This document shows, in pieces, positions 1 through 64,000 of a stretch of 64,000 nt of DNA. Source of the DNA: Nitrospirota bacterium (GTDB lineage: Bacteria; Nitrospirota; Nitrospiria; Nitrospirales; Nitrospiraceae); the NCBI GenBank assembly GCA_963703955.1, contig CAVPGK010000026.1, positions 1 through 64,000 on the forward strand, written 5' to 3'. The position numbers and the translations under genes are program-made. Position 1 is the first letter of the stretch. Every line of letters begins with the position of its first letter. The notes beneath the pieces are model-generated. The model had not been told where the DNA came from, searched no databases, and saw only the letters and a list, made by a program, of their open reading frames with translations.

Positions 1-117
1 AGGAGTCCGTGACAGCGAAATTGCAATTAAACCTCGCAACAGAGTGCTGGCATGGTCCTGGAAAATGAATCAGATATTGTTAAACAGTCAAAGACGTTAG
101 CTAACGAGGGCTGAGCG

Positions 118-549
118 ATGGGCCTTATTGAGGATGCGATCAAGCTTGTTCTCTCAGCCGTCCGGACATTCAGCGACGCAACGAGGCTGAAAGAGTTCAA
201 AAAATTGCGAGATGAAATCTTTGTGGCCCTTGAGTACTACTCTAACGTAGATACATCTATTGGAATCCTTTCTAGGGACCACAGCCCGAAGTGGCGCAAG
301 AGGCCAAGGAAACCTATCGTCAGTTTGCTGCTCGCCTTGTCGTCTATAAGAATTTACCCTTCCATACGCTGTTGGGGCTTCCCTCGGGCCGAATACTTGG
401 AGATCGCGAAAGCGAACCTTGTCCAACTCTCCAGGGAGAGCGGGAAGCCGGAGGCGGCTGTGGCGAACTACGACCGGCAAGCCAACGTCCGGGAGGCACT
501 CAAAACCACATGGGGCGCGCGAAAGATCAAAAAGAGGATTGCGCTATGA
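118..549 (+). CDS. Hypothetical island protein, probably with two compensating frameshifts around 285-385
   Basis: 143-aa ORF. The middle segment reads more naturally in the alternative frame (VAQEAKETYRQFAARLVVYKNLPFHTLLGLP). Confidence 0.5.
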   Translation: MGLIEDAIKLVLSAVRTFSDATRLKEFKKLRDEIFVALEYYSNVDTSIGILSRDHSPKWRKRPRKPIVSLLLALSSIRIYPSIRCWGFPRAEYLEIAKANLVQLSRESGKPEAAVANYDRQANVREALKTTWGARKIKKRIAL

Positions 550-750
550 ATGGACCGCGTCACACAACAGGAGGGCTGAATCATGAAAGGCTGTCTCAGA
601 CACAGGGGAAGGAGACTCGGCGATGACTGAACACAAAGCGAGAAAACCACCAGGGAGTTGAGGGTGGAATGGTGGCTTAGACTTTGACCTGCGGTTTACT
701 AGTTTGCTGCGGCCCAAAATGGCTCGACACGACAATGAGTTAGATGGGGT

Positions 751-769
751 TGCTACCATGGTGCTACCA
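751..769 (-). repeat. Two direct TGGTAGCA repeats (integrase arm-site-like)
   Basis: TGCTACCA at 751-758 and 762-769, inverted relative to the three copies at 3855-3883. Confidence 0.6.
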
Positions 770-785
770 ACATGAGACAGATCAG

Positions 786-957
786 AACCGACCGAAAAGA
801 TCGTCCACGGTAATACGACCCACGGTCTTGCCGTGATGAAAAAGGACCTAAAGACCCTCGGTGGGCGGGCGATCGACAGACGAACAACGCTAGGCAAGGC
901 GCTGGATCAGTGGCGATCCGATCTATGCTGCACAGGTGGCCTGCAGCACACTTATTA
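786..957 (+). pseudogene. Truncated remnant of a probable mobile-element gene
   Basis: Open frame (EPTEKIVHGNTTHGLAVMKKDLKTLGGRAIDRRTTLGKALDQWRSDL) with an in-frame stop just upstream and no convincing start; it runs into the attI-like motif. Confidence 0.35.
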
Positions 958-964
958 GTTAGGC
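944..964 (+). other. attI-like site, partial copy
   Basis: CAGCACACTTATTAGTTAGGC aligns without gaps to 2164-2184 and to the reconstructed empty IS110 site; it ends in GTTRRRY 10 nt before a gene start. Confidence 0.55.
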
Positions 965-974
965 GGACAGAATT

Positions 975-1584
975 GTGGCATTCAGAGTTGCCCAGGACAT
1001 CGTCACGGAATTCCACCGGCGTCATTCGACCAGCCATCGGATATGGGAGTACCAAGCTGCGACACTGCGCTACGCGGCCGAGGTCCTGTTCCGACAAGCG
1101 TTCGTTGACACGGCCGTGCAGCTTCGGCATCGTAGGCGGAAGGCACTACGCCCCTCGCTAAATGGCCCTGGTTACATGCTAGCCGGAATGATGATCGAGG
1201 CTGCGGCGAAGGCCGTGCTCGTCTCTCGGTCGACCCACGTTTTGTCAAATGACATGCGAAAGCATGATCTTCTCAAGATCGTCAAGGCGACAGGTTACGT
1301 GCCGACGCCGGTCGAGCGAGACATGTTGAGACGCCTTACGGCGTTTGTACGCTGGGCGGGCAGAATACCCTGCCCCGTTGAAACTGGACGAAATGGCTGT
1401 CGAAAGTGCTGACGGCGGCCGCAGTCTAGTTGGAGGCGGTATCCTTGGCGCCGATCTGCGGGGTGCGCGTCAGATCGTCGACAAACTGGAGGCGATGCTA
1501 CCGGGCGAACGTATACGCAAGGGAATGCGGTTGCCCTCTGGCGGCGCGAGCATCAATCCTTGGCGACGTAAGCGTCCTCGGTAG
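975..1584 (+). pseudogene. HEPN-like hypothetical protein with one frameshift near 1365 (possibly a sequence error)
   Basis: Motif pattern ML.G..IE...KA, HDL..I, WAGR/YP; removing one A joins ORFs 975-1412 and 1345-1584 into ...VRWAGRYPAPL. Confidence 0.5.
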
Positions 1585-1794
1585 ACTGTAACAAAACTCA
1601 TGCTGGATTCCATCGACAATTGGCTTCTGAGGCAACCGAACCTCATCAATGCGCGCCGTCGTGCGATGCTTCCGGTGGTCGTGTGCGGCAACAGCTCTCA
1701 GATGCCTTGAGTAAATACCTCTGCTCCCTCGGTTTGGAGCGGCGGCCGAAGCAAGGCGGAACGTTAAGGGACTTACTGGCACGACCGACATCGT

Positions 1795-1900
1795 CTCAGG
1801 ACACCCCGCCAAACGCGCCACAACGCGATGGAGCAGAAGTTTCCGTTCAGGCCGATGGGCAGGCAGAGTAAGCATGGAACTTCTTGCGCCGCAACTCTTG
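1795..1900 (+). repeat. ~105-bp dispersed direct repeat, copy 1
   Basis: First 40 bp identical to 3332-3371, then a diverged but alignable continuation. Confidence 0.9.
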
Positions 1901-2051
1901 TCCCACACAAAACCATCTCCCGCCATCACATCGCCACAACACGTTGTAGAGTGTTTGATCCAATTCCGTCCCTGTCAAAACGATCGCTCCCGATGGTTAG
2001 GTTATAGTGAGAGAGGAGAGACTTGAGTCCTTCGCAGGTATAACGGAACTA

Positions 2052-2184
2052 TGCCGGTCTGTATGGCACGCCAACCCGGCGTTGTGGATGGGGTTGACAA
2101 ATCTATGGACCAACACGAGAATTGCGCCGGAGTTGGCACGAGGTATCTGCGTACTGTGCCGGTCAGTATACTCAGTAGTTAGGC
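2052..2184 (+). promoter_or_regulatory. Pc-like promoter + attI-like module, intact copy
   Basis: TTGACA (2094-2099), 17 bp, GAGAAT (2117-2122); direct repeats TGCCGGTCWGTAT at 2052 and 2157; ends in GTTAGGC; homologous to 15814-15690 on the minus strand. Confidence 0.7.
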
Positions 2185-2200
2185 ATCAAGGAATACACCC

Positions 2201-3238
2201 GTGGAACTACCTGGCGAGAAGCTGTTGATCAAGCTTTGGGAGACCCTTGCCGAGAAAGGCGTCGGATCCTTGCTTTCGCCGTGGCAGACCATCCGTGAAG
2301 GCAAAGCACGAAACGAGGTGCGGAAGCACGAACTACTTCTGGCTGCGCAGGCTGAGGCAGATGTCGCAGAGGTGCGCGCGGGGCGGAAGCGACTTCAGCC
2401 CGACGGAACGCTTCTTCAGCTTCCTGCTCCTGGCGAGGCCCCTGCTGTCCGCTTGCTTCAACAGGATGGACGGATCGAGCCCGCTCTTGATCTCAAGTTA
2501 TTTGCGCAAGCTGCGCTAACAAGCGGGGCCACAGAAGCAGCCCGAACCGAAATAAATGCAAGTAAGGCTATTATCTACGCCGAAGACCTTCTCGCGGATG
2601 ACGCTCAAACACCGCCCGACCGCAAACTCGATGAGGATTGGCTCTTTACCTGGCGTGACCACGCCGGCAGAGTGTCAAGCGAAGATTTACAGCGGTCTTT
2701 GGGAAGGGTGCTAGCCGGCGAGGTCAAGTCGCCTGGCTGCTGTTCTATTCGCACGTTGGATTTTCTGCGATCGTTGTCACGGGAGGAAGCTGAGGAGATA
2801 TCGAAACTCGCATGCTTCGTAGTCGAGAGGCAGATTATTCGAGATCAGAACCAGTATCTAGAAGAGCGCGGTGTTACCCTCGACCTGCTTCTACGCATGC
2901 GGGAACTCGGCGTAGTTTTGGGCGTTGAGGCGATTGGGTTGGAAACGGCTTTCCGTACGCAAGTCCCTGGCAAGTTCTTGCGCGCGTTGCGCTCGCACAG
3001 TAAAGCCCTCATCGTCGAGCACGAAGACGCGACGCGCGACCTGAAGCTGAAGGTTTACCCCCTCACATCTGTTGGCGCGCAACTTCTGGGTCTTGGCAGC
3101 TTCACTCCTGATGTTGAATACCTCAAGCGGGTTGGCAAGGTTATCGCTAGCCAAGGCTATACAGTACTTCTAGCAGACTGGCGACAGATCTCCGAGCGTG
3201 AAGGCCAATACTTTAACAAAGCAAAGATTGATGCCTAA
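2201..3238 (+). CDS. DUF2806-like protein in an integron-type gene cassette
   Basis: 345 aa with DEDWL..W...A..VSSEDLQ...VLAGEVKSPG..S.RTL; bounded by GTTAGGCATCAA and its reverse complement TTGATGCCTAAC, which overlaps the stop codon. Confidence 0.8.
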   Translation: MELPGEKLLIKLWETLAEKGVGSLLSPWQTIREGKARNEVRKHELLLAAQAEADVAEVRAGRKRLQPDGTLLQLPAPGEAPAVRLLQQDGRIEPALDLKLFAQAALTSGATEAARTEINASKAIIYAEDLLADDAQTPPDRKLDEDWLFTWRDHAGRVSSEDLQRSLGRVLAGEVKSPGCCSIRTLDFLRSLSREEAEEISKLACFVVERQIIRDQNQYLEERGVTLDLLLRMRELGVVLGVEAIGLETAFRTQVPGKFLRALRSHSKALIVEHEDATRDLKLKVYPLTSVGAQLLGLGSFTPDVEYLKRVGKVIASQGYTVLLADWRQISEREGQYFNKAKIDA

Positions 3239-3331
3239 CCCTTCCTTCTAGTGACGACTGTTGGTTACCATGCACTACTTGGCAAATCAAAGGGCCTGTG
3301 TACTATGGGTTACCAACCCAACGTGCCATGC

Positions 3332-3437
3332 CTCAGGACACCCCGCCAAACGCGCCACAACGCGATGGAGCGGCACTTCACATGCAGGCCGATGGAGAGG
3401 CAGGGTAAACAAGGAACATTTCGCGCTGCAACGTGTT
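3332..3437 (+). repeat. ~105-bp dispersed direct repeat, copy 2
   Basis: Aligns to 1795-1900. Confidence 0.9.
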
Positions 3438-3607
3438 GCTACGGGGCTTCCCCTTCAGGCTCTTTTTGGCTCGTCCTGCTCTATCGGACCATCTTACGCT
3501 CCCCATAATCGGTACGCTGCTGGTTGAAGACACCGCAATTCGCAAATCTCAAGATCATTAACAGGTGAGATTTTTCAGTTAAGCCGATCTCCGCAGCAGA
3601 TCAAGCC

Positions 3608-3850
3608 ATGCGTCTTCTGAAGAAGGCGAAGCTTCCGCTCCACTTCTCGCCGCACTGTCTCCGTCATACGTATGCGTCGATTCTGTTGGCGGATGGCGTG
3701 AGTCCGGTTTACGTACAAGAGCAGTTGGGCCATGCGACGATTGAACTGACGGTCTCGACCTATGGCCGATGGTTGAAAAAGAAAGCGCCCGGCGCGCTGG
3801 ATCGACTCGACGCTGCCGAGGATTACGTAGAAGCCGAGGGGGGCCTCACC
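3608..3850 (+). pseudogene. C-terminal fragment of a phage-type tyrosine integrase
   Basis: HCLRHTYAS, LGH and catalytic Y (TVSTY) motifs; N-terminal part missing; next to the tRNA 3' end. The ORF extension through the tRNA is not credible. Confidence 0.85.
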
Positions 3851-3854
3851 CACG

Positions 3855-3883
3855 TGGTAGCAGGTGGTAGCAAAGTGGTAGCA
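3855..3883 (+). repeat. Three direct TGGTAGCA repeats (putative integrase arm sites)
   Basis: Copies start at 3855, 3865 and 3876, between the integrase remnant and the tRNA 3' end. Confidence 0.7.
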
Positions 3884-3953
3884 ACAGCGGGTTATGCACA
3901 GAATCCCCAGACCGGAACCATTCTGCAACTACCTGAAATGGCAAAGGAAAATT

Positions 3954-4030
3954 TGGTGGCCCCGACACGAATTGAACGTGCGACACGCGGTTTAGGAAAC
4001 CGCTGCTCTATCCAACTGAGCTACGGGGCC
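3954..4030 (-). tRNA. tRNA-Arg(CCT)
   Basis: Acceptor stem GGCCCCG/CGGGGCC, anticodon arm GCGGT-TTCCTAA-ACCGC, T-loop GTTCAATT, encoded CCA. Confidence 0.97.
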
Positions 4031-4083
4031 ACGAGATCTACAACATGACGCGTTAACGAGAGTCGGACACTGCTTCGAACTGC

Positions 4084-4494
4084 TCAGCGATTCGTCTCGT
4101 CTCGCTTGCAGCTTGATTCCGCCATCATGCGCTGTCCGGCGCTTGCATCGCGTGGAATCCGATTCATGCACGTCTGCAGCGTATCCCCCTCCGTTCCCGA
4201 GGCAACCTGCTGAGAGTCCGTGCGCGCGGTTCCATAATCACGGGTGCAGGTCTGTTCCGCGACCGAGCGCTGCCCGGGCGTCGCGTCTTTCGGGATCCGT
4301 GCGATGCAGGTTTGCAGCGGATTGGTCGGTGCCTGGCGACCGCCGGTCGCGGTCGCGCCTCCGCCCGTCGCAGGTGCGCTGGTTGCAGCCGTGCCTCCGC
4401 CCGTCCCAGGTCGGCTGCTCTCTTGCGAGGCGCAAGCACTGAGGAGACCGGCTGCCATCATGGAAATGATCATACCGGATCGAATCACCGTCAT
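4084..4494 (-). CDS. Lipoprotein with two Cys-containing repeats
   Basis: AAGGAGG RBS, lipobox LSAC, G/T/A-rich linker, and LQTC..RIP.DA..GQR..AE..C.RD twice. Confidence 0.8.
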   Translation of the reverse strand: MTVIRSGMIISMMAAGLLSACASQESSRPGTGGGTAATSAPATGGGATATGGRQAPTNPLQTCIARIPKDATPGQRSVAEQTCTRDYGTARTDSQQVASGTEGDTLQTCMNRIPRDASAGQRMMAESSCKRDETNR

Positions 4495-4564
4495 AATATC
4501 CTCCTTTGCGAACGAAGCGCGTGATTATACGAGGACATACGCAACAAACAACGCGGTCGAACGA

Positions 4565-5932
4565 TTACGTCCCCCCTTGTTGAGCCTGAATGAGCTCCCG
4601 TTTGGCAGGCACCTGCGTCAAAAGGTCCGATCGAGCCTGATAGATACCCGAGAGCGACTTTCCCGTCGCGTAGACTAATCCGCCCGCCTTCGTCCCGAGC
4701 ACCAGCCGGCCGCTTTGCTTGCCGTCCTTACCGGTGGCTACAAATTCGGCGGCCGGAGAGGCCAGCCCGTAAGGCGTCAATGGGGCCGCCTGTTTCACGA
4801 CGCGCAGCTCGGCGGGCAGGTCCGCCACTCGACTCACAAAAACTGCGGCTTTCTCCTGGTCCACCTTTTCGTTCGGTATGTCTTCCAGGACCCAGACCGA
4901 ATTCTGGCGGATCAGCGTGTAGGCCTCGTCGCGGGTCTTGACAGCCAGTATGGCGATGTTCTCCGCATCCAGACCGAGCAACCGCTTATCTTGTAACGCA
5001 AAGAGGTCCTTGTTCAAGTCCTTTATTATCGTAGGATTGATCCGATAGATCGGCGCTTCCGGGGTGGTCAGCGCGTACGCTTCACCGCTGGAGCGATCGG
5101 GCCTGAACAGTTTGACCGTCTGATCCGCTCCCCCCGCATATACGGTGATCTTGAGCTCAGGCTTTTTGAGGATCTGCATCAAGGCGTCTTGCTCCGGTCC
5201 CGGATCGACGAAGGACAGCGCTTTCAAATCCTCGAGCTTCATCAATAATGTCCGCACCGCCGGCTGATCGGCCGCCGCTTCAATCGGGTAGCGGATCGCC
5301 CATTTTTTCTTCGCGTCCTTCTCTTCAGTCCGGTACAGGACGATCTCGGTCGGCGGGTAGGTGAGCCGCAGCCGTTCGACCTGGCTTTGGTCAAAGCGGA
5401 GGACTTCCTTTTTCCGGAACGTGATCAGTGACTTGTTGAGAAAGTCCTTCGGCGTAAGATCGGTCAGCAGAATTTTGCGGTCGGAACCCCGCATCGCATA
5501 GAGCGTGGAGGAAATGGGCCCACTGTCACCCAGCGATAAGGTTTCCTGACCGGTGTTCGTGGTGACGGTCAACACCACGACGGGTTTCTCGAGTCCGAAT
5601 GGCGCGAGGGTAGATGCCGTTTCTTCGACGACGCGGTTGACCTTTCCGAGCGTCAGCGCGCGGATCATGGCCTCCACGGTTCGCGAATCCGCATCGGTTT
5701 CCAGCGGCTCGGTGATCCTCCACCTTCCTTCCTTCGCAGCGAGAGTCACCTTTTCTGCTTCCCCCATGATGGTCAGGCCGGTGATCTCCTGTTCTTGAAA
5801 AGGGAGAATCCTCTTTTCCTGGGCTTCCGTCTGAGTCTGCGCCCGTTCCGTGGGCAATTCGATGACGTACACGTATGCGATCAATCCTGCCAGTGCGAGA
5901 GCCATCAGAATGGTGAGCCGGTGTCTTCTCAT
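4565..5932 (-). CDS. DUF4340-domain protein
   Basis: N-terminal TM helix, repeated W.I..P...AD and FGL..P motifs; last gene of the Gld-type ABC operon. Confidence 0.8.
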   Translation of the reverse strand: MRRHRLTILMALALAGLIAYVYVIELPTERAQTQTEAQEKRILPFQEQEITGLTIMGEAEKVTLAAKEGRWRITEPLETDADSRTVEAMIRALTLGKVNRVVEETASTLAPFGLEKPVVVLTVTTNTGQETLSLGDSGPISSTLYAMRGSDRKILLTDLTPKDFLNKSLITFRKKEVLRFDQSQVERLRLTYPPTEIVLYRTEEKDAKKKWAIRYPIEAAADQPAVRTLLMKLEDLKALSFVDPGPEQDALMQILKKPELKITVYAGGADQTVKLFRPDRSSGEAYALTTPEAPIYRINPTIIKDLNKDLFALQDKRLLGLDAENIAILAVKTRDEAYTLIRQNSVWVLEDIPNEKVDQEKAAVFVSRVADLPAELRVVKQAAPLTPYGLASPAAEFVATGKDGKQSGRLVLGTKAGGLVYATGKSLSGIYQARSDLLTQVPAKRELIQAQQGGT

Positions 5933-6034
5933 ACCGTCACATGCCGGCGCGAGGTAGGGGCTGGGCCAGTGGTTGATGTAGCAACGGGAAGAAAGTTCTT
6001 CAAGCCTCTTGCCTCTCACCTCGCCCTTCCGTGG

Positions 6035-7558
6035 CTATAGGCGGCGGCGGCGGCGCCATATGGCCATACCCCAGAGGAACGTCAGGGATGGAAGCAACAG
6101 CACTTGAACATAGAGAAGGATGCGTTCCTGGGACGGATTCGGGATGAATGGCCGGAAGGCCGGTTCCTTGGGGGTAATCGAGATCAGGTCTCGCTCTTCG
6201 GCCAGCCATCCCAGGGCATGCAGTAAGAAGTCCGTGTTACCGGGAAAATTGACATAGGCGTTGCTCGCAAATGAAGAATTGCCGACCACAACGATGGCGG
6301 CACGAGGCTTTCCCTCTTCAACCGGTTTTTTGGGGGTGAGCGCGGCAGCCAGCGGCAGCGGTCCTTGCACGTCGTCTTTGGCGCTGTAGCTGACGACACG
6401 GCCTTTGAGGTCGGTCTCAGCCCAGCTTCTGGGCGATGTGCGGGCCAGCGGAACGAAATCCCATTCCTTGCCGGCTTCATCATGAAAGACTAGATGCCGG
6501 GAGACCGGAAAGAGCACTGCAAAGGTAAAATCCTGGGTGATCTCGTGTTCCGTGAAAGTCCGCACCATCAACGCAGTCAAATCGCCTTGTGCGAGTCGGT
6601 CCTGCAGATCCACCAGAACACCCTTGCCCGCTTCGAGACCCCATCGGCGCAGCAACGGGTCGAGCTCGGACTGCGTGTCGGGATCGATCAGCAGCAACAC
6701 GTGTCCTCCGGCTTCGACGAAGCGACCGATGCGGTCCTGTTCTTCCTTCGTGACCGGACGGCGAGGACCGGCCAGTACGAGAACAGCCGTGTTCTCCGGC
6801 ACCTGACTTTCCTGCAGCAAGGAGACGGGTTCGACCTCGTAGCCCTGTTTCGTCAAGGCTTCTTTCATCAGCGAGAGCCCCCCGCGCTCCTGATCGGTCA
6901 GGCTTCGCTCGCCGTGTCCATCGAGAAACCGGATGTGCTTCTTCCTGTCCTTTGACACGCGGATCAGCGCGCTGGTCAGTTCAGCCTCCGAGGGTACGGT
7001 GACACGGGTGGTCTGCGAGCCACTTTCCAGCACAGCGGTATCAGTCCGCGTAATCCCGTACTGACGGGCGACGCCGGGCCGTCGTTCAGGGTCCACAAAC
7101 TCGACCTTGAACTTGTCGCTGGCCTGGCGGTAGCTGTCGAGCAGGTCGTGGTACAGATTGAACGACTGGCTCCGATCTTGAGAGAAGACGGTCACCTTGA
7201 CCTCTTGCGTAAGACCCCGGAGGACTTGGTAGGTCTGCGGGGCCAAGGTGAAGTGTTGTGTTTCGGAGAGGTCCCATCGCTTGGAATGGCGGGCCGCCAA
7301 AAAGTTGAGGATCACGAGAATGCCGGTAAAGAGGACGACCATCAAGATACTGTTCATCCCTAACCGAGTCGAGCGCCGGGTCGAGAAGGCCTTGACCGTT
7401 TCAAAGTGAATCACGAAGAAGGCGACGAGACAAACCAGCGCCAGCCCTTCCAGAAGGGTCACCAACCATAGCTTGTCCGGTGCGATGCTATAGGCGACCA
7501 GGCCACCAAGTGCCAATCCCGCACCGATCGCACCGATCGCAGGCGTCACCCGACTCAT
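6035..7558 (-). CDS. GldG-family ABC transporter auxiliary protein
   Basis: RWDLS....TL, DP..P..A..YG, F..GHGE and GNTDF motifs; C-terminal TM followed by WRRRR. Confidence 0.85.
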   Translation of the reverse strand: MSRVTPAIGAIGAGLALGGLVAYSIAPDKLWLVTLLEGLALVCLVAFFVIHFETVKAFSTRRSTRLGMNSILMVVLFTGILVILNFLAARHSKRWDLSETQHFTLAPQTYQVLRGLTQEVKVTVFSQDRSQSFNLYHDLLDSYRQASDKFKVEFVDPERRPGVARQYGITRTDTAVLESGSQTTRVTVPSEAELTSALIRVSKDRKKHIRFLDGHGERSLTDQERGGLSLMKEALTKQGYEVEPVSLLQESQVPENTAVLVLAGPRRPVTKEEQDRIGRFVEAGGHVLLLIDPDTQSELDPLLRRWGLEAGKGVLVDLQDRLAQGDLTALMVRTFTEHEITQDFTFAVLFPVSRHLVFHDEAGKEWDFVPLARTSPRSWAETDLKGRVVSYSAKDDVQGPLPLAAALTPKKPVEEGKPRAAIVVVGNSSFASNAYVNFPGNTDFLLHALGWLAEERDLISITPKEPAFRPFIPNPSQERILLYVQVLLLPSLTFLWGMAIWRRRRRL

Positions 7559-7607
7559 AGTTGCAAACTCACCTTTCTCCAAGGGAGGGCCCTGGCCCTC
7601 CCTCCTC

Positions 7608-8378
7608 CTATTTCCACCGCTGTGACTCCACCACCCGATGGGCAAGAAACAACATCAGAATAATCCCGCTGACGTAGTAGATAAGATCTTTGCTGTCCAC
7701 AAGTCCGCGAACCAACCGGTCGTGATGCTCCAAGAACGAGAGATAGGAAATACTGTTGCCAAGCGACGTATCTCCGACGATCCCTCCCAGCGCCCCCATC
7801 AGCCAAACGAGGATCAGCAGACCGAAACTCAGAAACGCCGCCACAATCTGATTCTCCGTCGTGGCCGACGCGAAAACTCCCGTCGCAAGGAATAAGCCGC
7901 CCAGCAAGGTCAATCCCAGATATCCGGTGAAGACAGGGTTCCAATCGAAACTGCTGAATAATGAGAGAACGATCGGTGCGATGCTCGTAAGCATCAGCAA
8001 ACCGAGGAAGATCAGGTACGCTCCAAGAAATTTCCCAACCACCACTTCGTTCATCCCCACCGGGGAGGTCATGAGTAACTCGAAAGTTTTTAGTTTGCGC
8101 TCTTCCGCGAAGAGACGCATGGTCAAGATAGGAAGAACAAACAGCAGCACCAGCGCCATGCTGTAAAACAGTTGCCGGAACACGAGGTCATTCAGATTCA
8201 ACTGGGCAGCGGCCCCCTGAACCTGCATATAACGAACGGCAACCGTTCCGGCATTGACGACCGCTGAATAGGCCAGGAACCCAAAAATCAACAGAAAGAT
8301 TGAGCCCACCACGTATACAACCGGCGAAACGAAATAGGAGCGGAGTTCCTTGGCGACAATCGCGTTGACGGGCGTCAT
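7608..8378 (-). CDS. ABC-2 permease (GldF-like)
   Basis: KELRSYFVSP, TMRLFAEERK..T.ELL.TSP, multiple TM helices. Confidence 0.9.
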   Translation of the reverse strand: MTPVNAIVAKELRSYFVSPVVYVVGSIFLLIFGFLAYSAVVNAGTVAVRYMQVQGAAAQLNLNDLVFRQLFYSMALVLLFVLPILTMRLFAEERKLKTFELLMTSPVGMNEVVVGKFLGAYLIFLGLLMLTSIAPIVLSLFSSFDWNPVFTGYLGLTLLGGLFLATGVFASATTENQIVAAFLSFGLLILVWLMGALGGIVGDTSLGNSISYLSFLEHHDRLVRGLVDSKDLIYYVSGIILMLFLAHRVVESQRWK

Positions 8379-9346
8379 GGCTGGTGAATCTCCTGCGCGA
8401 TAGCGCTTGCTTCCGGCATGCCTTCCTCGTGTTGCGTCAGACGGAGGAAGACGTCCTCCAGGGTCATGGAAATAGTCTTCAATTCAAGCAGCCCCCAGCC
8501 TTGACCCACCACGAACCGCGCGATGTCGTCTCGAAGGTCACGGCCCAATTCACATTCCAGGAGAAAAGCCCCGCTCTCCGACTGATCAAAGACGCTCACG
8601 ATCCCGGGCAGGGAACGGAATCGATCGGCCGCGTCTGGCGGAGGCGCTTTCAGGATCACGCTGACTTTTTCGGAACGACGGAGTCTGGCGGAGAGCCGGT
8701 CGGGTGTATCGACTGCGATGATCCGACCATGATTAATGATGACCACACGCTGGCAGACCGCCGTCGCTTCAGGGAGGATATGGGTGCTGAGAATAACCGT
8801 ATGCGAGCCGGCCAGGCTCTTGATAAGCTCACGGATCTCGATAATCTGTTTGGGATCGAGCCCCACCGTCGGTTCGTCCAGGATCAGAACCGGCGGATCG
8901 TGGAGCAAGGCTTGAGCCAGTCCCACACGCTGTCTGTATCCTCGCGAGAGGTTGGCAATGAGACGGTGCCGTACATCGCCCAGCGACAGACGCTCCACGA
9001 CACGGTCAAGTCCAACGCGCAGGTCCTCCGAACTCATGCCTTTGATCCGGCCCACGAAGGTCAAGTATTCGGACACAGTCAGTTCGTGATAGACAGGTGG
9101 GGTCTCCGGCAAATATCCGATCCGTCGCTTGACTTCGCCGGGCTGCTCAAAACAATCGAACCCGGCGACGCGGGCGGTACCCTCGGTCGCGGGAAGAAAA
9201 CAAGTGAGGATGCGCATGGTTGTGGTCTTGCCTGCGCCGTTCGGTCCTAGAAAAGCCAAGACCTCACCCTTGGCCACGCTGAATGTCACTCGTTCGATGG
9301 CGGTGTAGTCGCCAAACCGTTTGGTGGCACCTTGAACTTCGATCAT
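8375..9346 (-). CDS. ABC transporter ATP-binding protein (GldA-like)
   Basis: Walker A GPNGAGKT, signature LSRGYRQR, Walker B LILDEP. Confidence 0.93.
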   Translation of the reverse strand: MIEVQGATKRFGDYTAIERVTFSVAKGEVLAFLGPNGAGKTTTMRILTCFLPATEGTARVAGFDCFEQPGEVKRRIGYLPETPPVYHELTVSEYLTFVGRIKGMSSEDLRVGLDRVVERLSLGDVRHRLIANLSRGYRQRVGLAQALLHDPPVLILDEPTVGLDPKQIIEIRELIKSLAGSHTVILSTHILPEATAVCQRVVIINHGRIIAVDTPDRLSARLRRSEKVSVILKAPPPDAADRFRSLPGIVSVFDQSESGAFLLECELGRDLRDDIARFVVGQGWGLLELKTISMTLEDVFLRLTQHEEGMPEASAIAQEIHQP

Positions 9347-9508
9347 CGAGAGTCCATCCGTCTCACAATCAAAAGGGGTGGTCGGAGTGTCCCCGCTTGT
9401 GCGCCCAGTGCACAGCCTGTCGTGCGTGATGCGCGAGCGGGGAGGGTTGCCCAACCGCCCCTCTCCACAACCCGCGGCCTCCACGTCTGGGGAGCGGGTT
9501 CGCGCAGG

Positions 9509-9537
9509 ATATTAACCAGTCAACCTTACTCAGTCAA
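9509..9537 (-). promoter_or_regulatory. Candidate sigma70 promoter of the ABC operon
   Basis: TTGACT-17 bp-TAATAT on the minus strand. Confidence 0.4.
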
Positions 9538-9695
9538 GACTTTGTGCGGTGCAGACAGGACGAGAAGAAGTTTCCCACGCCATGCAAATCTGTTATAGTA
9601 GCTCCCCGTTAGTCGGGAGCACCGCCGGAATGGAATCTCACCCGGGCACCAACACACGTCTCTCTGGATATCCAGACTTCTCAGCGGAACGGTTG

Positions 9696-10370
9696 ATGGT
9701 ATCAACCGCCCCTCATCACTGGATCGGCCGAATCGTTCTCCTGTGTCTACTTGTCTGCGCCCCGGCGTTGGTCGCCGGGTGCGCCGGTCAAAAAGCGGCC
9801 ACCTCGGTTCAGGATCAAACCGTCGTCTCGGGTCGCCAGAAACCGACACGCCCGGATGCTACCGCGAGGACCACCGAGCGTGCGATCGCCGCGCCCGAAG
9901 CGATTCCGCCGCCGGCGTTTCCTGTGCCGGCGCCACGCTCCCGCGAGCCTGAAGCGGCTACGGCGTCACCGCTTGTCGCGGGCAAGGAAGAAGCGGAAAC
10001 CGTTGTGACTCCAGCGGTCGTCGAGGTCCCGTCGATCGAACTGGCCGACATCTTTTTCGATTTCGATCGATTTACTATTCGCAGCGATGCGGAACCCATC
10101 CTTGAAGCCAACGCCCAGCTTCTTTCGGTTCATGTCGATGGCAAGGTGGTGATCGAAGGACACTGTGATGAGCGAGGATCGGCCGACTATAACCTCGTAT
10201 TGGGCGAACGGCGCGCGCAGGCCGCCAAACGGTACCTGCAGGAGCAGGGAGTCGAGGGCTCGCGCATGCAAGTCGTGACCTACGGAAAGGAAAGACCCGT
10301 GTGCATCCAGCATAAAGACGATTGTTGGCAGAAAAACCGGCGGGCCCATTTCGTGTTCACGCGGGAGTAA
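9696..10370 (+). CDS. pal: OmpA/Pal-family peptidoglycan-associated lipoprotein (start uncertain)
   Basis: Lipobox VAGC; IFFDFD, IEGHCDERGS..YN..LGERRA, YGKERP and NRRAHF. Confidence 0.85.
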   Translation: MVSTAPHHWIGRIVLLCLLVCAPALVAGCAGQKAATSVQDQTVVSGRQKPTRPDATARTTERAIAAPEAIPPPAFPVPAPRSREPEAATASPLVAGKEEAETVVTPAVVEVPSIELADIFFDFDRFTIRSDAEPILEANAQLLSVHVDGKVVIEGHCDERGSADYNLVLGERRAQAAKRYLQEQGVEGSRMQVVTYGKERPVCIQHKDDCWQKNRRAHFVFTRE

Positions 10371-10457
10371 CGAGACCCTGGGGTGGTCATTGCGGCTCCA
10401 GCACTGCATGGCTCATCCATCGACATCTCATAGTCACTCTTACAAGAGGAGGTCTTC

Positions 10458-11081
10458 GTGGTAGGACGTATGCTGCGCTTCATATGGTGCGTGGGATTCT
10501 TGGCGCTGCCTGCTTGCGCCAATAAGGGAGATGTGGTCTATGTGAATGTGCACGCGGTTCCGCCGGCCAGCGAAGCAGCGGTCAAGAAAAGTGACGTCAA
10601 CGTCGTTGTGTTGCCGTTCGAAGATGCGCGACCCGAACAGGGCCGGGTCGGAACGCGCGAGCATTTTTGGGGCGGGCGTTCGTATTTCGAGGTCCCAGGC
10701 GTGAAGCCTTCCGAGGCCGTGGCCGAGGCCGTGGCCGACTATTTGAAGGCCAAGGGCTGGAAGGCTCGTGTGGCAAAATCCAACGATGCGACCGGACCGG
10801 CCGACGTGGTCCTGTCGGGTAAGGTCCTAGGTCTCGCCGTAGACGCCGAAAGCAAGTTCGGCAGGACGAACATATCGGCGAAGAGCAAGCTTGCAGTCGA
10901 AGGTCTGAATACCTCGGACGAAAGCAAGGTCCGAATGACCCTGAACGGGTCCGGCTCAGACAGTGTATTCTGGTACGACCCGAAGGATGCGCAAAAACTT
11001 ATGAATGAAGTGTTGACCGAAAGTTTCGAAAAGTTGGTGGTCGACACCAAATTTGAGGATCAGAGCCTCCGGCTGAAGTGA
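10458..11081 (+). CDS. Putative lipoprotein (YajG-like)
   Basis: GAGGAGG RBS, lipobox LPAC, V.PFEDARP motif. Confidence 0.65.
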   Translation: MVGRMLRFIWCVGFLALPACANKGDVVYVNVHAVPPASEAAVKKSDVNVVVLPFEDARPEQGRVGTREHFWGGRSYFEVPGVKPSEAVAEAVADYLKAKGWKARVAKSNDATGPADVVLSGKVLGLAVDAESKFGRTNISAKSKLAVEGLNTSDESKVRMTLNGSGSDSVFWYDPKDAQKLMNEVLTESFEKLVVDTKFEDQSLRLK

Positions 11082-11406
11082 AGAGGGAGGAGGGGTAGTC
11101 GGCTGCCCTGAAGACACGGCCGACTCAGCGGCCAGCAGCTTTGTCTGGGCTCGGAGTTCTGAGGTGGCCGATTTCATTCAGCAACTCCTCGGGCGCCCAT
11201 GGTATCTGACAGACGTCACGGAAGAGTTGTCAACTTTCTCGTGTGTACCATTCCGCCTACTCCGCATGACATGGTCAGCGACCGCTTGGATACCCTGGGG
11301 GATTTGGTTGTAATCGCCGGGATCCAAGATAACGTGCCGCAGTTGAGAAGACTATATCTTCTGTTTTTTGGGCGCTGAGCAACCCACACATGCAGGAGCG
11401 GAGAAA

Positions 11407-13014
11407 ATGCCAAGTTTGAAAAACCCGGCCATCGCCGGCGAAGTGCAATTCGATACCTTCATCTACGGCGCACCGCCTCTAGCCTACCCAGCATCGCTGT
11501 CCCAATTTGTGATCTACAACACGCCGGATCCGGCGTACGTCACGGGCCGAATCAATGTCTCGGCGTTCGCCAACCTCGGAGCTGCCACCCCGTGGCCTTT
11601 TCTCAACACGAACGTACCCCTCAATGGGCATGTTTGCGTGCCCCGCGGGAGAGGCCCCTTCCCGTTGGCGATGTTTGCGCACGGCAATCACAACCCTTTC
11701 GAGAATTCCACACCCGGATACTTGTATTTGTGCCAGTTATTGGCGTCGCACGGGATCATCGCCGCAACGATTGACGTGAACTTCCTCAACGGAGCCAACT
11801 TCGGAGAGAACGACGGCAGAGCGATCGTTCACCTCGAACACCTCAAACAGTTTCGGACCTGGAATAACGCCGCGACTCACCCGCTGCACGGCAAAGTCGA
11901 TCTGAATCGCATTCTCATCGTGGGCCATTCGCGCGGTGGGGAAGCCGTAGGACACGCGTCATTCTTTAATCGGCTCGCCTCCGTCGGAGGCGTCCTTCTT
12001 GATGGATCCGCCGGGCTCGGTCCCTATCGTTTCGGGTTGTCCGCCGTGGCCGCCATCGCTCCAACCGACCGGCAATTTACGCCGGTCACCGGGCCAACCG
12101 TTGTCCCGGATTCGTACTATGTGATTCACGGCAGCAAGGATTCGGACGTCTTCACGTTCGAGGGCTACCATACCTACGAGCGCGCCCATGCCGTGGACTT
12201 GGCCAACCCCACGGTTTCCGACGGGAAGCTCAAGGCGATGTTGTGGGTGCACAAGGCGAATCACAATCAATTCAACAGCATTTGGGCATCGGAGACGCCT
12301 CCTGGAGTCGCTATGCCTCGCGCCAGCCAGGAGGAGATCGCAAAGGTCCATCTTGGAGCATTGGCGCAGGCGGTGCTCTTAGACCGGGCAGAGTATATGG
12401 ACATATTGCGTGATCACGGCGCCGCAGTCGCGTGGGACCCGGCCGACACGGAGTTCGTGTCGCAGTATCAAGATCCCGCGCGATTCTTCGTCCAGCACAA
12501 TCAGGAAGGCCTCGCTCCGCCGGTCGTCTCGCTTCCGGTTCAGGGCTCCGTTGCGGCGGACGGCGTCGTCGCCGCGCGCCAATTGACGGCGCTGGTCGGC
12601 GGCGCTCCCACGACAACGATCACACTCCGACTTGCTTGGAACGCTCTCGGTTCTCGCCTGCTCCTGCGAGTGGATTCCTCGACGCTTCCCGCGGAACGGT
12701 ACAAGACGCTAGCACTCCGCGTGGGGCAGTCCACGGAGCCAAGCAACCCGGCCAACCGCGATCAGGATTTCACACTTGAGGTTTCGAGCGGTTCGCGCAC
12801 CGTTGCGATTCCGGCGAGTTCCCTCCACCGGCTGCTGTATCCCGATCCACCGCCTTTCGGCCCCGCGAAGATCATGATGCAGACGCTTCGCCTGCCTGTA
12901 GAGCGGTTGGTCGACTGTGGCGTCGACCCAACCGACCTTCGCTCCATTGCTCTTGTGTTCGACCGGCGAGCGACCGGCACGGTCTATGTCGGCGATTTGC
13001 AATTTTCCGACTGA
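11407..13014 (+). CDS. Alpha/beta hydrolase with a C-terminal beta-rich domain
   Basis: HGNH, GY.YL...LASHG, nucleophile elbow GHSRGG, HGSKDSDV and ANHNQFN. Confidence 0.8.
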   Translation: MPSLKNPAIAGEVQFDTFIYGAPPLAYPASLSQFVIYNTPDPAYVTGRINVSAFANLGAATPWPFLNTNVPLNGHVCVPRGRGPFPLAMFAHGNHNPFENSTPGYLYLCQLLASHGIIAATIDVNFLNGANFGENDGRAIVHLEHLKQFRTWNNAATHPLHGKVDLNRILIVGHSRGGEAVGHASFFNRLASVGGVLLDGSAGLGPYRFGLSAVAAIAPTDRQFTPVTGPTVVPDSYYVIHGSKDSDVFTFEGYHTYERAHAVDLANPTVSDGKLKAMLWVHKANHNQFNSIWASETPPGVAMPRASQEEIAKVHLGALAQAVLLDRAEYMDILRDHGAAVAWDPADTEFVSQYQDPARFFVQHNQEGLAPPVVSLPVQGSVAADGVVAARQLTALVGGAPTTTITLRLAWNALGSRLLLRVDSSTLPAERYKTLALRVGQSTEPSNPANRDQDFTLEVSSGSRTVAIPASSLHRLLYPDPPPFGPAKIMMQTLRLPVERLVDCGVDPTDLRSIALVFDRRATGTVYVGDLQFSD

Positions 13015-13037
13015 TTCGGATCTATTGAGGTGTCGTC

Positions 13038-13493
13038 ATGCAGCCACCGAAACCACCGAAAATCACGACCGTAGAGGTCATACCCGCACAGCCCACCGAA
13101 GCGGAAAGCGCGGCGATCGCGCGTCTGAGCTCCGAATCGAAGACGTCGCTGCCTCAGGTTGCCTATGTCGTCAAGGTCCGGCTCAAGACCAAGCCGCCGG
13201 TCACTTCGATGGCTTGGGGGCTCTACGTGAATGATGTACTCATCCCTAAATATTGGGAATATGAAGAGGGGATTTACTTTACAGTGATCGCCGCACAGTT
13301 TTTCGCCGACCACAAAGGCAAGCGGTTGCGCTTCTCGCAGAACGGAGTCGACTTCCACGACACGGGGATGAAGCTGCCGGCGCCAACGATGCCTGGGGCG
13401 CTATCACAATCCAAGGGCAAGCCGCCCCAATTGCCCTTGCAAGCCGACGTACTGAAGCAAGAACCTGCCCCGGTCAAGCGGCGAGTCCGATAA
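13038..13493 (+). CDS. Hypothetical protein
   Basis: 151-aa ORF with a GAGG RBS, 23 nt downstream of the hydrolase. Confidence 0.65.
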   Translation: MQPPKPPKITTVEVIPAQPTEAESAAIARLSSESKTSLPQVAYVVKVRLKTKPPVTSMAWGLYVNDVLIPKYWEYEEGIYFTVIAAQFFADHKGKRLRFSQNGVDFHDTGMKLPAPTMPGALSQSKGKPPQLPLQADVLKQEPAPVKRRVR

Positions 13494-13505
13494 ACACTCA
13501 AGTAG

Positions 13506-13880
13506 TCAGTCCGTTCCCCAGGGGTTGTCGATCACGAAGCGCCAGGAGCCGTCTACCTGACGACGCAGAACATCCGCGGATTTTGCCGCCAGCTTCACTG
13601 GGTCGCCGTCTGGCCCGGTTCCAGTGAATGACCAAACCGTAGTTACGAGGGCCAGATCACTTGCCTCAAGGACCCTTGTTACTTTGAGATCGAGTGTGCC
13701 CTTCATCGCAATGAAATCGGCCAGCGCTTCACGGACACCGGGTAACCCGTGAGTGAGGCTCCCAGGCTGAGTCGCAAAAGCGGCCTCAGGCTCATAAAAA
13801 GGCATGAGAGTGTCGAGATTGCCCGTGTTAATTCCGTCAACTATCGATTTGAGGACTTGCTCAGGCGTTCCTCTGGACAT
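13506..13880 (-). CDS. SnoaL/NTF2-like (DUF4440) protein, cassette-borne; own attC not found
   Basis: ADVLRRQ.DGSWR.VIDNPWG motif; GGAGG RBS; starts after GTTAGAC. Confidence 0.85.
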   Translation of the reverse strand: MSRGTPEQVLKSIVDGINTGNLDTLMPFYEPEAAFATQPGSLTHGLPGVREALADFIAMKGTLDLKVTRVLEASDLALVTTVWSFTGTGPDGDPVKLAAKSADVLRRQVDGSWRFVIDNPWGTD

Positions 13881-13926
13881 AATATCCTCCCTCCCGATTC
13901 TGTTTCGTTTTGATCGTCGCTCAGAG

Positions 13927-13998
13927 GTCTAACGTTTGACATAACCGGCACGCAAAAAGCGTAGCTTTTTGGGTGTCCGGTTGATGGAAGGGTTATGC
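13927..13998 (-). other. Integron attC site (72 bp)
   Basis: Minus strand GCATAAC-CCTTCCATCAACCGGACACCCAAAAAGCTACGCTTTTTGCGTGCCGGTTATGTCAAAC-GTTAGAC, an imperfect palindrome bounded by RYYYAAC-like and GTTRRRY boxes. Confidence 0.9.
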
Positions 13999-14062
13999 GT
14001 CTGCAGGCACTCAAGGCGTTGACCTGTTTCTGCAAACTTCCTACGGGCGGCAACGCTTCGAC

Positions 14063-14479
14063 TTACGCCTGGCGAAGATTTGCATCGGGAACACGCCGCG
14101 ATAGCCACAGAAGATACGAGCCGATAACAGCATCAACCACAAAACAGAAAATGGGATACCAAACGGGAACGCCAGTGTTTGTGATGAGCTGACTATGCAC
14201 CAAGTCGTACAGCCCGTGCAGTAGCCAAAATACACCGACCACTACTGCTGACTGGCGGACGCTAACAAACGCGAAGACAAGGCCGGCGACGACGAACGGA
14301 ACACCGTAGATCATTTCCTTGACGCCCACAGCCTGCTCGCCTGCTTGTAGAGCGAAGAACGCGTAGATGCCAGGCAGAATGAGCAGGCCCAACGAATACA
14401 ACCAACGTTCCCCACGAATGAATCGCGCAGACACAATGGTAAGAACACCAACCGCCGCACCAATGAGGGCCTCAATCAC
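14063..14479 (-). CDS. Membrane protein (DUF6010-like), cassette-borne
   Basis: Multiple TM helices, W.LHG.YDL.H and P.WYP.FC..VD; the cassette start GTTATGC is the reverse complement of the attC R'' box GCATAAC. Confidence 0.75.
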   Translation of the reverse strand: MIEALIGAAVGVLTIVSARFIRGERWLYSLGLLILPGIYAFFALQAGEQAVGVKEMIYGVPFVVAGLVFAFVSVRQSAVVVGVFWLLHGLYDLVHSQLITNTGVPVWYPIFCFVVDAVIGSYLLWLSRRVPDANLRQA

Positions 14480-14519
14480 AATTCTCTCCTCTCTTAAGAG
14501 GCATAACTTGTATCTTTAC

Positions 14520-15672
<1,153 letters not shown>

Positions 15673-15689
15673 AACTGAACACAGTTGCT

Positions 15690-15814
15690 ATTGAGTATGC
15701 TGATCCGGCATAGTACACACCAACAGCTTGCAAACTAGCGCATCATTCTTTAGTTCTTTCAATCACTTGTCAACCTCCCCGTGGGGCTGGGTCGGCGTGC
15801 TATACAGACCGGCA
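15690..15814 (-). promoter_or_regulatory. Pc-like promoter + attI-like module, copy interrupted by IS110
   Basis: Minus strand TGCCGGTCTGTATAGCAC...TTGACA (15773-15768), 17 bp, AAGAAT...GTACTATGCCGGATCAGCATACTCAAT; homologous to 2052-2184. Confidence 0.7.
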
Positions 15815-15830
15815 CGACGAGACCCAGACT

Positions 15831-16088
15831 TCAGCGATATGCGTCTTTTCTGTGGCCTATCCGAAGGACAAGAACAGCGAACGGCGCTTTCTGAATCTCA
15901 TAGACGATCCGGAATCGTCCCACGCGCCAGCGGTAAAGCCCCTTAAATTCGCCGGTTAAGGCCTTGCCCTGATACGGATCTGCCGCTAAGTCTTTCTCCA
16001 TGGCTTCCAAAAGCCGTCTTTGGTCAACCTTCGGGAAGGTCTGGAAATCTTTGAGGACAGATTTCTTGAAGCGCAACTCAAAGGCCAA
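15831..16088 (-). CDS. relE: RelE/ParE-family toxin
   Basis: DPYQGKALTGEFKGLYRWRVGRFRIVYEI...IGHRKDAY. Confidence 0.9.
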   Translation of the reverse strand: MAFELRFKKSVLKDFQTFPKVDQRRLLEAMEKDLAADPYQGKALTGEFKGLYRWRVGRFRIVYEIQKAPFAVLVLRIGHRKDAYR

Positions 16089-16293
16089 GCGCTTTCCTCA
16101 CTTGCGCAAGGTTAAGGATCTCATCGTCCTTATCGGCGCGGCGCTCCAGGGCAATCTGATAGTCTTCATACTCCTGAAGATAAAGCTCTAGCGCCTTCTT
16201 GATGAAGTAGCTTTTCGGGCGTTCGCTCTCCTTTGCGAGTCTTTGCAGCCTTCGATCCGTCTGGTCGTCAAGCCTCAGCGTCAAGACCGCCAT
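16078..16293 (-). CDS. Ribbon-helix-helix (RelB-like) antitoxin
   Basis: LTLRLDD....RL..LA....RPKSYFIKKALE; overlaps the toxin start. Confidence 0.85.
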   Translation of the reverse strand: MAVLTLRLDDQTDRRLQRLAKESERPKSYFIKKALELYLQEYEDYQIALERRADKDDEILNLAQVRKALGL

Positions 16294-16318
16294 CAGCCAC
16301 CTCCTTTCGAGATGCTTC

Positions 16319-16350
16319 TGTATTGTATGCAATACAAGAGCATACATCAA
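16319..16350 (-). promoter_or_regulatory. Promoter and operator of the RelBE-like operon
   Basis: TTGATG-17 bp-TACAAT overlapped by the inverted repeat TGTATTG-N4-CAATACA. Confidence 0.7.
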
Positions 16351-16393
16351 GGCTACCTTGCCCGATTCTTGGAGGAACTGAACGCCAACAGCA

Positions 16394-16633
16394 TTACTGC
16401 GCAAGCAGACGCTGCAGTCCCTGGAGCGCGATGTCGATCCAGTCCGGCCGGTGATGCAGTTCGTAGCGGAGTTCGTAGAGGGCTTTCTCGAGTTGAAAGA
16501 GCACGAGTAATCGGTCGACGGATGCAGGTGAGGCCGGAAGGAACGCCACCTCGCCTGGCTTGGCCGCTACATGGTAGCCGTTGAGAAAGGCGCGAGCCGC
16601 TTGTCCTTCCCAGACCTCCAGGAGGAGCTGATC
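16394..16633 (-). pseudogene. Duplicated 3' end of the maltokinase gene
   Basis: 16401-16633 aligns without gaps to 18627-18859 (offset 2226) and encodes [23 protein letters not shown]. Confidence 0.9.
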
Positions 16634-16657
16634 ACATTGGCCCACCGGGGAACTCTG

Positions 16658-16686
16658 TTGACTGTTGCATCCCATGCAAGTATCAT
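16658..16686 (+). promoter_or_regulatory. Promoter and operator of the Phd-PIN operon
   Basis: TTGACT-17 bp-TATCAT with TTGCAT-N3-ATGCAA in the spacer. Confidence 0.7.
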
Positions 16687-16708
16687 GGTTGCTAGGGAGG
16701 AGAGAGCC

Positions 16709-17002
16709 ATGCGAGAGAAGGTGTCCACGATCGACGTGCGGCAGCGGATCGGCGACCTGCTCAACCGCGTCGCGCTCCGGCATGACGAATTCATCATCGA
16801 ACGCAAAGGAAAGCCCCTGGCGGCGCTCGTGCCGGTCGAGCGCCTGGAGCAGATGCGCCGGTTCGCCAGTCGTCATGGGCTTGATGTCCTGGCCCAGCAA
16901 AAGGGTGGAGACTTGACCGACGAGCAGGCCATGGAGCTGGCTCTGGAGGCGCAGGCCTGGACTCGGAAGCACGCCCGCAAGCCTCGTCGCCGGACCTCGT
17001 AA
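16709..17002 (+). CDS. Phd/YefM-family antitoxin
   Basis: R..IGDLLNRV.....FIIERKGKPLAALVPVE; GGAGG RBS. Confidence 0.88.
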   Translation: MREKVSTIDVRQRIGDLLNRVALRHDEFIIERKGKPLAALVPVERLEQMRRFASRHGLDVLAQQKGGDLTDEQAMELALEAQAWTRKHARKPRRRTS

Positions 17003-17005
17003 CCA

Positions 17006-17449
17006 GTGCTGCGGGCCGTCCTCGACGCAAATATTTACATCAGCGCCCTCCTCCGACCGCAAGGTCCACCCGGCCAGATTGTGGAACGCTTCCTGCGAGA
17101 GGGCGCCTTCCAGTTGATCCTTTCCCTCGCCATTGCCGAGGAAGTCCTTCGGGCATTCGCCTATCCGAAGATCCGCAAACTGGTTCGCGGACCGGTGCAA
17201 GCTGAGCTGTGGTTCGAGGATCTCCTCGTGCTCGCTGAAATGGTCGAGGCCAGGTCGGAGGTGGCGGTGGTGGGTGCGGACCCAGACGATGACAAGTATC
17301 TGGCCGCAGCCATTGATGGTCGCGCCACCTATGTCGTGACCGGTGATCGCCAGTTCTTATCGCTGAGAGAGTACGAGCAGGTGCGGATCGTGACCCCTCG
17401 AGTCTTTCTCGAAGTCCTTCGAGCCGAGGCGGCTAACGGTCGCAAGTGA
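17006..17449 (+). CDS. PIN-domain (VapC-like) toxin
   Basis: AVLDANIYISALL, DPDDDKYL and VTGD motifs. Confidence 0.9.
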   Translation: MLRAVLDANIYISALLRPQGPPGQIVERFLREGAFQLILSLAIAEEVLRAFAYPKIRKLVRGPVQAELWFEDLLVLAEMVEARSEVAVVGADPDDDKYLAAAIDGRATYVVTGDRQFLSLREYEQVRIVTPRVFLEVLRAEAANGRK

Positions 17450-17512
17450 TCTGAGTGGTTGAATAGACCCCGCTTGGCCGGGCCACCTCATCCCGACCCC
17501 TCCATCGCCAGC

Positions 17513-17716
17513 CTAGGCTGCCGAGTCGCGGCCAACTTCCCATCCCGGGAAGACCAACACCGCCGGATGGCACTTCAAGGCTCGTGCGAGAATCTTGGCT
17601 CGCTCGACGCCAAGCCGGACATGATCATTCTCAATCGCGGAGAGGGTTGCCTGAGGAACGCCTGTCAGGCCGGCCAGCGCATTCTGGCTGTACCCCTGAC
17701 AAGAAATCCTCACCGA
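17513..17716 (-). pseudogene. XRE/HTH antitoxin-like remnant, N-terminus damaged
   Basis: SQNALAGLTGVPQATLSAIEN...LGVERAKILARAL..HPAVLVFPGW; follows an attC; no partner toxin gene. Confidence 0.7.
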
Positions 17717-17742
17717 CCGGCATGAAGCGGCCTAATGCCGAG

Positions 17743-18289
<547 letters not shown>

Positions 18290-18610
18290 TCAGAAGCCTA
18301 ACGTTAGGTGGCGCTCAGGGAGGTCACCAAGTGCATTCCGAGTGCTGCGTCATCGTCCATGCCGAGCCTACTTGCCAGTGTCTCCACGAAGCTTAGGGCG
18401 GCCTTCACGCTCATAGGACTTTTCAGCAGAGCCAAATGGTTGCATTTCCCTGGCCTGAAAAGGAAAGCCTACTGCTGGAGAAGGATCAACCGATTTCTTT
18501 GAGATCGGGGAAAAGGTGGAGGAGGAATGCGGACGGGCTCTACCGAGCGCAGCGGTCATCCCGCGCGGGGACAGGATAGGAAGGGAAAAACGTTTCTTGC
18601 TGCCCCTCTC

Positions 18611-20209
18611 TTATAAACGGGTCGAGGCAAGCAGTCTCCGGAGTCCCTGGATCGGGATGTCGATCCAGTCCGGCCGGTGATGCAGTTCGTAGCGGAGTTC
18701 GTAGAGCGCTTTCTCGAGTTGAAAGAGCGCGAGCAATCGATCGACGGATGCAGGTGAGGCCGGAAGGAACGCCACCTCGCCCGGCTTGGCCACTTGGTAG
18801 TAGCCAGCGAGAAAGGCGCGAGCCGCTTCCTCTTCCCAGGTTTCCAGGATGAGCTGATCGGCCTCAGACGGGGAAGTCAATCGCTTCAGCGTGGCATGCC
18901 TCGCATAGTTGAACGACCGCAACATGCCCGCTACATCTTTCAGCGCGCAGGCTTTCGCGCGACGGTCTTGCAGGGGTCGCGCAGGCTCTCCTTCAAAGTC
19001 CAAGATTGTAAAATCCGGGTCCGTGTCGAGAACCTGCCCAAGGTGATAGTCGCCGTGGATGCGGATTTTCATGACGCGATGCTCGGTAAGCAACGAGGCG
19101 TCCGCCGTCTTCTGCACGCAGGCGGTCTCAAGCTCAGGGAGGCGCTCACGATTCAACGAGAGGGACTCCAGCATGCCGTCAGCGAGGCTGTGAAGCTGCT
19201 TCATCGCCGTCCGAATCTCGCTCACCATTCCTTTCTGCCACCCCGTGATGTCACCCTCGATGCTCGGTTCAGGAAGGAAAGCCGCGCTGGAGGAATCGGA
19301 AGCCAGAGCCACATGCAGCCCCGCGGTAATCTCGCCCAGCCGTCTCATCCGGGATAAAAAATCCATGGAGAAGGTCTGAACCTGTGCGTGGGCCGCAGAA
19401 CGCGTCATCGAACTATTCTGTGGCGATTGTTTGTCCGCCAGGAGACGGTCGAGGTGTTGCATGGTCATGGTCCACCCGTCGCCCTTGTTGGGGATAAAAC
19501 TCTGCAGCACGGCCACCGTCGCTGAATAAGCCGGTTCTCCGGGCAGTTCGCTTCGGCTCTCGTATCGAATCTGTCCGATCAGCGCCGGGACATGCCGGTA
19601 TGAGGTCCTGGTCGTCAAGAATTCCAGGATTTCACTATCCGGGTTTACTCCCGGCTCCAGCTTTCGGATGAGTTTCAGGATCACGCGGCGATCGTAGACC
19701 AGCGAGGTATTGCTTTGCTCCGAGGCGATCGGGGTGACGTCCTGGCACGGGAGCGCGTGAAGCGATTCGACGGCTGGGGTGTGAGTGCAGTGGAAAAGAC
19801 CGGTCGTGCCCTGCCAGTCGCGTCGCTCCCGGATTCCGTCCAGGATCGCCAAACAAGCCGGCGGGTCGGCGGTGATATCCCATGCGTCAGTGGTCTTCCC
19901 GTCAGTCTGCACCGTCACGATCCTTTTCTGCGCCCTCGCTGCGGTCATCGCCTCGTCGGACCGGACGACGAAGGGGAGGAGATACCGTTCGCTCATGCCG
20001 TCGGCCTCCTCCACGCCGGCGATCGCCAGGACTGTCGGAGAAGGACCGTCAGGCAGCAGGGCATAATCCAGCAGGCGAACACGGGTAATGCGTCGGCCCT
20101 TAGCGCCGAACCAGCGCTGTGTGGTCAGGAACGCGATCACCTCGTCGTGATTGCTTTGCTCGACCGCCTTCACGAGCTGTTCGATCAAGAGGGCCACGGC
20201 CGGTCTCAC
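18611..20209 (-). CDS. mak: Maltokinase (Pep2/Mak)
   Basis: [31 protein letters not shown] and DVAGMLRSF; overlaps the treS stop. Confidence 0.9.
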
Positions 20210-21852
20210 GTTCTCCGGCCGTAGGATGATTCGAGACGGAACCAGAAAAACCCGTATGGCGTGAGGCTCAGCTGGTAGGGATGCTCGGCAATGCGGGGAA
20301 ACCGGGTTTCGCCGAGCAGCTCGATCACGTCGGCGCCGATGAAGCGACGAAGGTCCAGCTCGACCGGCTGCGCCGTACCGGCGAGATTATGGACGATCAG
20401 CAGGATTTCACCTTCGTACTTCCGGACGTACGCGAGAATTGATCGGTTGGACGGTTTGAGAAATTCCAGCGTGCCGCGCCCGAACGTCTTATGCTTCTTC
20501 CGGGCGGCAATGACCCGCTTGGTCCATTTGAGCAGCGAGTTCGGCACCCGCTGTTGGGCCTCCACGTTCAAGGCCTGGTAGCCATAGACCGGGTCCACGT
20601 TCAACGGCGAATACAATTGGGCGGTCTCGGCGGTGCTGAATCCCGCGTTGCGGTCACCCGTCCATTGCATCGGGGTCCGTACCCCGTTCCGATCCCCCAA
20701 ATAAATATTGTCGCCCATGCCCAGTTCGTCGCCGTAGTAGAGGACCGGCGTGCCCGGCATGGTCAACAGGATACTGGTCAGCAGCTCGATTTTGCGCCGG
20801 TCGTTATCCATCAGGGGGGCCAGCCTGCGGCGGATCCCGATGTTGATCTTCATGCGGGGGTCCGTCGCATATTCACGGTAGAGATAGTCGCGCTCGTCGT
20901 CGGTGACCATCTCCAATGTCAGCTCATCGTGATTTCTGAGAAACAGCGCCCATTGGCAGATCGGAGGGATCGGCGGTGTTTGCGACAGAATGTCGGTGAT
21001 CGGCAGGCGGTCGGCTTTCTTGATGGCCATGAAAATCCGCGGCATGAGCGGAAAATGAAACGCCATGTGGAACTCGTCGCCGTTCCCGAAGTACGGGCGC
21101 ACGTCCACGGGCCACTGGTTGGCCTCGGCGAGCAGCATGCGATCCGGGTACTCGGCGTCCACGGCTCGGCGGATCTCTTTCAAGACCGAGTGGGTCTCGG
21201 GCAGGTTTTCGCAGGTGGTGCCTTCGCGCTCGATCAGATAGGGGACCGCATCCACCCGTAATCCATCCACTCCCTTGTCCAGCCAAAACTTCAGAACCTT
21301 AAGAACCTCGGTGTTCACGTGAGGGTTATCGTAGTTCAGGTCCGGTTGGTGGGAGAAGAACCGATGCCAGTAGTAGAGCTTGGCCTCGGGATCCCACGAC
21401 CAGTTCGAGCGCTCCGTGTCGGTGAAAATAATGCGGGTCTTATCGTACTTCTTGTCGGTGTCGCTCCAGACATAGTAATGCCGATGGAGCGAGTCCGGGT
21501 TCCGGCGGGCTTCTTGGAACCAAGGATGCTGATCGGAGGTATGGTTGATGACCAGCTCTGTGATGATGCGAAGACCGCGCTGATGGGCTTCGCTAAGGAA
21601 GGTTTGGAAATCCTTCAGGGTGCCGTAATCCTTGTGAATGTCCAGGTAATCAGAAATGTCGTACCCGTCGTCCTTGAGGGGTGAGGGATACATGGGGAGC
21701 AGCCACAGCGCGGTGACACCGAGGTCCTGCAGATAGTCGAGTTTCTCCGTGAGTCCACGGAAATCTCCAATGCCGTCGGCGCTGCCATCGTGAAACGCCT
21801 TCACGTGCAGTTCATAGATAATGGCGTCCTTGTACCAGAGGGGATCAGACAT
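20206..21852 (-). CDS. treS: Trehalose synthase (maltose alpha-D-glucosyltransferase)
   Basis: [34 protein letters not shown]. Confidence 0.96.
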
Positions 21853-21946
21853 AGCGGCTGCTGAAACTGCCCTCCGAATTCGTTATCGGACTTGTTGGCT
21901 GCCATTGTGAGCAGCCTGTAAGGCCCGTCGGGCCCGTCGGCGCGTG

Positions 21947-23980
21947 TTACATAAAATAATCAAATTGTTGCTCTCGATGAGTCCAGCGACGGACGGCAAA
22001 AATGGCGGCCGGCTCGTGTTGGGGGTCCAAGTGGATCGAATGCGTGGGTCCCTTGATTAGGTCACGCCGATCCGTGATCAGCTCATGGAGTTGGTAGGTG
22101 TCCTCCGGCGTGATCCCTAAGTCGGTCAAGGGCACACGAAGGGTCGCGGTCTGAGCCTGAAACGGATTCAAGCTCACCGCAACCAGAATCGTGTTCCGAC
22201 GGTCCAGCGTCGTCTTCCCATAAAAGATCACATGGTCATTGTCGGACTCGTAAAAGGTGAGGTTTTCGTATTCATGCAAGGCGGTATTGTCGCGACGGAT
22301 GCGGTTGATCCGTCCGATGTAGTCACTGATCGATCCCGGACGATCCCAGTCCCACACCTTGTACTCATATTTTTCCGAGTTCAAATATTCTTCCGTCCCT
22401 GGTACGGCGCGGTTTTCACACAGCTCATAGCCGCTATAGATGCCGTATGAGGGAGAGAGCGTGGCAGCGAGGACCACTCGCAACTTGAACGCCGGCCGGC
22501 CTCCGTGCTGCAGAATCTCGGGGAGAATATCCGGCGTGTTGGTGAAAAAATTGGCCCGGAAGTATTCCTTAATCTCGCCGCGGGTCAACTCGGTGAGGTA
22601 GTCGGTCAATTCTCTTTTGAAATTGCGCCAGGTGAAATAGGTGTACGACTGGCTGAACCCGGACATCGCGAGCGCCTGCATCATCTTGGGGCGGGTGAAG
22701 GCCTCGGACAGAAAAAACACGTCAGGATATTCCGTTTGGATCTCCCGGATCAACCAGGCCCAGAACGCCACCGGTTTGGTGTGCGGATTATCGACCCGAA
22801 AGATCTTGACGCCATGCCCGATCCAGAAGCGTATGACCCGCTTCATTTCCTCCCAGAGGCTCCGCCAATCCTCGCAGTAGAAGTTCAGCGGATAAATGTC
22901 TTCATACCTTTTGGGAGGATTCTCGGCGTATTTAATGGTGCCGTCGGGACGGTGGTAGAACCATTCGGGGTGCTGCGTGACGTAGGGATGATCGGGCGAA
23001 CAATTGATGGCAAAGTCGAGCGCGATTTCCATGCCGTGGCGATGGACGGCATCGACAAAGCGGTTGAAGTCCGCCAGTGTCCCCAACGTCGGTTCGATCG
23101 CGTCGTGCCCGCCTGTTTCGTTCCCGATCGCGTACGGACTGCCGGGATCGTTGGGGCTCGCCTGCAAGCTGTTGTTAGGACCTTTCCGATTGGTGCGCCC
23201 GATGGGATGAACGGGCGGCAGGTACAGGACATCGAATCCCATGGCCTGGATGGCGGGTAGTCGGGCCGCGCAGTCTGTGAACGTGGCGCTTCGACCCCTG
23301 ACGGTGCCCTGGGATCGTGGAAACATCTCATACCATGTGCCGTAGCGGGCTCGGATCCGGTCGACCACGACCTCCAATTCGTTCGGGTAAACGGTGAGCA
23401 CGGCCCGCTCCTCATGCCGGCGGACAAGTTCGGCGATTTCTTCGTCAAGGGCGATCCGAAGCCGCTCTTCCTGCGAGCCCGCGCTTTTCCACCTCGCCAG
23501 ATAGTCCCGGAGTCGGGATTGCGCCTGACCATGGGCGCGCGCGGCCGCGGCTTCGACCAAAGCCAACCCTTCCAGTAATTCACTACGGAGGTCGGACTGA
23601 CTCTGGCGCTTTTTGGTGATTTCTTGCCGCCAGCTTTCGAAGGTGTCCACGAATGCGGCGATGGTGTACAGGTAGCGGGTATTTTCGGTGAGATCGAACC
23701 AGCCGAGCCAGCGGTCGTTTCCGGTCGGCGCCATCGGGGTTTCCTGCCAGGTCGAGTCCTTGATCGTCCGGTATCTCAACACGGCCACGACGACATCGTG
23801 CCCTTCCTTGAAAATGTCCGCCGACACCTCCAACCGGTCACCGACTTCCCGCTTCACTGGGTAACGTCCCCCCTCGAGCTCCGGCGCAACGTGCTGGATG
23901 ATGATCGTGTCCAGCGTGGCCGGCATGGAGGAAGGGGCCACTTCAGGAACAGGGGTTGAAGTGAACGGTTTTGCTTGCAT
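21947..23980 (-). CDS. glgE: Alpha-1,4-glucan:maltose-1-phosphate maltosyltransferase
   Basis: WYEMFPRS, YAENPPKRYEDIYP, FRVDNPHTKP, FLSEAFTRP. Confidence 0.96.
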   Translation of the reverse strand: MQAKPFTSTPVPEVAPSSMPATLDTIIIQHVAPELEGGRYPVKREVGDRLEVSADIFKEGHDVVVAVLRYRTIKDSTWQETPMAPTGNDRWLGWFDLTENTRYLYTIAAFVDTFESWRQEITKKRQSQSDLRSELLEGLALVEAAAARAHGQAQSRLRDYLARWKSAGSQEERLRIALDEEIAELVRRHEERAVLTVYPNELEVVVDRIRARYGTWYEMFPRSQGTVRGRSATFTDCAARLPAIQAMGFDVLYLPPVHPIGRTNRKGPNNSLQASPNDPGSPYAIGNETGGHDAIEPTLGTLADFNRFVDAVHRHGMEIALDFAINCSPDHPYVTQHPEWFYHRPDGTIKYAENPPKRYEDIYPLNFYCEDWRSLWEEMKRVIRFWIGHGVKIFRVDNPHTKPVAFWAWLIREIQTEYPDVFFLSEAFTRPKMMQALAMSGFSQSYTYFTWRNFKRELTDYLTELTRGEIKEYFRANFFTNTPDILPEILQHGGRPAFKLRVVLAATLSPSYGIYSGYELCENRAVPGTEEYLNSEKYEYKVWDWDRPGSISDYIGRINRIRRDNTALHEYENLTFYESDNDHVIFYGKTTLDRRNTILVAVSLNPFQAQTATLRVPLTDLGITPEDTYQLHELITDRRDLIKGPTHSIHLDPQHEPAAIFAVRRWTHREQQFDYFM

Positions 23981-24089
23981 GACGTGAAGAATTACCCTCA
24001 CCGCTCGTGACGGGTAGGTGCCGCGGGATGCTCAAGCAGGCCGAATCTTATCCAACCGCCATCCCTTTTGACCATCTTGACCATCCGTA

Positions 24090-25289
24090 TTAGGTTTGGT
24101 TCATCAAGATCATCAGTGAAAGATAATCTTCCAGATGTCTGGTGATCAAAAAATTTTGGCGCACCCGTTCACGCGCCCGACGTCCCATTTCTTCGGCGAT
24201 CGACGGGTTATTCAAGAGGTAGCGGGCATAGAACGCAGTGCCCTCGACGGAGTTTACGGTATAGCCGGTTTGGCCGTACACGACCTGCAAGGTAATCCCG
24301 CCGGTCTCTCCGCCGATCACCGGTTTGCCCTTCCACATCGCTTCGGCCACCGTGAGCCCGAACCCTTCTCTCTTGGACTTTTGAAAGATCAGGGTGGCGC
24401 TCCGTTGAAGCGCGTTGATTTCCAGGTGCGAGCCCGGATCGAGCAGGAGCACGTGAATGTCATCGTCTTTGTCCGCCGCCTGTCGGACGGCCTGGAGGAC
24501 AGCGAGATCCTCATGTTCTTCCGGAGGAACGCCGGCCAAGACGAGCCGGCAGTCGTGATGTGATTTGATGAGCCGGAAGGCTTCAATGACGCCCAGGGGA
24601 TCTTTGAACCGGTTGAACTTGGAGACTTGAAGCAAGATGGGCTTGTCGCGCGGAATCTGGAGCTTGTCGAAGATCTGGTCCATTTCGGCCTGCGCCAAAT
24701 CGCGGTTCTTGTCGCTCAAGGGATCGATGGACGGATAGATCAAAAACTGCGGGACTGGGAGCGGCTGGGCAAACTGAGGCAACGAAAAGACCGCTGCGTC
24801 GTACTTCGCCACATAGGGACGGAGAAAATTCCAGACCTTGCGTTGCGGTCGGGACAGGTCGAGATAGCAACGCCATATCCATCGAGAGTCCGTCGGTGCT
24901 TGGTCGATCAGAGCCAACGGGTGAGGATCATGCGTGACGACGCCGTCTGCGCTCAAATCGAGCCTGCTGGCATTCTGCCGGATGCACTCGAGGTAGGTGT
25001 TGATCAAGCTGTCCGTGACCGTGACATCTTCACCCTGCAGGCCGTCACGGAAGACCCGAACTGCGTGATGGAATGGCTCGGGTCCTTCCATCACGTTCCA
25101 CTGGACCTGCAGCCCGAGTCCGAGCAGGATTGGCGTTAGGTTGTGGAGGATTTCGGCTGCCCCACCACCGGTCCGACTGGAGCTGATATGGAGTACACGC
25201 CTTCCCTTGACCTGTTTGCTCAATTGGTACAGCAGGTCCACTCGGCCTGGGGGCGCGATGCTCCGATAGGCACCTAAGTCTGTGGGCAT
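24090..25289 (-). CDS. treT: GT4 glycosyltransferase, TreT-like
   Basis: GGG.AEIL, HDP.P, PSIDPLS.KN, KDPLGVI, REGFGLTVAEAMWKGKPVIG. Confidence 0.8.
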   Translation of the reverse strand: MPTDLGAYRSIAPPGRVDLLYQLSKQVKGRRVLHISSSRTGGGAAEILHNLTPILLGLGLQVQWNVMEGPEPFHHAVRVFRDGLQGEDVTVTDSLINTYLECIRQNASRLDLSADGVVTHDPHPLALIDQAPTDSRWIWRCYLDLSRPQRKVWNFLRPYVAKYDAAVFSLPQFAQPLPVPQFLIYPSIDPLSDKNRDLAQAEMDQIFDKLQIPRDKPILLQVSKFNRFKDPLGVIEAFRLIKSHHDCRLVLAGVPPEEHEDLAVLQAVRQAADKDDDIHVLLLDPGSHLEINALQRSATLIFQKSKREGFGLTVAEAMWKGKPVIGGETGGITLQVVYGQTGYTVNSVEGTAFYARYLLNNPSIAEEMGRRARERVRQNFLITRHLEDYLSLMILMNQT

Positions 25290-25341
25290 GGGCCTCCCCG
25301 ATGGCTGTGTTCTTGTGCGGTCTTACGATCCGCAGAAGTCG

Positions 25342-26016
25342 TCAATTAGCTTGTGCAAGCCATGCGTCGAGAACGGCGAGGTTTCGCGTTCGAATCCCTT
25401 CGAGCGTCAGCCCCAACGGTTGAATAGCGGCGATCTGCTCAGCCAGTTTCGGGAGTGACAGCCCTAGATCGGAGCCGATCCAAGTAATGAAATCTCCGCT
25501 TCGCCGACCTTTCCGGATCTTGGCTTCGCAAATATGGTTGAACAGCGCGCTTCGATCGACGGTCGAGAGCTGATCACGGAACTCCTTCAGGCTCCCGGCG
25601 CTGAGTTCGAGATCGACTTCGATGATGTGAGATCGGATAAACTCGAAGGGTTCCCCATGAATCAGCCGGGGGACGTTCCACAGGGACTTGAGATGGTCGT
25701 CGATGGTCGACACGATCTGTGCGCGCAGGGATTCCACATCTTTGAACTCGAACGGGTCGATGAGCCCGAGTCGCTCGCTGAGAACTCGATCCCGAACCGA
25801 CACAGCCGCCCATGTGGCAAAATCGCTGGGAAACAGCGTGGGAGCGTATTCGTTCCGCAGGAAGTAACTGTGAGTGTGGTAGTAGATCGAGTCCAGCGGC
25901 GCGTCTTCGATCGCCACCATGAGTTGCTGGACGTCTGCGGCTTTGCGGCCCAGCATCTCGCGCAGTTCGAGGCACCCGATGAAACGGAAAGGAGTCGCCG
26001 CTTTTCTGTCACCCAT
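25342..26016 (-). CDS. DUF5752-like protein (TreT-associated)
   Basis: PF.F, SIYYH.H and SDFA.W motifs in two internal repeats; directly upstream of treT. Confidence 0.7.
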   Translation of the reverse strand: MGDRKAATPFRFIGCLELREMLGRKAADVQQLMVAIEDAPLDSIYYHTHSYFLRNEYAPTLFPSDFATWAAVSVRDRVLSERLGLIDPFEFKDVESLRAQIVSTIDDHLKSLWNVPRLIHGEPFEFIRSHIIEVDLELSAGSLKEFRDQLSTVDRSALFNHICEAKIRKGRRSGDFITWIGSDLGLSLPKLAEQIAAIQPLGLTLEGIRTRNLAVLDAWLAQAN

Positions 26017-26344
26017 GAGGAGGACCACCTCGTAGCGCATTGCCTTCGGCTTTCAGGGCGTCTTTTGTGGCGCCGAGCACGGCGCCGAGCCGAGACGCCG
26101 TCTGCCTAATTGTCTGCCGGGCATCCTTTCCCAACGCACCGAGAGCCTCACGGGCTTCAACGGCCACATCGGCGAGCTCTCCCTGCGCGATTCTCACGCC
26201 TTGCTTCAGCCGTTTGCGCATTCGAGGCCCTGATTCAGGAGCCATCAACAGCGCCGCCCCCGCACCGAGAAGCGTGCCTGTGAAGAATGCAAACATCAGC
26301 GCGCCGCATGAAAATCCTTCGTGCCCACGTTGATCACGTTCCAT
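26009..26344 (-). CDS. YtxH-domain protein
   Basis: AF..G.LLGAGAALLMAPESG...R..L; AAGGAGG RBS. Confidence 0.8.
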   Translation of the reverse strand: MERDQRGHEGFSCGALMFAFFTGTLLGAGAALLMAPESGPRMRKRLKQGVRIAQGELADVAVEAREALGALGKDARQTIRQTASRLGAVLGATKDALKAEGNALRGGPPHG

Positions 26345-26578
26345 CACCTGTTCCTCCTTCTTACTCACACGCTCTCGTCCTGCCCGCTGACAGTTTCCTG
26401 GCACATGCCAGGACGGCGGCTCCACTGCCGATCGCCGCGCCTGCCAGAAAGGCAAGAGTGAGCGCAACATGCTGTCTATTGGCTGCCAGTTTGCTCCAGA
26501 CGGACCGTCCGTTGTGAGACCGGACATGCGCCTCACCGCCCAGCCATGCCGACCGGTACTCATTATGACCGCGTGCAA

Positions 26579-29536
26579 TCATTGTATCCTCTCCAAGACG
26601 GCGACGGGACAATCTCGGAAGATCTCGGCCAAAGGTAAGGCAGGACGGTGCTCCACCTTACCGGGTGACAACACCTCTCCGGTGAAGATATGACGATACT
26701 GAACGACCTGGGGCTCCGTCGCGACCCAGGTATCTTTCCACACCTCTGGTCCCAAAGGTGCGACCCCATTGTCCTGCAGCAGGCCGATCAGACGAGGAAC
26801 AATGGTGAGAATCGACTGCTTATCCTGCAGAAGGCCATAGATCAGACGAGGAACGACGGTCAGAATCGACTGCCCGTCGTGAATTCGCGCAAACGCGCAC
26901 ACATGGGCCCGATGTCTACCACCCGTCTCGAGAGGAAGATAACTCCCCTGCTGGAAGAGCGCAACATGAGCGCGCCGATGATGGAGCGCCATCATCGTCA
27001 GGTACAGTTTGATCCGGCCGTCCATCCATCCCTTCAGAAGCTCCTGGACCAGCAAGCGTCGGTCGGATCCAGCCTGCTCACAGGCGCGGCGAAGCTCCGC
27101 TAAGAGGCGACGGCGAAGATCATAGTCCACGGGCCGACGATTGTCAGGATCGACCAAGCTGAAATCCCACAGGTCCGTGCCTTGATAGAAATCAGGCACA
27201 CCTGGAGCCGTGATCTTGAGCACCACTTGAGCAAGGGCATTATACATACCGATCTCGGCCACCTGCGTCTGGAACGAATGGAAACCCTCAAGAAACGGGT
27301 TCGGTCTGGTTCGGTCCAGAATAGCCTCGATAAATTTCTCCACGCCTTGGTCATAGGCCGGATGGGGATTCACCCAACTGGTGTGCACTTTCATTTCATG
27401 GATGGCCTTAGTCATGTATGCCTGGATCCGATCGCAAAACACACGGTAGTCGCGTTCGTTGAGCGACTCCAGCGGCCAGGCGCCGACTAGGGTTTGGTAC
27501 AGAAGATATTCGTCGTTCCGATCCGGAACGGGCAGCCCGTCCAGGTCGGTCTTGTATTTCTTGTTCATTCTCCGCCAGCGGGCCAGATGCGCTTTCCACA
27601 AGCTCGGCATCTCGGATAGCGCATTGATGCGCGCGCGGACGTCTTCGCTCCGCTTCGAATCATGCGTGGAGGTTGTTGACAGCGCGTAGGGCCACCGTGT
27701 CTGTCGATGCTGCATCCACTCGTGAAAGGCGCGGACCGTCACGCCGAATTGTTCCGGATCTCCGCCGACCTCATTCAAAGAGAGCAGGCGATTGTAAATG
27801 TAGAGCGCCGTATCTTCGATGCCCTTGGCGGTTACCGGACTCGTCGTCTGCTGAAATTTCATGACGAATGCCAGCCGCTCATCATAATCCGGGCGGCGAC
27901 GATCTTCTGTTGTCGTGAGGAGGATGTCGCGGACGAAATCGAACACCAATCCGTTGACGGCGGGATTCCTCCGCTTCGCTTTCATCACGGCCAGTCGGAT
28001 ATACGCGTGGTCTCGATCGCTGACAGGCTCACCGTCCGAGCTGATGTAGGTGCGGTACACCGGAAAACAGGCAATGATCTCGCGTATCGCGTGGACGAGG
28101 CTGTTGAGCGTGAAGTCGCGCGAGCGGCGATCTCGCTCGGAGAGCCGGTTGAGCTGATGTCCCAGGACGTTGATCTCACTGGCCATCGATGCGCTCATGA
28201 TCAGCTTTTTCTTCTCATAGGCCAGATCTCCAAAATACGATCGCTGGCGGATGAACCTGGCGTAGATGTCATCGATCTTCGGCTCATTCACATTGTCGAC
28301 GAAGACCCCGTTGACCTCATTGAGGAACTCATACCCGGTCGTCCCGAAGACCGGCCAGGCGTCGGGGAGGTCTTCGCCCTTACCAAGAATCTTTTCCACC
28401 ACAAGATACAGCGAGCGCTCTGTGCTATCAACCCCGTCGCCGAGTTCGGTCCGCGCCCAGGCTTGTACCTGACGAAGATAGTGGCCCGGATTATAGAGGC
28501 CATCAACATGATCGATCCGAAGGCCTGTGACGCAGCCTTCCTGCACAAGCTTGAAAACCAAGCGATGGGCCTCCTTAAAAACGGCCGGATTCTCCATGCG
28601 GATCGCGGCCAGCTCATTGATGTCGAAGAACCGACGATAATTGATTTCTTCGGACGCGACGCGCCAGTAGGCCAGCCGATAGGCCTGATCGTTCAAGAGG
28701 GCGTCGAGCCGATCGAAGCTCGTGGGATCCTCTCTCTTCCCATTGAAGAGAACCACATTTGCATCCACGAATGCCGCGATGACGGGGCTTTCTCTGATAA
28801 GAGCGGCGAGTCGCCGCTTGATGATTTCCTTCTCGCGGTATTGCTCCTGAAGCTTGGAGGCATCCCGTTCGCTCCTGGGAGGAAGATGACCGAGGGCCGT
28901 GATGATGCTCTGCAACTCCTGCACGTGCGCGTTCTGCTCGCCGTGCTTCCGGAGCGGTTCATCGAGACGGTGCGTCAAGATTTGAGTCATGGATTTCGGC
29001 GCCACCGGGAGCTTGTAGTCGTAGTACCGGATGAAGAAGGCGCCTTCGTCATACATCAACGTGATTTCCTGGTTCTCGAGGACCACGCCGTAAAGATCTC
29101 CCAACATCGGCAGCAAGATCTTGTTCTCGAGTTCGGCTTTGACGGGATGCCAGTCGATATCGAAGAACCCGGCGTACACGGAACTAGGGCCGTTCTCCAA
29201 GACATCCAGCCACCAAGCGTTGCACGATCGCGCGATGCCCATGTGGTTGGGGACCACATCCAAAATGTGCCCCATGTCCTTCGCATGCAGGGCCTGGACA
29301 AACTCACGGTATTGGGATTCGGTGCCGACTTCAGGATTCAGCGACGTCGGGTCAGCGATGTCATACCCATGCTGGCTTCCCGGTGTGGCTTTCAGGTAGG
29401 AGGACGAATAACAGTCGGAAATCCCCAGCTCATGCAGGTACGGAACAAGACCTTGGGCGTCCTTAAATGTAAAAGATCGGTTGAACTGCAACCGATAGGT
29501 GGATATCGGAATGCGAGGCGAGGCCGTTGGTCTCAT
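26579..29536 (-). CDS. treY: Malto-oligosyltrehalose synthase
   Basis: STYRLQF, INYRRFFDIN.LA, GLRIDHVDGL, STHDSKRSEDVRAR. Confidence 0.96.
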   Translation of the reverse strand: MRPTASPRIPISTYRLQFNRSFTFKDAQGLVPYLHELGISDCYSSSYLKATPGSQHGYDIADPTSLNPEVGTESQYREFVQALHAKDMGHILDVVPNHMGIARSCNAWWLDVLENGPSSVYAGFFDIDWHPVKAELENKILLPMLGDLYGVVLENQEITLMYDEGAFFIRYYDYKLPVAPKSMTQILTHRLDEPLRKHGEQNAHVQELQSIITALGHLPPRSERDASKLQEQYREKEIIKRRLAALIRESPVIAAFVDANVVLFNGKREDPTSFDRLDALLNDQAYRLAYWRVASEEINYRRFFDINELAAIRMENPAVFKEAHRLVFKLVQEGCVTGLRIDHVDGLYNPGHYLRQVQAWARTELGDGVDSTERSLYLVVEKILGKGEDLPDAWPVFGTTGYEFLNEVNGVFVDNVNEPKIDDIYARFIRQRSYFGDLAYEKKKLIMSASMASEINVLGHQLNRLSERDRRSRDFTLNSLVHAIREIIACFPVYRTYISSDGEPVSDRDHAYIRLAVMKAKRRNPAVNGLVFDFVRDILLTTTEDRRRPDYDERLAFVMKFQQTTSPVTAKGIEDTALYIYNRLLSLNEVGGDPEQFGVTVRAFHEWMQHRQTRWPYALSTTSTHDSKRSEDVRARINALSEMPSLWKAHLARWRRMNKKYKTDLDGLPVPDRNDEYLLYQTLVGAWPLESLNERDYRVFCDRIQAYMTKAIHEMKVHTSWVNPHPAYDQGVEKFIEAILDRTRPNPFLEGFHSFQTQVAEIGMYNALAQVVLKITAPGVPDFYQGTDLWDFSLVDPDNRRPVDYDLRRRLLAELRRACEQAGSDRRLLVQELLKGWMDGRIKLYLTMMALHHRRAHVALFQQGSYLPLETGGRHRAHVCAFARIHDGQSILTVVPRLIYGLLQDKQSILTIVPRLIGLLQDNGVAPLGPEVWKDTWVATEPQVVQYRHIFTGEVLSPGKVEHRPALPLAEIFRDCPVAVLERIQ

Positions 29537-30804
29537 TGTGATACACCGGTCGGTGGTCGATTCGACGGCTGGTACCGATGGGGTGATCCTTGCGGAAGCA
29601 CGACGAGACCGGTCTTCCCGACTTGATAGCGATTCCGGTCGGAGGATGCATTATAGCCGATTTCGGTCCCGGGAGGAATGACGTTGAAACGATCGGCGAT
29701 CACCCGCCTGAGCTTCGATTTGGAACCGATCACCGCATCGTTCAGGATGATGCATTCATCGAGATGCGCTCCCGGTTCGATGGTCACATTTCGTCCGATC
29801 ACGGACCGACGGACCTCCGCATCAACGATGCGCGTTCCGGGTCCGATGAGGGCCTCATCGACCTGAGACCGGATCAGGCTGGCGGGCGGACCGTCATACC
29901 GATCGGTGACGATCGGCCACTGGCTGTTCCGCAAGTCGAAGATAGGTGATTCGCCCAGGACATCCATGTGCGCCTGCCAATAGGCTTCCAGCGTTCCCAC
30001 GTCCCGCCAGTAGCCACGCTCCTCATACGGATGCAGGCCCGGCGTATGATTGTCGCAGAAGTTGTAGGCCACGACCCGGTGGGTGGTGATGAGTTGCGAG
30101 ACGATGTCACGGCCGAAATCATGCGAGCCGGGGCGGGCGGCATCCCGTTCCAGAATCTGGACCAGAACCTGGGTGTTGAAAAGATAATTGCCCATGGAGG
30201 AGTAGGCTTTGGCCGCGTCGTGAGGCATGGGTTTGGGGGCGGTGGGTTTTTCTTCGAAGCCGATGATGCGATGGGATTGGCCCGGAGCGACATCGCGGCT
30301 CACCTCAATGATGCCGAATCCTTTGGCCGCCTCAAGGGGCACGGGAAGGGCGGCCACGGTCACATCGGCTCCGTGGTCTCTGTGGAACTGGAGCATCTGG
30401 CTGATGTCCATCCGATAAATATGATCCGCTCCGAAGACGGCGACCAGATCCGGAGCAAAATCACGAATGAGATTCAGGTTCTGGTACACGGCATCCGCAT
30501 TCCCCTCATACCAGCCTTCCCGCGATCTCATTTGAGGAGGGACGACGGACACAAAATTCTGCGGAAGCCGTCCTTCGATGCGCCATGCTCGGCGAAGATG
30601 CTCGATCAGCGATTGGGAGCGATACTGAACCAAGACATAAATCGCGTGGATCCCTGAGTTCAAGAAATTGCTGAGGACAAAATCTACAATCCGGTACTTG
30701 GCGGCGAAGGGAACCGCCGGTTTGCTGCGATGCTCGGTGAGCGGCATGAGCCGCTCTCCTTTCCCACCGGCCAAGATCATAGCGAGAACGTTGATTCGGT
30801 CCAT
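29533..30804 (-). CDS. glgC: Glucose-1-phosphate adenylyltransferase
   Basis: LAGGKGERL.PLT..RSKPAVPF, DHIYRMD, YWRDVGT. Confidence 0.96.
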   Translation of the reverse strand: MDRINVLAMILAGGKGERLMPLTEHRSKPAVPFAAKYRIVDFVLSNFLNSGIHAIYVLVQYRSQSLIEHLRRAWRIEGRLPQNFVSVVPPQMRSREGWYEGNADAVYQNLNLIRDFAPDLVAVFGADHIYRMDISQMLQFHRDHGADVTVAALPVPLEAAKGFGIIEVSRDVAPGQSHRIIGFEEKPTAPKPMPHDAAKAYSSMGNYLFNTQVLVQILERDAARPGSHDFGRDIVSQLITTHRVVAYNFCDNHTPGLHPYEERGYWRDVGTLEAYWQAHMDVLGESPIFDLRNSQWPIVTDRYDGPPASLIRSQVDEALIGPGTRIVDAEVRRSVIGRNVTIEPGAHLDECIILNDAVIGSKSKLRRVIADRFNVIPPGTEIGYNASSDRNRYQVGKTGLVVLPQGSPHRYQPSNRPPTGVSQ

Positions 30805-31146
30805 CAGACGCCGGCCGTCCCTCCAGTATTCCTCAGACCCTAGACACTACACAGGTCTCGATCATGCATGCAAGCACTAAACCGAAGTAGTGACCGTATT
30901 CTGTAAGAAAATTCCATTGAACCCTTCTCTCCCAAAATGGAACCTGAGCGCAGGAGGAAATCATCTTGTGCCAACGATTGTGATAAGGCAAAATGCCAGT
31001 TCCGCCGCAGCAATCAACACGGCGCAGATTTGTCTCGTCTCAGGCATCACTCTGGCACGCTGAGAGTGGGAACGGTTGAGGGATCACCGAGAATCTTATC
31101 TTCCAATCCTATCTTGGATCGTTCTACTGTTGTATGATAGGTCGTT

Positions 31147-33346
31147 ATGACACTGAATGTACAAGATGACATTGAGCGAGTGATACGAGCGGAGCATTGG
31201 GATCCGTTTTCAGTTCTCGGCCCTCATCCTATCATCGGCAATCGACAATCCTCGGTAATCGTCCGCGCATTTGTGCCGGATGCCGTGGACGTGTCGGTAG
31301 TGATAGACGGAGGCGACTCGCGACCGATGACACGAGTTCACCCCGACGGGTTTTTTGAAGCCACGTTGTCTCCGGCCTCTCAGGGTCGTCCTTATCGACT
31401 GAAGGTATCGGATCGGTGGGGAGGTGTGACCGACCGGCATGACCCCTATGCTTTTCCAAACGTCGTGTCCGACTTCGAACTCCATCTGTTTGCGGAAGGG
31501 AAGCTTTTTCGAGCGTATGACCTGCTTGGGGCACACGTCCAGACCATCAAAGGAGTCATCGGCGTCCGGTTTGTCGTGTGGGCCCCGAATGGGATGCGCG
31601 TGAGCGTAGTGGGAGATTTCAATGGATGGGATGGCCGGCGCCATCCGATGCGAAGCCGTGGTGGGAGCGGTCTCTGGGAATTGTTTATTCCGGACATTGC
31701 AGAGGGTGCTGCCTATAAGTACGAGATACGGCCGCGGGATCATGACACGCCGTTATTGAAAGCCGACCCCTATGCCTTAGCCGCGGAACTGCGTCCAAAA
31801 ACCGCGTCGGTGATTCGAACACTTTCGTACACGTGGCATGACCAGCGATGGATGGAGCAACGGGCAACTCGCGATCTGTTGGCCGAACCCGTCTCGATCT
31901 ATGAAGTTCATCTGGGATCCTGGATGCGGGTGCCGGAAGAGGGAAACCGGTGGCTCACCTATCGCGAATTGGCTTCGAAACTGGTGGCGTACGTGAAAGA
32001 CCTCGGCTATACGCATCTCGAATTGATGCCGGTCACGGAACATCCATTCGACGGATCGTGGGGTTACCAGACCACGGGGTATTTCGCACCCACCAGCCGT
32101 TTCGGACCGCCCGAAGATTTCATGGCCTTTGTCGATGCCTGCCACCAGGCGGATGTCGGCGTTATCTTAGACTGGGTGCCCGCCCACTTCCCCGACGATC
32201 CGCATGGTCTGGCCGGGTTCGACGGAACCCATCTCTATGATCACCAGGATGCACGCCTCGGCTATCACCCGGAGTGGCATAGCCGGATCTTCAACTTCGG
32301 ACGAGTGGAGGTGCGAAATTTTCTGCTCAACAGCGCGCTGTTCTGGTTGGATCGCTATCACATCGATGGTCTCCGAGTGGACGCGGTGGCGTCCCTGCTG
32401 TATTTGGACTATTCGCGGAAACACGGGGAATGGATTCCAAACCGGTTCGGCGGGAATGAAAACTTGGAGGCCGTCGATTTTATTAAGGAGTTCAATGCCC
32501 TGGTGCATAAAGAACATCCGGGAGTCCTCACGATCGCGGAAGAGTCCACTGCGTGGCCGGGCGTGTCTCGACCGACCTATGTGGGCGGGTTAGGCTTCAG
32601 CCTCAAATGGAACATGGGCTGGATGCACGACACGCTCGAGTACTTTAGCCTTGATCCGGTCTATCGCAAGCATCATCAGAACAAGATCACGTTCGGGTTG
32701 ATTTACGCCTTCAGTGAGAATTTTGTGCTGGTGCTCTCCCATGACGAGGTCGTGCACGGGAAGAAGACCCTGCTCGATAAAATGCCCGGAGATCACTGGC
32801 AGCAGTTTGCGAACCAGCGTGCCTTGTTCGGGTATCTGTACGGGCATCCGGGGAAGAAAATGCTCTTCATGGGCGGGGAGTTCGGGCAGTGGTGGGAATG
32901 GAACCACGATGAGAGCTTACAGTGGCATCTTCTCCAGCACGAGCCGCATCGGGGTCTCCAGCGGTGTGTCGCTGACCTGAACCACCTCTATCGAGCCGAG
33001 CCCGCCCTGCACCAGGTCGATTTCGACTGGTCGGGGTTTCAGTGGATTGATTTTAGCGATGCCGATCAGGGTGTGATCGCCTTCCTGCGACGGACTCGTG
33101 ATCACGCCCAGACCGTCGTGTGTGTCTGTAACTTCACGCCCGTCCCTCGCACCGGCTATCGTATCGGGGTACCAACGCCGGGCTGGTACCGTGAACTGTT
33201 CAACAGCGATGCTGCGATCTACGGCGGAGGGAACGTGGGTAATGGGGGCGGACGTACCCGCCGAGGCGATTCCGTGGCATGGCCACTCCCATTCACTTCT
33301 GCTCACCTTGCCGCCGCTGGCGGTGGTCTTCTTTAAGCGGTCGTAA
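31147..33346 (+). CDS. glgB: 1,4-alpha-glucan branching enzyme; one extra base near 33253
   Basis: [34 protein letters not shown]; the C-terminus ([10 protein letters not shown]...LTLPPL) continues in another frame. Confidence 0.93.
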
Positions 33347-35186
33347 GGTACAGAACTGCCGCGAAGGCCGGGAGACTCACCGGGACGTGATCAGGAATGA
33401 CGATCGATGCCGGTGATGATGGATGATCGGTTCCGCCAAACGAGGGGTGCCGGCTGTCGAGTCGTAAGCTCCATGTTCCTTTCGGTTCACGCAGGGTCAT
33501 GGTCATCGCCTGTTCATTGAATCCAAGAAGGAGCAGCGCCTCCGGTCCTTGTTGTGCCCAGCGATGGACGACCAGAACGCATTCGTTGGGATAGATCCAC
33601 ACGCGGATACCGTGGGTGTCACTATCAGCGGCTCCAAGCGCGGGAATCGTTTTTCGGAGACGAATGAGTTCAGCGTACCATCGAAAAAGCGCCGCTTGGC
33701 CCTCGTCCTTGGGCAGTCCCGGACGGACGCGTGAACGATCGAACGTGGCCGGGCTCTGCGGGTCGGGCACCTCCTTCCATCCGAAAGCCGCGAATTCCCT
33801 CCGCCGTCCTTGGCGCACGGCTTCAACGAGTCCAGGGTCCCCATGGTCGATGAAATAAGGGAATGGAGCGGTCTCGCCGTATTCTTCTCCCATAAAGAGA
33901 AGCGGAGTCTGAGGAGCCAGCAGAAGAGCCGCAGCTGCAAGCTTCAGCGCCTCGGGAGGCACCAGAGTCGTGAGGCGATCTCCAAAGGCACGGTTGCCGA
34001 TTTGATCATGATTCTGGGTGCAGATGATCAGTTGGGACGGCGGTCGTTCCCGGACGGAATTTCCGTGACGCCGTCTCCGGTGCGATGAGCGAATTCCCGA
34101 GTAGACAAAGCCTTCTTGCAAAGCGGTGGCGATCTGCTCAAGGCGACCGAAATCTTCGTAGTACCCTGCTCGCTCCCCGGTCAGCACCGTGTGGAGCGCA
34201 TGATGAAAATCGTCGCTCCACTGACCGTCCAATCCATGGCCGCCCGCGTCGGGAGGCGCGATCACCCGCGCGTCATTCAGATCGCTTTCGGCCATGACCA
34301 GAATCGTTCGGTCTAGCCGCTCACCTTCACGATGCACCGCCATGGTGAGTTCATGAAGGATGTGGCACGCGCTGAAATCATAGATGCCATGGATGGCGTC
34401 CAGCCGCAGGGCATCGATATGGTACTCCGTCACCCAATACAAGGCATTGCTGATGACATAGTGACGGACTTCATCGCTGTCGGGTCCGTCGTAATTGATC
34501 GCGCGGCCCCACGGCGTCCGATACCGATCGGTGAAATAGGGGCCAAAGTCTTCCAGATAATTTCCTTCGGGCCCCAAATGGTTGTAGACGACATCCAAGA
34601 TCACCGCGAGTCCACGTGCGTGGCACGCATCGACCAATTGTTTCAAACCGTCCGCCCCGCCGTAGTTTGATTGCGGCGCAAAAGGATACACCCCGTCGTA
34701 CCCCCAGTTGCGTGACCCGGGGTATTGCGCGACCGGCATCAATTCGATCGCCGTGACGCCAAGCTCGTCTCGCAGGTACGTGAGATACGGAATAACTGAT
34801 TCGAACGTGCCTGTTTTCGTAAAGGTTCCGACGTGGAGTTCATAGATAATGAGCCGATTCATGGGGACTCCGGTCCACTGCTGATCGGACCAATGAAATG
34901 AGGTTGGGTCGAACACCATGGATGGTCCGTGGACACCGTGCGGTTGCGAACGCGAGGCGGGATCGGGCCGTTCGTTCTGGCCATTCAACACATACCGGTA
35001 GAGCGTTCCCGGCTTGAGGTGGCCCACGGTGACCTCGTAATACCCGAGGTCGAGTTGACTCATCGGAATAGGCTCACGCGCATCGTCCATCAGACGGACC
35101 GCCATCGCCTGAGCGTAGGGCGCCCATACCCGAAACCGAACGGTCGATGCATCCAACAATAGGGCTCCAAGATCGAGATGCCACAT
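33333..35186 (-). CDS. treZ: Malto-oligosyltrehalose trehalohydrolase
   Basis: [42 protein letters not shown]. Confidence 0.95.
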
Positions 35187-35219
35187 AACAGGTCCTCCCG
35201 GTTCGTAGTCTGCCAGAAC

Positions 35220-35234
35220 GCAAACCGTCTGCCA
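35220..35234 (-). promoter_or_regulatory. Candidate sigma54 (-24/-12) promoter for treZ
   Basis: TGGCAGACGGTTTGC, GG-N10-GC spacing, about 34 nt upstream of the ATG. Confidence 0.45.
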
Positions 35235-35345
35235 ACTATTGGGAACAGTCCTATAGAAAAAACGGATTTTTGCCGGTAGAAGACTTGGCTGATGCCTGTC
35301 ATCCAGACTATGCTGCAAGACTAAGGGTCTCAGAAGGAGGTGATG

Positions 35346-35669
35346 ATGGCAAGGCGACGAACCGCGACGGAAGGGAAAGCCAAACAACCATCCCGACAGC
35401 GCGCCGACGTTCATTCGGGGTCCCATTCATCGTCACGAACTTCCCAGACTGCGGGGGACGGCGAAAGTGATCTGGCTGAGGGTCCGATAGAGCGAGCGAA
35501 GGAACGCGAGGCCAGGTCCCCTTTGAGCGACGAAGAGTTCAACTCGCGAGTCGCCAGGAAGGCGTTCGAGTTGTATGAACATCGGGGCGGGATCGGCAAT
35601 GATATGGAGGACTGGCCGGAAGCCGAACGGCTGGTCAGAGAGAAGCTCAACGAAGCGAGACGACCATGA
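35346..35669 (+). CDS. DUF2934-domain protein
   Basis: [13 protein letters not shown]...DMEDW.EAER; AAGGAGG RBS; ATGA overlap with glgX. Confidence 0.75.
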
Positions 35670-37814
35670 GAATTTGGAGAGGGCAGTCATACCCGCTCGG
35701 AGCAACCTGGGATGGGGAGGGGGTGAATTTCGCGCTTTTTTCGGAAAATGCGACGAAAGTGGAACTCTGTTTGTTCGATGAACGCGATGCAACCAAAGAG
35801 ACGCACCGCATTCCGATTGAGGAGCGGACCGAACTGGTCTGGCACGCCTACCTGCCTGAGGTTCGTCCGGGGCAGTACTATGGATATCGCGTGTACGGAC
35901 CCTATGAGCCCGAGCAGGGTCATCGGTTCAATCCTGCCAAGCTGCTCATCGATCCATATGCCAAGGCTATTTCGGGAACCATCGAATGGTCCGATGCCGT
36001 GTTTGGATACCGAATCGGCGACCCCGCGGCGGATCTTTCACGTGACGATCGTGACACGGCTGCGAACATCCCCAAAGGTGTGGTGATCGAGGAAGCCTTC
36101 ACCTGGGGAGGCGATAAGCTTCTGCGTACGCCTTGGGAACAAACGATCATTTACGAACTGCACGTGAAAGGGTTCACGGCGCGTCATCCGGACGTCCCCG
36201 AAGAGCAGCGAGGGACCTACGCGGGGCTCGCCTCTCCTCCGGCCATTGATCACCTGAAGTCGTTGGGGGTCACGGCCGTGGAACTGCTGCCGGTCCATTA
36301 CTTCGTCCGGGACAAACACCTCGCCGACCGTGGGCTGATGAACTATTGGGGCTACAACTCTATCGGGTTTTTCGCGCCAGACATCCGATATGCTACCTCT
36401 CCGGTTCGCGGTCGGCATGTCAGAGAATTCAAGACGATGGTCAAAACGCTCCATAGCGCCGGAATCGAAGTGATCCTGGACGTGGTCTACAACCATACGG
36501 GGGAAGGCAATCATCTAGGGCCGACCATTTCGTTTCGCGGGATCGACAACGCAGTCTATTACCGTTTAGTCGCGGACAACCGCCGGTACTATATGGATTA
36601 CACCGGCACCGGCAATACGCTGAACGTCGCCACCCCCGGACGCTCCAACTGATCATGGACAGCCTGCGCTATTGGGTATTGGAGATGCACGTGGACGGGT
36701 TCAGGTTCGATCTCGCCTCTGCGTTGGCGCGCGAGCTTCACGATGTCGACCGGCTGAGCGCTTTCTTCGACATCATTCACCAGGACCCGGTCATTTCTCA
36801 GGTGAAGCTCATTGCCGAGCCGTGGGACGTGGGCGAAGGGGGCTATCAGGTGGGTAACTTCCCGGTCGGCTGGGCGGAATGGAACGGGAAATATCGGGAT
36901 ACCGTCCGCGCTATTGGAGGGGAGATGAGCAGTCAGGTTGCGGAGACTGGCCTATCGCGCTTTACCGGCAGCAGCGATCTGTACGAAGATGCACGGGAGG
37001 CGCCCGCATGCGAGCATCAACTTTCGTGACCTCGCATGATGGGTTCACGCTGAACGACCTGGTGTCCTATAACCAGAAACACAATGAGGCGAACGGCGAA
37101 GAGAATCGGGACGGCACCGATGACAACCAAAGCTGGAACTGCGGTGCCGAAGGCCCGACCGACGACCCGGAAATTTTGGCTCTGCGGGAACGGCAGAAAC
37201 GGAACATGCTCGCCACGCTGCTCTTGTCGCAGGGAGTTCCAATGATTTGCGGCGGCGATGAGATCGGTCGAACGCAACGGGGGAACAACAACGCCTATTG
37301 CCAGGACAACGAATTCAGTTGGTATGACTGGAAACTCGATGGGTCGGCGCGCTCGCTCTTGGCATTTACGCAAGAGATGATCGCGCTGCGTCGGGATCAG
37401 CCGGTCCTGCGCCGGCGCCGGTTTTTTCAAGGACGACGCATCCGCGGGTCTGAAGTCAAGGATTTGGCGTGGTTTCGGCCCGATGGGAAAGAAATGACGG
37501 ATGAGGATTGGAACCAGGGCTATGTCCGCTCCTTAGGACTACGGTTGGCAGGGGATGCCCTCGAGGAAGTAGATGATAAAGGCCGGCGAGTTGTCGGAGA
37601 AACCCTGCTGATTTTGGTCAATGCCCACCATGAACCCTTAACTTTTACGCTTCCGGCACATAAGCGCGGGGTTCGTTGGGAACATCTCCTCAGTACGGAG
37701 GGGCCTGAGAAACAGAAACGGGTCACGACCTTGAAGGGAGGCGCTTCGTACGAGCTGGAGGCGAGGTCCATGGCGGTTCTTCGGCTACGGAGCCAGGATC
37801 GAAAATCAATGTAG
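35666..37814 (+). pseudogene. glgX: Glycogen debranching enzyme with several frameshifts (likely consensus errors)
   Basis: [38 protein letters not shown] and GNNNAYCQDN split over three ORFs; indels near 36628 and in 36905-37026. Confidence 0.9.
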
Positions 37815-38030
37815 CAACTTCCGGGTGTTCTTGTTTTTATTCGGATTCCAAAACACTAGTAGTAGGACCAAGGTCGGGTTGACTCGTGGTCAGTGTTTTT
37901 GTTACATTTGCGCTCCATCATCCTACGTTCTATTCTTCAGGATGTTTTTCTCGTTCCGTTCTTTTCTCGAACTGGCTGGGTCCGATAGTTGAGTCGCTTC
38001 GTTCGATGTATGGTAGTAGCGGGAAGGGGT

Positions 38031-38687
38031 ATGAGCTTGAGAAAACAACCTCATCTTTGGGCGCTCGTGCTCGGGTGTAGTCTGACGGTCGGCGCGTGCT
38101 CGAGCTTGCCCAAAGGCCAGGCCGATCTGGACGTCGGCATGAAGGAACGCGGTATTGCCTCATGGTATGGCGACGACTTTCATGGATGGGTAACCGCCAG
38201 CGGTGAAATCTACGACATGCATGCCTTGACCGCCGCGCACCGAACGCTCCCCTTAGGGACCGTCGTGCGGGTGAGGAACGTGGTGAATGGGCGGCAGGTC
38301 ACGATCCGTATCAACGACCGTGGTCCTTACGTCAAGGGGCGGATTCTGGATCTATCCTATAAGGCCGCACAGGAATTGAACATGGTCAGAGACGGCGTCT
38401 CGGCCGTCTATCTGGAAGTGATCAGTCATCAAGGCTTGGAATCGCTAGCCTCCGACCATCATGTGTTGAAGGGGCGCGAGTATGCCGCCATCGAACCCGC
38501 TCCGGTGGGGACCGATCAAAGCCTCGGCAAGGCCGTTAACCGGCTGATTCCGGTGACCTCACGAAACGACCGTCGCATGCGTCAGAGTCCCGGCGATGTG
38601 CTTCGTGAGCGACGCGTTCGTCGGGTCGGGGATGTCCTTGTGGCCGGCCGACGAGTCGACGTTGTTCCAGCGTTGGAACTTTGCTGA
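38031..38687 (+). CDS. rlpA: RlpA-family lytic transglycosylase lipoprotein
   Basis: Lipobox VGAC; GIASWYG, TAAHRTLP, RINDRGP, DLSY.AA. Confidence 0.88.
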   Translation: MSLRKQPHLWALVLGCSLTVGACSSLPKGQADLDVGMKERGIASWYGDDFHGWVTASGEIYDMHALTAAHRTLPLGTVVRVRNVVNGRQVTIRINDRGPYVKGRILDLSYKAAQELNMVRDGVSAVYLEVISHQGLESLASDHHVLKGREYAAIEPAPVGTDQSLGKAVNRLIPVTSRNDRRMRQSPGDVLRERRVRRVGDVLVAGRRVDVVPALELC

Positions 38688-38796
38688 CCTCCCACTCTGT
38701 TTACCTACCTTCTTTTTCTCCGTGTTGACACTACTGACTTGTGTCCTCTAAACTCAAAAGTCTTCGTATCCAACAGATCACTTCCTAATTGGGAGC

Positions 38797-39021
38797 ATGA
38801 CGTTAATGGCAAAAACGCCGCCGCTAGAAACCGATCTCGCTCGACTCAAGGAAAAGGTAAGAACGCGAACTGCCGGGACCGACAGCCCTGAAGGTGATCC
38901 CAAACTTCGGGCTTTGCACAAACGGCTGAAACGTGTTCAGCGGAAACGCCGGAGTCAAGCTACAAGGAAGCGGCATGCGTTGGGAAAAGCAGAGTCGGCG
39001 GCGAAGGAGCCCAACGCCTGA
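38797..39021 (+). CDS. Small basic hypothetical protein
   Basis: 74-aa ORF with a GGAG RBS; TTGACA-18 bp-TAAACT upstream. Confidence 0.6.
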   Translation: MTLMAKTPPLETDLARLKEKVRTRTAGTDSPEGDPKLRALHKRLKRVQRKRRSQATRKRHALGKAESAAKEPNA

Positions 39022-39080
39022 GATCCTGGTGAATTCTTGTGAGTGTCTGATCGCTCACCACAAGCGCGTAGGGGACACGT

Positions 39081-39902
39081 ATGAGTAACGAGAACACACA
39101 CTCGGAAGATCGCGCATTAGAAACACCGGAGACCGGAGACGAACTGACCGATCAGGTCTCCGAGACCATGATCAGGCCCACGGAACCCTCGACCACGGAG
39201 CCGGAGGGCGCCCAGTTGCCTGAAGAGGCGGTCTTTGAGGTAGAAAAGGTCAAGGATGAGATCGAGATTCAGATCGACCTGCTAAAGGATCCAGACTGGG
39301 CCGTTCGGCGCGAGGCGGTCATTACGCTCGGCGAAATGGGAGATGAGCGATGCGTCGAGCCGCTCGTTCGTGCCCTACGGGATGGCGATTGGCAGGTTCG
39401 TGAAGTGGCGATCGAAGCGCTGGGGATGGTTGGGTCGCCGGCCGTCGATGCACTCATCAAATTGCTTCGCGACTGGGATGTGCGGAAGTACGCCATACGC
39501 GCACTCGGAAAGATCAGAGACGAGCGGGTGCTGAATCCTCTCATTGCGCAACTGCGGAATGATGAGTTCAATGAAGACGCCACTGAAGCGTTGGTTGAAC
39601 TGGGCAAGCCGGCCGTGGTCAAGCTTGTCGTTGCACTGAAAGACAAAGATGAGAATACCCGCAAGCAAGCAGTCATCGCGCTGGGGCGGATCAAGGATCC
39701 GGACGCACTTGATTCACTGATCGAGATGCTCCAGGATAGTGATTGGTTTATCCGCTTGACCGCCGCGGCTGCGTTGGAAAAGGTCGGTGATGAGCGGGGA
39801 CGCGAAGCGATCAAGCTGCTGCTGAAAGACCCCGATCTGGTCGTGAAGATGCGCGTCGAGCGGATTTTGGCAGCGTGGAAGAAGCGAGCCGCTAACGCCT
39901 AA
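39081..39902 (+). CDS. HEAT/PBS-lyase repeat protein
   Basis: Repeated L.D.D..VR..A..ALG units. Confidence 0.88.
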   Translation: MSNENTHSEDRALETPETGDELTDQVSETMIRPTEPSTTEPEGAQLPEEAVFEVEKVKDEIEIQIDLLKDPDWAVRREAVITLGEMGDERCVEPLVRALRDGDWQVREVAIEALGMVGSPAVDALIKLLRDWDVRKYAIRALGKIRDERVLNPLIAQLRNDEFNEDATEALVELGKPAVVKLVVALKDKDENTRKQAVIALGRIKDPDALDSLIEMLQDSDWFIRLTAAAALEKVGDERGREAIKLLLKDPDLVVKMRVERILAAWKKRAANA

Positions 39903-39968
39903 GAGTTCACTGTTCGAGGGTTGACGTTGTCAAGGCTCTGACTTCCGACTCTGAACCTCCAACTCGCT

Positions 39969-40403
39969 TCATTGCGCTGCCAGCGCATCTACTTCCTTTT
40001 GAATATCATCTAACCGCGTACGAGCCACCATTTTGCCTGCGGACAGGTCCTGTCGAGTATCTCGGATTTTGATGATTAGCGCGTTGATATCGGAAGTGTG
40101 CCCGCTTTTTGTGCCCGCATCTCTTGCCCGCTCTAAATTTACGATCACCTCTCCCAGTGCCCTCGCGGCGCTTCCGTAGTTTCGATCAAAGAGGTCGGAT
40201 TTCGCCTGGATCACCTGCGCTTTGGCGTCCACTAATCCCTGACGGGCCCTAAGATTGCGCTCCATCCCCGCCGTGGTGTCGAGGACGTTGCGGGAGAGAT
40301 CGGTCACGGTCTTGCGCAAGTCACTGAGCGGCCGCTGGCCGGTGTAGTAGCCCAGCGCAAAGGCCAGGGTGAACAGCATGAGCAGACCAAGAAATTTCAA
40401 CAT
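39969..40403 (-). CDS. Membrane-anchored helical hypothetical protein
   Basis: N-terminal TM helix; AAGGA RBS. Confidence 0.7.
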   Translation of the reverse strand: MLKFLGLLMLFTLAFALGYYTGQRPLSDLRKTVTDLSRNVLDTTAGMERNLRARQGLVDAKAQVIQAKSDLFDRNYGSAARALGEVIVNLERARDAGTKSGHTSDINALIIKIRDTRQDLSAGKMVARTRLDDIQKEVDALAAQ

Positions 40404-40425
40404 GAGGTCCTTCAGCCTGAGATCG

Positions 40426-41796
40426 TTATGACGGACGGCTTGGAACCGTCTGAAGCAAGCCGCCTGCGGCAGCAATCCGAACGGCCACGTCCGAATCCTG
40501 AAGAGATTTTTTCAGTAGTTGAATGGCGTCCTCGCCGCTGAGCTTACCGAGTGCTCGCACGGCCATCAACCGCGGTTGCGGCTGTAGGTCCTGACGTAGT
40601 AGATCCAACAGCGGCAGGACATGTTTGCTCCGCGCCTGGCCCAATGCCTGGGCGGCGGCGCTCCGAACGGATGGGTCAGGATGTTTGGCCAAATCAGCGG
40701 CGATGAGTGTCGCCTCGCTGTCCCCCAGTCGCAGTAGTCCTTCAACCGCACCGGCACGGACCAATTCATCCGGGTCCTTCGCGGCCTGCCAAAGGATCGC
40801 ACGAGTCTGAGCAAGTTTGAGGCGCCCCAAGCTGGCCGCGGCGATGCTCCGAACGCGTGGATGCTCATCACTGATGGCGTGGATAAGCGCAGCGGCTCCG
40901 TCTGGATTGCCGTAGTCGCCCAGCGCGCCAGCGGCGAATGCTCGTACGGAGGGATCTGGGTCGTAGATCGATTGGGTCATCAGAGAGAAACCGGCCGGGC
41001 GCCTGAGCCGTCCCAGCACACCCAAAGCAGCCATGCGCGTATCGGGATCCGGCAGTGTGGCGGCACTGAGAATTTCTGACAGCGCCTGTGATCGTCCGAG
41101 CTTGACCAAGGCAGCCAGGGCGAACACATGCGTGGCTCCCTCCTCGGCTTGTGCGATTCGGGCGATGAGATCCGACGTGCTCGGATCGCCGATCTCACCC
41201 AGCGCGTTCAGCGCCGCGATCCGGACAGCCGGAGCGGCGTCCATCAATGTCCGTTTGAGTGACGACGGAGCCACGGCCCGTTTGGAGGTCTGCGACGAAA
41301 TGACTCGACCCATTCCCTCCGCCGATCGGGCGCGAACCATGATGGATGAATCGAGTAACCCGTCCTCCTGAAGTGGGATCATATCCGGGTCGATGAGATC
41401 AGCTAGAGCGGTGTAGGCGGCAATGCGGAGGTATTCTTCTGAATCACGCACCCGGCTGGTAATAAACGCTTTTGCCACTCGACGGAGCAGGGTCTGGTCA
41501 TCGCGGTGTCCGAAGGGGACGAGCCGAGTATAAGTGCTAAAGGCAGGCTCAGGCCGGCCCAGTTGCAGGTAACTCAGCACCCCGACCTTCAGCACCTCCT
41601 GAGAAGGATCCTGGCCAGTCGGAAGGGCGTCGAGAGAGGCGATGACCTGATCATAGCGACCTTTTTTAAAGGCTGAGAGGATCTCGCGTTGTGGTTTGGA
41701 AGGAGCTTCGCGTGTGGCGGAAAGGGCCGTCGCCATGGGAAGAATCAGAAGCGAGATGCCGATTACACGAGACCGTAGGAGCGGTCGTGCCACCAT
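40426..41796 (-). CDS. Exported HEAT-repeat protein (start uncertain)
   Basis: Signal-like N-terminus, multiple D.D..VR..AA.ALG repeats. Confidence 0.8.
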   Translation of the reverse strand: MVARPLLRSRVIGISLLILPMATALSATREAPSKPQREILSAFKKGRYDQVIASLDALPTGQDPSQEVLKVGVLSYLQLGRPEPAFSTYTRLVPFGHRDDQTLLRRVAKAFITSRVRDSEEYLRIAAYTALADLIDPDMIPLQEDGLLDSSIMVRARSAEGMGRVISSQTSKRAVAPSSLKRTLMDAAPAVRIAALNALGEIGDPSTSDLIARIAQAEEGATHVFALAALVKLGRSQALSEILSAATLPDPDTRMAALGVLGRLRRPAGFSLMTQSIYDPDPSVRAFAAGALGDYGNPDGAAALIHAISDEHPRVRSIAAASLGRLKLAQTRAILWQAAKDPDELVRAGAVEGLLRLGDSEATLIAADLAKHPDPSVRSAAAQALGQARSKHVLPLLDLLRQDLQPQPRLMAVRALGKLSGEDAIQLLKKSLQDSDVAVRIAAAGGLLQTVPSRPS

Positions 41797-42086
41797 GACA
41801 AGCCGATTCCACACGGGCGAGCATCTTAACATCGAGAAGTGGCTTGTCAAGGGATCGTCGATCCTACTGAATTCACTTCTACCACAAATTTCATCGAGGG
41901 AGCCGGCGCAATGTTGATAGGAGAGAGGGCTGACGATACTTCCATAGCGGGGTGATATGGAGTCACCGATCTGTCGAGCGTACGGCGGTCGGTGGCAACA
42001 GGCTGGCGAGGCGCGAACGGATCGGTCGAGTCGGAGCATTCCTGAAGGCGGCCCGCAGTGCCTGCCGATGACCTCGTGGCAACGCC

Positions 42087-44225
42087 TTACCGGGCGGAGC
42101 CGGGCGGGTCGGCGGCGGGGGCGTACATGACCTCCATATATTCCTTGACCATGCGGCGGGCGCAAAAACGCGGAGCAGTGGTCCGGATCGCGTCCTTGAC
42201 GATCTGGATCCAACCGCGCGGAATGTCATCTCGATCACGCATGTAGTAGAGGGGAACCACGTCCTGTTCGAGAATCCGATAGAGCTGTTCGGCATCATGC
42301 GCGTCTTGAGCCTGTAAATCACCCAAGTCGGTCGATGCGGTGATCGCCCAGCCATTCGCCCCATCGTAGCCTTCCTGCCACCAGCCGTCCAAGACGCTGA
42401 GGTTCGGCACCCCATTGAGGGCGGCCTTCTGCCCACTCGTGCCGCTGGCCTCCATGGGCGGGCGCGGGTTGTTGAGCCAGACATCGACTCCCTGAACCAA
42501 ATACTTGGCCATGTGCATGTCGTAATCAGGGAGGAAGGCCACCTGTCCGCCTAGGCCATGGTCCTTGCAGAAACTGTAGACCTGGTGAATGAACTGACGA
42601 CCGGGCTCGTCGGCAGGGTGAGCTTTCCCTGCAAAGATAAGTTGAACAGGACGCCAGCGATCCTGGAGGAGAGTCTTGAGCCGTGATACAGCGGTAAAGA
42701 TCAGCGTGGCCCGTTTGTAGGTAGCGAATCGACGGGCGAACGCGATGGTCAACGCCTCGGGGTCGAGCAAGGTTCCTCCGGCCAACACCTGAGCGGGCTC
42801 CAGATCCCGCTGCATCCAGCCCGCGCGCGCGCGCTCTCGGATGAAGCTCATCAATTTTCGCTTTAAGGTTTGTCGGGCCGCCCACAGTTCGTTTTCGGGA
42901 ATGTCGGTGACCCGATGCCAGATCGCCGAGTCATCCAACCGTTCAGTCCAATCCGGTCCCAAATATTTGCTGTACAGATGGTTGAGCTCAGGGGCGACCC
43001 ACGTCGGGACGTGGATCCCGTTGGTGATGCTCCGAATCGGCACCCGATCCTCGGGAAGATCGGGCCACAGGCTGCGCCACATCTTGCGGGACACACGCCC
43101 GTGCTCGCGGCTGACCCCGTTGACGTGCGCGGACATACGCAAGGCGAGCGCCGTCATATTGAACCCGGCGAGGGGGAATTCCGGGTGTTCGCCCAATTTG
43201 AGGAAGGCGTCACGTGTGAGCCCGAGCTGCGGCCAGTACTGGTGAAAATACTGGTCCATCAGCTCGTGTGGAAATACATCGTGTCCGGCCGGCACAGGAG
43301 TGTGCGTGGTGAAGATAGTGTGCGCCCGCACGTATGCCATGGCCGCTGCAGGTGACTGTCCGGTCTGCACTACTTCCCTGCAGAGTTCGAGCGTCAAAAA
43401 GGCCGAGTGGCCCTCATTGGCGTGCCATACGACTGGAGCGATTCCGAGCGCTCGCAAGACCCGCACACCGCCGATCCCCAGCAGAATTTCCTGGCATACG
43501 CGAACCTCCTGGCCACCTCCGTAGAGTTGGGCAGAGAGGTCACGATCGCTCCGGCTGTTGTCCGGAGTGTCGGTGTCGATTAAATAGAGTAACCCTCGGC
43601 CGACTTGAATCCGCCAGACGTGGATCGTGACCATTCGCTGGCCGAGTTCTACCTTGACCTGGCAGGGTTCTCCGGATGGAGTGATGGCGGGGTGGATCGG
43701 AGATTCCAGTCGGTTGAACGGTTCCCGCTGCGCCTCTTGCCACCCGTCGGGCGTGATCCGCTGGTGAAAGTACCCTTGCGGATACATGAATCCGATGCCC
43801 ACGAGCGGCAGGCCCAGATCGCTGGCTTCTTTGCAATGGTCGCCGGCCAGGATCCCCAATCCGCCGCTGTAAATCGGAACTGAACTATGGAGACCGAACT
43901 CCGCTGAAAAGTAGGCAATGGTACGGTTGTTCAATTGCGGGTATCGAGTTGCGAACCACGTGCCCTCGCGGGCCATATAGTGATCATACGATTTGAGGGC
44001 CGCAGAGTAGTGGCGAAGAAAGGCCGGGTCCTCTTGTAAGGCGGAGAGTCGATCCGGTTTTAAATCCTGGAGCAATTTGACAGGATTGTGTCGCGAGAGG
44101 CGCCACACCGTCGGATCAATAGTTTCGAAAAGTCCCCGCGTTTCCGGGTGCCAACTCCACCACACATTGTTGGCCAGTTCCTGAAGCCGAGTCAGGCCGG
44201 CGGGCAAAGACTGGCGATCGCTCAC
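42087..44225 (-). CDS. glgP: Alpha-glucan phosphorylase
   Basis: AYFSAEFG, YSGGLGILAGDH, ARRFATYKRA, PLP-site motif EASGTSGQKA. Confidence 0.95.
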   Translation of the reverse strand: MSDRQSLPAGLTRLQELANNVWWSWHPETRGLFETIDPTVWRLSRHNPVKLLQDLKPDRLSALQEDPAFLRHYSAALKSYDHYMAREGTWFATRYPQLNNRTIAYFSAEFGLHSSVPIYSGGLGILAGDHCKEASDLGLPLVGIGFMYPQGYFHQRITPDGWQEAQREPFNRLESPIHPAITPSGEPCQVKVELGQRMVTIHVWRIQVGRGLLYLIDTDTPDNSRSDRDLSAQLYGGGQEVRVCQEILLGIGGVRVLRALGIAPVVWHANEGHSAFLTLELCREVVQTGQSPAAAMAYVRAHTIFTTHTPVPAGHDVFPHELMDQYFHQYWPQLGLTRDAFLKLGEHPEFPLAGFNMTALALRMSAHVNGVSREHGRVSRKMWRSLWPDLPEDRVPIRSITNGIHVPTWVAPELNHLYSKYLGPDWTERLDDSAIWHRVTDIPENELWAARQTLKRKLMSFIRERARAGWMQRDLEPAQVLAGGTLLDPEALTIAFARRFATYKRATLIFTAVSRLKTLLQDRWRPVQLIFAGKAHPADEPGRQFIHQVYSFCKDHGLGGQVAFLPDYDMHMAKYLVQGVDVWLNNPRPPMEASGTSGQKAALNGVPNLSVLDGWWQEGYDGANGWAITASTDLGDLQAQDAHDAEQLYRILEQDVVPLYYMRDRDDIPRGWIQIVKDAIRTTAPRFCARRMVKEYMEVMYAPAADPPGSAR

Positions 44226-44330
44226 ACGTCCTCCTTATGGAACAGGCGAGAGACACAAGCCGAGAGGCAGCAGGAAAGCATGCTAAGATTCTCTCCCTAT
44301 GCCCCTCAGTCCCGAGCCCTCGCCTGATGT

Positions 44331-45182
44331 TTATGCGTGACCGATCTGATGCCAGCTGGCCCAATCATCCGAAAAGGCGACAGCGGCATATCGTTCCCCC
44401 AGGATCCGGGTGAGGCGGTTCATCAGCCGAGACAATTGCTGCGCCTCTTCTGGCTTGAGATCTTGTCGGAAACGAGGGTGGAGGCCCCAGCGGGTCTCCA
44501 CCGCTTCTCCTTCCATCGCTGACATCACGCTGATCAGCTTGATTTCGTTTCCGGTCCCGCGACCTGGAGATGACTGACTGTCAACGGTCGCCTGGCCTGC
44601 GGGCTGCAAGGGATCCGCACCGGTGGTCACTCCTGTCGTCATGGCCCCCCCGAAAGCTGCGTTCATCGCCGGAATAGCGGCGTTGGCACACATGCTTGCG
44701 GCGGAGATCACGAGGCCGTTGCCAGGCACGTCCATAGCTTCCGCGACACGCTCGCCGAACAGTCTCAAGAGCTGCTCCTTCTTTGGGCTTTCTTCGGCGG
44801 GGACGAAGGCAAACGGCTCGTATATCCGACGGCTTTCCGACACCGTCTTCCCGATTGTCAGGACCACCTCCATCACATCCGTATCCGAGCCCAAAGCCGG
44901 AGCCAAGACGGCTTTCAGTTGCTGGGAGACGGTGTCTTCGAGGCTGTTCATGAAATGAGGGCGTTCCTGGATCGGGAGATGAAACGCGACGAGGCGATCA
45001 GCGAGATTGAATAACACCTTAAGAAACTCCAAATACACGTTCCATTCTTGCTGTTTTTTCATCTTCAGCGCCTGTTCGGGGGCACTACGTTTCACCATCA
45101 TGACGGATTCGCCTGCGACCGCCAGCATGAGGCCCGCGAGTTCGCGCAAGATGTGAAGATGAGTTCCTTCGCTTGTTGGCAT
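44331..45182 (-). CDS. Hypothetical protein
   Basis: Long ORF with no recognised motif. Confidence 0.7.
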   Translation of the reverse strand: MPTSEGTHLHILRELAGLMLAVAGESVMMVKRSAPEQALKMKKQQEWNVYLEFLKVLFNLADRLVAFHLPIQERPHFMNSLEDTVSQQLKAVLAPALGSDTDVMEVVLTIGKTVSESRRIYEPFAFVPAEESPKKEQLLRLFGERVAEAMDVPGNGLVISAASMCANAAIPAMNAAFGGAMTTGVTTGADPLQPAGQATVDSQSSPGRGTGNEIKLISVMSAMEGEAVETRWGLHPRFRQDLKPEEAQQLSRLMNRLTRILGERYAAVAFSDDWASWHQIGHA

Positions 45183-45467
45183 GTCTGTTTCCACCGTGGC
45201 CCATTATATACAAGAGAATCTTTACATCCAAGGGGCGCACGGCGCGAGGAAGCAGTCGCATCATCCCTGTGCACGCCGCCCAACCGGTCGTGACTGTGTC
45301 TTGATGAGCTACAGTAGTGCGGCGGAAGGGTCGGTGTGTAAATGAATGTGCACAAGGTGGCCGCAGGGCTACAATCCGTTCGTCAGCGTGATAGTTCGGC
45401 TGTGCGCCTCTCGTTGCATGAGAGCAAGTGGTGTGTTATACAGCGCTGCTCACCCCATGAGGATGCC

Positions 45468-47489
45468 ATGGACCGAGAGATGAAACCCTACGTACTCCGA
45501 CAAGCCATTGACGAGTCAGCCGTATCGAAGATGTCTCTTGACTATGCTCAGGCGCTGAATCCTCAACAATTGGCGGCCGTGACAGCCGGTGAGGGACCTG
45601 CGCTCGTCATCGCCGGCGCGGGTAGTGGTAAGACCCGCACGCTTGTCTATCGCGTGGCTTATCTGATCGACAGAGGCATCGATCCGGCTAGCATTCTTCT
45701 AGTGACTTTTACCAGGAAGGCCGCTCAAGAAATGCTCAGTCGGGCAGGTACGCTCATCGGATCGCGCAGTGAGCGCGTGACGGGTGGGACCTTTCATTCG
45801 GTGGCGAACACGTTCTTGCGCCGGTACGGAAAACCGATCGGCCTGGAGCCGAGTTTTACGATTCTCGACCGCGGCGATGCGGAGGATTTAATCAACCTGT
45901 TGCGGGCGCAACTCGGACTGAACGAGAAAGACAAACGTTTCCCACGGAAAGGCACCATTGGGGAGATTTTCAGCCGATGTGAAAACACATTGGAGTCCTT
46001 GGAAGACGTCGTGCTGACCGAGTACTCGCATTTTTCAGAGCACATTGATGCGCTGGTCACGCTGAAGCGCGCGTTTGAGACGGCCAAGCGACAGCGGCAG
46101 TTGTTGGACTACGATGATCTCCTCGTCAGACTCCGGGAGTTGTTGAGCGCGCATGTGTCCGTGCGGGAGGCCATCTCTCGGCGATTTCGGTTCATTCTTG
46201 TCGATGAATATCAGGATACGAATCGTCTCCAGGCTGATCTGGTCAGAAAGCTTGCGGTGACTCATGACAACGTCATGGTAGTCGGTGATGATTCGCAATC
46301 CATCTATGCGTTTCGCGGAGCCTCGTTTCGGAACATCATGGAATTTCCCGATTTTTTCCCCGGCGCGGCGATCTTTAAGCTGGAGGAAAATTATCGGAGC
46401 ACCCAACCGATTCTGAATCTGGCGAACGAAATCATCAGTGGAGCGCCTGAGAAATACAGCAAGCATCTGTTTACACGAAAACTCGATGGACCATTGCCGG
46501 TGCTGGTGCAGGCGTCCGGTGAGAATGCACAATCCCGGTTCATCGCACAAAAGATCCTCGAATTGCGGGAAGAGGGAATTCCACTGGATGACATGGCCGT
46601 ACTCTTCCGTTCTAGCTTTCACTCTTTTGATCTGGAGATCGAGTTGTCGAAGAGGGAAGTGCCCTTTGTTAAACGAGGCGGCTTCAAATTTATCGAGACA
46701 TCGCACGTCAAGGATCTGCTTGCCCATCTTAGAGTGCTTGAAAATCCATTAGACGCGGTGAGCTGGAACCGCGTGCTCTTGCTGGTCGACGGGGTCGGTC
46801 CAAAGAAAGCGCAGGAATTGATCGCGTCGCTGATCAAGCCTGATCGACCTGATCAGTTCCCGATTGACGCGCTCAGAGAGGTGAGCGGCCGGTCTTCGCG
46901 GGGACTGAAAGATCTGGCCCGGGTGCTGGAGGAGGCGGCGCGCATCGGTTCGCTGACACCGGTGGAGCAGGTCAACGAAGTGCACGGGTATTATCTCCCC
47001 ATTCTAAAAGAGCAGTATGACGACTACCCCAAACGGATTCGAGACCTCGAGCATCTGTACACCATGGCTGAGCGGTACCAGAGCCTGGAGGAATTTTTGA
47101 CGGATCTCGCGCTGGAACCTCCAGACCAGAGTGTGGCTGGCATTGAAGCTGCCGATCGAGACAACGAACGGTTAGTCCTCTCGACGATCCATTCGGCCAA
47201 GGGCCTGGAGTGGCAATGCGTCTTCGTCATCTGGGTTGTGGATGGCCGTTTTCCTTCCGCCTATTCCTTCGTCACCGAGGACGAATTGGAAGAGGAGCGT
47301 CGTCTCTTTTACGTGGCCGTCACCCGCGCCAAACGCCACCTCTTCCTCACGTATCCGATCAATATCTACGATAAGACCACAGGTTCCGTGCTCTCCAAGC
47401 CGTCTCGCTTTCTTGACCACGTGCCTGCCTCTCTCCTGGATACCTGGGCGTTGGTGGAGGAGGGTGGCTTCCGTGACCAATGGGACTAA
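45468..47489 (+). CDS. UvrD/Rep/PcrA-family ATP-dependent helicase
   Basis: AGAGSGKT, VDEYQDTN, LEENYRS, STIHSAKGLEW, EERRLFYVAVTRA. Confidence 0.95.
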   Translation: MDREMKPYVLRQAIDESAVSKMSLDYAQALNPQQLAAVTAGEGPALVIAGAGSGKTRTLVYRVAYLIDRGIDPASILLVTFTRKAAQEMLSRAGTLIGSRSERVTGGTFHSVANTFLRRYGKPIGLEPSFTILDRGDAEDLINLLRAQLGLNEKDKRFPRKGTIGEIFSRCENTLESLEDVVLTEYSHFSEHIDALVTLKRAFETAKRQRQLLDYDDLLVRLRELLSAHVSVREAISRRFRFILVDEYQDTNRLQADLVRKLAVTHDNVMVVGDDSQSIYAFRGASFRNIMEFPDFFPGAAIFKLEENYRSTQPILNLANEIISGAPEKYSKHLFTRKLDGPLPVLVQASGENAQSRFIAQKILELREEGIPLDDMAVLFRSSFHSFDLEIELSKREVPFVKRGGFKFIETSHVKDLLAHLRVLENPLDAVSWNRVLLLVDGVGPKKAQELIASLIKPDRPDQFPIDALREVSGRSSRGLKDLARVLEEAARIGSLTPVEQVNEVHGYYLPILKEQYDDYPKRIRDLEHLYTMAERYQSLEEFLTDLALEPPDQSVAGIEAADRDNERLVLSTIHSAKGLEWQCVFVIWVVDGRFPSAYSFVTEDELEEERRLFYVAVTRAKRHLFLTYPINIYDKTTGSVLSKPSRFLDHVPASLLDTWALVEEGGFRDQWD

Positions 47490-47502
47490 TGAACGGCGGA
47501 CT

Positions 47503-48411
47503 GTGCGCCGTTGGCTTCCCATTCTTCTCATACTCTGGATAAGCACACACTGGTGTCATGTGCTGAGTGCCTTCTCCGCCGATTCATCAGCGGAGCCTTC
47601 CCGTGACTCCAAAACGCTCTGGGAAATGTTGATCGGCCAAGCCGATAGCATTGGGTTGCCGACGCGGTTTGTGAAAACGATCCCACCGGGTTTTGTCACG
47701 CTGGAATTCGATGACCTCCACGCCTTTGCCGCAGAGTACCATCCCGATCAGCATCGTATGGTGCTGAACCGAACGCTCTCGTTCAATGCGGCGGGCGGCG
47801 TCCTCGAATCTCTGACCAAACTGCCTCCGCGCGAACTGGGCACGCTCTACCACGAACTGTTTCACGCGTATATGGATTACATCACTGTGGTCCCGACACC
47901 AAGCGATGCCGAGTCACGCGCGGCGGAACTGTATGCCTTCGCGAAGGACCGGCAGGAGTGTCGGTACCGGCAAGTCAAGATCACGCCGATTCTTCAGCGA
48001 AAGAGCCACACTGAAACGCGATGGCTGACCGATCGTGAATCCTGGGAGGCGCTGAATGAAACGTGGGCTGTATTCGTTGGATGGGCGGTATGGACCAGTT
48101 TAGGAGGGCAGGGCACAGGATCGCAGAAGAGGGGAGAAGCTGGCCAACGTGCACCCGAAGGGTGGCTGAAGCGACTCAAGAATGCCGATCGCGATGCAGA
48201 TTTGCTCGGCTATTATGAGCCTGAGGATACGGCGGAACGCGGTATGGCCCGCAAGCGGTATCTTGCCCCCTCGAACCGGATTACGCCGCAAGAAGTAGGT
48301 ATCCTGCTTGAGCAAGTACTCGAATATTCAGACGAACTTGCTCGAAGATCCACGAGAGTCATGGAACAGAACCGACCTTCATTGCCCGGTAGTCCCCCCT
48401 GCCAGAGATAA
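47503..48411 (+). CDS. Exported protein with an HExxH motif (putative zinc peptidase)
   Basis: Signal-like N-terminus, LYHELFHAY, downstream LNETWA. Confidence 0.65.
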   Translation: MRRWLPILLILWISTHWCHVLSAFSADSSAEPSRDSKTLWEMLIGQADSIGLPTRFVKTIPPGFVTLEFDDLHAFAAEYHPDQHRMVLNRTLSFNAAGGVLESLTKLPPRELGTLYHELFHAYMDYITVVPTPSDAESRAAELYAFAKDRQECRYRQVKITPILQRKSHTETRWLTDRESWEALNETWAVFVGWAVWTSLGGQGTGSQKRGEAGQRAPEGWLKRLKNADRDADLLGYYEPEDTAERGMARKRYLAPSNRITPQEVGILLEQVLEYSDELARRSTRVMEQNRPSLPGSPPCQR

Positions 48412-48518
48412 CGAAACCTCGAGATCATCTAGTTTCGCGACGGTCCTTCACCATTCCCTCCAACGGAGCAGAACGTGCTCGCTTGAATGAGAAAAGTAAG
48501 CCCGAATGGCTTTCCCTC

Positions 48519-48547
48519 TTGACATGGGGCGTCGTGGCCAATAGAAT
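48519..48547 (+). promoter_or_regulatory. sigma70 promoter upstream of the tRNA-tuf operon
   Basis: TTGACA-17 bp-TAGAAT. Confidence 0.75.
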
Positions 48548-48688
48548 TACATGCTTCTGGAACCAAAGCATTTTCCATCCTGAAACAGTTATCCATTTTG
48601 TGTCCGTTGACCAGAGGGAAACTGTGGGCGGGGTGGTTTGCTTTGAGTCCTTAACCTGAATGATGCAATTATCCAAAGATCATCCAGA

Positions 48689-48773
48689 GGGCAGGTACCC
48701 AAGTGGACAAAGGGGGCAGACTGTAAATCTGTTGCCATCGGCTTCCAAGGTTCGAATCCTTGCCTGCCCACCA
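48689..48773 (+). tRNA. tRNA-Tyr(GTA)
   Basis: GGGCAGG/CCTGCCC stem, CTGTAAA loop, long variable arm, CCA. Confidence 0.97.
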
Positions 48774-48980
48774 GACCATGTGAGTACCGCCCGCTTCGAT
48801 CACCTGCGGTCGGATGTTGGTTTTGAGTTTGATAAGGCCGAGTTTTCCTAGTTCCATCCACTTCAACCAACTGCGGATCGTCGATACGTCGAGAGATGTT
48901 TTGAAAGTCTGCTTGCGTCGCGCGCTTTGGATGTCAGACGGGATAATCACACGATAATAACGACGGGCAATGATGACGAT

Positions 48981-49055
48981 GCGGGCGTAGCTCAGTGGTA
49001 GAGTTCCAGCCTTCCAAGCTGGCTGTCACGGGTTCAAATCCCGTCGCCCGCTCCA
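48981..49055 (+). tRNA. tRNA-Gly(TCC)
   Basis: GCGGGCG/CGCCCGC stem, CTTCCAA loop, CCA. Confidence 0.97.
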
Positions 49056-49126
49056 ATGGAAACTCTTTAGCAACGTATCTGAACAGACCGCGTGTGCATG
49101 AGGCTGTCGAGTTGGGACTTTGAGTT

Positions 49127-49202
49127 GCCCACGTAGCTCAGTTGGTAGAGCACGTCCTTGGTAAGGACGAGGTCACGCGTTCAATCCGCGTCGTGGGCTC
49201 CA
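49127..49202 (+). tRNA. tRNA-Thr(GGT)
   Basis: GCCCACG/CGTGGGC stem, TTGGTAA loop, CCA. Confidence 0.97.
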
Positions 49203-49313
49203 GCTGTCGGCGGGGCACTAGTGTCGGCGTTTTCTGCAGGCATCGTTCCTGCCTTTTTACCGCTCAAATCGGACAGCCATTGTGACTGACAAAATATAAG
49301 CAAGGAGGGGGAC

Positions 49314-50519
<1,206 letters not shown>

Positions 50520-50539
50520 TGATTAAGCGATCATCGGAG

Positions 50540-50677
50540 GCGGAAATGGCGACGCTGCCTCCGTGCTCGCAGAGCGCGCCCGATCGGAATGTGCCCGCTT
50601 AGGGAAGGGGCGCGTCTTGGCGCCTGGGGCGGGCGGGTGAAAGGGATGCGCAGTAGAGGCAGCGTCGCCATTCCCGC
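50540..50677. repeat. Inverted-repeat-bounded intergenic element (REP/MITE-like)
   Basis: 22-bp terminal inverted repeats (21/22 match); internal G-rich motif shared with 51026-51066. Confidence 0.75.
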
Positions 50678-50719
50678 AAGAGCTTGCCCCGCAGGCAGTT
50701 GAGGATGAGGAGTTAGAAG

Positions 50720-50869
50720 ATGCGTGACATTATCTCGATGGCATGTTCAGTCTGTAAACGACGGAACTATTCGACGATGAAAAATAAGAAGAATGATCCG
50801 GATCGCATTGAGCGAAACAAGTATTGCCGGTTTTGCCGCAAGCACCAACCGCACAAGGAAGTGAAGTAG
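50720..50869 (+). CDS. rpmG: 50S ribosomal protein L33 (two CxxC pairs); below the ORF-track size cutoff
   Basis: [49 protein letters not shown]. Confidence 0.97.
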
Positions 50870-50922
50870 GGCACGAGGCGATGAGTCGAGGTTAGGACAT
50901 TCTTCAGATCTTGAGTTTTATC

Positions 50923-51091
50923 AGGATGCTCAAAAAAGCCAGCCACCGAGGCCGCAGACGGAATCAAAACCGGAGGCGTAGCCCCGCGCTACGTCGAGGA
51001 TTTTGATGAGCCGGGAACGAAGCTCGGGAAGGGGCGCGTCTAGGCGTGCCTGGGGCGGGGCGGGTGTGAATGTTGTCTTTTTCAGCATCCT
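50923..51091. repeat. Inverted-repeat-bounded intergenic element (REP/MITE-like)
   Basis: AGGATGCTCAAAAA...TTTTTCAGCATCCT termini (13/14); the 5' half resembles 58573-58648. Confidence 0.75.
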
Positions 51092-51095
51092 ACAG

Positions 51096-51172
51096 AGGGG
51101 CATGGTGTTCAACGGCTAGCACGTCGGTCTCCAAAACCGAAGGTCCGGGTTCGATTCCTGGTGCCCCTGCCA
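51096..51172 (+). tRNA. tRNA-Trp(CCA)
   Basis: AGGGGCA/TGCCCCT stem, CTCCAAA loop, CCA; located between rpmG and secE. Confidence 0.95.
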
Positions 51173-51226
51173 GGCCGGCCATCTGACTTGGCCGGGACCG
51201 CGACCGGCGCAGAGGAGTGCGTTGTC

Positions 51227-51421
51227 ATGGTTTCAAGATTGTGGTCGTCAATCAGCGAATTTGTGAATGAGGTCAAAGCTGAGTTCCGGAAGATTTCCTT
51301 TCCCACCAAAGCGGAGACCATCGGATCCACCACTGTCGTCATTATTTTCTGTGTGATCATGTCGATCTACCTTTCGGTCGTGGACACATTCCTCGTCTGG
51401 TTGATCAGAAAGGTCATTTGA
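51227..51421 (+). CDS. secE: Preprotein translocase subunit SecE
   Basis: EV..EFRKISFPT..ET plus one TM helix; synteny. Confidence 0.95.
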   Translation: MVSRLWSSISEFVNEVKAEFRKISFPTKAETIGSTTVVIIFCVIMSIYLSVVDTFLVWLIRKVI

Positions 51422-51459
51422 TCATAGGTTCGCGAACGGTCGAGTTGAGGGTTTGAGGA

Positions 51460-52002
51460 ATGCTGATGAATAAGAATTGGTATGTCATTCACACCTATGC
51501 CGGATTCGAAGGGCGGGTCAAGACCAGCATTCTGGAGCGTGCGAACCAGATGGGACTTGTGGAAAAACTCGGTCAGGTGCTGGTGCCGACAGAAGACGTT
51601 ATAGAGATCAAGGACGGTAAGCGTCGGACCTCACGACGGAAGTTTTTCCCGGGCTATGTCCTCGTGGAGTTGGAAACTCCGCTCACGGATGAGACCGTCC
51701 AAATGATCAAGGAAACTCCGAAGGTCACGGGGTTTGTCGGCGGCGGGCCGCGTCCGATTCCATTGACGTCGGATGAGGCCGATTCACTTCTCAAACAAGT
51801 TGATTCGGGAACGGCCACGCCCAGGGAGCAGGTCCGCTTTATTAAAGGAGATAACGTCCGGATCATCGACGGTCCGTTCTTGGGTTTCAACGGGCTGATT
51901 GACGAAGTCGATGCCGATCACAATCGAGTGAAGGTGCTGGTCAGCATCTTCGGCCGATCGACCCCAGTCGAACTTGGATTTTTGCAGGTGGAGAGAATCT
52001 AG
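51460..52002 (+). CDS. nusG: Transcription factor NusG
   Basis: WYVIHTYAG.E, FFPGYVLV, SIFGRSTPVEL. Confidence 0.98.
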   Translation: MLMNKNWYVIHTYAGFEGRVKTSILERANQMGLVEKLGQVLVPTEDVIEIKDGKRRTSRRKFFPGYVLVELETPLTDETVQMIKETPKVTGFVGGGPRPIPLTSDEADSLLKQVDSGTATPREQVRFIKGDNVRIIDGPFLGFNGLIDEVDADHNRVKVLVSIFGRSTPVELGFLQVERI

Positions 52003-52088
52003 TCGAGCACGGTCGTCCTGTTTCCTGTTTCTGTAAGCCGTGTGAAGGCTGATCGCTGTGCACTCGCTGGCCCATAAGGAGTTGAAGA

Positions 52089-52511
52089 ATGGCGAAGGAG
52101 ATAACCGGCCAAATCAAACTGCAGATTCCAGCAGGGAAAGCCAACCCGGCCCCACCTGTCGGCCCCTCCCTCGGGCAGCATGGTGTGAATATCATGGAGT
52201 TCTGCAAACAGTTCAACGCCAAGACTCAGAAGGAAGAAGGCAGCATCATCCCTGTGGTGATTACAGTCTACAAAGACCGCACGTTCACCTTTATTACACG
52301 GACTCCTCCGGCCTCAGACCTGTTGAAAAAGGCATCGGGCATCATTAAGGGATCCGGAGTCCCACACAAAGATAAGGTGGGCAAGATCACGAAGGCTCAA
52401 CTGCGCGACATCGCGAAGCAGAAGATGTCGGATCTGAATGCCGTCGACCTTGAGGGTGCGATCAAGATCATTGAAGGAACCGCGCGGAGCATGGGTGTGG
52501 TGATTCAGTAA
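52089..52511 (+). CDS. rplK: 50S ribosomal protein L11
   Basis: [25 protein letters not shown]. Confidence 0.99.
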
Positions 52512-52732
52512 TGGGCCCAGCGCGATCGGCGGCGGGGCTGACCTCGCGCTCCATGCAGCTCAGATCACGGAGGAAGATGGTGTGTCTCCATTCGCCTGAG
52601 GATCGACTGACGTGGCGCGTGAGATAGGTGCTGAACATTGATGAAACCGTGCGCGCAGGCAAGCAACGCCTCAATGAGTCCCGCAAGCTTTGAGCGGCAA
52701 GGGGAGAAAGAAAGAAGGAAGGGGTAGGCGAC

Positions 52733-53425
52733 ATGGGGAAGAATATGACAGTGGCGATGGGGAAGATCCAGCCGAGACTGTACGGTCTCAAGGAAGCCAT
52801 GGATGTCGTCAAGCAATCGGCGTATGCCAAGTTCGATGAATCGGTGGACCTGGCGCTCCGGCTTGGCGTTGACCCCAAGCGGGCCGATCAGATGGTTCGC
52901 GGTACCACGGTCCTTCCTCATGGAACAGGCAAGAAGGTTCGGGTGCTGGTCTTCGCCAAGGGTGAGAAGGAGCAGGAGGCGCGAGCGGCGGGTGCGGATC
53001 ATGTGGGCGCGGACGACCTCATGGAAAAAATCAAAGGAGGGTGGATGGAGTTCGATCAGGCCATTTCCACTCCGGATCTCATGGCCGCGGTGGGAAAACT
53101 GGGAAAAGTCCTTGGCCCGCGCGGGCTGATGCCTAATCCTAAGACCGGCACGGTGACGTTCGAGGTAGCCAAGGCAATCGGCGATATCAGGAAGGGGCGA
53201 GTTGAATACAAGGTAGAAAAGGCGGGGATTGTCCAGGTGCCGATCGGAAAAGTGTCGTTTGACGCCACGCGGCTGTACGAGAACGCTCATTCCATCATTG
53301 AATCCGTGATGAAAGCCAAGCCCGCCTCCTGCAAGGGTCGGTACCTAAAGAGCGCAACGGTGTCGAGCACCATGGGACCTGGCGTCCGGCTCGACACGGT
53401 TGCCATTACAAAACAATGGAGCTAG
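52733..53425 (+). CDS. rplA: 50S ribosomal protein L1
   Basis: [26 protein letters not shown]. Confidence 0.99.
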
Positions 53426-53478
53426 GTAATGGACGCGCTGCGCGTTGAATCGGCTAGGCAGATCGACAGGAGAGTTGA

Positions 53479-54414
53479 ATGAAAAAGGACGAAAAGGCCA
53501 CTGCGGTTGCTGAACTGCGCGAGAAGTTTTCGCGGGCCAAGCTTGCCGTGATGACGGAATGTACGGGGATTGAAGTGAATCAAGTCACGGAACTTCGTAA
53601 GCAGCTGCGGAGGGCCAACGCGGAGTTCAAAGTCATGAAGAACACGCTGGCGGCTCGAGCTGTCGAGGGAACCCCGTTCATGAACGCGAAAGCCCATTTC
53701 AAGGGGCCTTTGGCAGTCCTGATCGGCTATGACGATCCTGCACTTCCGACGAAAATTTTGCGGGATTTTATGCGGGCGGAGAAACGCGAAGAGAAGATGA
53801 AGATTACCGTCGGGGTCTTGGAGGGCAAGCTGCTTGATGCGCCGCAGCTGGTCGCCGTCGCCAATTTGCCGACGAAAGATGTCCTGCTGTCCATGCTGCT
53901 CTCGGCGATGCAGGGGCCGCTTCGTGGGATGGTGTATGCGTTAAGTGGGTTGTTGAGAGGATTGGTGGGAGTTATTGTTGCGATTCAAGATAAGAAGAAA
54001 GGAGCGGGAGAGATGCCGACGACAGAAGGAAAGTTATCACAGGAAGAGTTTATTAAAGCGATTGAAACCATGAGCGTGTTGGAGTTGTCCGAATTGGTGA
54101 AAGGGCTTGAGACGCGATTTGGGGTCACGGCGGCGGCGCCGGTGGCGGTAGCCGCGACTCCGGCGGGCGGCGGGGGAGCGGCGGCAGCGGCGGAGGAAAA
54201 GACATCGTTTGATGTCATCCTGGCCAGCGCTGCGGCGGACAAGAAAATTCAGGTCATCAAAGTGGTGAGGGAGTTGACCAGTCTGGGCTTGAAGGAAGCG
54301 AAGGACCTGGTAGAGGGTGCGCCCAAGCCGGTTAAGACCGGTGCGACGAAGGAAGAGGCCGAAACGATGAAAAAGAAGTTGGAAGAGAACGGAGGTAAGG
54401 TCGAGATCAAATAG
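53479..54414 (+). CDS. rplJ-rplL: In-frame fusion of L10 and L7/L12; internal RBS and ATG at 54013 could yield free L7/L12
   Basis: N-terminal L10 motifs (LRKQLR, KNTL, LPTK..LLS.L) continue without a stop into L12 ([33 protein letters not shown]). Confidence 0.9.
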
Positions 54415-54577
54415 CAAAGGCCGCCGCGAATCAGTCCTCATCAGCGGGCCATTGAGAACCTCCATGCCGATGGCGATTCGCCCGAGAGGATGGCGAGTCA
54501 CGACTCGTGAGCGGATGCGGAAGCTTTCCTGACGGACTACTCATGGCAGGTTGACGATCTACGACGGAGGGACACGA

Positions 54578-57500
54578 ATGGTGGAATCGACTGTCAATGG
54601 TTTAATCGAGCGGAAAGATTTTTCGAAGATCCGAGCGAACATTGACATTCCCGACCTGATTGGAATCCAGAAGCGCTCGTATGAACAGTTCTTGCAACTG
54701 GAAACAGATCCGGATCGGCGCGAGGATAAGGGGCTGCAAGCGGCCTTGGTCGGCGTGTTTCCGATTGCCGACTATAACAACACCGCGATTCTTGAATTTT
54801 CCAGCTACTCCTTGGGCCAACCCAAGTACGACGTGCGTGAATGCCTTGAGCAGGGCATGACCTTCGCGGTGCCTTTGAAGTTAAGGGTTCGGCTCGTCGT
54901 GTTCGACAAAGAAGACAAAGGACCCAAGAAAAAGGTGCTCGATGTGCGGGAGCAAGAGGTCTATGTCGGCGAATTGCCCCTCATGACGGAGCGAGGCACC
55001 TTTATCGTGAACGGGACCGAACGGGTGGTGGTCAGTCAGCTCCACCGTTCACCCGGCGCGTCCTTTACGCACGACAAAGGGAAGACGCACGCGAGCGGCA
55101 AGGTCCTCTATTCCGCGCGCATCATCCCGTACCGCGGCTCGTGGCTGGATTTCGAGTTTGACGCCCGCGATATCCTCTATGTGCGGATTGACCGTCGTCG
55201 GAAAATGCCGGCCACAATCTTGCTGAAGGCCTTCGGCTACTCCGGGGACGATCTCCTCAAGATGTATTACCCGGTCGAAGAGATCCGCGTCGTCAAAGGG
55301 AAGTTGTTGCGGAGGTTGGACCCAGAGATTCACCACGGTTTGAAATGCCCGATTGAAATTACTGAGAAAGGCAGTAAGGAGCCGATTGTCCGGGAAGGCG
55401 GAAAGCTCACCAAGACGCTGATCACGCGAGTCCGGGCAGCGGGCGTGAAAGAAATTCCCCTAAGTGCTGCGGACCTGGCGGGGCGGGCGGTCCTGACCGA
55501 GTTGGTTGATCCGGTCAGCAAGGAGAAGATCCTGGAAAAAAACCACAAGCTCACACAGGCCACGATCGACAAGATCCTTACCAGCAACGTCGATAGCTTT
55601 AAGGCCATTTACCTCGACACGGCAACGGCAACCCCTGTCATCCTTGATACGCTGGAGATCGAGCGAACGGCCTCGAAAGAAGAGGCGATGGTGGAAATTT
55701 ATAAGCGGTTGCGGCCGGGCGAAACGCCGTCGATCGAAACCGCGCGAGTCCTCTTTGAGAATCTGTTCAACAACCCCAAGCGCTACGACCTCTCGCCGGT
55801 CGGTCGGCTCAAGTTGAATAAGAAACTGGGGCTGGATCTCGCGCTTGAGCAGCGGACGCTGACGGCTCAAGACATCGTCGAGGTCGTTCGGTACTTGGTC
55901 AACCTTAAGATGGGGAAAGGAGAGATCGACGACATCGACCATTTGGGCAACCGCCGGGTCCGGTCAGTGGGCGAGTTGCTCGAAAACCAGTTCCGGCTGG
56001 GTTTGGTCCGCATGGAACGAAGCATCAAGGAGCGGATGAATCTCCTGGATATGGAGACGGTCCTGCCGCACGATCTGATCAACGCCAAGCCGGTCGTGGC
56101 GGCGATCAAGGAGTTTTTCAGCAGTAGCCAGCTTTCCCAGTTCATGGATCAGACGAACCCCTTGGCTGAAATTACGCACAAGCGCCGCTTGTCCGCATTG
56201 GGACCTGGCGGGCTGACTCGGGAGCGCGCAGGATTCGAGGTGCGCGACGTGCACCCGTCGCATTACAGCCGAATTTGTCCGATCGAAACGCCTGAAGGCC
56301 CGAACATCGGTCTGATTACGTCGTTGGCGACCTACGCGCGGATCAATGACTTTGGGTTCATCGAGGCCCCTTATCGAAAGGTTCGGAAGGGTCGGGTCAC
56401 CGATGAGATCGAGTTCCTCTCTGCGATCGAAGGTGAGCAATACATCATTGCCCAAGCGAACTCCAAGCTCGATGCATCTGGGCACTTGGTCTCGGAGACG
56501 GTGTCTGCGCGGCACGGGGGTGACTTTATCACCACGACGCCGGATAAGGTCGAGTACATGGACGTCTCCCCCAAGCAAGTGGTGAGCGTCGCGACGGCAT
56601 TGGTTCCGTTTTTGGAGCACGACGACGCGAACCGTGCGCTCATGGGCTCAAACATGCAACGGCAGGCTGTTCCATTGATTCGAACGGAAGCTCCCTTGGT
56701 AGGAACGGGTATGGAATCGGTCGTGGCGAGAGACTCCGGCTACGTGGTCCAAGCCAAACGGGCAGGTGTGGTGGAGAGTGTCGACGCCACCCGTATCGTG
56801 GTGAGAGCGGAAGCCAAGAAGAAGGACGAGGGCGGCCGGAAGAGTGATTCGTTGCTGGACGTCTATGACCTCATCAAGTTCCAACGGTCCAACCAAAACA
56901 CCTGCATTACCCAGACTCCGGTGGTTCGAGTCGGGCAGCCGGTGAAAAAAGGACAGGTGCTGGGAGACGGACCCGCTATTGATCGGGGCGAACTCGCTTT
57001 GGGGCAGAACGTGCTGGTTGCGTTTATGCCGTGGGGAGGCTTTAATTTCGAAGACGCCATTTTGATCAGTGAAAAACTCGTCCGTGAAGATGCTTTTACT
57101 TCGATCCACATCGAAGAGTTCGAGGTCGAAGCGCGTGACACCAAGTTGGGCAAAGAAGACATCACCAGAGACATTCCGAACATTGGGGAGGAAGCGCTTC
57201 GGAATCTGGATGAAAGCGGCATCATCCGGATCGGCGCAGAAGTGAAACCGGGTGACATCCTGGTCGGCAAGGTTACCCCTAAAGGGGAAACCCAATTGAC
57301 ACCGGAGGAAAAACTGCTCAGGGCAATCTTCGGTGAGAAAGCGGGGGATGTCAAGGATACGTCCCTGCAGGTCCCTCCTGGAGTCGAGGGTATTATCGTC
57401 GATGTGAAGATTTTTTCCCGGAAGGGTCTGGATAAGGACGAACGGTCCAAGAGTATTGAGAGCGAAGACGTTCTGAAGTTGCAGCGAGATCATCAGGATG

Positions 57501-58546
57501 AGCTGCGGATCATTGAAGAAGAGAAGAACAAGAAGATTCGCAAGTTCTTGCTGGGCAAGGTGGTGGGTCGCGACCTTATGGATGCCGACAGCGGTGAAGT
57601 CACCCTGAAGAAGAAAGGGAAACTGACCGGGGAGATTCTCAAGAAACTCATGGATGAGAATATCCGGCACATTACGTTGAGCGATCCAGATGAGCAAAAG
57701 AGTCTCGAGGAGATCGAGCGGTTAGCGAAAGAGCAGAGTGAAATCCTTCAGACCCTATATGACGATAAAGTGGGTCGCCTCAAACGCGGGGATGAATTAC
57801 CGCCCGGTGTGATCAAGCTGGTCAAGGTCTACATCGCCATGAAACGGAAGGTCTCGGTCGGTGACAAGATGGCAGGGCGTCATGGGAATAAGGGGGTCGT
57901 CTCGCGCATTCTACCCGAGGAGGATATGCCATATCTTCCGGACGGGACCCCGGTCGAGATCGTCCTCAATCCCCTTGGCGTGCCCTCTCGTATGAATGTA
58001 GGGCAGATCTTGGAAACCCACCTGGGATGGGCGGCGAAGGCCCTCGGGATTCAGGTTTCTAGTCCCGTCTTCGACGGTGCTTCGGAAAAGGAAATCAAGG
58101 ACCTGTTGAAGAAGGCGAAGCTCTCGCCGAGCGGGCAAACGACGCTCTACGATGGGCGGACGGGTGATCCGTTCGGTAGCCCGGTGACGGTCGGATACAT
58201 GTATATGCTCAAGCTCCACCACCTGGTCGACGATAAGATTCATGCGCGATCGATCGGCCCCTACTCACTGGTGACGCAACAACCGTTGGGCGGGAAGGCC
58301 CAGTTTGGAGGGCAACGACTTGGGGAGATGGAAGTATGGGCACTGCAGGCGTATGGCGCGGCGTCAACGCTTCAGGAGTTCCTCACGGTCAAGTCGGACG
58401 ACGTTCCGGGTCGTTCGCGGATCTATGAGGCGATCGTCAAAGGGGAGAACTTCCTCGAACCGGGCTTGCCGGAATCGTTTAACGTGTTGGTCAAAGAGCT
58501 CCAGAGCCTCGGTCTTGATGTGGAATTGATCAAAGCAAAAGACTGA
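54578..58546 (+). CDS. rpoB: RNA polymerase beta subunit
   Basis: [35 protein letters not shown]. Confidence 0.99.
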
Positions 58547-58572
58547 GGAAGAGCCCTAACCTTGTGTTGGGT

Positions 58573-58648
58573 GGCTGATCAAACGGGCCATCCAGCGAAG
58601 CCGAAGACGAGACAAGACCGGAGGCGTAGCCTCCGGGCTACATTGAGG
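58573..58648 (+). repeat. Diverged copy of the intergenic repeat element
   Basis: ACCGGAGGCGTAGC...GCTAC...GAGG and upstream sequence align with 50924-50999. Confidence 0.65.
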
Positions 58649-58776
58649 GCGGACGGCGCGATGAATAAAGAGCGCCACGTTTGTGAGTGCCGCCGAGTTG
58701 GTGAGGCGCTCGGTTCCTTTCAACGCCGAGAACCGAGTTGGGGGCCAGTTTCAGCAGCCAGGAGGAGGGATCAACC

Positions 58777-61700
58777 TTGGAAGGCATATATACGCTATTT
58801 GAAAAGCCTCGGGATTCGATGTCCTTCGATACCATGCGTATTCGGATCGCCTCGCCGGAGAAGATTCGTTCGTGGTCTTATGGCGAGGTGAAGAAGCCTG
58901 AGACCATTAACTATCGGTCGTTCAAACCCGAGAAGGACGGTCTCTTTTGCGCCAAGATCTTCGGTCCGATCAAGGACTGGGAGTGCAATTGCGGAAAATA
59001 CAAGCGGATGAAGCATCGCGGGATCGTCTGCGACAAATGCGGTGTCGAAGTGATTCAGTCCAAAGTTCGACGCGAGCGCATGGGCCACATTGAGCTGGCG
59101 GCTCCTGTCGCGCATATCTGGTTTCTCAAAGGCGTGCCGAGCCGGATCGGAACGCTTCTGGACATGAGCCTTAAACATCTCGAAAAAATCCTCTATTTCG
59201 AGAGCTACGTGGTGACGGATTCGGGGAACACGTCGCTGAAGGAAAAGGAGTTACTGACGGAAGAAGATCTCCGGAAGCTTCAGGACGAGCATGGCGCCGG
59301 CGCCTTTAAGGCCGGCATCGGCGCGGAGGCGATCCGCGATCTTCTACGAAAAATCGATATCAACACCCTCTGGGATGAGTTGCAGGCGAAATCTAAGAGC
59401 TCGACCTCAGCGGCGCTCAAAAAGAAATACGCGAAGCGGCTGAAAGTGATTGAGGCCTTCCGGAAATCAGGCAACAAACCCGAGTGGATGGTCATGGATG
59501 TCATCCCCGTGCTGCCGCCTGAGCTGCGTCCGTTGGTGCCGCTGGACGGCGGGCGATTTGCCACCTCCGATCTGAACGACCTGTACCGGCGTGTCATCAA
59601 CCGGAACAATCGACTGAAGCGGTTGATCGAGCTCAAGGCACCCGGTGTGATCATTCGTAACGAGATGCGGATGCTTCAGGAGGCTGTGGATGCGCTGTTC
59701 GATAACGGCCGGAGAGGGCGGGCGATTCGGGGTCCCAACAAGCGACCACTCAAATCGTTGAGCGACATGTTGAAAGGCAAACAGGGCCGCTTCCGGCAGA
59801 ACCTGCTCGGCAAGCGGGTCGATTATTCGGGCCGTTCGGTCATCGTCGTAGGTCCGGAGCTCCGGCTGCATCAGTGCGGGTTGCCCAAGAAGATGGCGTT
59901 GGAACTCTTCAAGCCATTCATCTTCCACAAGCTGGAAGCCCGTGGGGCGGCGACCACGATCAAGAGCGCGAAACGGTTGGTCGAGAAAGAGCGTCCCGAA
60001 GTATGGGATGTGTTAGATGAGGTCATTCGTGAGCATCCCGTGCTGCTCAACCGCGCTCCTACCCTCCACCGTTTGGGGATTCAGGCGTTCGACCCTGTGC
60101 TGGTGGAAGGCAAGGCGATTCGCCTGCATCCATTGGTGTGCGCCGCATTCAACGCAGATTTCGACGGCGACCAAATGGCCGTTCATGTGCCGCTCTCGGT
60201 CGAGGCGCAGATCGAGGCGCGCGTCCTCATGATGTCGATCAACAATATCTTGTCTCCCGCCAACGGCAAACCGATCGCCGTGCCGTCCCAAGACATGGTG
60301 TTGGGATGCTACTGGTTGACGAAGGAACGGCCCGGCGCCAAGGGCGAAGGGAAGATTTTTTCGTCGGCCGAGGAGGTGCGGATCGCATACGACGCGTATG
60401 AAGTGGAAGAGCATGCCAAGATCAAAGTGCGGATCGACGGCGCGCTGGTTGCCACGACAGTCGGGCGAGTCATCTTGGGAGAAATTCTGCCGGCATCGAT
60501 TCCGTTCTCACATGCTAATCAGTTGATGACCAAGAAGGAGATGACGAAACTGATCGATACGGTGTATCGCCAGGCAGGTCACCGGGAGACCGCGGTCCTA
60601 CTGGACAAGATCAAGGATATTGGATTTACCTATGCCACAAAAGCCGGCGTGTCGATCTGTATCGACAACATGCATATTCCGACGAAGAAGGAGGAATTGA
60701 TCACGCGGGCGCAACGGGAAGTCAACGAAATTGAAAAGCAGTACGGCGAGGGCCTGATTACAAACGGCGAACGCTACAACAAGGTCATCGACATTTGGGC
60801 GCACGTGACCGAGCAGGTGGCCAACGAAATGATGAAGGAATTGGGAATTGGCGGGGACGGCCGGACGCACGAGGCATTCAATCCGATCTTCATGATGGCC
60901 GATTCCGGCGCACGCGGCAGCTCGCAGCAGATCCGCCAGTTGGGCGGGATGCGCGGACTGATGGCGAAACCCTCCGGTGAGATCATCGAGACCCCCATCA
61001 CCGCCAATTTCCGCGAGGGATTGACGGTGTTGCAGTACTTCATTTCGACGCACGGCGCCAGGAAGGGTCTCGCCGACACTGCGTTGAAGACCGCGAACTC
61101 CGGCTATCTGACCCGGCGGCTCGTGGACATTTCACAGGATGTCATCGTCACAGAGGTCGATTGTGAGACTGCTGACGGGATCGTGGTAACCGCCTTGGTC
61201 GAAGGCGGGGAGATCATTCAGCCGTTGGAAGACCGTATTCTGGGTCGATTGGCGGCCGAAGATATTCGCGACCCGCTCACCGGCGAGATTATCGTGAAAG
61301 CCGACGAGGAAGTCGACGAAGAACGGGCGAGGGGCGTCGTTGAAGCCGGCGTCGATCGGGTGAAGATTCGTTCGGTTCTGACCTGCCAGTCCAGACGCGG
61401 GGTCTGTATGAAGTGTTATGGTCGCGACCTGTCGCGGGGACGGTTGGTTGAGAAGGGGGAGCCGGTTGGTGTTATCGCGGCTCAGTCCATCGGGGAGCCG
61501 GGGACGCAGCTGACGATGAGAACCTTCCATATCGGCGGAACCGCCAGCAAGGTCGTCGAGCAGACAGTGCTCGAAGCCAAGCATGCCGGAGCCCTGAAGT
61601 TCATGAGCTTCGACGCCAAAAAGAATGCCGATTTGCACAACGGCACGATCGCCGTCAAGAATAAGGACGGCGAATGGGTCGTGATGAACCGAAACGCGAA

Positions 61701-62955
61701 GATCGCAATCTATGATGAGAATGGTCGCGAACGAGAAAAATATCCGGTCGTCTACGGTGCCCGCATCAAAGTCAAGGACGGCGGCCGTGTTGAAGCAGGA
61801 CAGAAGTTGGTCGAATGGGATCCCTACTCGTTGCTCATTCTCACGGATGTCGGCGGCAAGGTCGCCTATGGGGACATTGTCGAGGGCGTGACCATGAAGG
61901 AGGAATTTGACGAGGTCACCGGTCTCTCTCGGAAGGTGGTCATTGAGCATGCTGGAGCCACGCTTAGGCCGCGCATTTCCATTAAGGATGAGGGCGGCAA
62001 GACAGCAAAGGTGTCGAGCGCGGCGGCGGTCGCCCGGTATCTTCTGCCGGTAGGGGCTCACATTCTTGTCGAGAAAGGTGGCGCGGTGCATCCTGGGGAT
62101 GTGCTGGCGAAGATCCCGCGGGAGACGACTAAGACCAAAGACATTACCGGAGGTCTGCCTCGTGTCGCCGAATTGTTTGAGGCCAGAAAACCGAAAGAGC
62201 AGGCTGTCATCAGTGAAATCGACGGAGAAGTGTCGTATGGCGGGTTCGTCAAGGGCATGCGGAAGGTTCTGGTCGATAATAAGGTGGGGGACGTGAAGGA
62301 ATACTTCATTCCCAAAGGGAAACACGTCAATGTGCACGAAGGTGACTGGGTTAGAGCCGGTGAGCCGTTGATGGATGGATCCGCGAATCCGCATGACATT
62401 TTGGATGTCTTGGGTCCAAAGGAACTTCAAAAGTACCTTGTCGATGAAGTGCAGGATGTCTATCGGCTGCAAGGGGTCTCGATCAACGACAAGCATATCG
62501 AGATTATCGTACGCCAGATGCTTCGGAAGGTACGGATCGAGGACCCGGGCGACACGGAATTTCTTCCGGGCAGCCAGGTCAGCCGCTTTGAGTTTGAGGA
62601 CAAGAACGAGCAGGTTCTGGCCAACGGCGGACGGCCTGCGCTCGGAAAGCCGGTCTTGCTCGGCATCACCAAAGCTGCGTTGACGACGGATAGCTTCATT
62701 TCGGCAGCGTCCTTCCAAGAAACCACGCGAGTGCTGACCGAAGCGTCGATCAACGGTAGAGAAGATCCCCTCCTGGGTCTCAAGGAAAACGTGATCGTGG
62801 GTCGGCTGATCCCAGCCGGTACCGGATTTGATGAGTATCGAGACACCTACGTCATCAGTCCAAGACAGGAAGCGCCCGTTCCGGCGTTGGCGGATGAACC
62901 TATTGAGATCGGGAAGGATGTTCAAGAGACCGATCGTGATGCGAGGGGCGCGTAA
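58777..62955 (+). CDS. rpoC: RNA polymerase beta' subunit (TTG start)
   Basis: [13 protein letters not shown]-terminal Zn finger; GGAGGAGG RBS. Confidence 0.99.
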
Positions 62956-62966
62956 GCGAGCTGAGC

Positions 62967-62995
62967 TTGACACGGTACCCCCGCTTCATTATAAT
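62967..62995 (+). promoter_or_regulatory. Consensus sigma70 promoter of the str operon
   Basis: TTGACA-17 bp-TATAAT. Confidence 0.88.
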
Positions 62996-63038
62996 CCGTC
63001 GGCTTTGGGCGGATGGTGAGTGAAATCATAAGGACTGC

Positions 63039-63410
63039 ATGCCAACGATCAATCAATTGGTGCGCCAGGGTAGGCGACTCGCGGAGGGGAAGACCAAGAG
63101 CCCGGCGCTCAGGCGGTGTCCGCAAAAACGTGGAGTCTGCATACGGGTCTACACCTCGACACCGAAAAAACCCAATTCGGCCCTGCGCAAAGTGGCGCGC
63201 GTCCGTTTGACAAACGGGATGGAAGTCACCTCGTATATTCCCGGTGTCGGACATAACCTGCAAGAGCACTCGATCGTGCTTGTTCGCGGTGGTCGTGTCA
63301 AGGATCTTCCCGGTGTCCGTTATCACGTGGTGCGAGGCGCGCTGGATGCGGTGGGCGTCGCTAACCGGAAACAAGGGCGGTCGAAATATGGCGCCAAGCG
63401 ACCAAAGTAA
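63039..63410 (+). CDS. rpsL: 30S ribosomal protein S12
   Basis: [30 protein letters not shown]. Confidence 0.99.
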
Positions 63411-63496
63411 GACTGAAGAAAGTACGAATCGGTGAATGACAACGGTGGTTTCCTCCGCGGAAATCGCCCATCAGAGAATTCACAAACAGGAACGGC

Positions 63497-63967
63497 ATGC
63501 CGAGGCGACGAATATTCGGACAGCGTGATGTGCAGCCGGACCCTCGCCATCACGACAAGGTTGTTGGGAAGTTCATCAACATGTTGATGTCGGGCGGCAA
63601 GAAGAGTACCGCGGAGCAGATTTGCTTCGGGGCGTTCGACGTGATTCAGGAAAAATCCGGGAACGATCCTCTGAAAGTTTTTCGAGCGGCGATCGATAAT
63701 GTGAGGCCTGTGGTCGAAGTGAAATCGCGACGGGTCGGCGGGGCTTCATATCAGGTTCCGGTCGAGATTCGACCGGTCCGCCGGATGTCGCTCGCGTTGC
63801 GCTGGATCGCTCAATACGCCAAGGCTCGAAACGGAAAGAGTATGTCGGAGAAATTGGCCGGCGAATTACTCGACGCGGCCAACAATACCGGGGCGTCGGT
63901 CAAGAAGAGAGAGGATACCCACCGGATGGCTGAGGCCAACAAGGCCTTTGCCCATTATCGCTGGTAG
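63497..63967 (+). CDS. rpsG: 30S ribosomal protein S7
   Basis: [31 protein letters not shown]. Confidence 0.99.
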
Positions 63968-64000
63968 GCGATTCCAGAAAGGTTTACCGTGCTGCAGTTG

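Follow-up and report, generated by a model that had tools for sequence, protein, structure and literature searches.

Integrase-less Pc-attI regions dispersed in Nitrospiraceae genomes are relics of co-oriented integrons and are probably still used on occasion

Introduction

Several described systems resemble parts of the arrangement reported here. In co-oriented integrons, for example in Treponema, intI points toward attI, the attI core lies ~140-215 nt after the intI stop codon, and the cassettes run in the same direction (Wu et al. 2013, PMC3607928; Cury et al. 2016, PMC4889954). Cassettes without an adjoining integrase, grouped as CALINs where two or more attC sites occur together, are proposed to derive from integrons by degradation (Cury et al. 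2016, PMC4889954; Neron et al. 2022, PMC9024848), and no recognizable intI pseudogene was found near 95% of them (Cury et al. 2016, PMC4889954). Single cassettes dispersed over the chromosome and expressed from a nearby promoter (SALIN/attG insertion) have been explained by insertion at GWT outside att sites (Loot et al., 10.1101/2022.09.11.507474). Xanthomonas integrons with inactivated intI show repeated loss of that gene from one ancestral locus, leaving the platform and mostly frozen cassette arrays (10.1101/2025.06.18.660453). Delta-attI-type cassettes of class 1 and 2 integrons carry extra, shortened attI copies of variable length that are still recombined by IntI1. It is an open question whether cassettes lacking an integrase are what remains of integrons or were inserted at chance sites (Cury et al. 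2016, PMC4889954; Loot et al. preprint, 10.1101/2022.09.11.507474), largely because attI is known in few classes only and has not been searched for. According to one survey, attI is poorly described outside class 1 and the phylum studied here contributes only 2 CALINs (Neron et al. 2022, PMC9024848).

Here we analyze a stretch of 64,000 nt (the window) from a Nitrospiraceae genome (GenBank assembly GCA_963703955.1, contig CAVPGK010000026.1; hereafter G000). A first-pass annotation had proposed that two promoter-bearing modules in it are solo Pc-attI landing pads that express captured cassettes, with relics of integrons that lost intI as its fallback. In contrast to Treponema-type integrons, nearly all copies have lost intI, and a single genome contains many dispersed platforms belonging to several subtypes rather than one locus. 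CALINs are defined by attC, whereas the orphans described here retain Pc together with attI and in many cases lack an intact attC; their intI tails are mostly too short for a profile search of the kind used to look for CALIN pseudogenes (Cury et al. 2016, PMC4889954). SALINs have no att platform, whereas here we find true attI sites with a promoter-like element and an intI remnant, and in contrast to the single Xanthomonas locus the platforms are many and dispersed, with a first cassette that changes after the lesion. Delta-attI-type cassettes differ in that they sit in the arrays of integrase-bearing mobile integrons, where they replace attC (PMC12901181). The literature consulted already covers CALIN, SALIN, and In0 as well as inverted integrons, the decay of intI, and shortened copies of attI; new here are a third attI, at 916-964, and an IS110 element that splits the second module and whose predicted bridge-RNA guides correspond to the attI core. 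Our literature search returned no description of dispersed multi-copy Pc-attI orphans, although supplements and most subscription papers, which lay outside its scope, might hold cases; within the same scope it returned no description of an attI-aimed IS110.

Results and discussion

Structure of the modules in the window

Sequence comparison recovered both modules where the first-pass annotation had placed them, at 2046-2184 (+) and 15814-15688 (−), with 71% identity over 130 nt (E 1e-7 against the genome). Each module contains a 17-nt box on either side of a sigma-70-like TTGACA-17-RAGAAT element, followed by an ATAGTT core. The first conserved block of the module is a direct repeat of the last, ~105 nt away, a feature absent from that annotation. 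Module 1, on the plus strand, comprises box A (2049-2064), a −35 box (2094-2099), a −10 box (2117-2122), box B (2152-2168), and the core GTTAGGC (2178-2184), and is homologous to the region after intact intI in three relatives (L071, L098, L024). Module 2, on the minus strand, belongs to the same subtype (A) but is truncated inside box A, has no intI tail, and ends at the AG of the core; its −35 and −10 boxes lie at 15773-15768 and 15750-15745. The promoter blocks claimed earlier are present as TTGACA-17-GAGAAT at 2094-2122 and TTGACA-17-AAGAAT at 15773-15745, the sole promoter-like matches in the two regions scanned, and the predicted Pc matches the consensus at 10/12 positions. Among 86 orphan modules the −35 box is the best conserved block (6% mismatch). 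A putative IHF-like site overlaps the −35 box.

The module strands fold with z-scores of −1.95, −1.79, 0.65, and 1.31, compared with −6.04 for the genuine attC at 13927-13998. These values bear out the claim that the module lacks a long attC-type palindrome and do not support an attC-like hairpin inside it. Apart from tRNA, no RNA families were detected in window positions 1-18000.

Three further claims of the first-pass annotation hold in part. Both copies were said to lead directly into a gene, but copy 2 no longer does so because a complete IS110 (14509-15687) has inserted in its core. Both genes were said to have cassette ends; this is true of copy 2, which is followed by a complete cassette, whereas copy 1 keeps only the left attC end (GCCTAAC, 3233-3239), after which the site is cut. 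Finally, neither copy has a whole intI gene upstream, as stated, but positions 2023-2043 (+) before copy 1 retain the last 21 bases of a lost intI, its final six codons and stop (LSPSQV-stop), as seen in translation and in alignment with the 3' end of the intact gene in relative G023 (90% at the DNA level). This tail has the same left junction as that of another platform in the source genome, G000:C23:5206.

A third orphan attI, overlooked earlier and different from modules 1 and 2, lies at 916-964 (+). Only its right 49 nt remain, with the core GTTAGGC at 958-964, and it belongs to subtype B, the kind that follows an intact intI in L191 (86% over 43 nt, E 1e-6). It is joined to part of an island ORF, and no attC left end was found for the unannotated ORF that comes after it (975-1412, 145 aa).

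Origin as the attI end of co-oriented integrons

On sequence homology, we identify the module as the Pc-attI region of a co-oriented ("inverted") integron because it directly follows intact intI in relatives. In G023 the intact intI ends in GLSPSQL-stop and the module starts two bases on, on the same strand, although it is split by an IS; the arrangement of intI followed by module is uninterrupted in L071 and L098. Within the IntI subclade ending in GLSPxQL, this very module comes next. More broadly, we compared 31 non-redundant intact intI loci, from which 13 duplicate, partial, or frameshifted rows had been removed beforehand. An attI-like core occurs 120-300 nt past the intI stop on the same strand at 25 of these loci and on the other strand at none; shuffles lead one to expect 2.7. 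The co-oriented intI of these relatives and the intI tail before module 1 both point to an inverted-integrase platform. A crossover at GTTRRRY is indicated by homology to the attI of intact integrons, by similarity between modules that stops at GTT, and by R'' sequences that match the core. The attI identity proposed by the first-pass annotation therefore stands, as does its fallback on origin, given the intI tails and ragged left ends; what does not stand is the notion of purpose-built landing pads.

The box pair is not peculiar to the orphans. At several intact loci (L021, L022, L023, L071, L191, and others) a near-palindromic box of 16-18 nt is present in two copies, one following the intI stop and the other preceding the core, in several subtypes. 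The IS in the intact G023 integron (L032, 9130-10392), different from the one in module 2, lies between box A and the −35 box.

The observed geometry suggests how such orphans could form. Since co-orientation puts the promoter, attI, and cassettes downstream of intI, these parts would survive any deletion that removes intI, and the deletion can leave an expression unit behind. Such a unit would likely be retained because its predicted promoter would express the first cassette. Platforms would have been gained separately and intI lost separately; the right arm of the first attC is also lost in many orphans, which would fix the gene in place. Later swaps would draw on an IntI present at that time at another locus or on incoming DNA. 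We consider it probable that the modules are Pc-attI ends of co-oriented integrons whose intI was truncated or deleted, kept likely for expression and likely re-used now and then by an outside IntI. Confidence is high that they are integron platform relics; that they are still used on occasion is, judging from sequence comparisons, probable with moderate confidence.

Orphan platforms in the source genome

G000 carries 13 core-bearing orphan attI platforms of three subtypes, versus only 4 attC sites. A profile built from 36 modules gave 10 matches, 8 of them reaching the core and 2 partial, and an nhmmer profile run on the reversed genome as a control gave one match at E 0.007. Using attI regions of other intact integrons as queries added 4 subtype-B orphans, including that at 916-964, and one weak match of the third subtype with its own intI tail. 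The attC count comes from a home-made heuristic that returned 1 site in the reversed control, and an earlier, stricter version gave one site. No IntI over the TIGR02249 cutoff was detected in G000, which is 82% complete in 28 contigs, and its IntI may therefore be unassembled.

These platforms fall between established categories. No IntI gene adjoins attI in G000, where the modules carry tails of 134, 124, 40, 37, 23, 23, 13, and 0 nt, so neither a complete integron nor an In0 (intI present, no cassette) is represented. A gene cassette with a full attC (13927-13998) is present behind module 2, while module 1 keeps R'' only. The single attC in the window and the four scattered over the genome do not form the clusters of two or more that define a CALIN, and an attI precedes the cassettes, in contrast to a SALIN, whose one attC has neither a further att site nor an integrase in its vicinity. 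Units with attI but no intact attC thus make up a class outside In0, CALIN, and SALIN that would probably escape standard integron scans, and they offer natural substrates on which service in trans could be tested.

The number of copies, up to 12 in one genome, raises the alternative that the Pc-attI unit is a purpose-built mobile pad that copies itself as a defined element, via IntI at secondary sites or a REP/HUH transposase. A tandem duplicate of recent origin in G065, with a GACCCC-type repeat flanking it, and a 155-nt non-intI flank with a sharp end common to 6 genomes, would fit such an element. However, left ends vary continuously, and their raggedness argues that the modules are not pads with fixed ends. 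Comparison of 7 G000 copies gave identities of 53-88%, and most of them had nearer counterparts in other genomes than among themselves, which led us to reject recent copying within G000; ragged ends and this range of identity also differ from the fixed ends and near-identical copies of MITEs or mobile promoters. Left junctions show no excess of GWT or GTT (13/62 versus a background of 0.18), and IntI-made junctions were rejected with windows of 1, 3, and 5 nt (GTT 11/62 versus 0.11 at the widest). For REP/HUH mobilization, a first post hoc pattern occurred at 15/100 near positions versus 1-3 far ones; with a symmetric set and one locus per related group, REP-type motifs, still picked post hoc, lay near 11/78 junctions (p 0.06) and were absent from both window modules, and this candidate was rejected as well. 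Altogether we regard self-copying pads as highly improbable and return to truncated integrons. The foreign-nearest copies, together with IS3, IS481, or phage-integrase fragments and tRNA genes adjoining some G000 platforms, suggest repeated gain of platforms in this genome.

Distribution and intI loss across Nitrospiraceae

The module profile matches 77/120 Nitrospiraceae genomes of at least 95% completeness, with 1-12 copies each. In a separate draw it matched 0/101 genomes from other families of the phylum and 5/19 from Nitrospiraceae. A family-specific attI profile thus finds remnants to be common, and the intI tails that they leave are so short that protein searches would miss them. A DNA query combining tail and module matches 187/371 Nitrospiraceae genomes (about two places scored per genome), and IntI scores over the cutoff in 36/371 (five candidates scored per genome), so the lineage does have the integrase that the first-pass annotation called upon. 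A pattern scan of GTDB genomes returned 11 loci, 8 of them in Nitrospira, Nitrospiraceae, or Nitrospirales. The remaining three (L042, L050, L051) are on contigs of 2.4-3.4 kb binned to three other phyla, through either transfer or mis-binning.

Our locus sample comprised 30 returned loci and 80 further ones from the top of a list of 150 of the 272 matches to the tail-plus-module query, with loci from other searches, for 128 distinct modules; being made up of best-scoring matches, it is biased toward long tails and intact boxes. Among 114 modules with at least 1300 nt upstream, a near-full intI adjoins only 3, and a fourth (L032) is part of the G023 integron that an IS has split. The others keep 0-560 nt of intI with scattered breakpoints, and the lengths of old tails are underestimated because the tails have decayed.

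The incompleteness of G000 noted above would be compatible with an assembly artefact, in which the integrase lies on DNA that was not assembled or not binned and the modules belong to ordinary integrons. Yet the modules lie inside contigs with unrelated genes upstream, and five closed genomes are in the same state, with 2-4 modules each and no IntI over the cutoff. Incomplete assembly is therefore not the general cause of IntI absence, and we give an artefact next to no credence compared with loss of intI.

At two loci (L122, G296:C59; L152, G316:C234) a few kb hold three to five modules, whose flanks are repeated. The 155-nt flank starts at an 8-bp inverted repeat and occurs upstream of the module in six contexts (L101, L107, L120, L127, L129, L049); it is possibly the end of another mobile element.

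Cassettes and their exchange

The first cassette gene behind module 1 (2201..3238, +) encodes a DUF2806 protein of 345 aa. Overlapping its end is the left end (R'') of the cassette's attC (3233..3246, +), an exact reverse complement of the core, with the remainder of the site missing. Behind module 2 lies a complete cassette (13927..14506, −) with a TTATGCC start, a DUF6010 gene (14479-14063), and an attC (13998-13927) whose R'', GCATAAC, matches the core GTTATGC. It is followed by a second cassette start (GTTAGAC) and a SnoaL-like gene (13880-13506) within 13506..13933 (−), for which no attC left end was found.

This signature recurs beyond the window. The reverse complement of a module's own 7-nt core occurs at the stop of the first gene in 19/79 orphans, against a permutation mean of 2.8 (maximum 9 in 2000) and 1 in a mid-gene control. 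By a rule that misjudges some cases, 9 of the 19 have a complete attC, as copy 2 does, and 10 have one that is cut, as in copy 1, or degenerate. Sites resembling attC were detected downstream of 24/105 orphans versus 4/105 on the other strand. The R'' signature is absent in 60/79 orphans, and no attC is detectable in 81/105. Since most orphans lack the signature, many first genes are old, rearranged, or not cassettes; some downstream genes, such as those for a tyrosinase and a methyltransferase, may not be cassettes.

Homologous orphan modules carry different cassettes, as the landing-pad proposal had anticipated. Orphans with one common intI break carry unrelated first cassettes that start exactly at the GTT core: from GTT on, the sequences in three shared-break groups are 6/6 different, of 3 types among 5, and 3/3 different. 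A tandem pair in G065 is ~98% identical over ~430 nt and diverges at the core. The G220/G263 and G336/G158 pairs each share a break and differ in cassette. No IntI over the cutoff was detected in any of these five genomes. From these comparisons, cassette swaps at orphans are likely to represent attI x attC recombination by IntI in trans. Among orphan pairs at least 86% identical, 4/49 share downstream sequence, but most of the pairs differ in break and say nothing about timing. Tail differences in the shared-break groups are spread evenly over codon positions (51:59:62) compared with 6:10:35 in an intact pair, a pattern that comes mostly from one group and reads 9:8:21 once that largest group is excluded.

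Alternatively, the relics may be frozen, with the orphan attI never used by IntI again and cassette differences arising from homologous recombination between modules, via box A or box B, during horizontal transfer. Mosaic modules with a crossover near box A fit this account. Window copy 1 and C23:5206 have 183 nt of flank, tail, and box A in common while their interiors differ, that of C23:5206 being 90% like a G021 module. Such mosaics imply that modules undergo homologous recombination with one another, a process that could likewise exchange cassettes via box B. The att boxes moreover decay at the rate of the dead tail: in the shared-break groups, box A, box B, L, and GTT differ at 0.20, 0.19, 0.21, and 0.26 versus 0.14 for the tail, and there is thus no sign of selection to stay recombinogenic. 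IntI is also absent from most host genomes, and arrays were usually identical among Xanthomonas strains that had one intI lesion in common (10.1101/2025.06.18.660453). On the other side, the modules of G065, G220/G263, and G336/G158 are co-inherited whole, with similarity ending within a few bases of GTT, and each G065 cassette has a complete attC with an R'' that matches its own core. We therefore find permanently frozen relics unlikely and favor occasional re-use by IntI. Outside one group with a decayed promoter, the −35 and −10 boxes differ at 0/48 and 2/48 sites, in pairs that are not independent.

An IS110 element in an attI core

The element in the core of module 2 (14509..15687, +) has the PF01548 and PF02371 domains, and its ends were set by two further genome copies. 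It has the makings of an IS110 bridge-RNA element, with a DEDD recombinase gene (14689-15672, +), a 2-nt core repeated on either side (14507-14508 and 15688-15689), and predicted target and donor guides in its 5' non-coding end (14572..14677, +). The target guides ACTAACT (14572) and TCAATAG (14595) match the two halves of the attI core, and donor-matching stretches occur at 14638 and 14673. The described IS110 elements likewise have a two-base core and 5' non-coding guides that match target and donor (Durrant et al. 2024, PMC11208160). In relatives L230 and L231, other letters stand at the guide positions and match those elements' own insertion sites; this change of guide with target is as the bridge-RNA model predicts (PMC11208160). 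A fragment with the same guides as the window element occurs in G008 (L229).

Three copies of this IS110 are present in G000, at 14509-15687 of the window, C10:187183-188381, and C6:157967-159155. One is the copy in module 2, another (99.8% identical) lies in a subtype-B attI, and the remaining one occupies a site that has the same TCAATAG-TTA sequence but is not an attI, so that 2/3 copies lie in orphan attI sites of two different subtypes. IS1111 elements reportedly target attC, a finding credited to Post and Hall in 2009, whereas the guides here match the attI core. The element thus offers what is predicted to be a natural IS110 guide aimed at attI. A more speculative extension, which we think possible but rather doubtful, is a distributed integron, in which Nitrospiraceae keep genome-wide integrase-less Pc-attI pads that outnumber attC, would be refilled by passing or distant IntI, so that cassettes would go on being captured and expressed in the absence of a resident integrase, and are common enough that an IS110 bridge RNA is programmed to their core.

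Surroundings of the modules

Window positions 1-4030 form a decayed island at the 3' end of a tRNA-Arg gene (3954-4030, −), beside which lies a C-terminal phage-integrase fragment that is not an IntI (3608..4048, +). Within this region module 1 and its cassette lie between two copies of a 101-nt repeat (at 1795 and 3332), and related repeats lie beside C23:5206. Just upstream of module 2, positions 15831-18859 hold a toxin-antitoxin cluster (ParE/RHH, Phd/PIN), part of which lies between two 233-nt copies (16401 and 18627; 89%) of the 3' end of a maltokinase-like gene.
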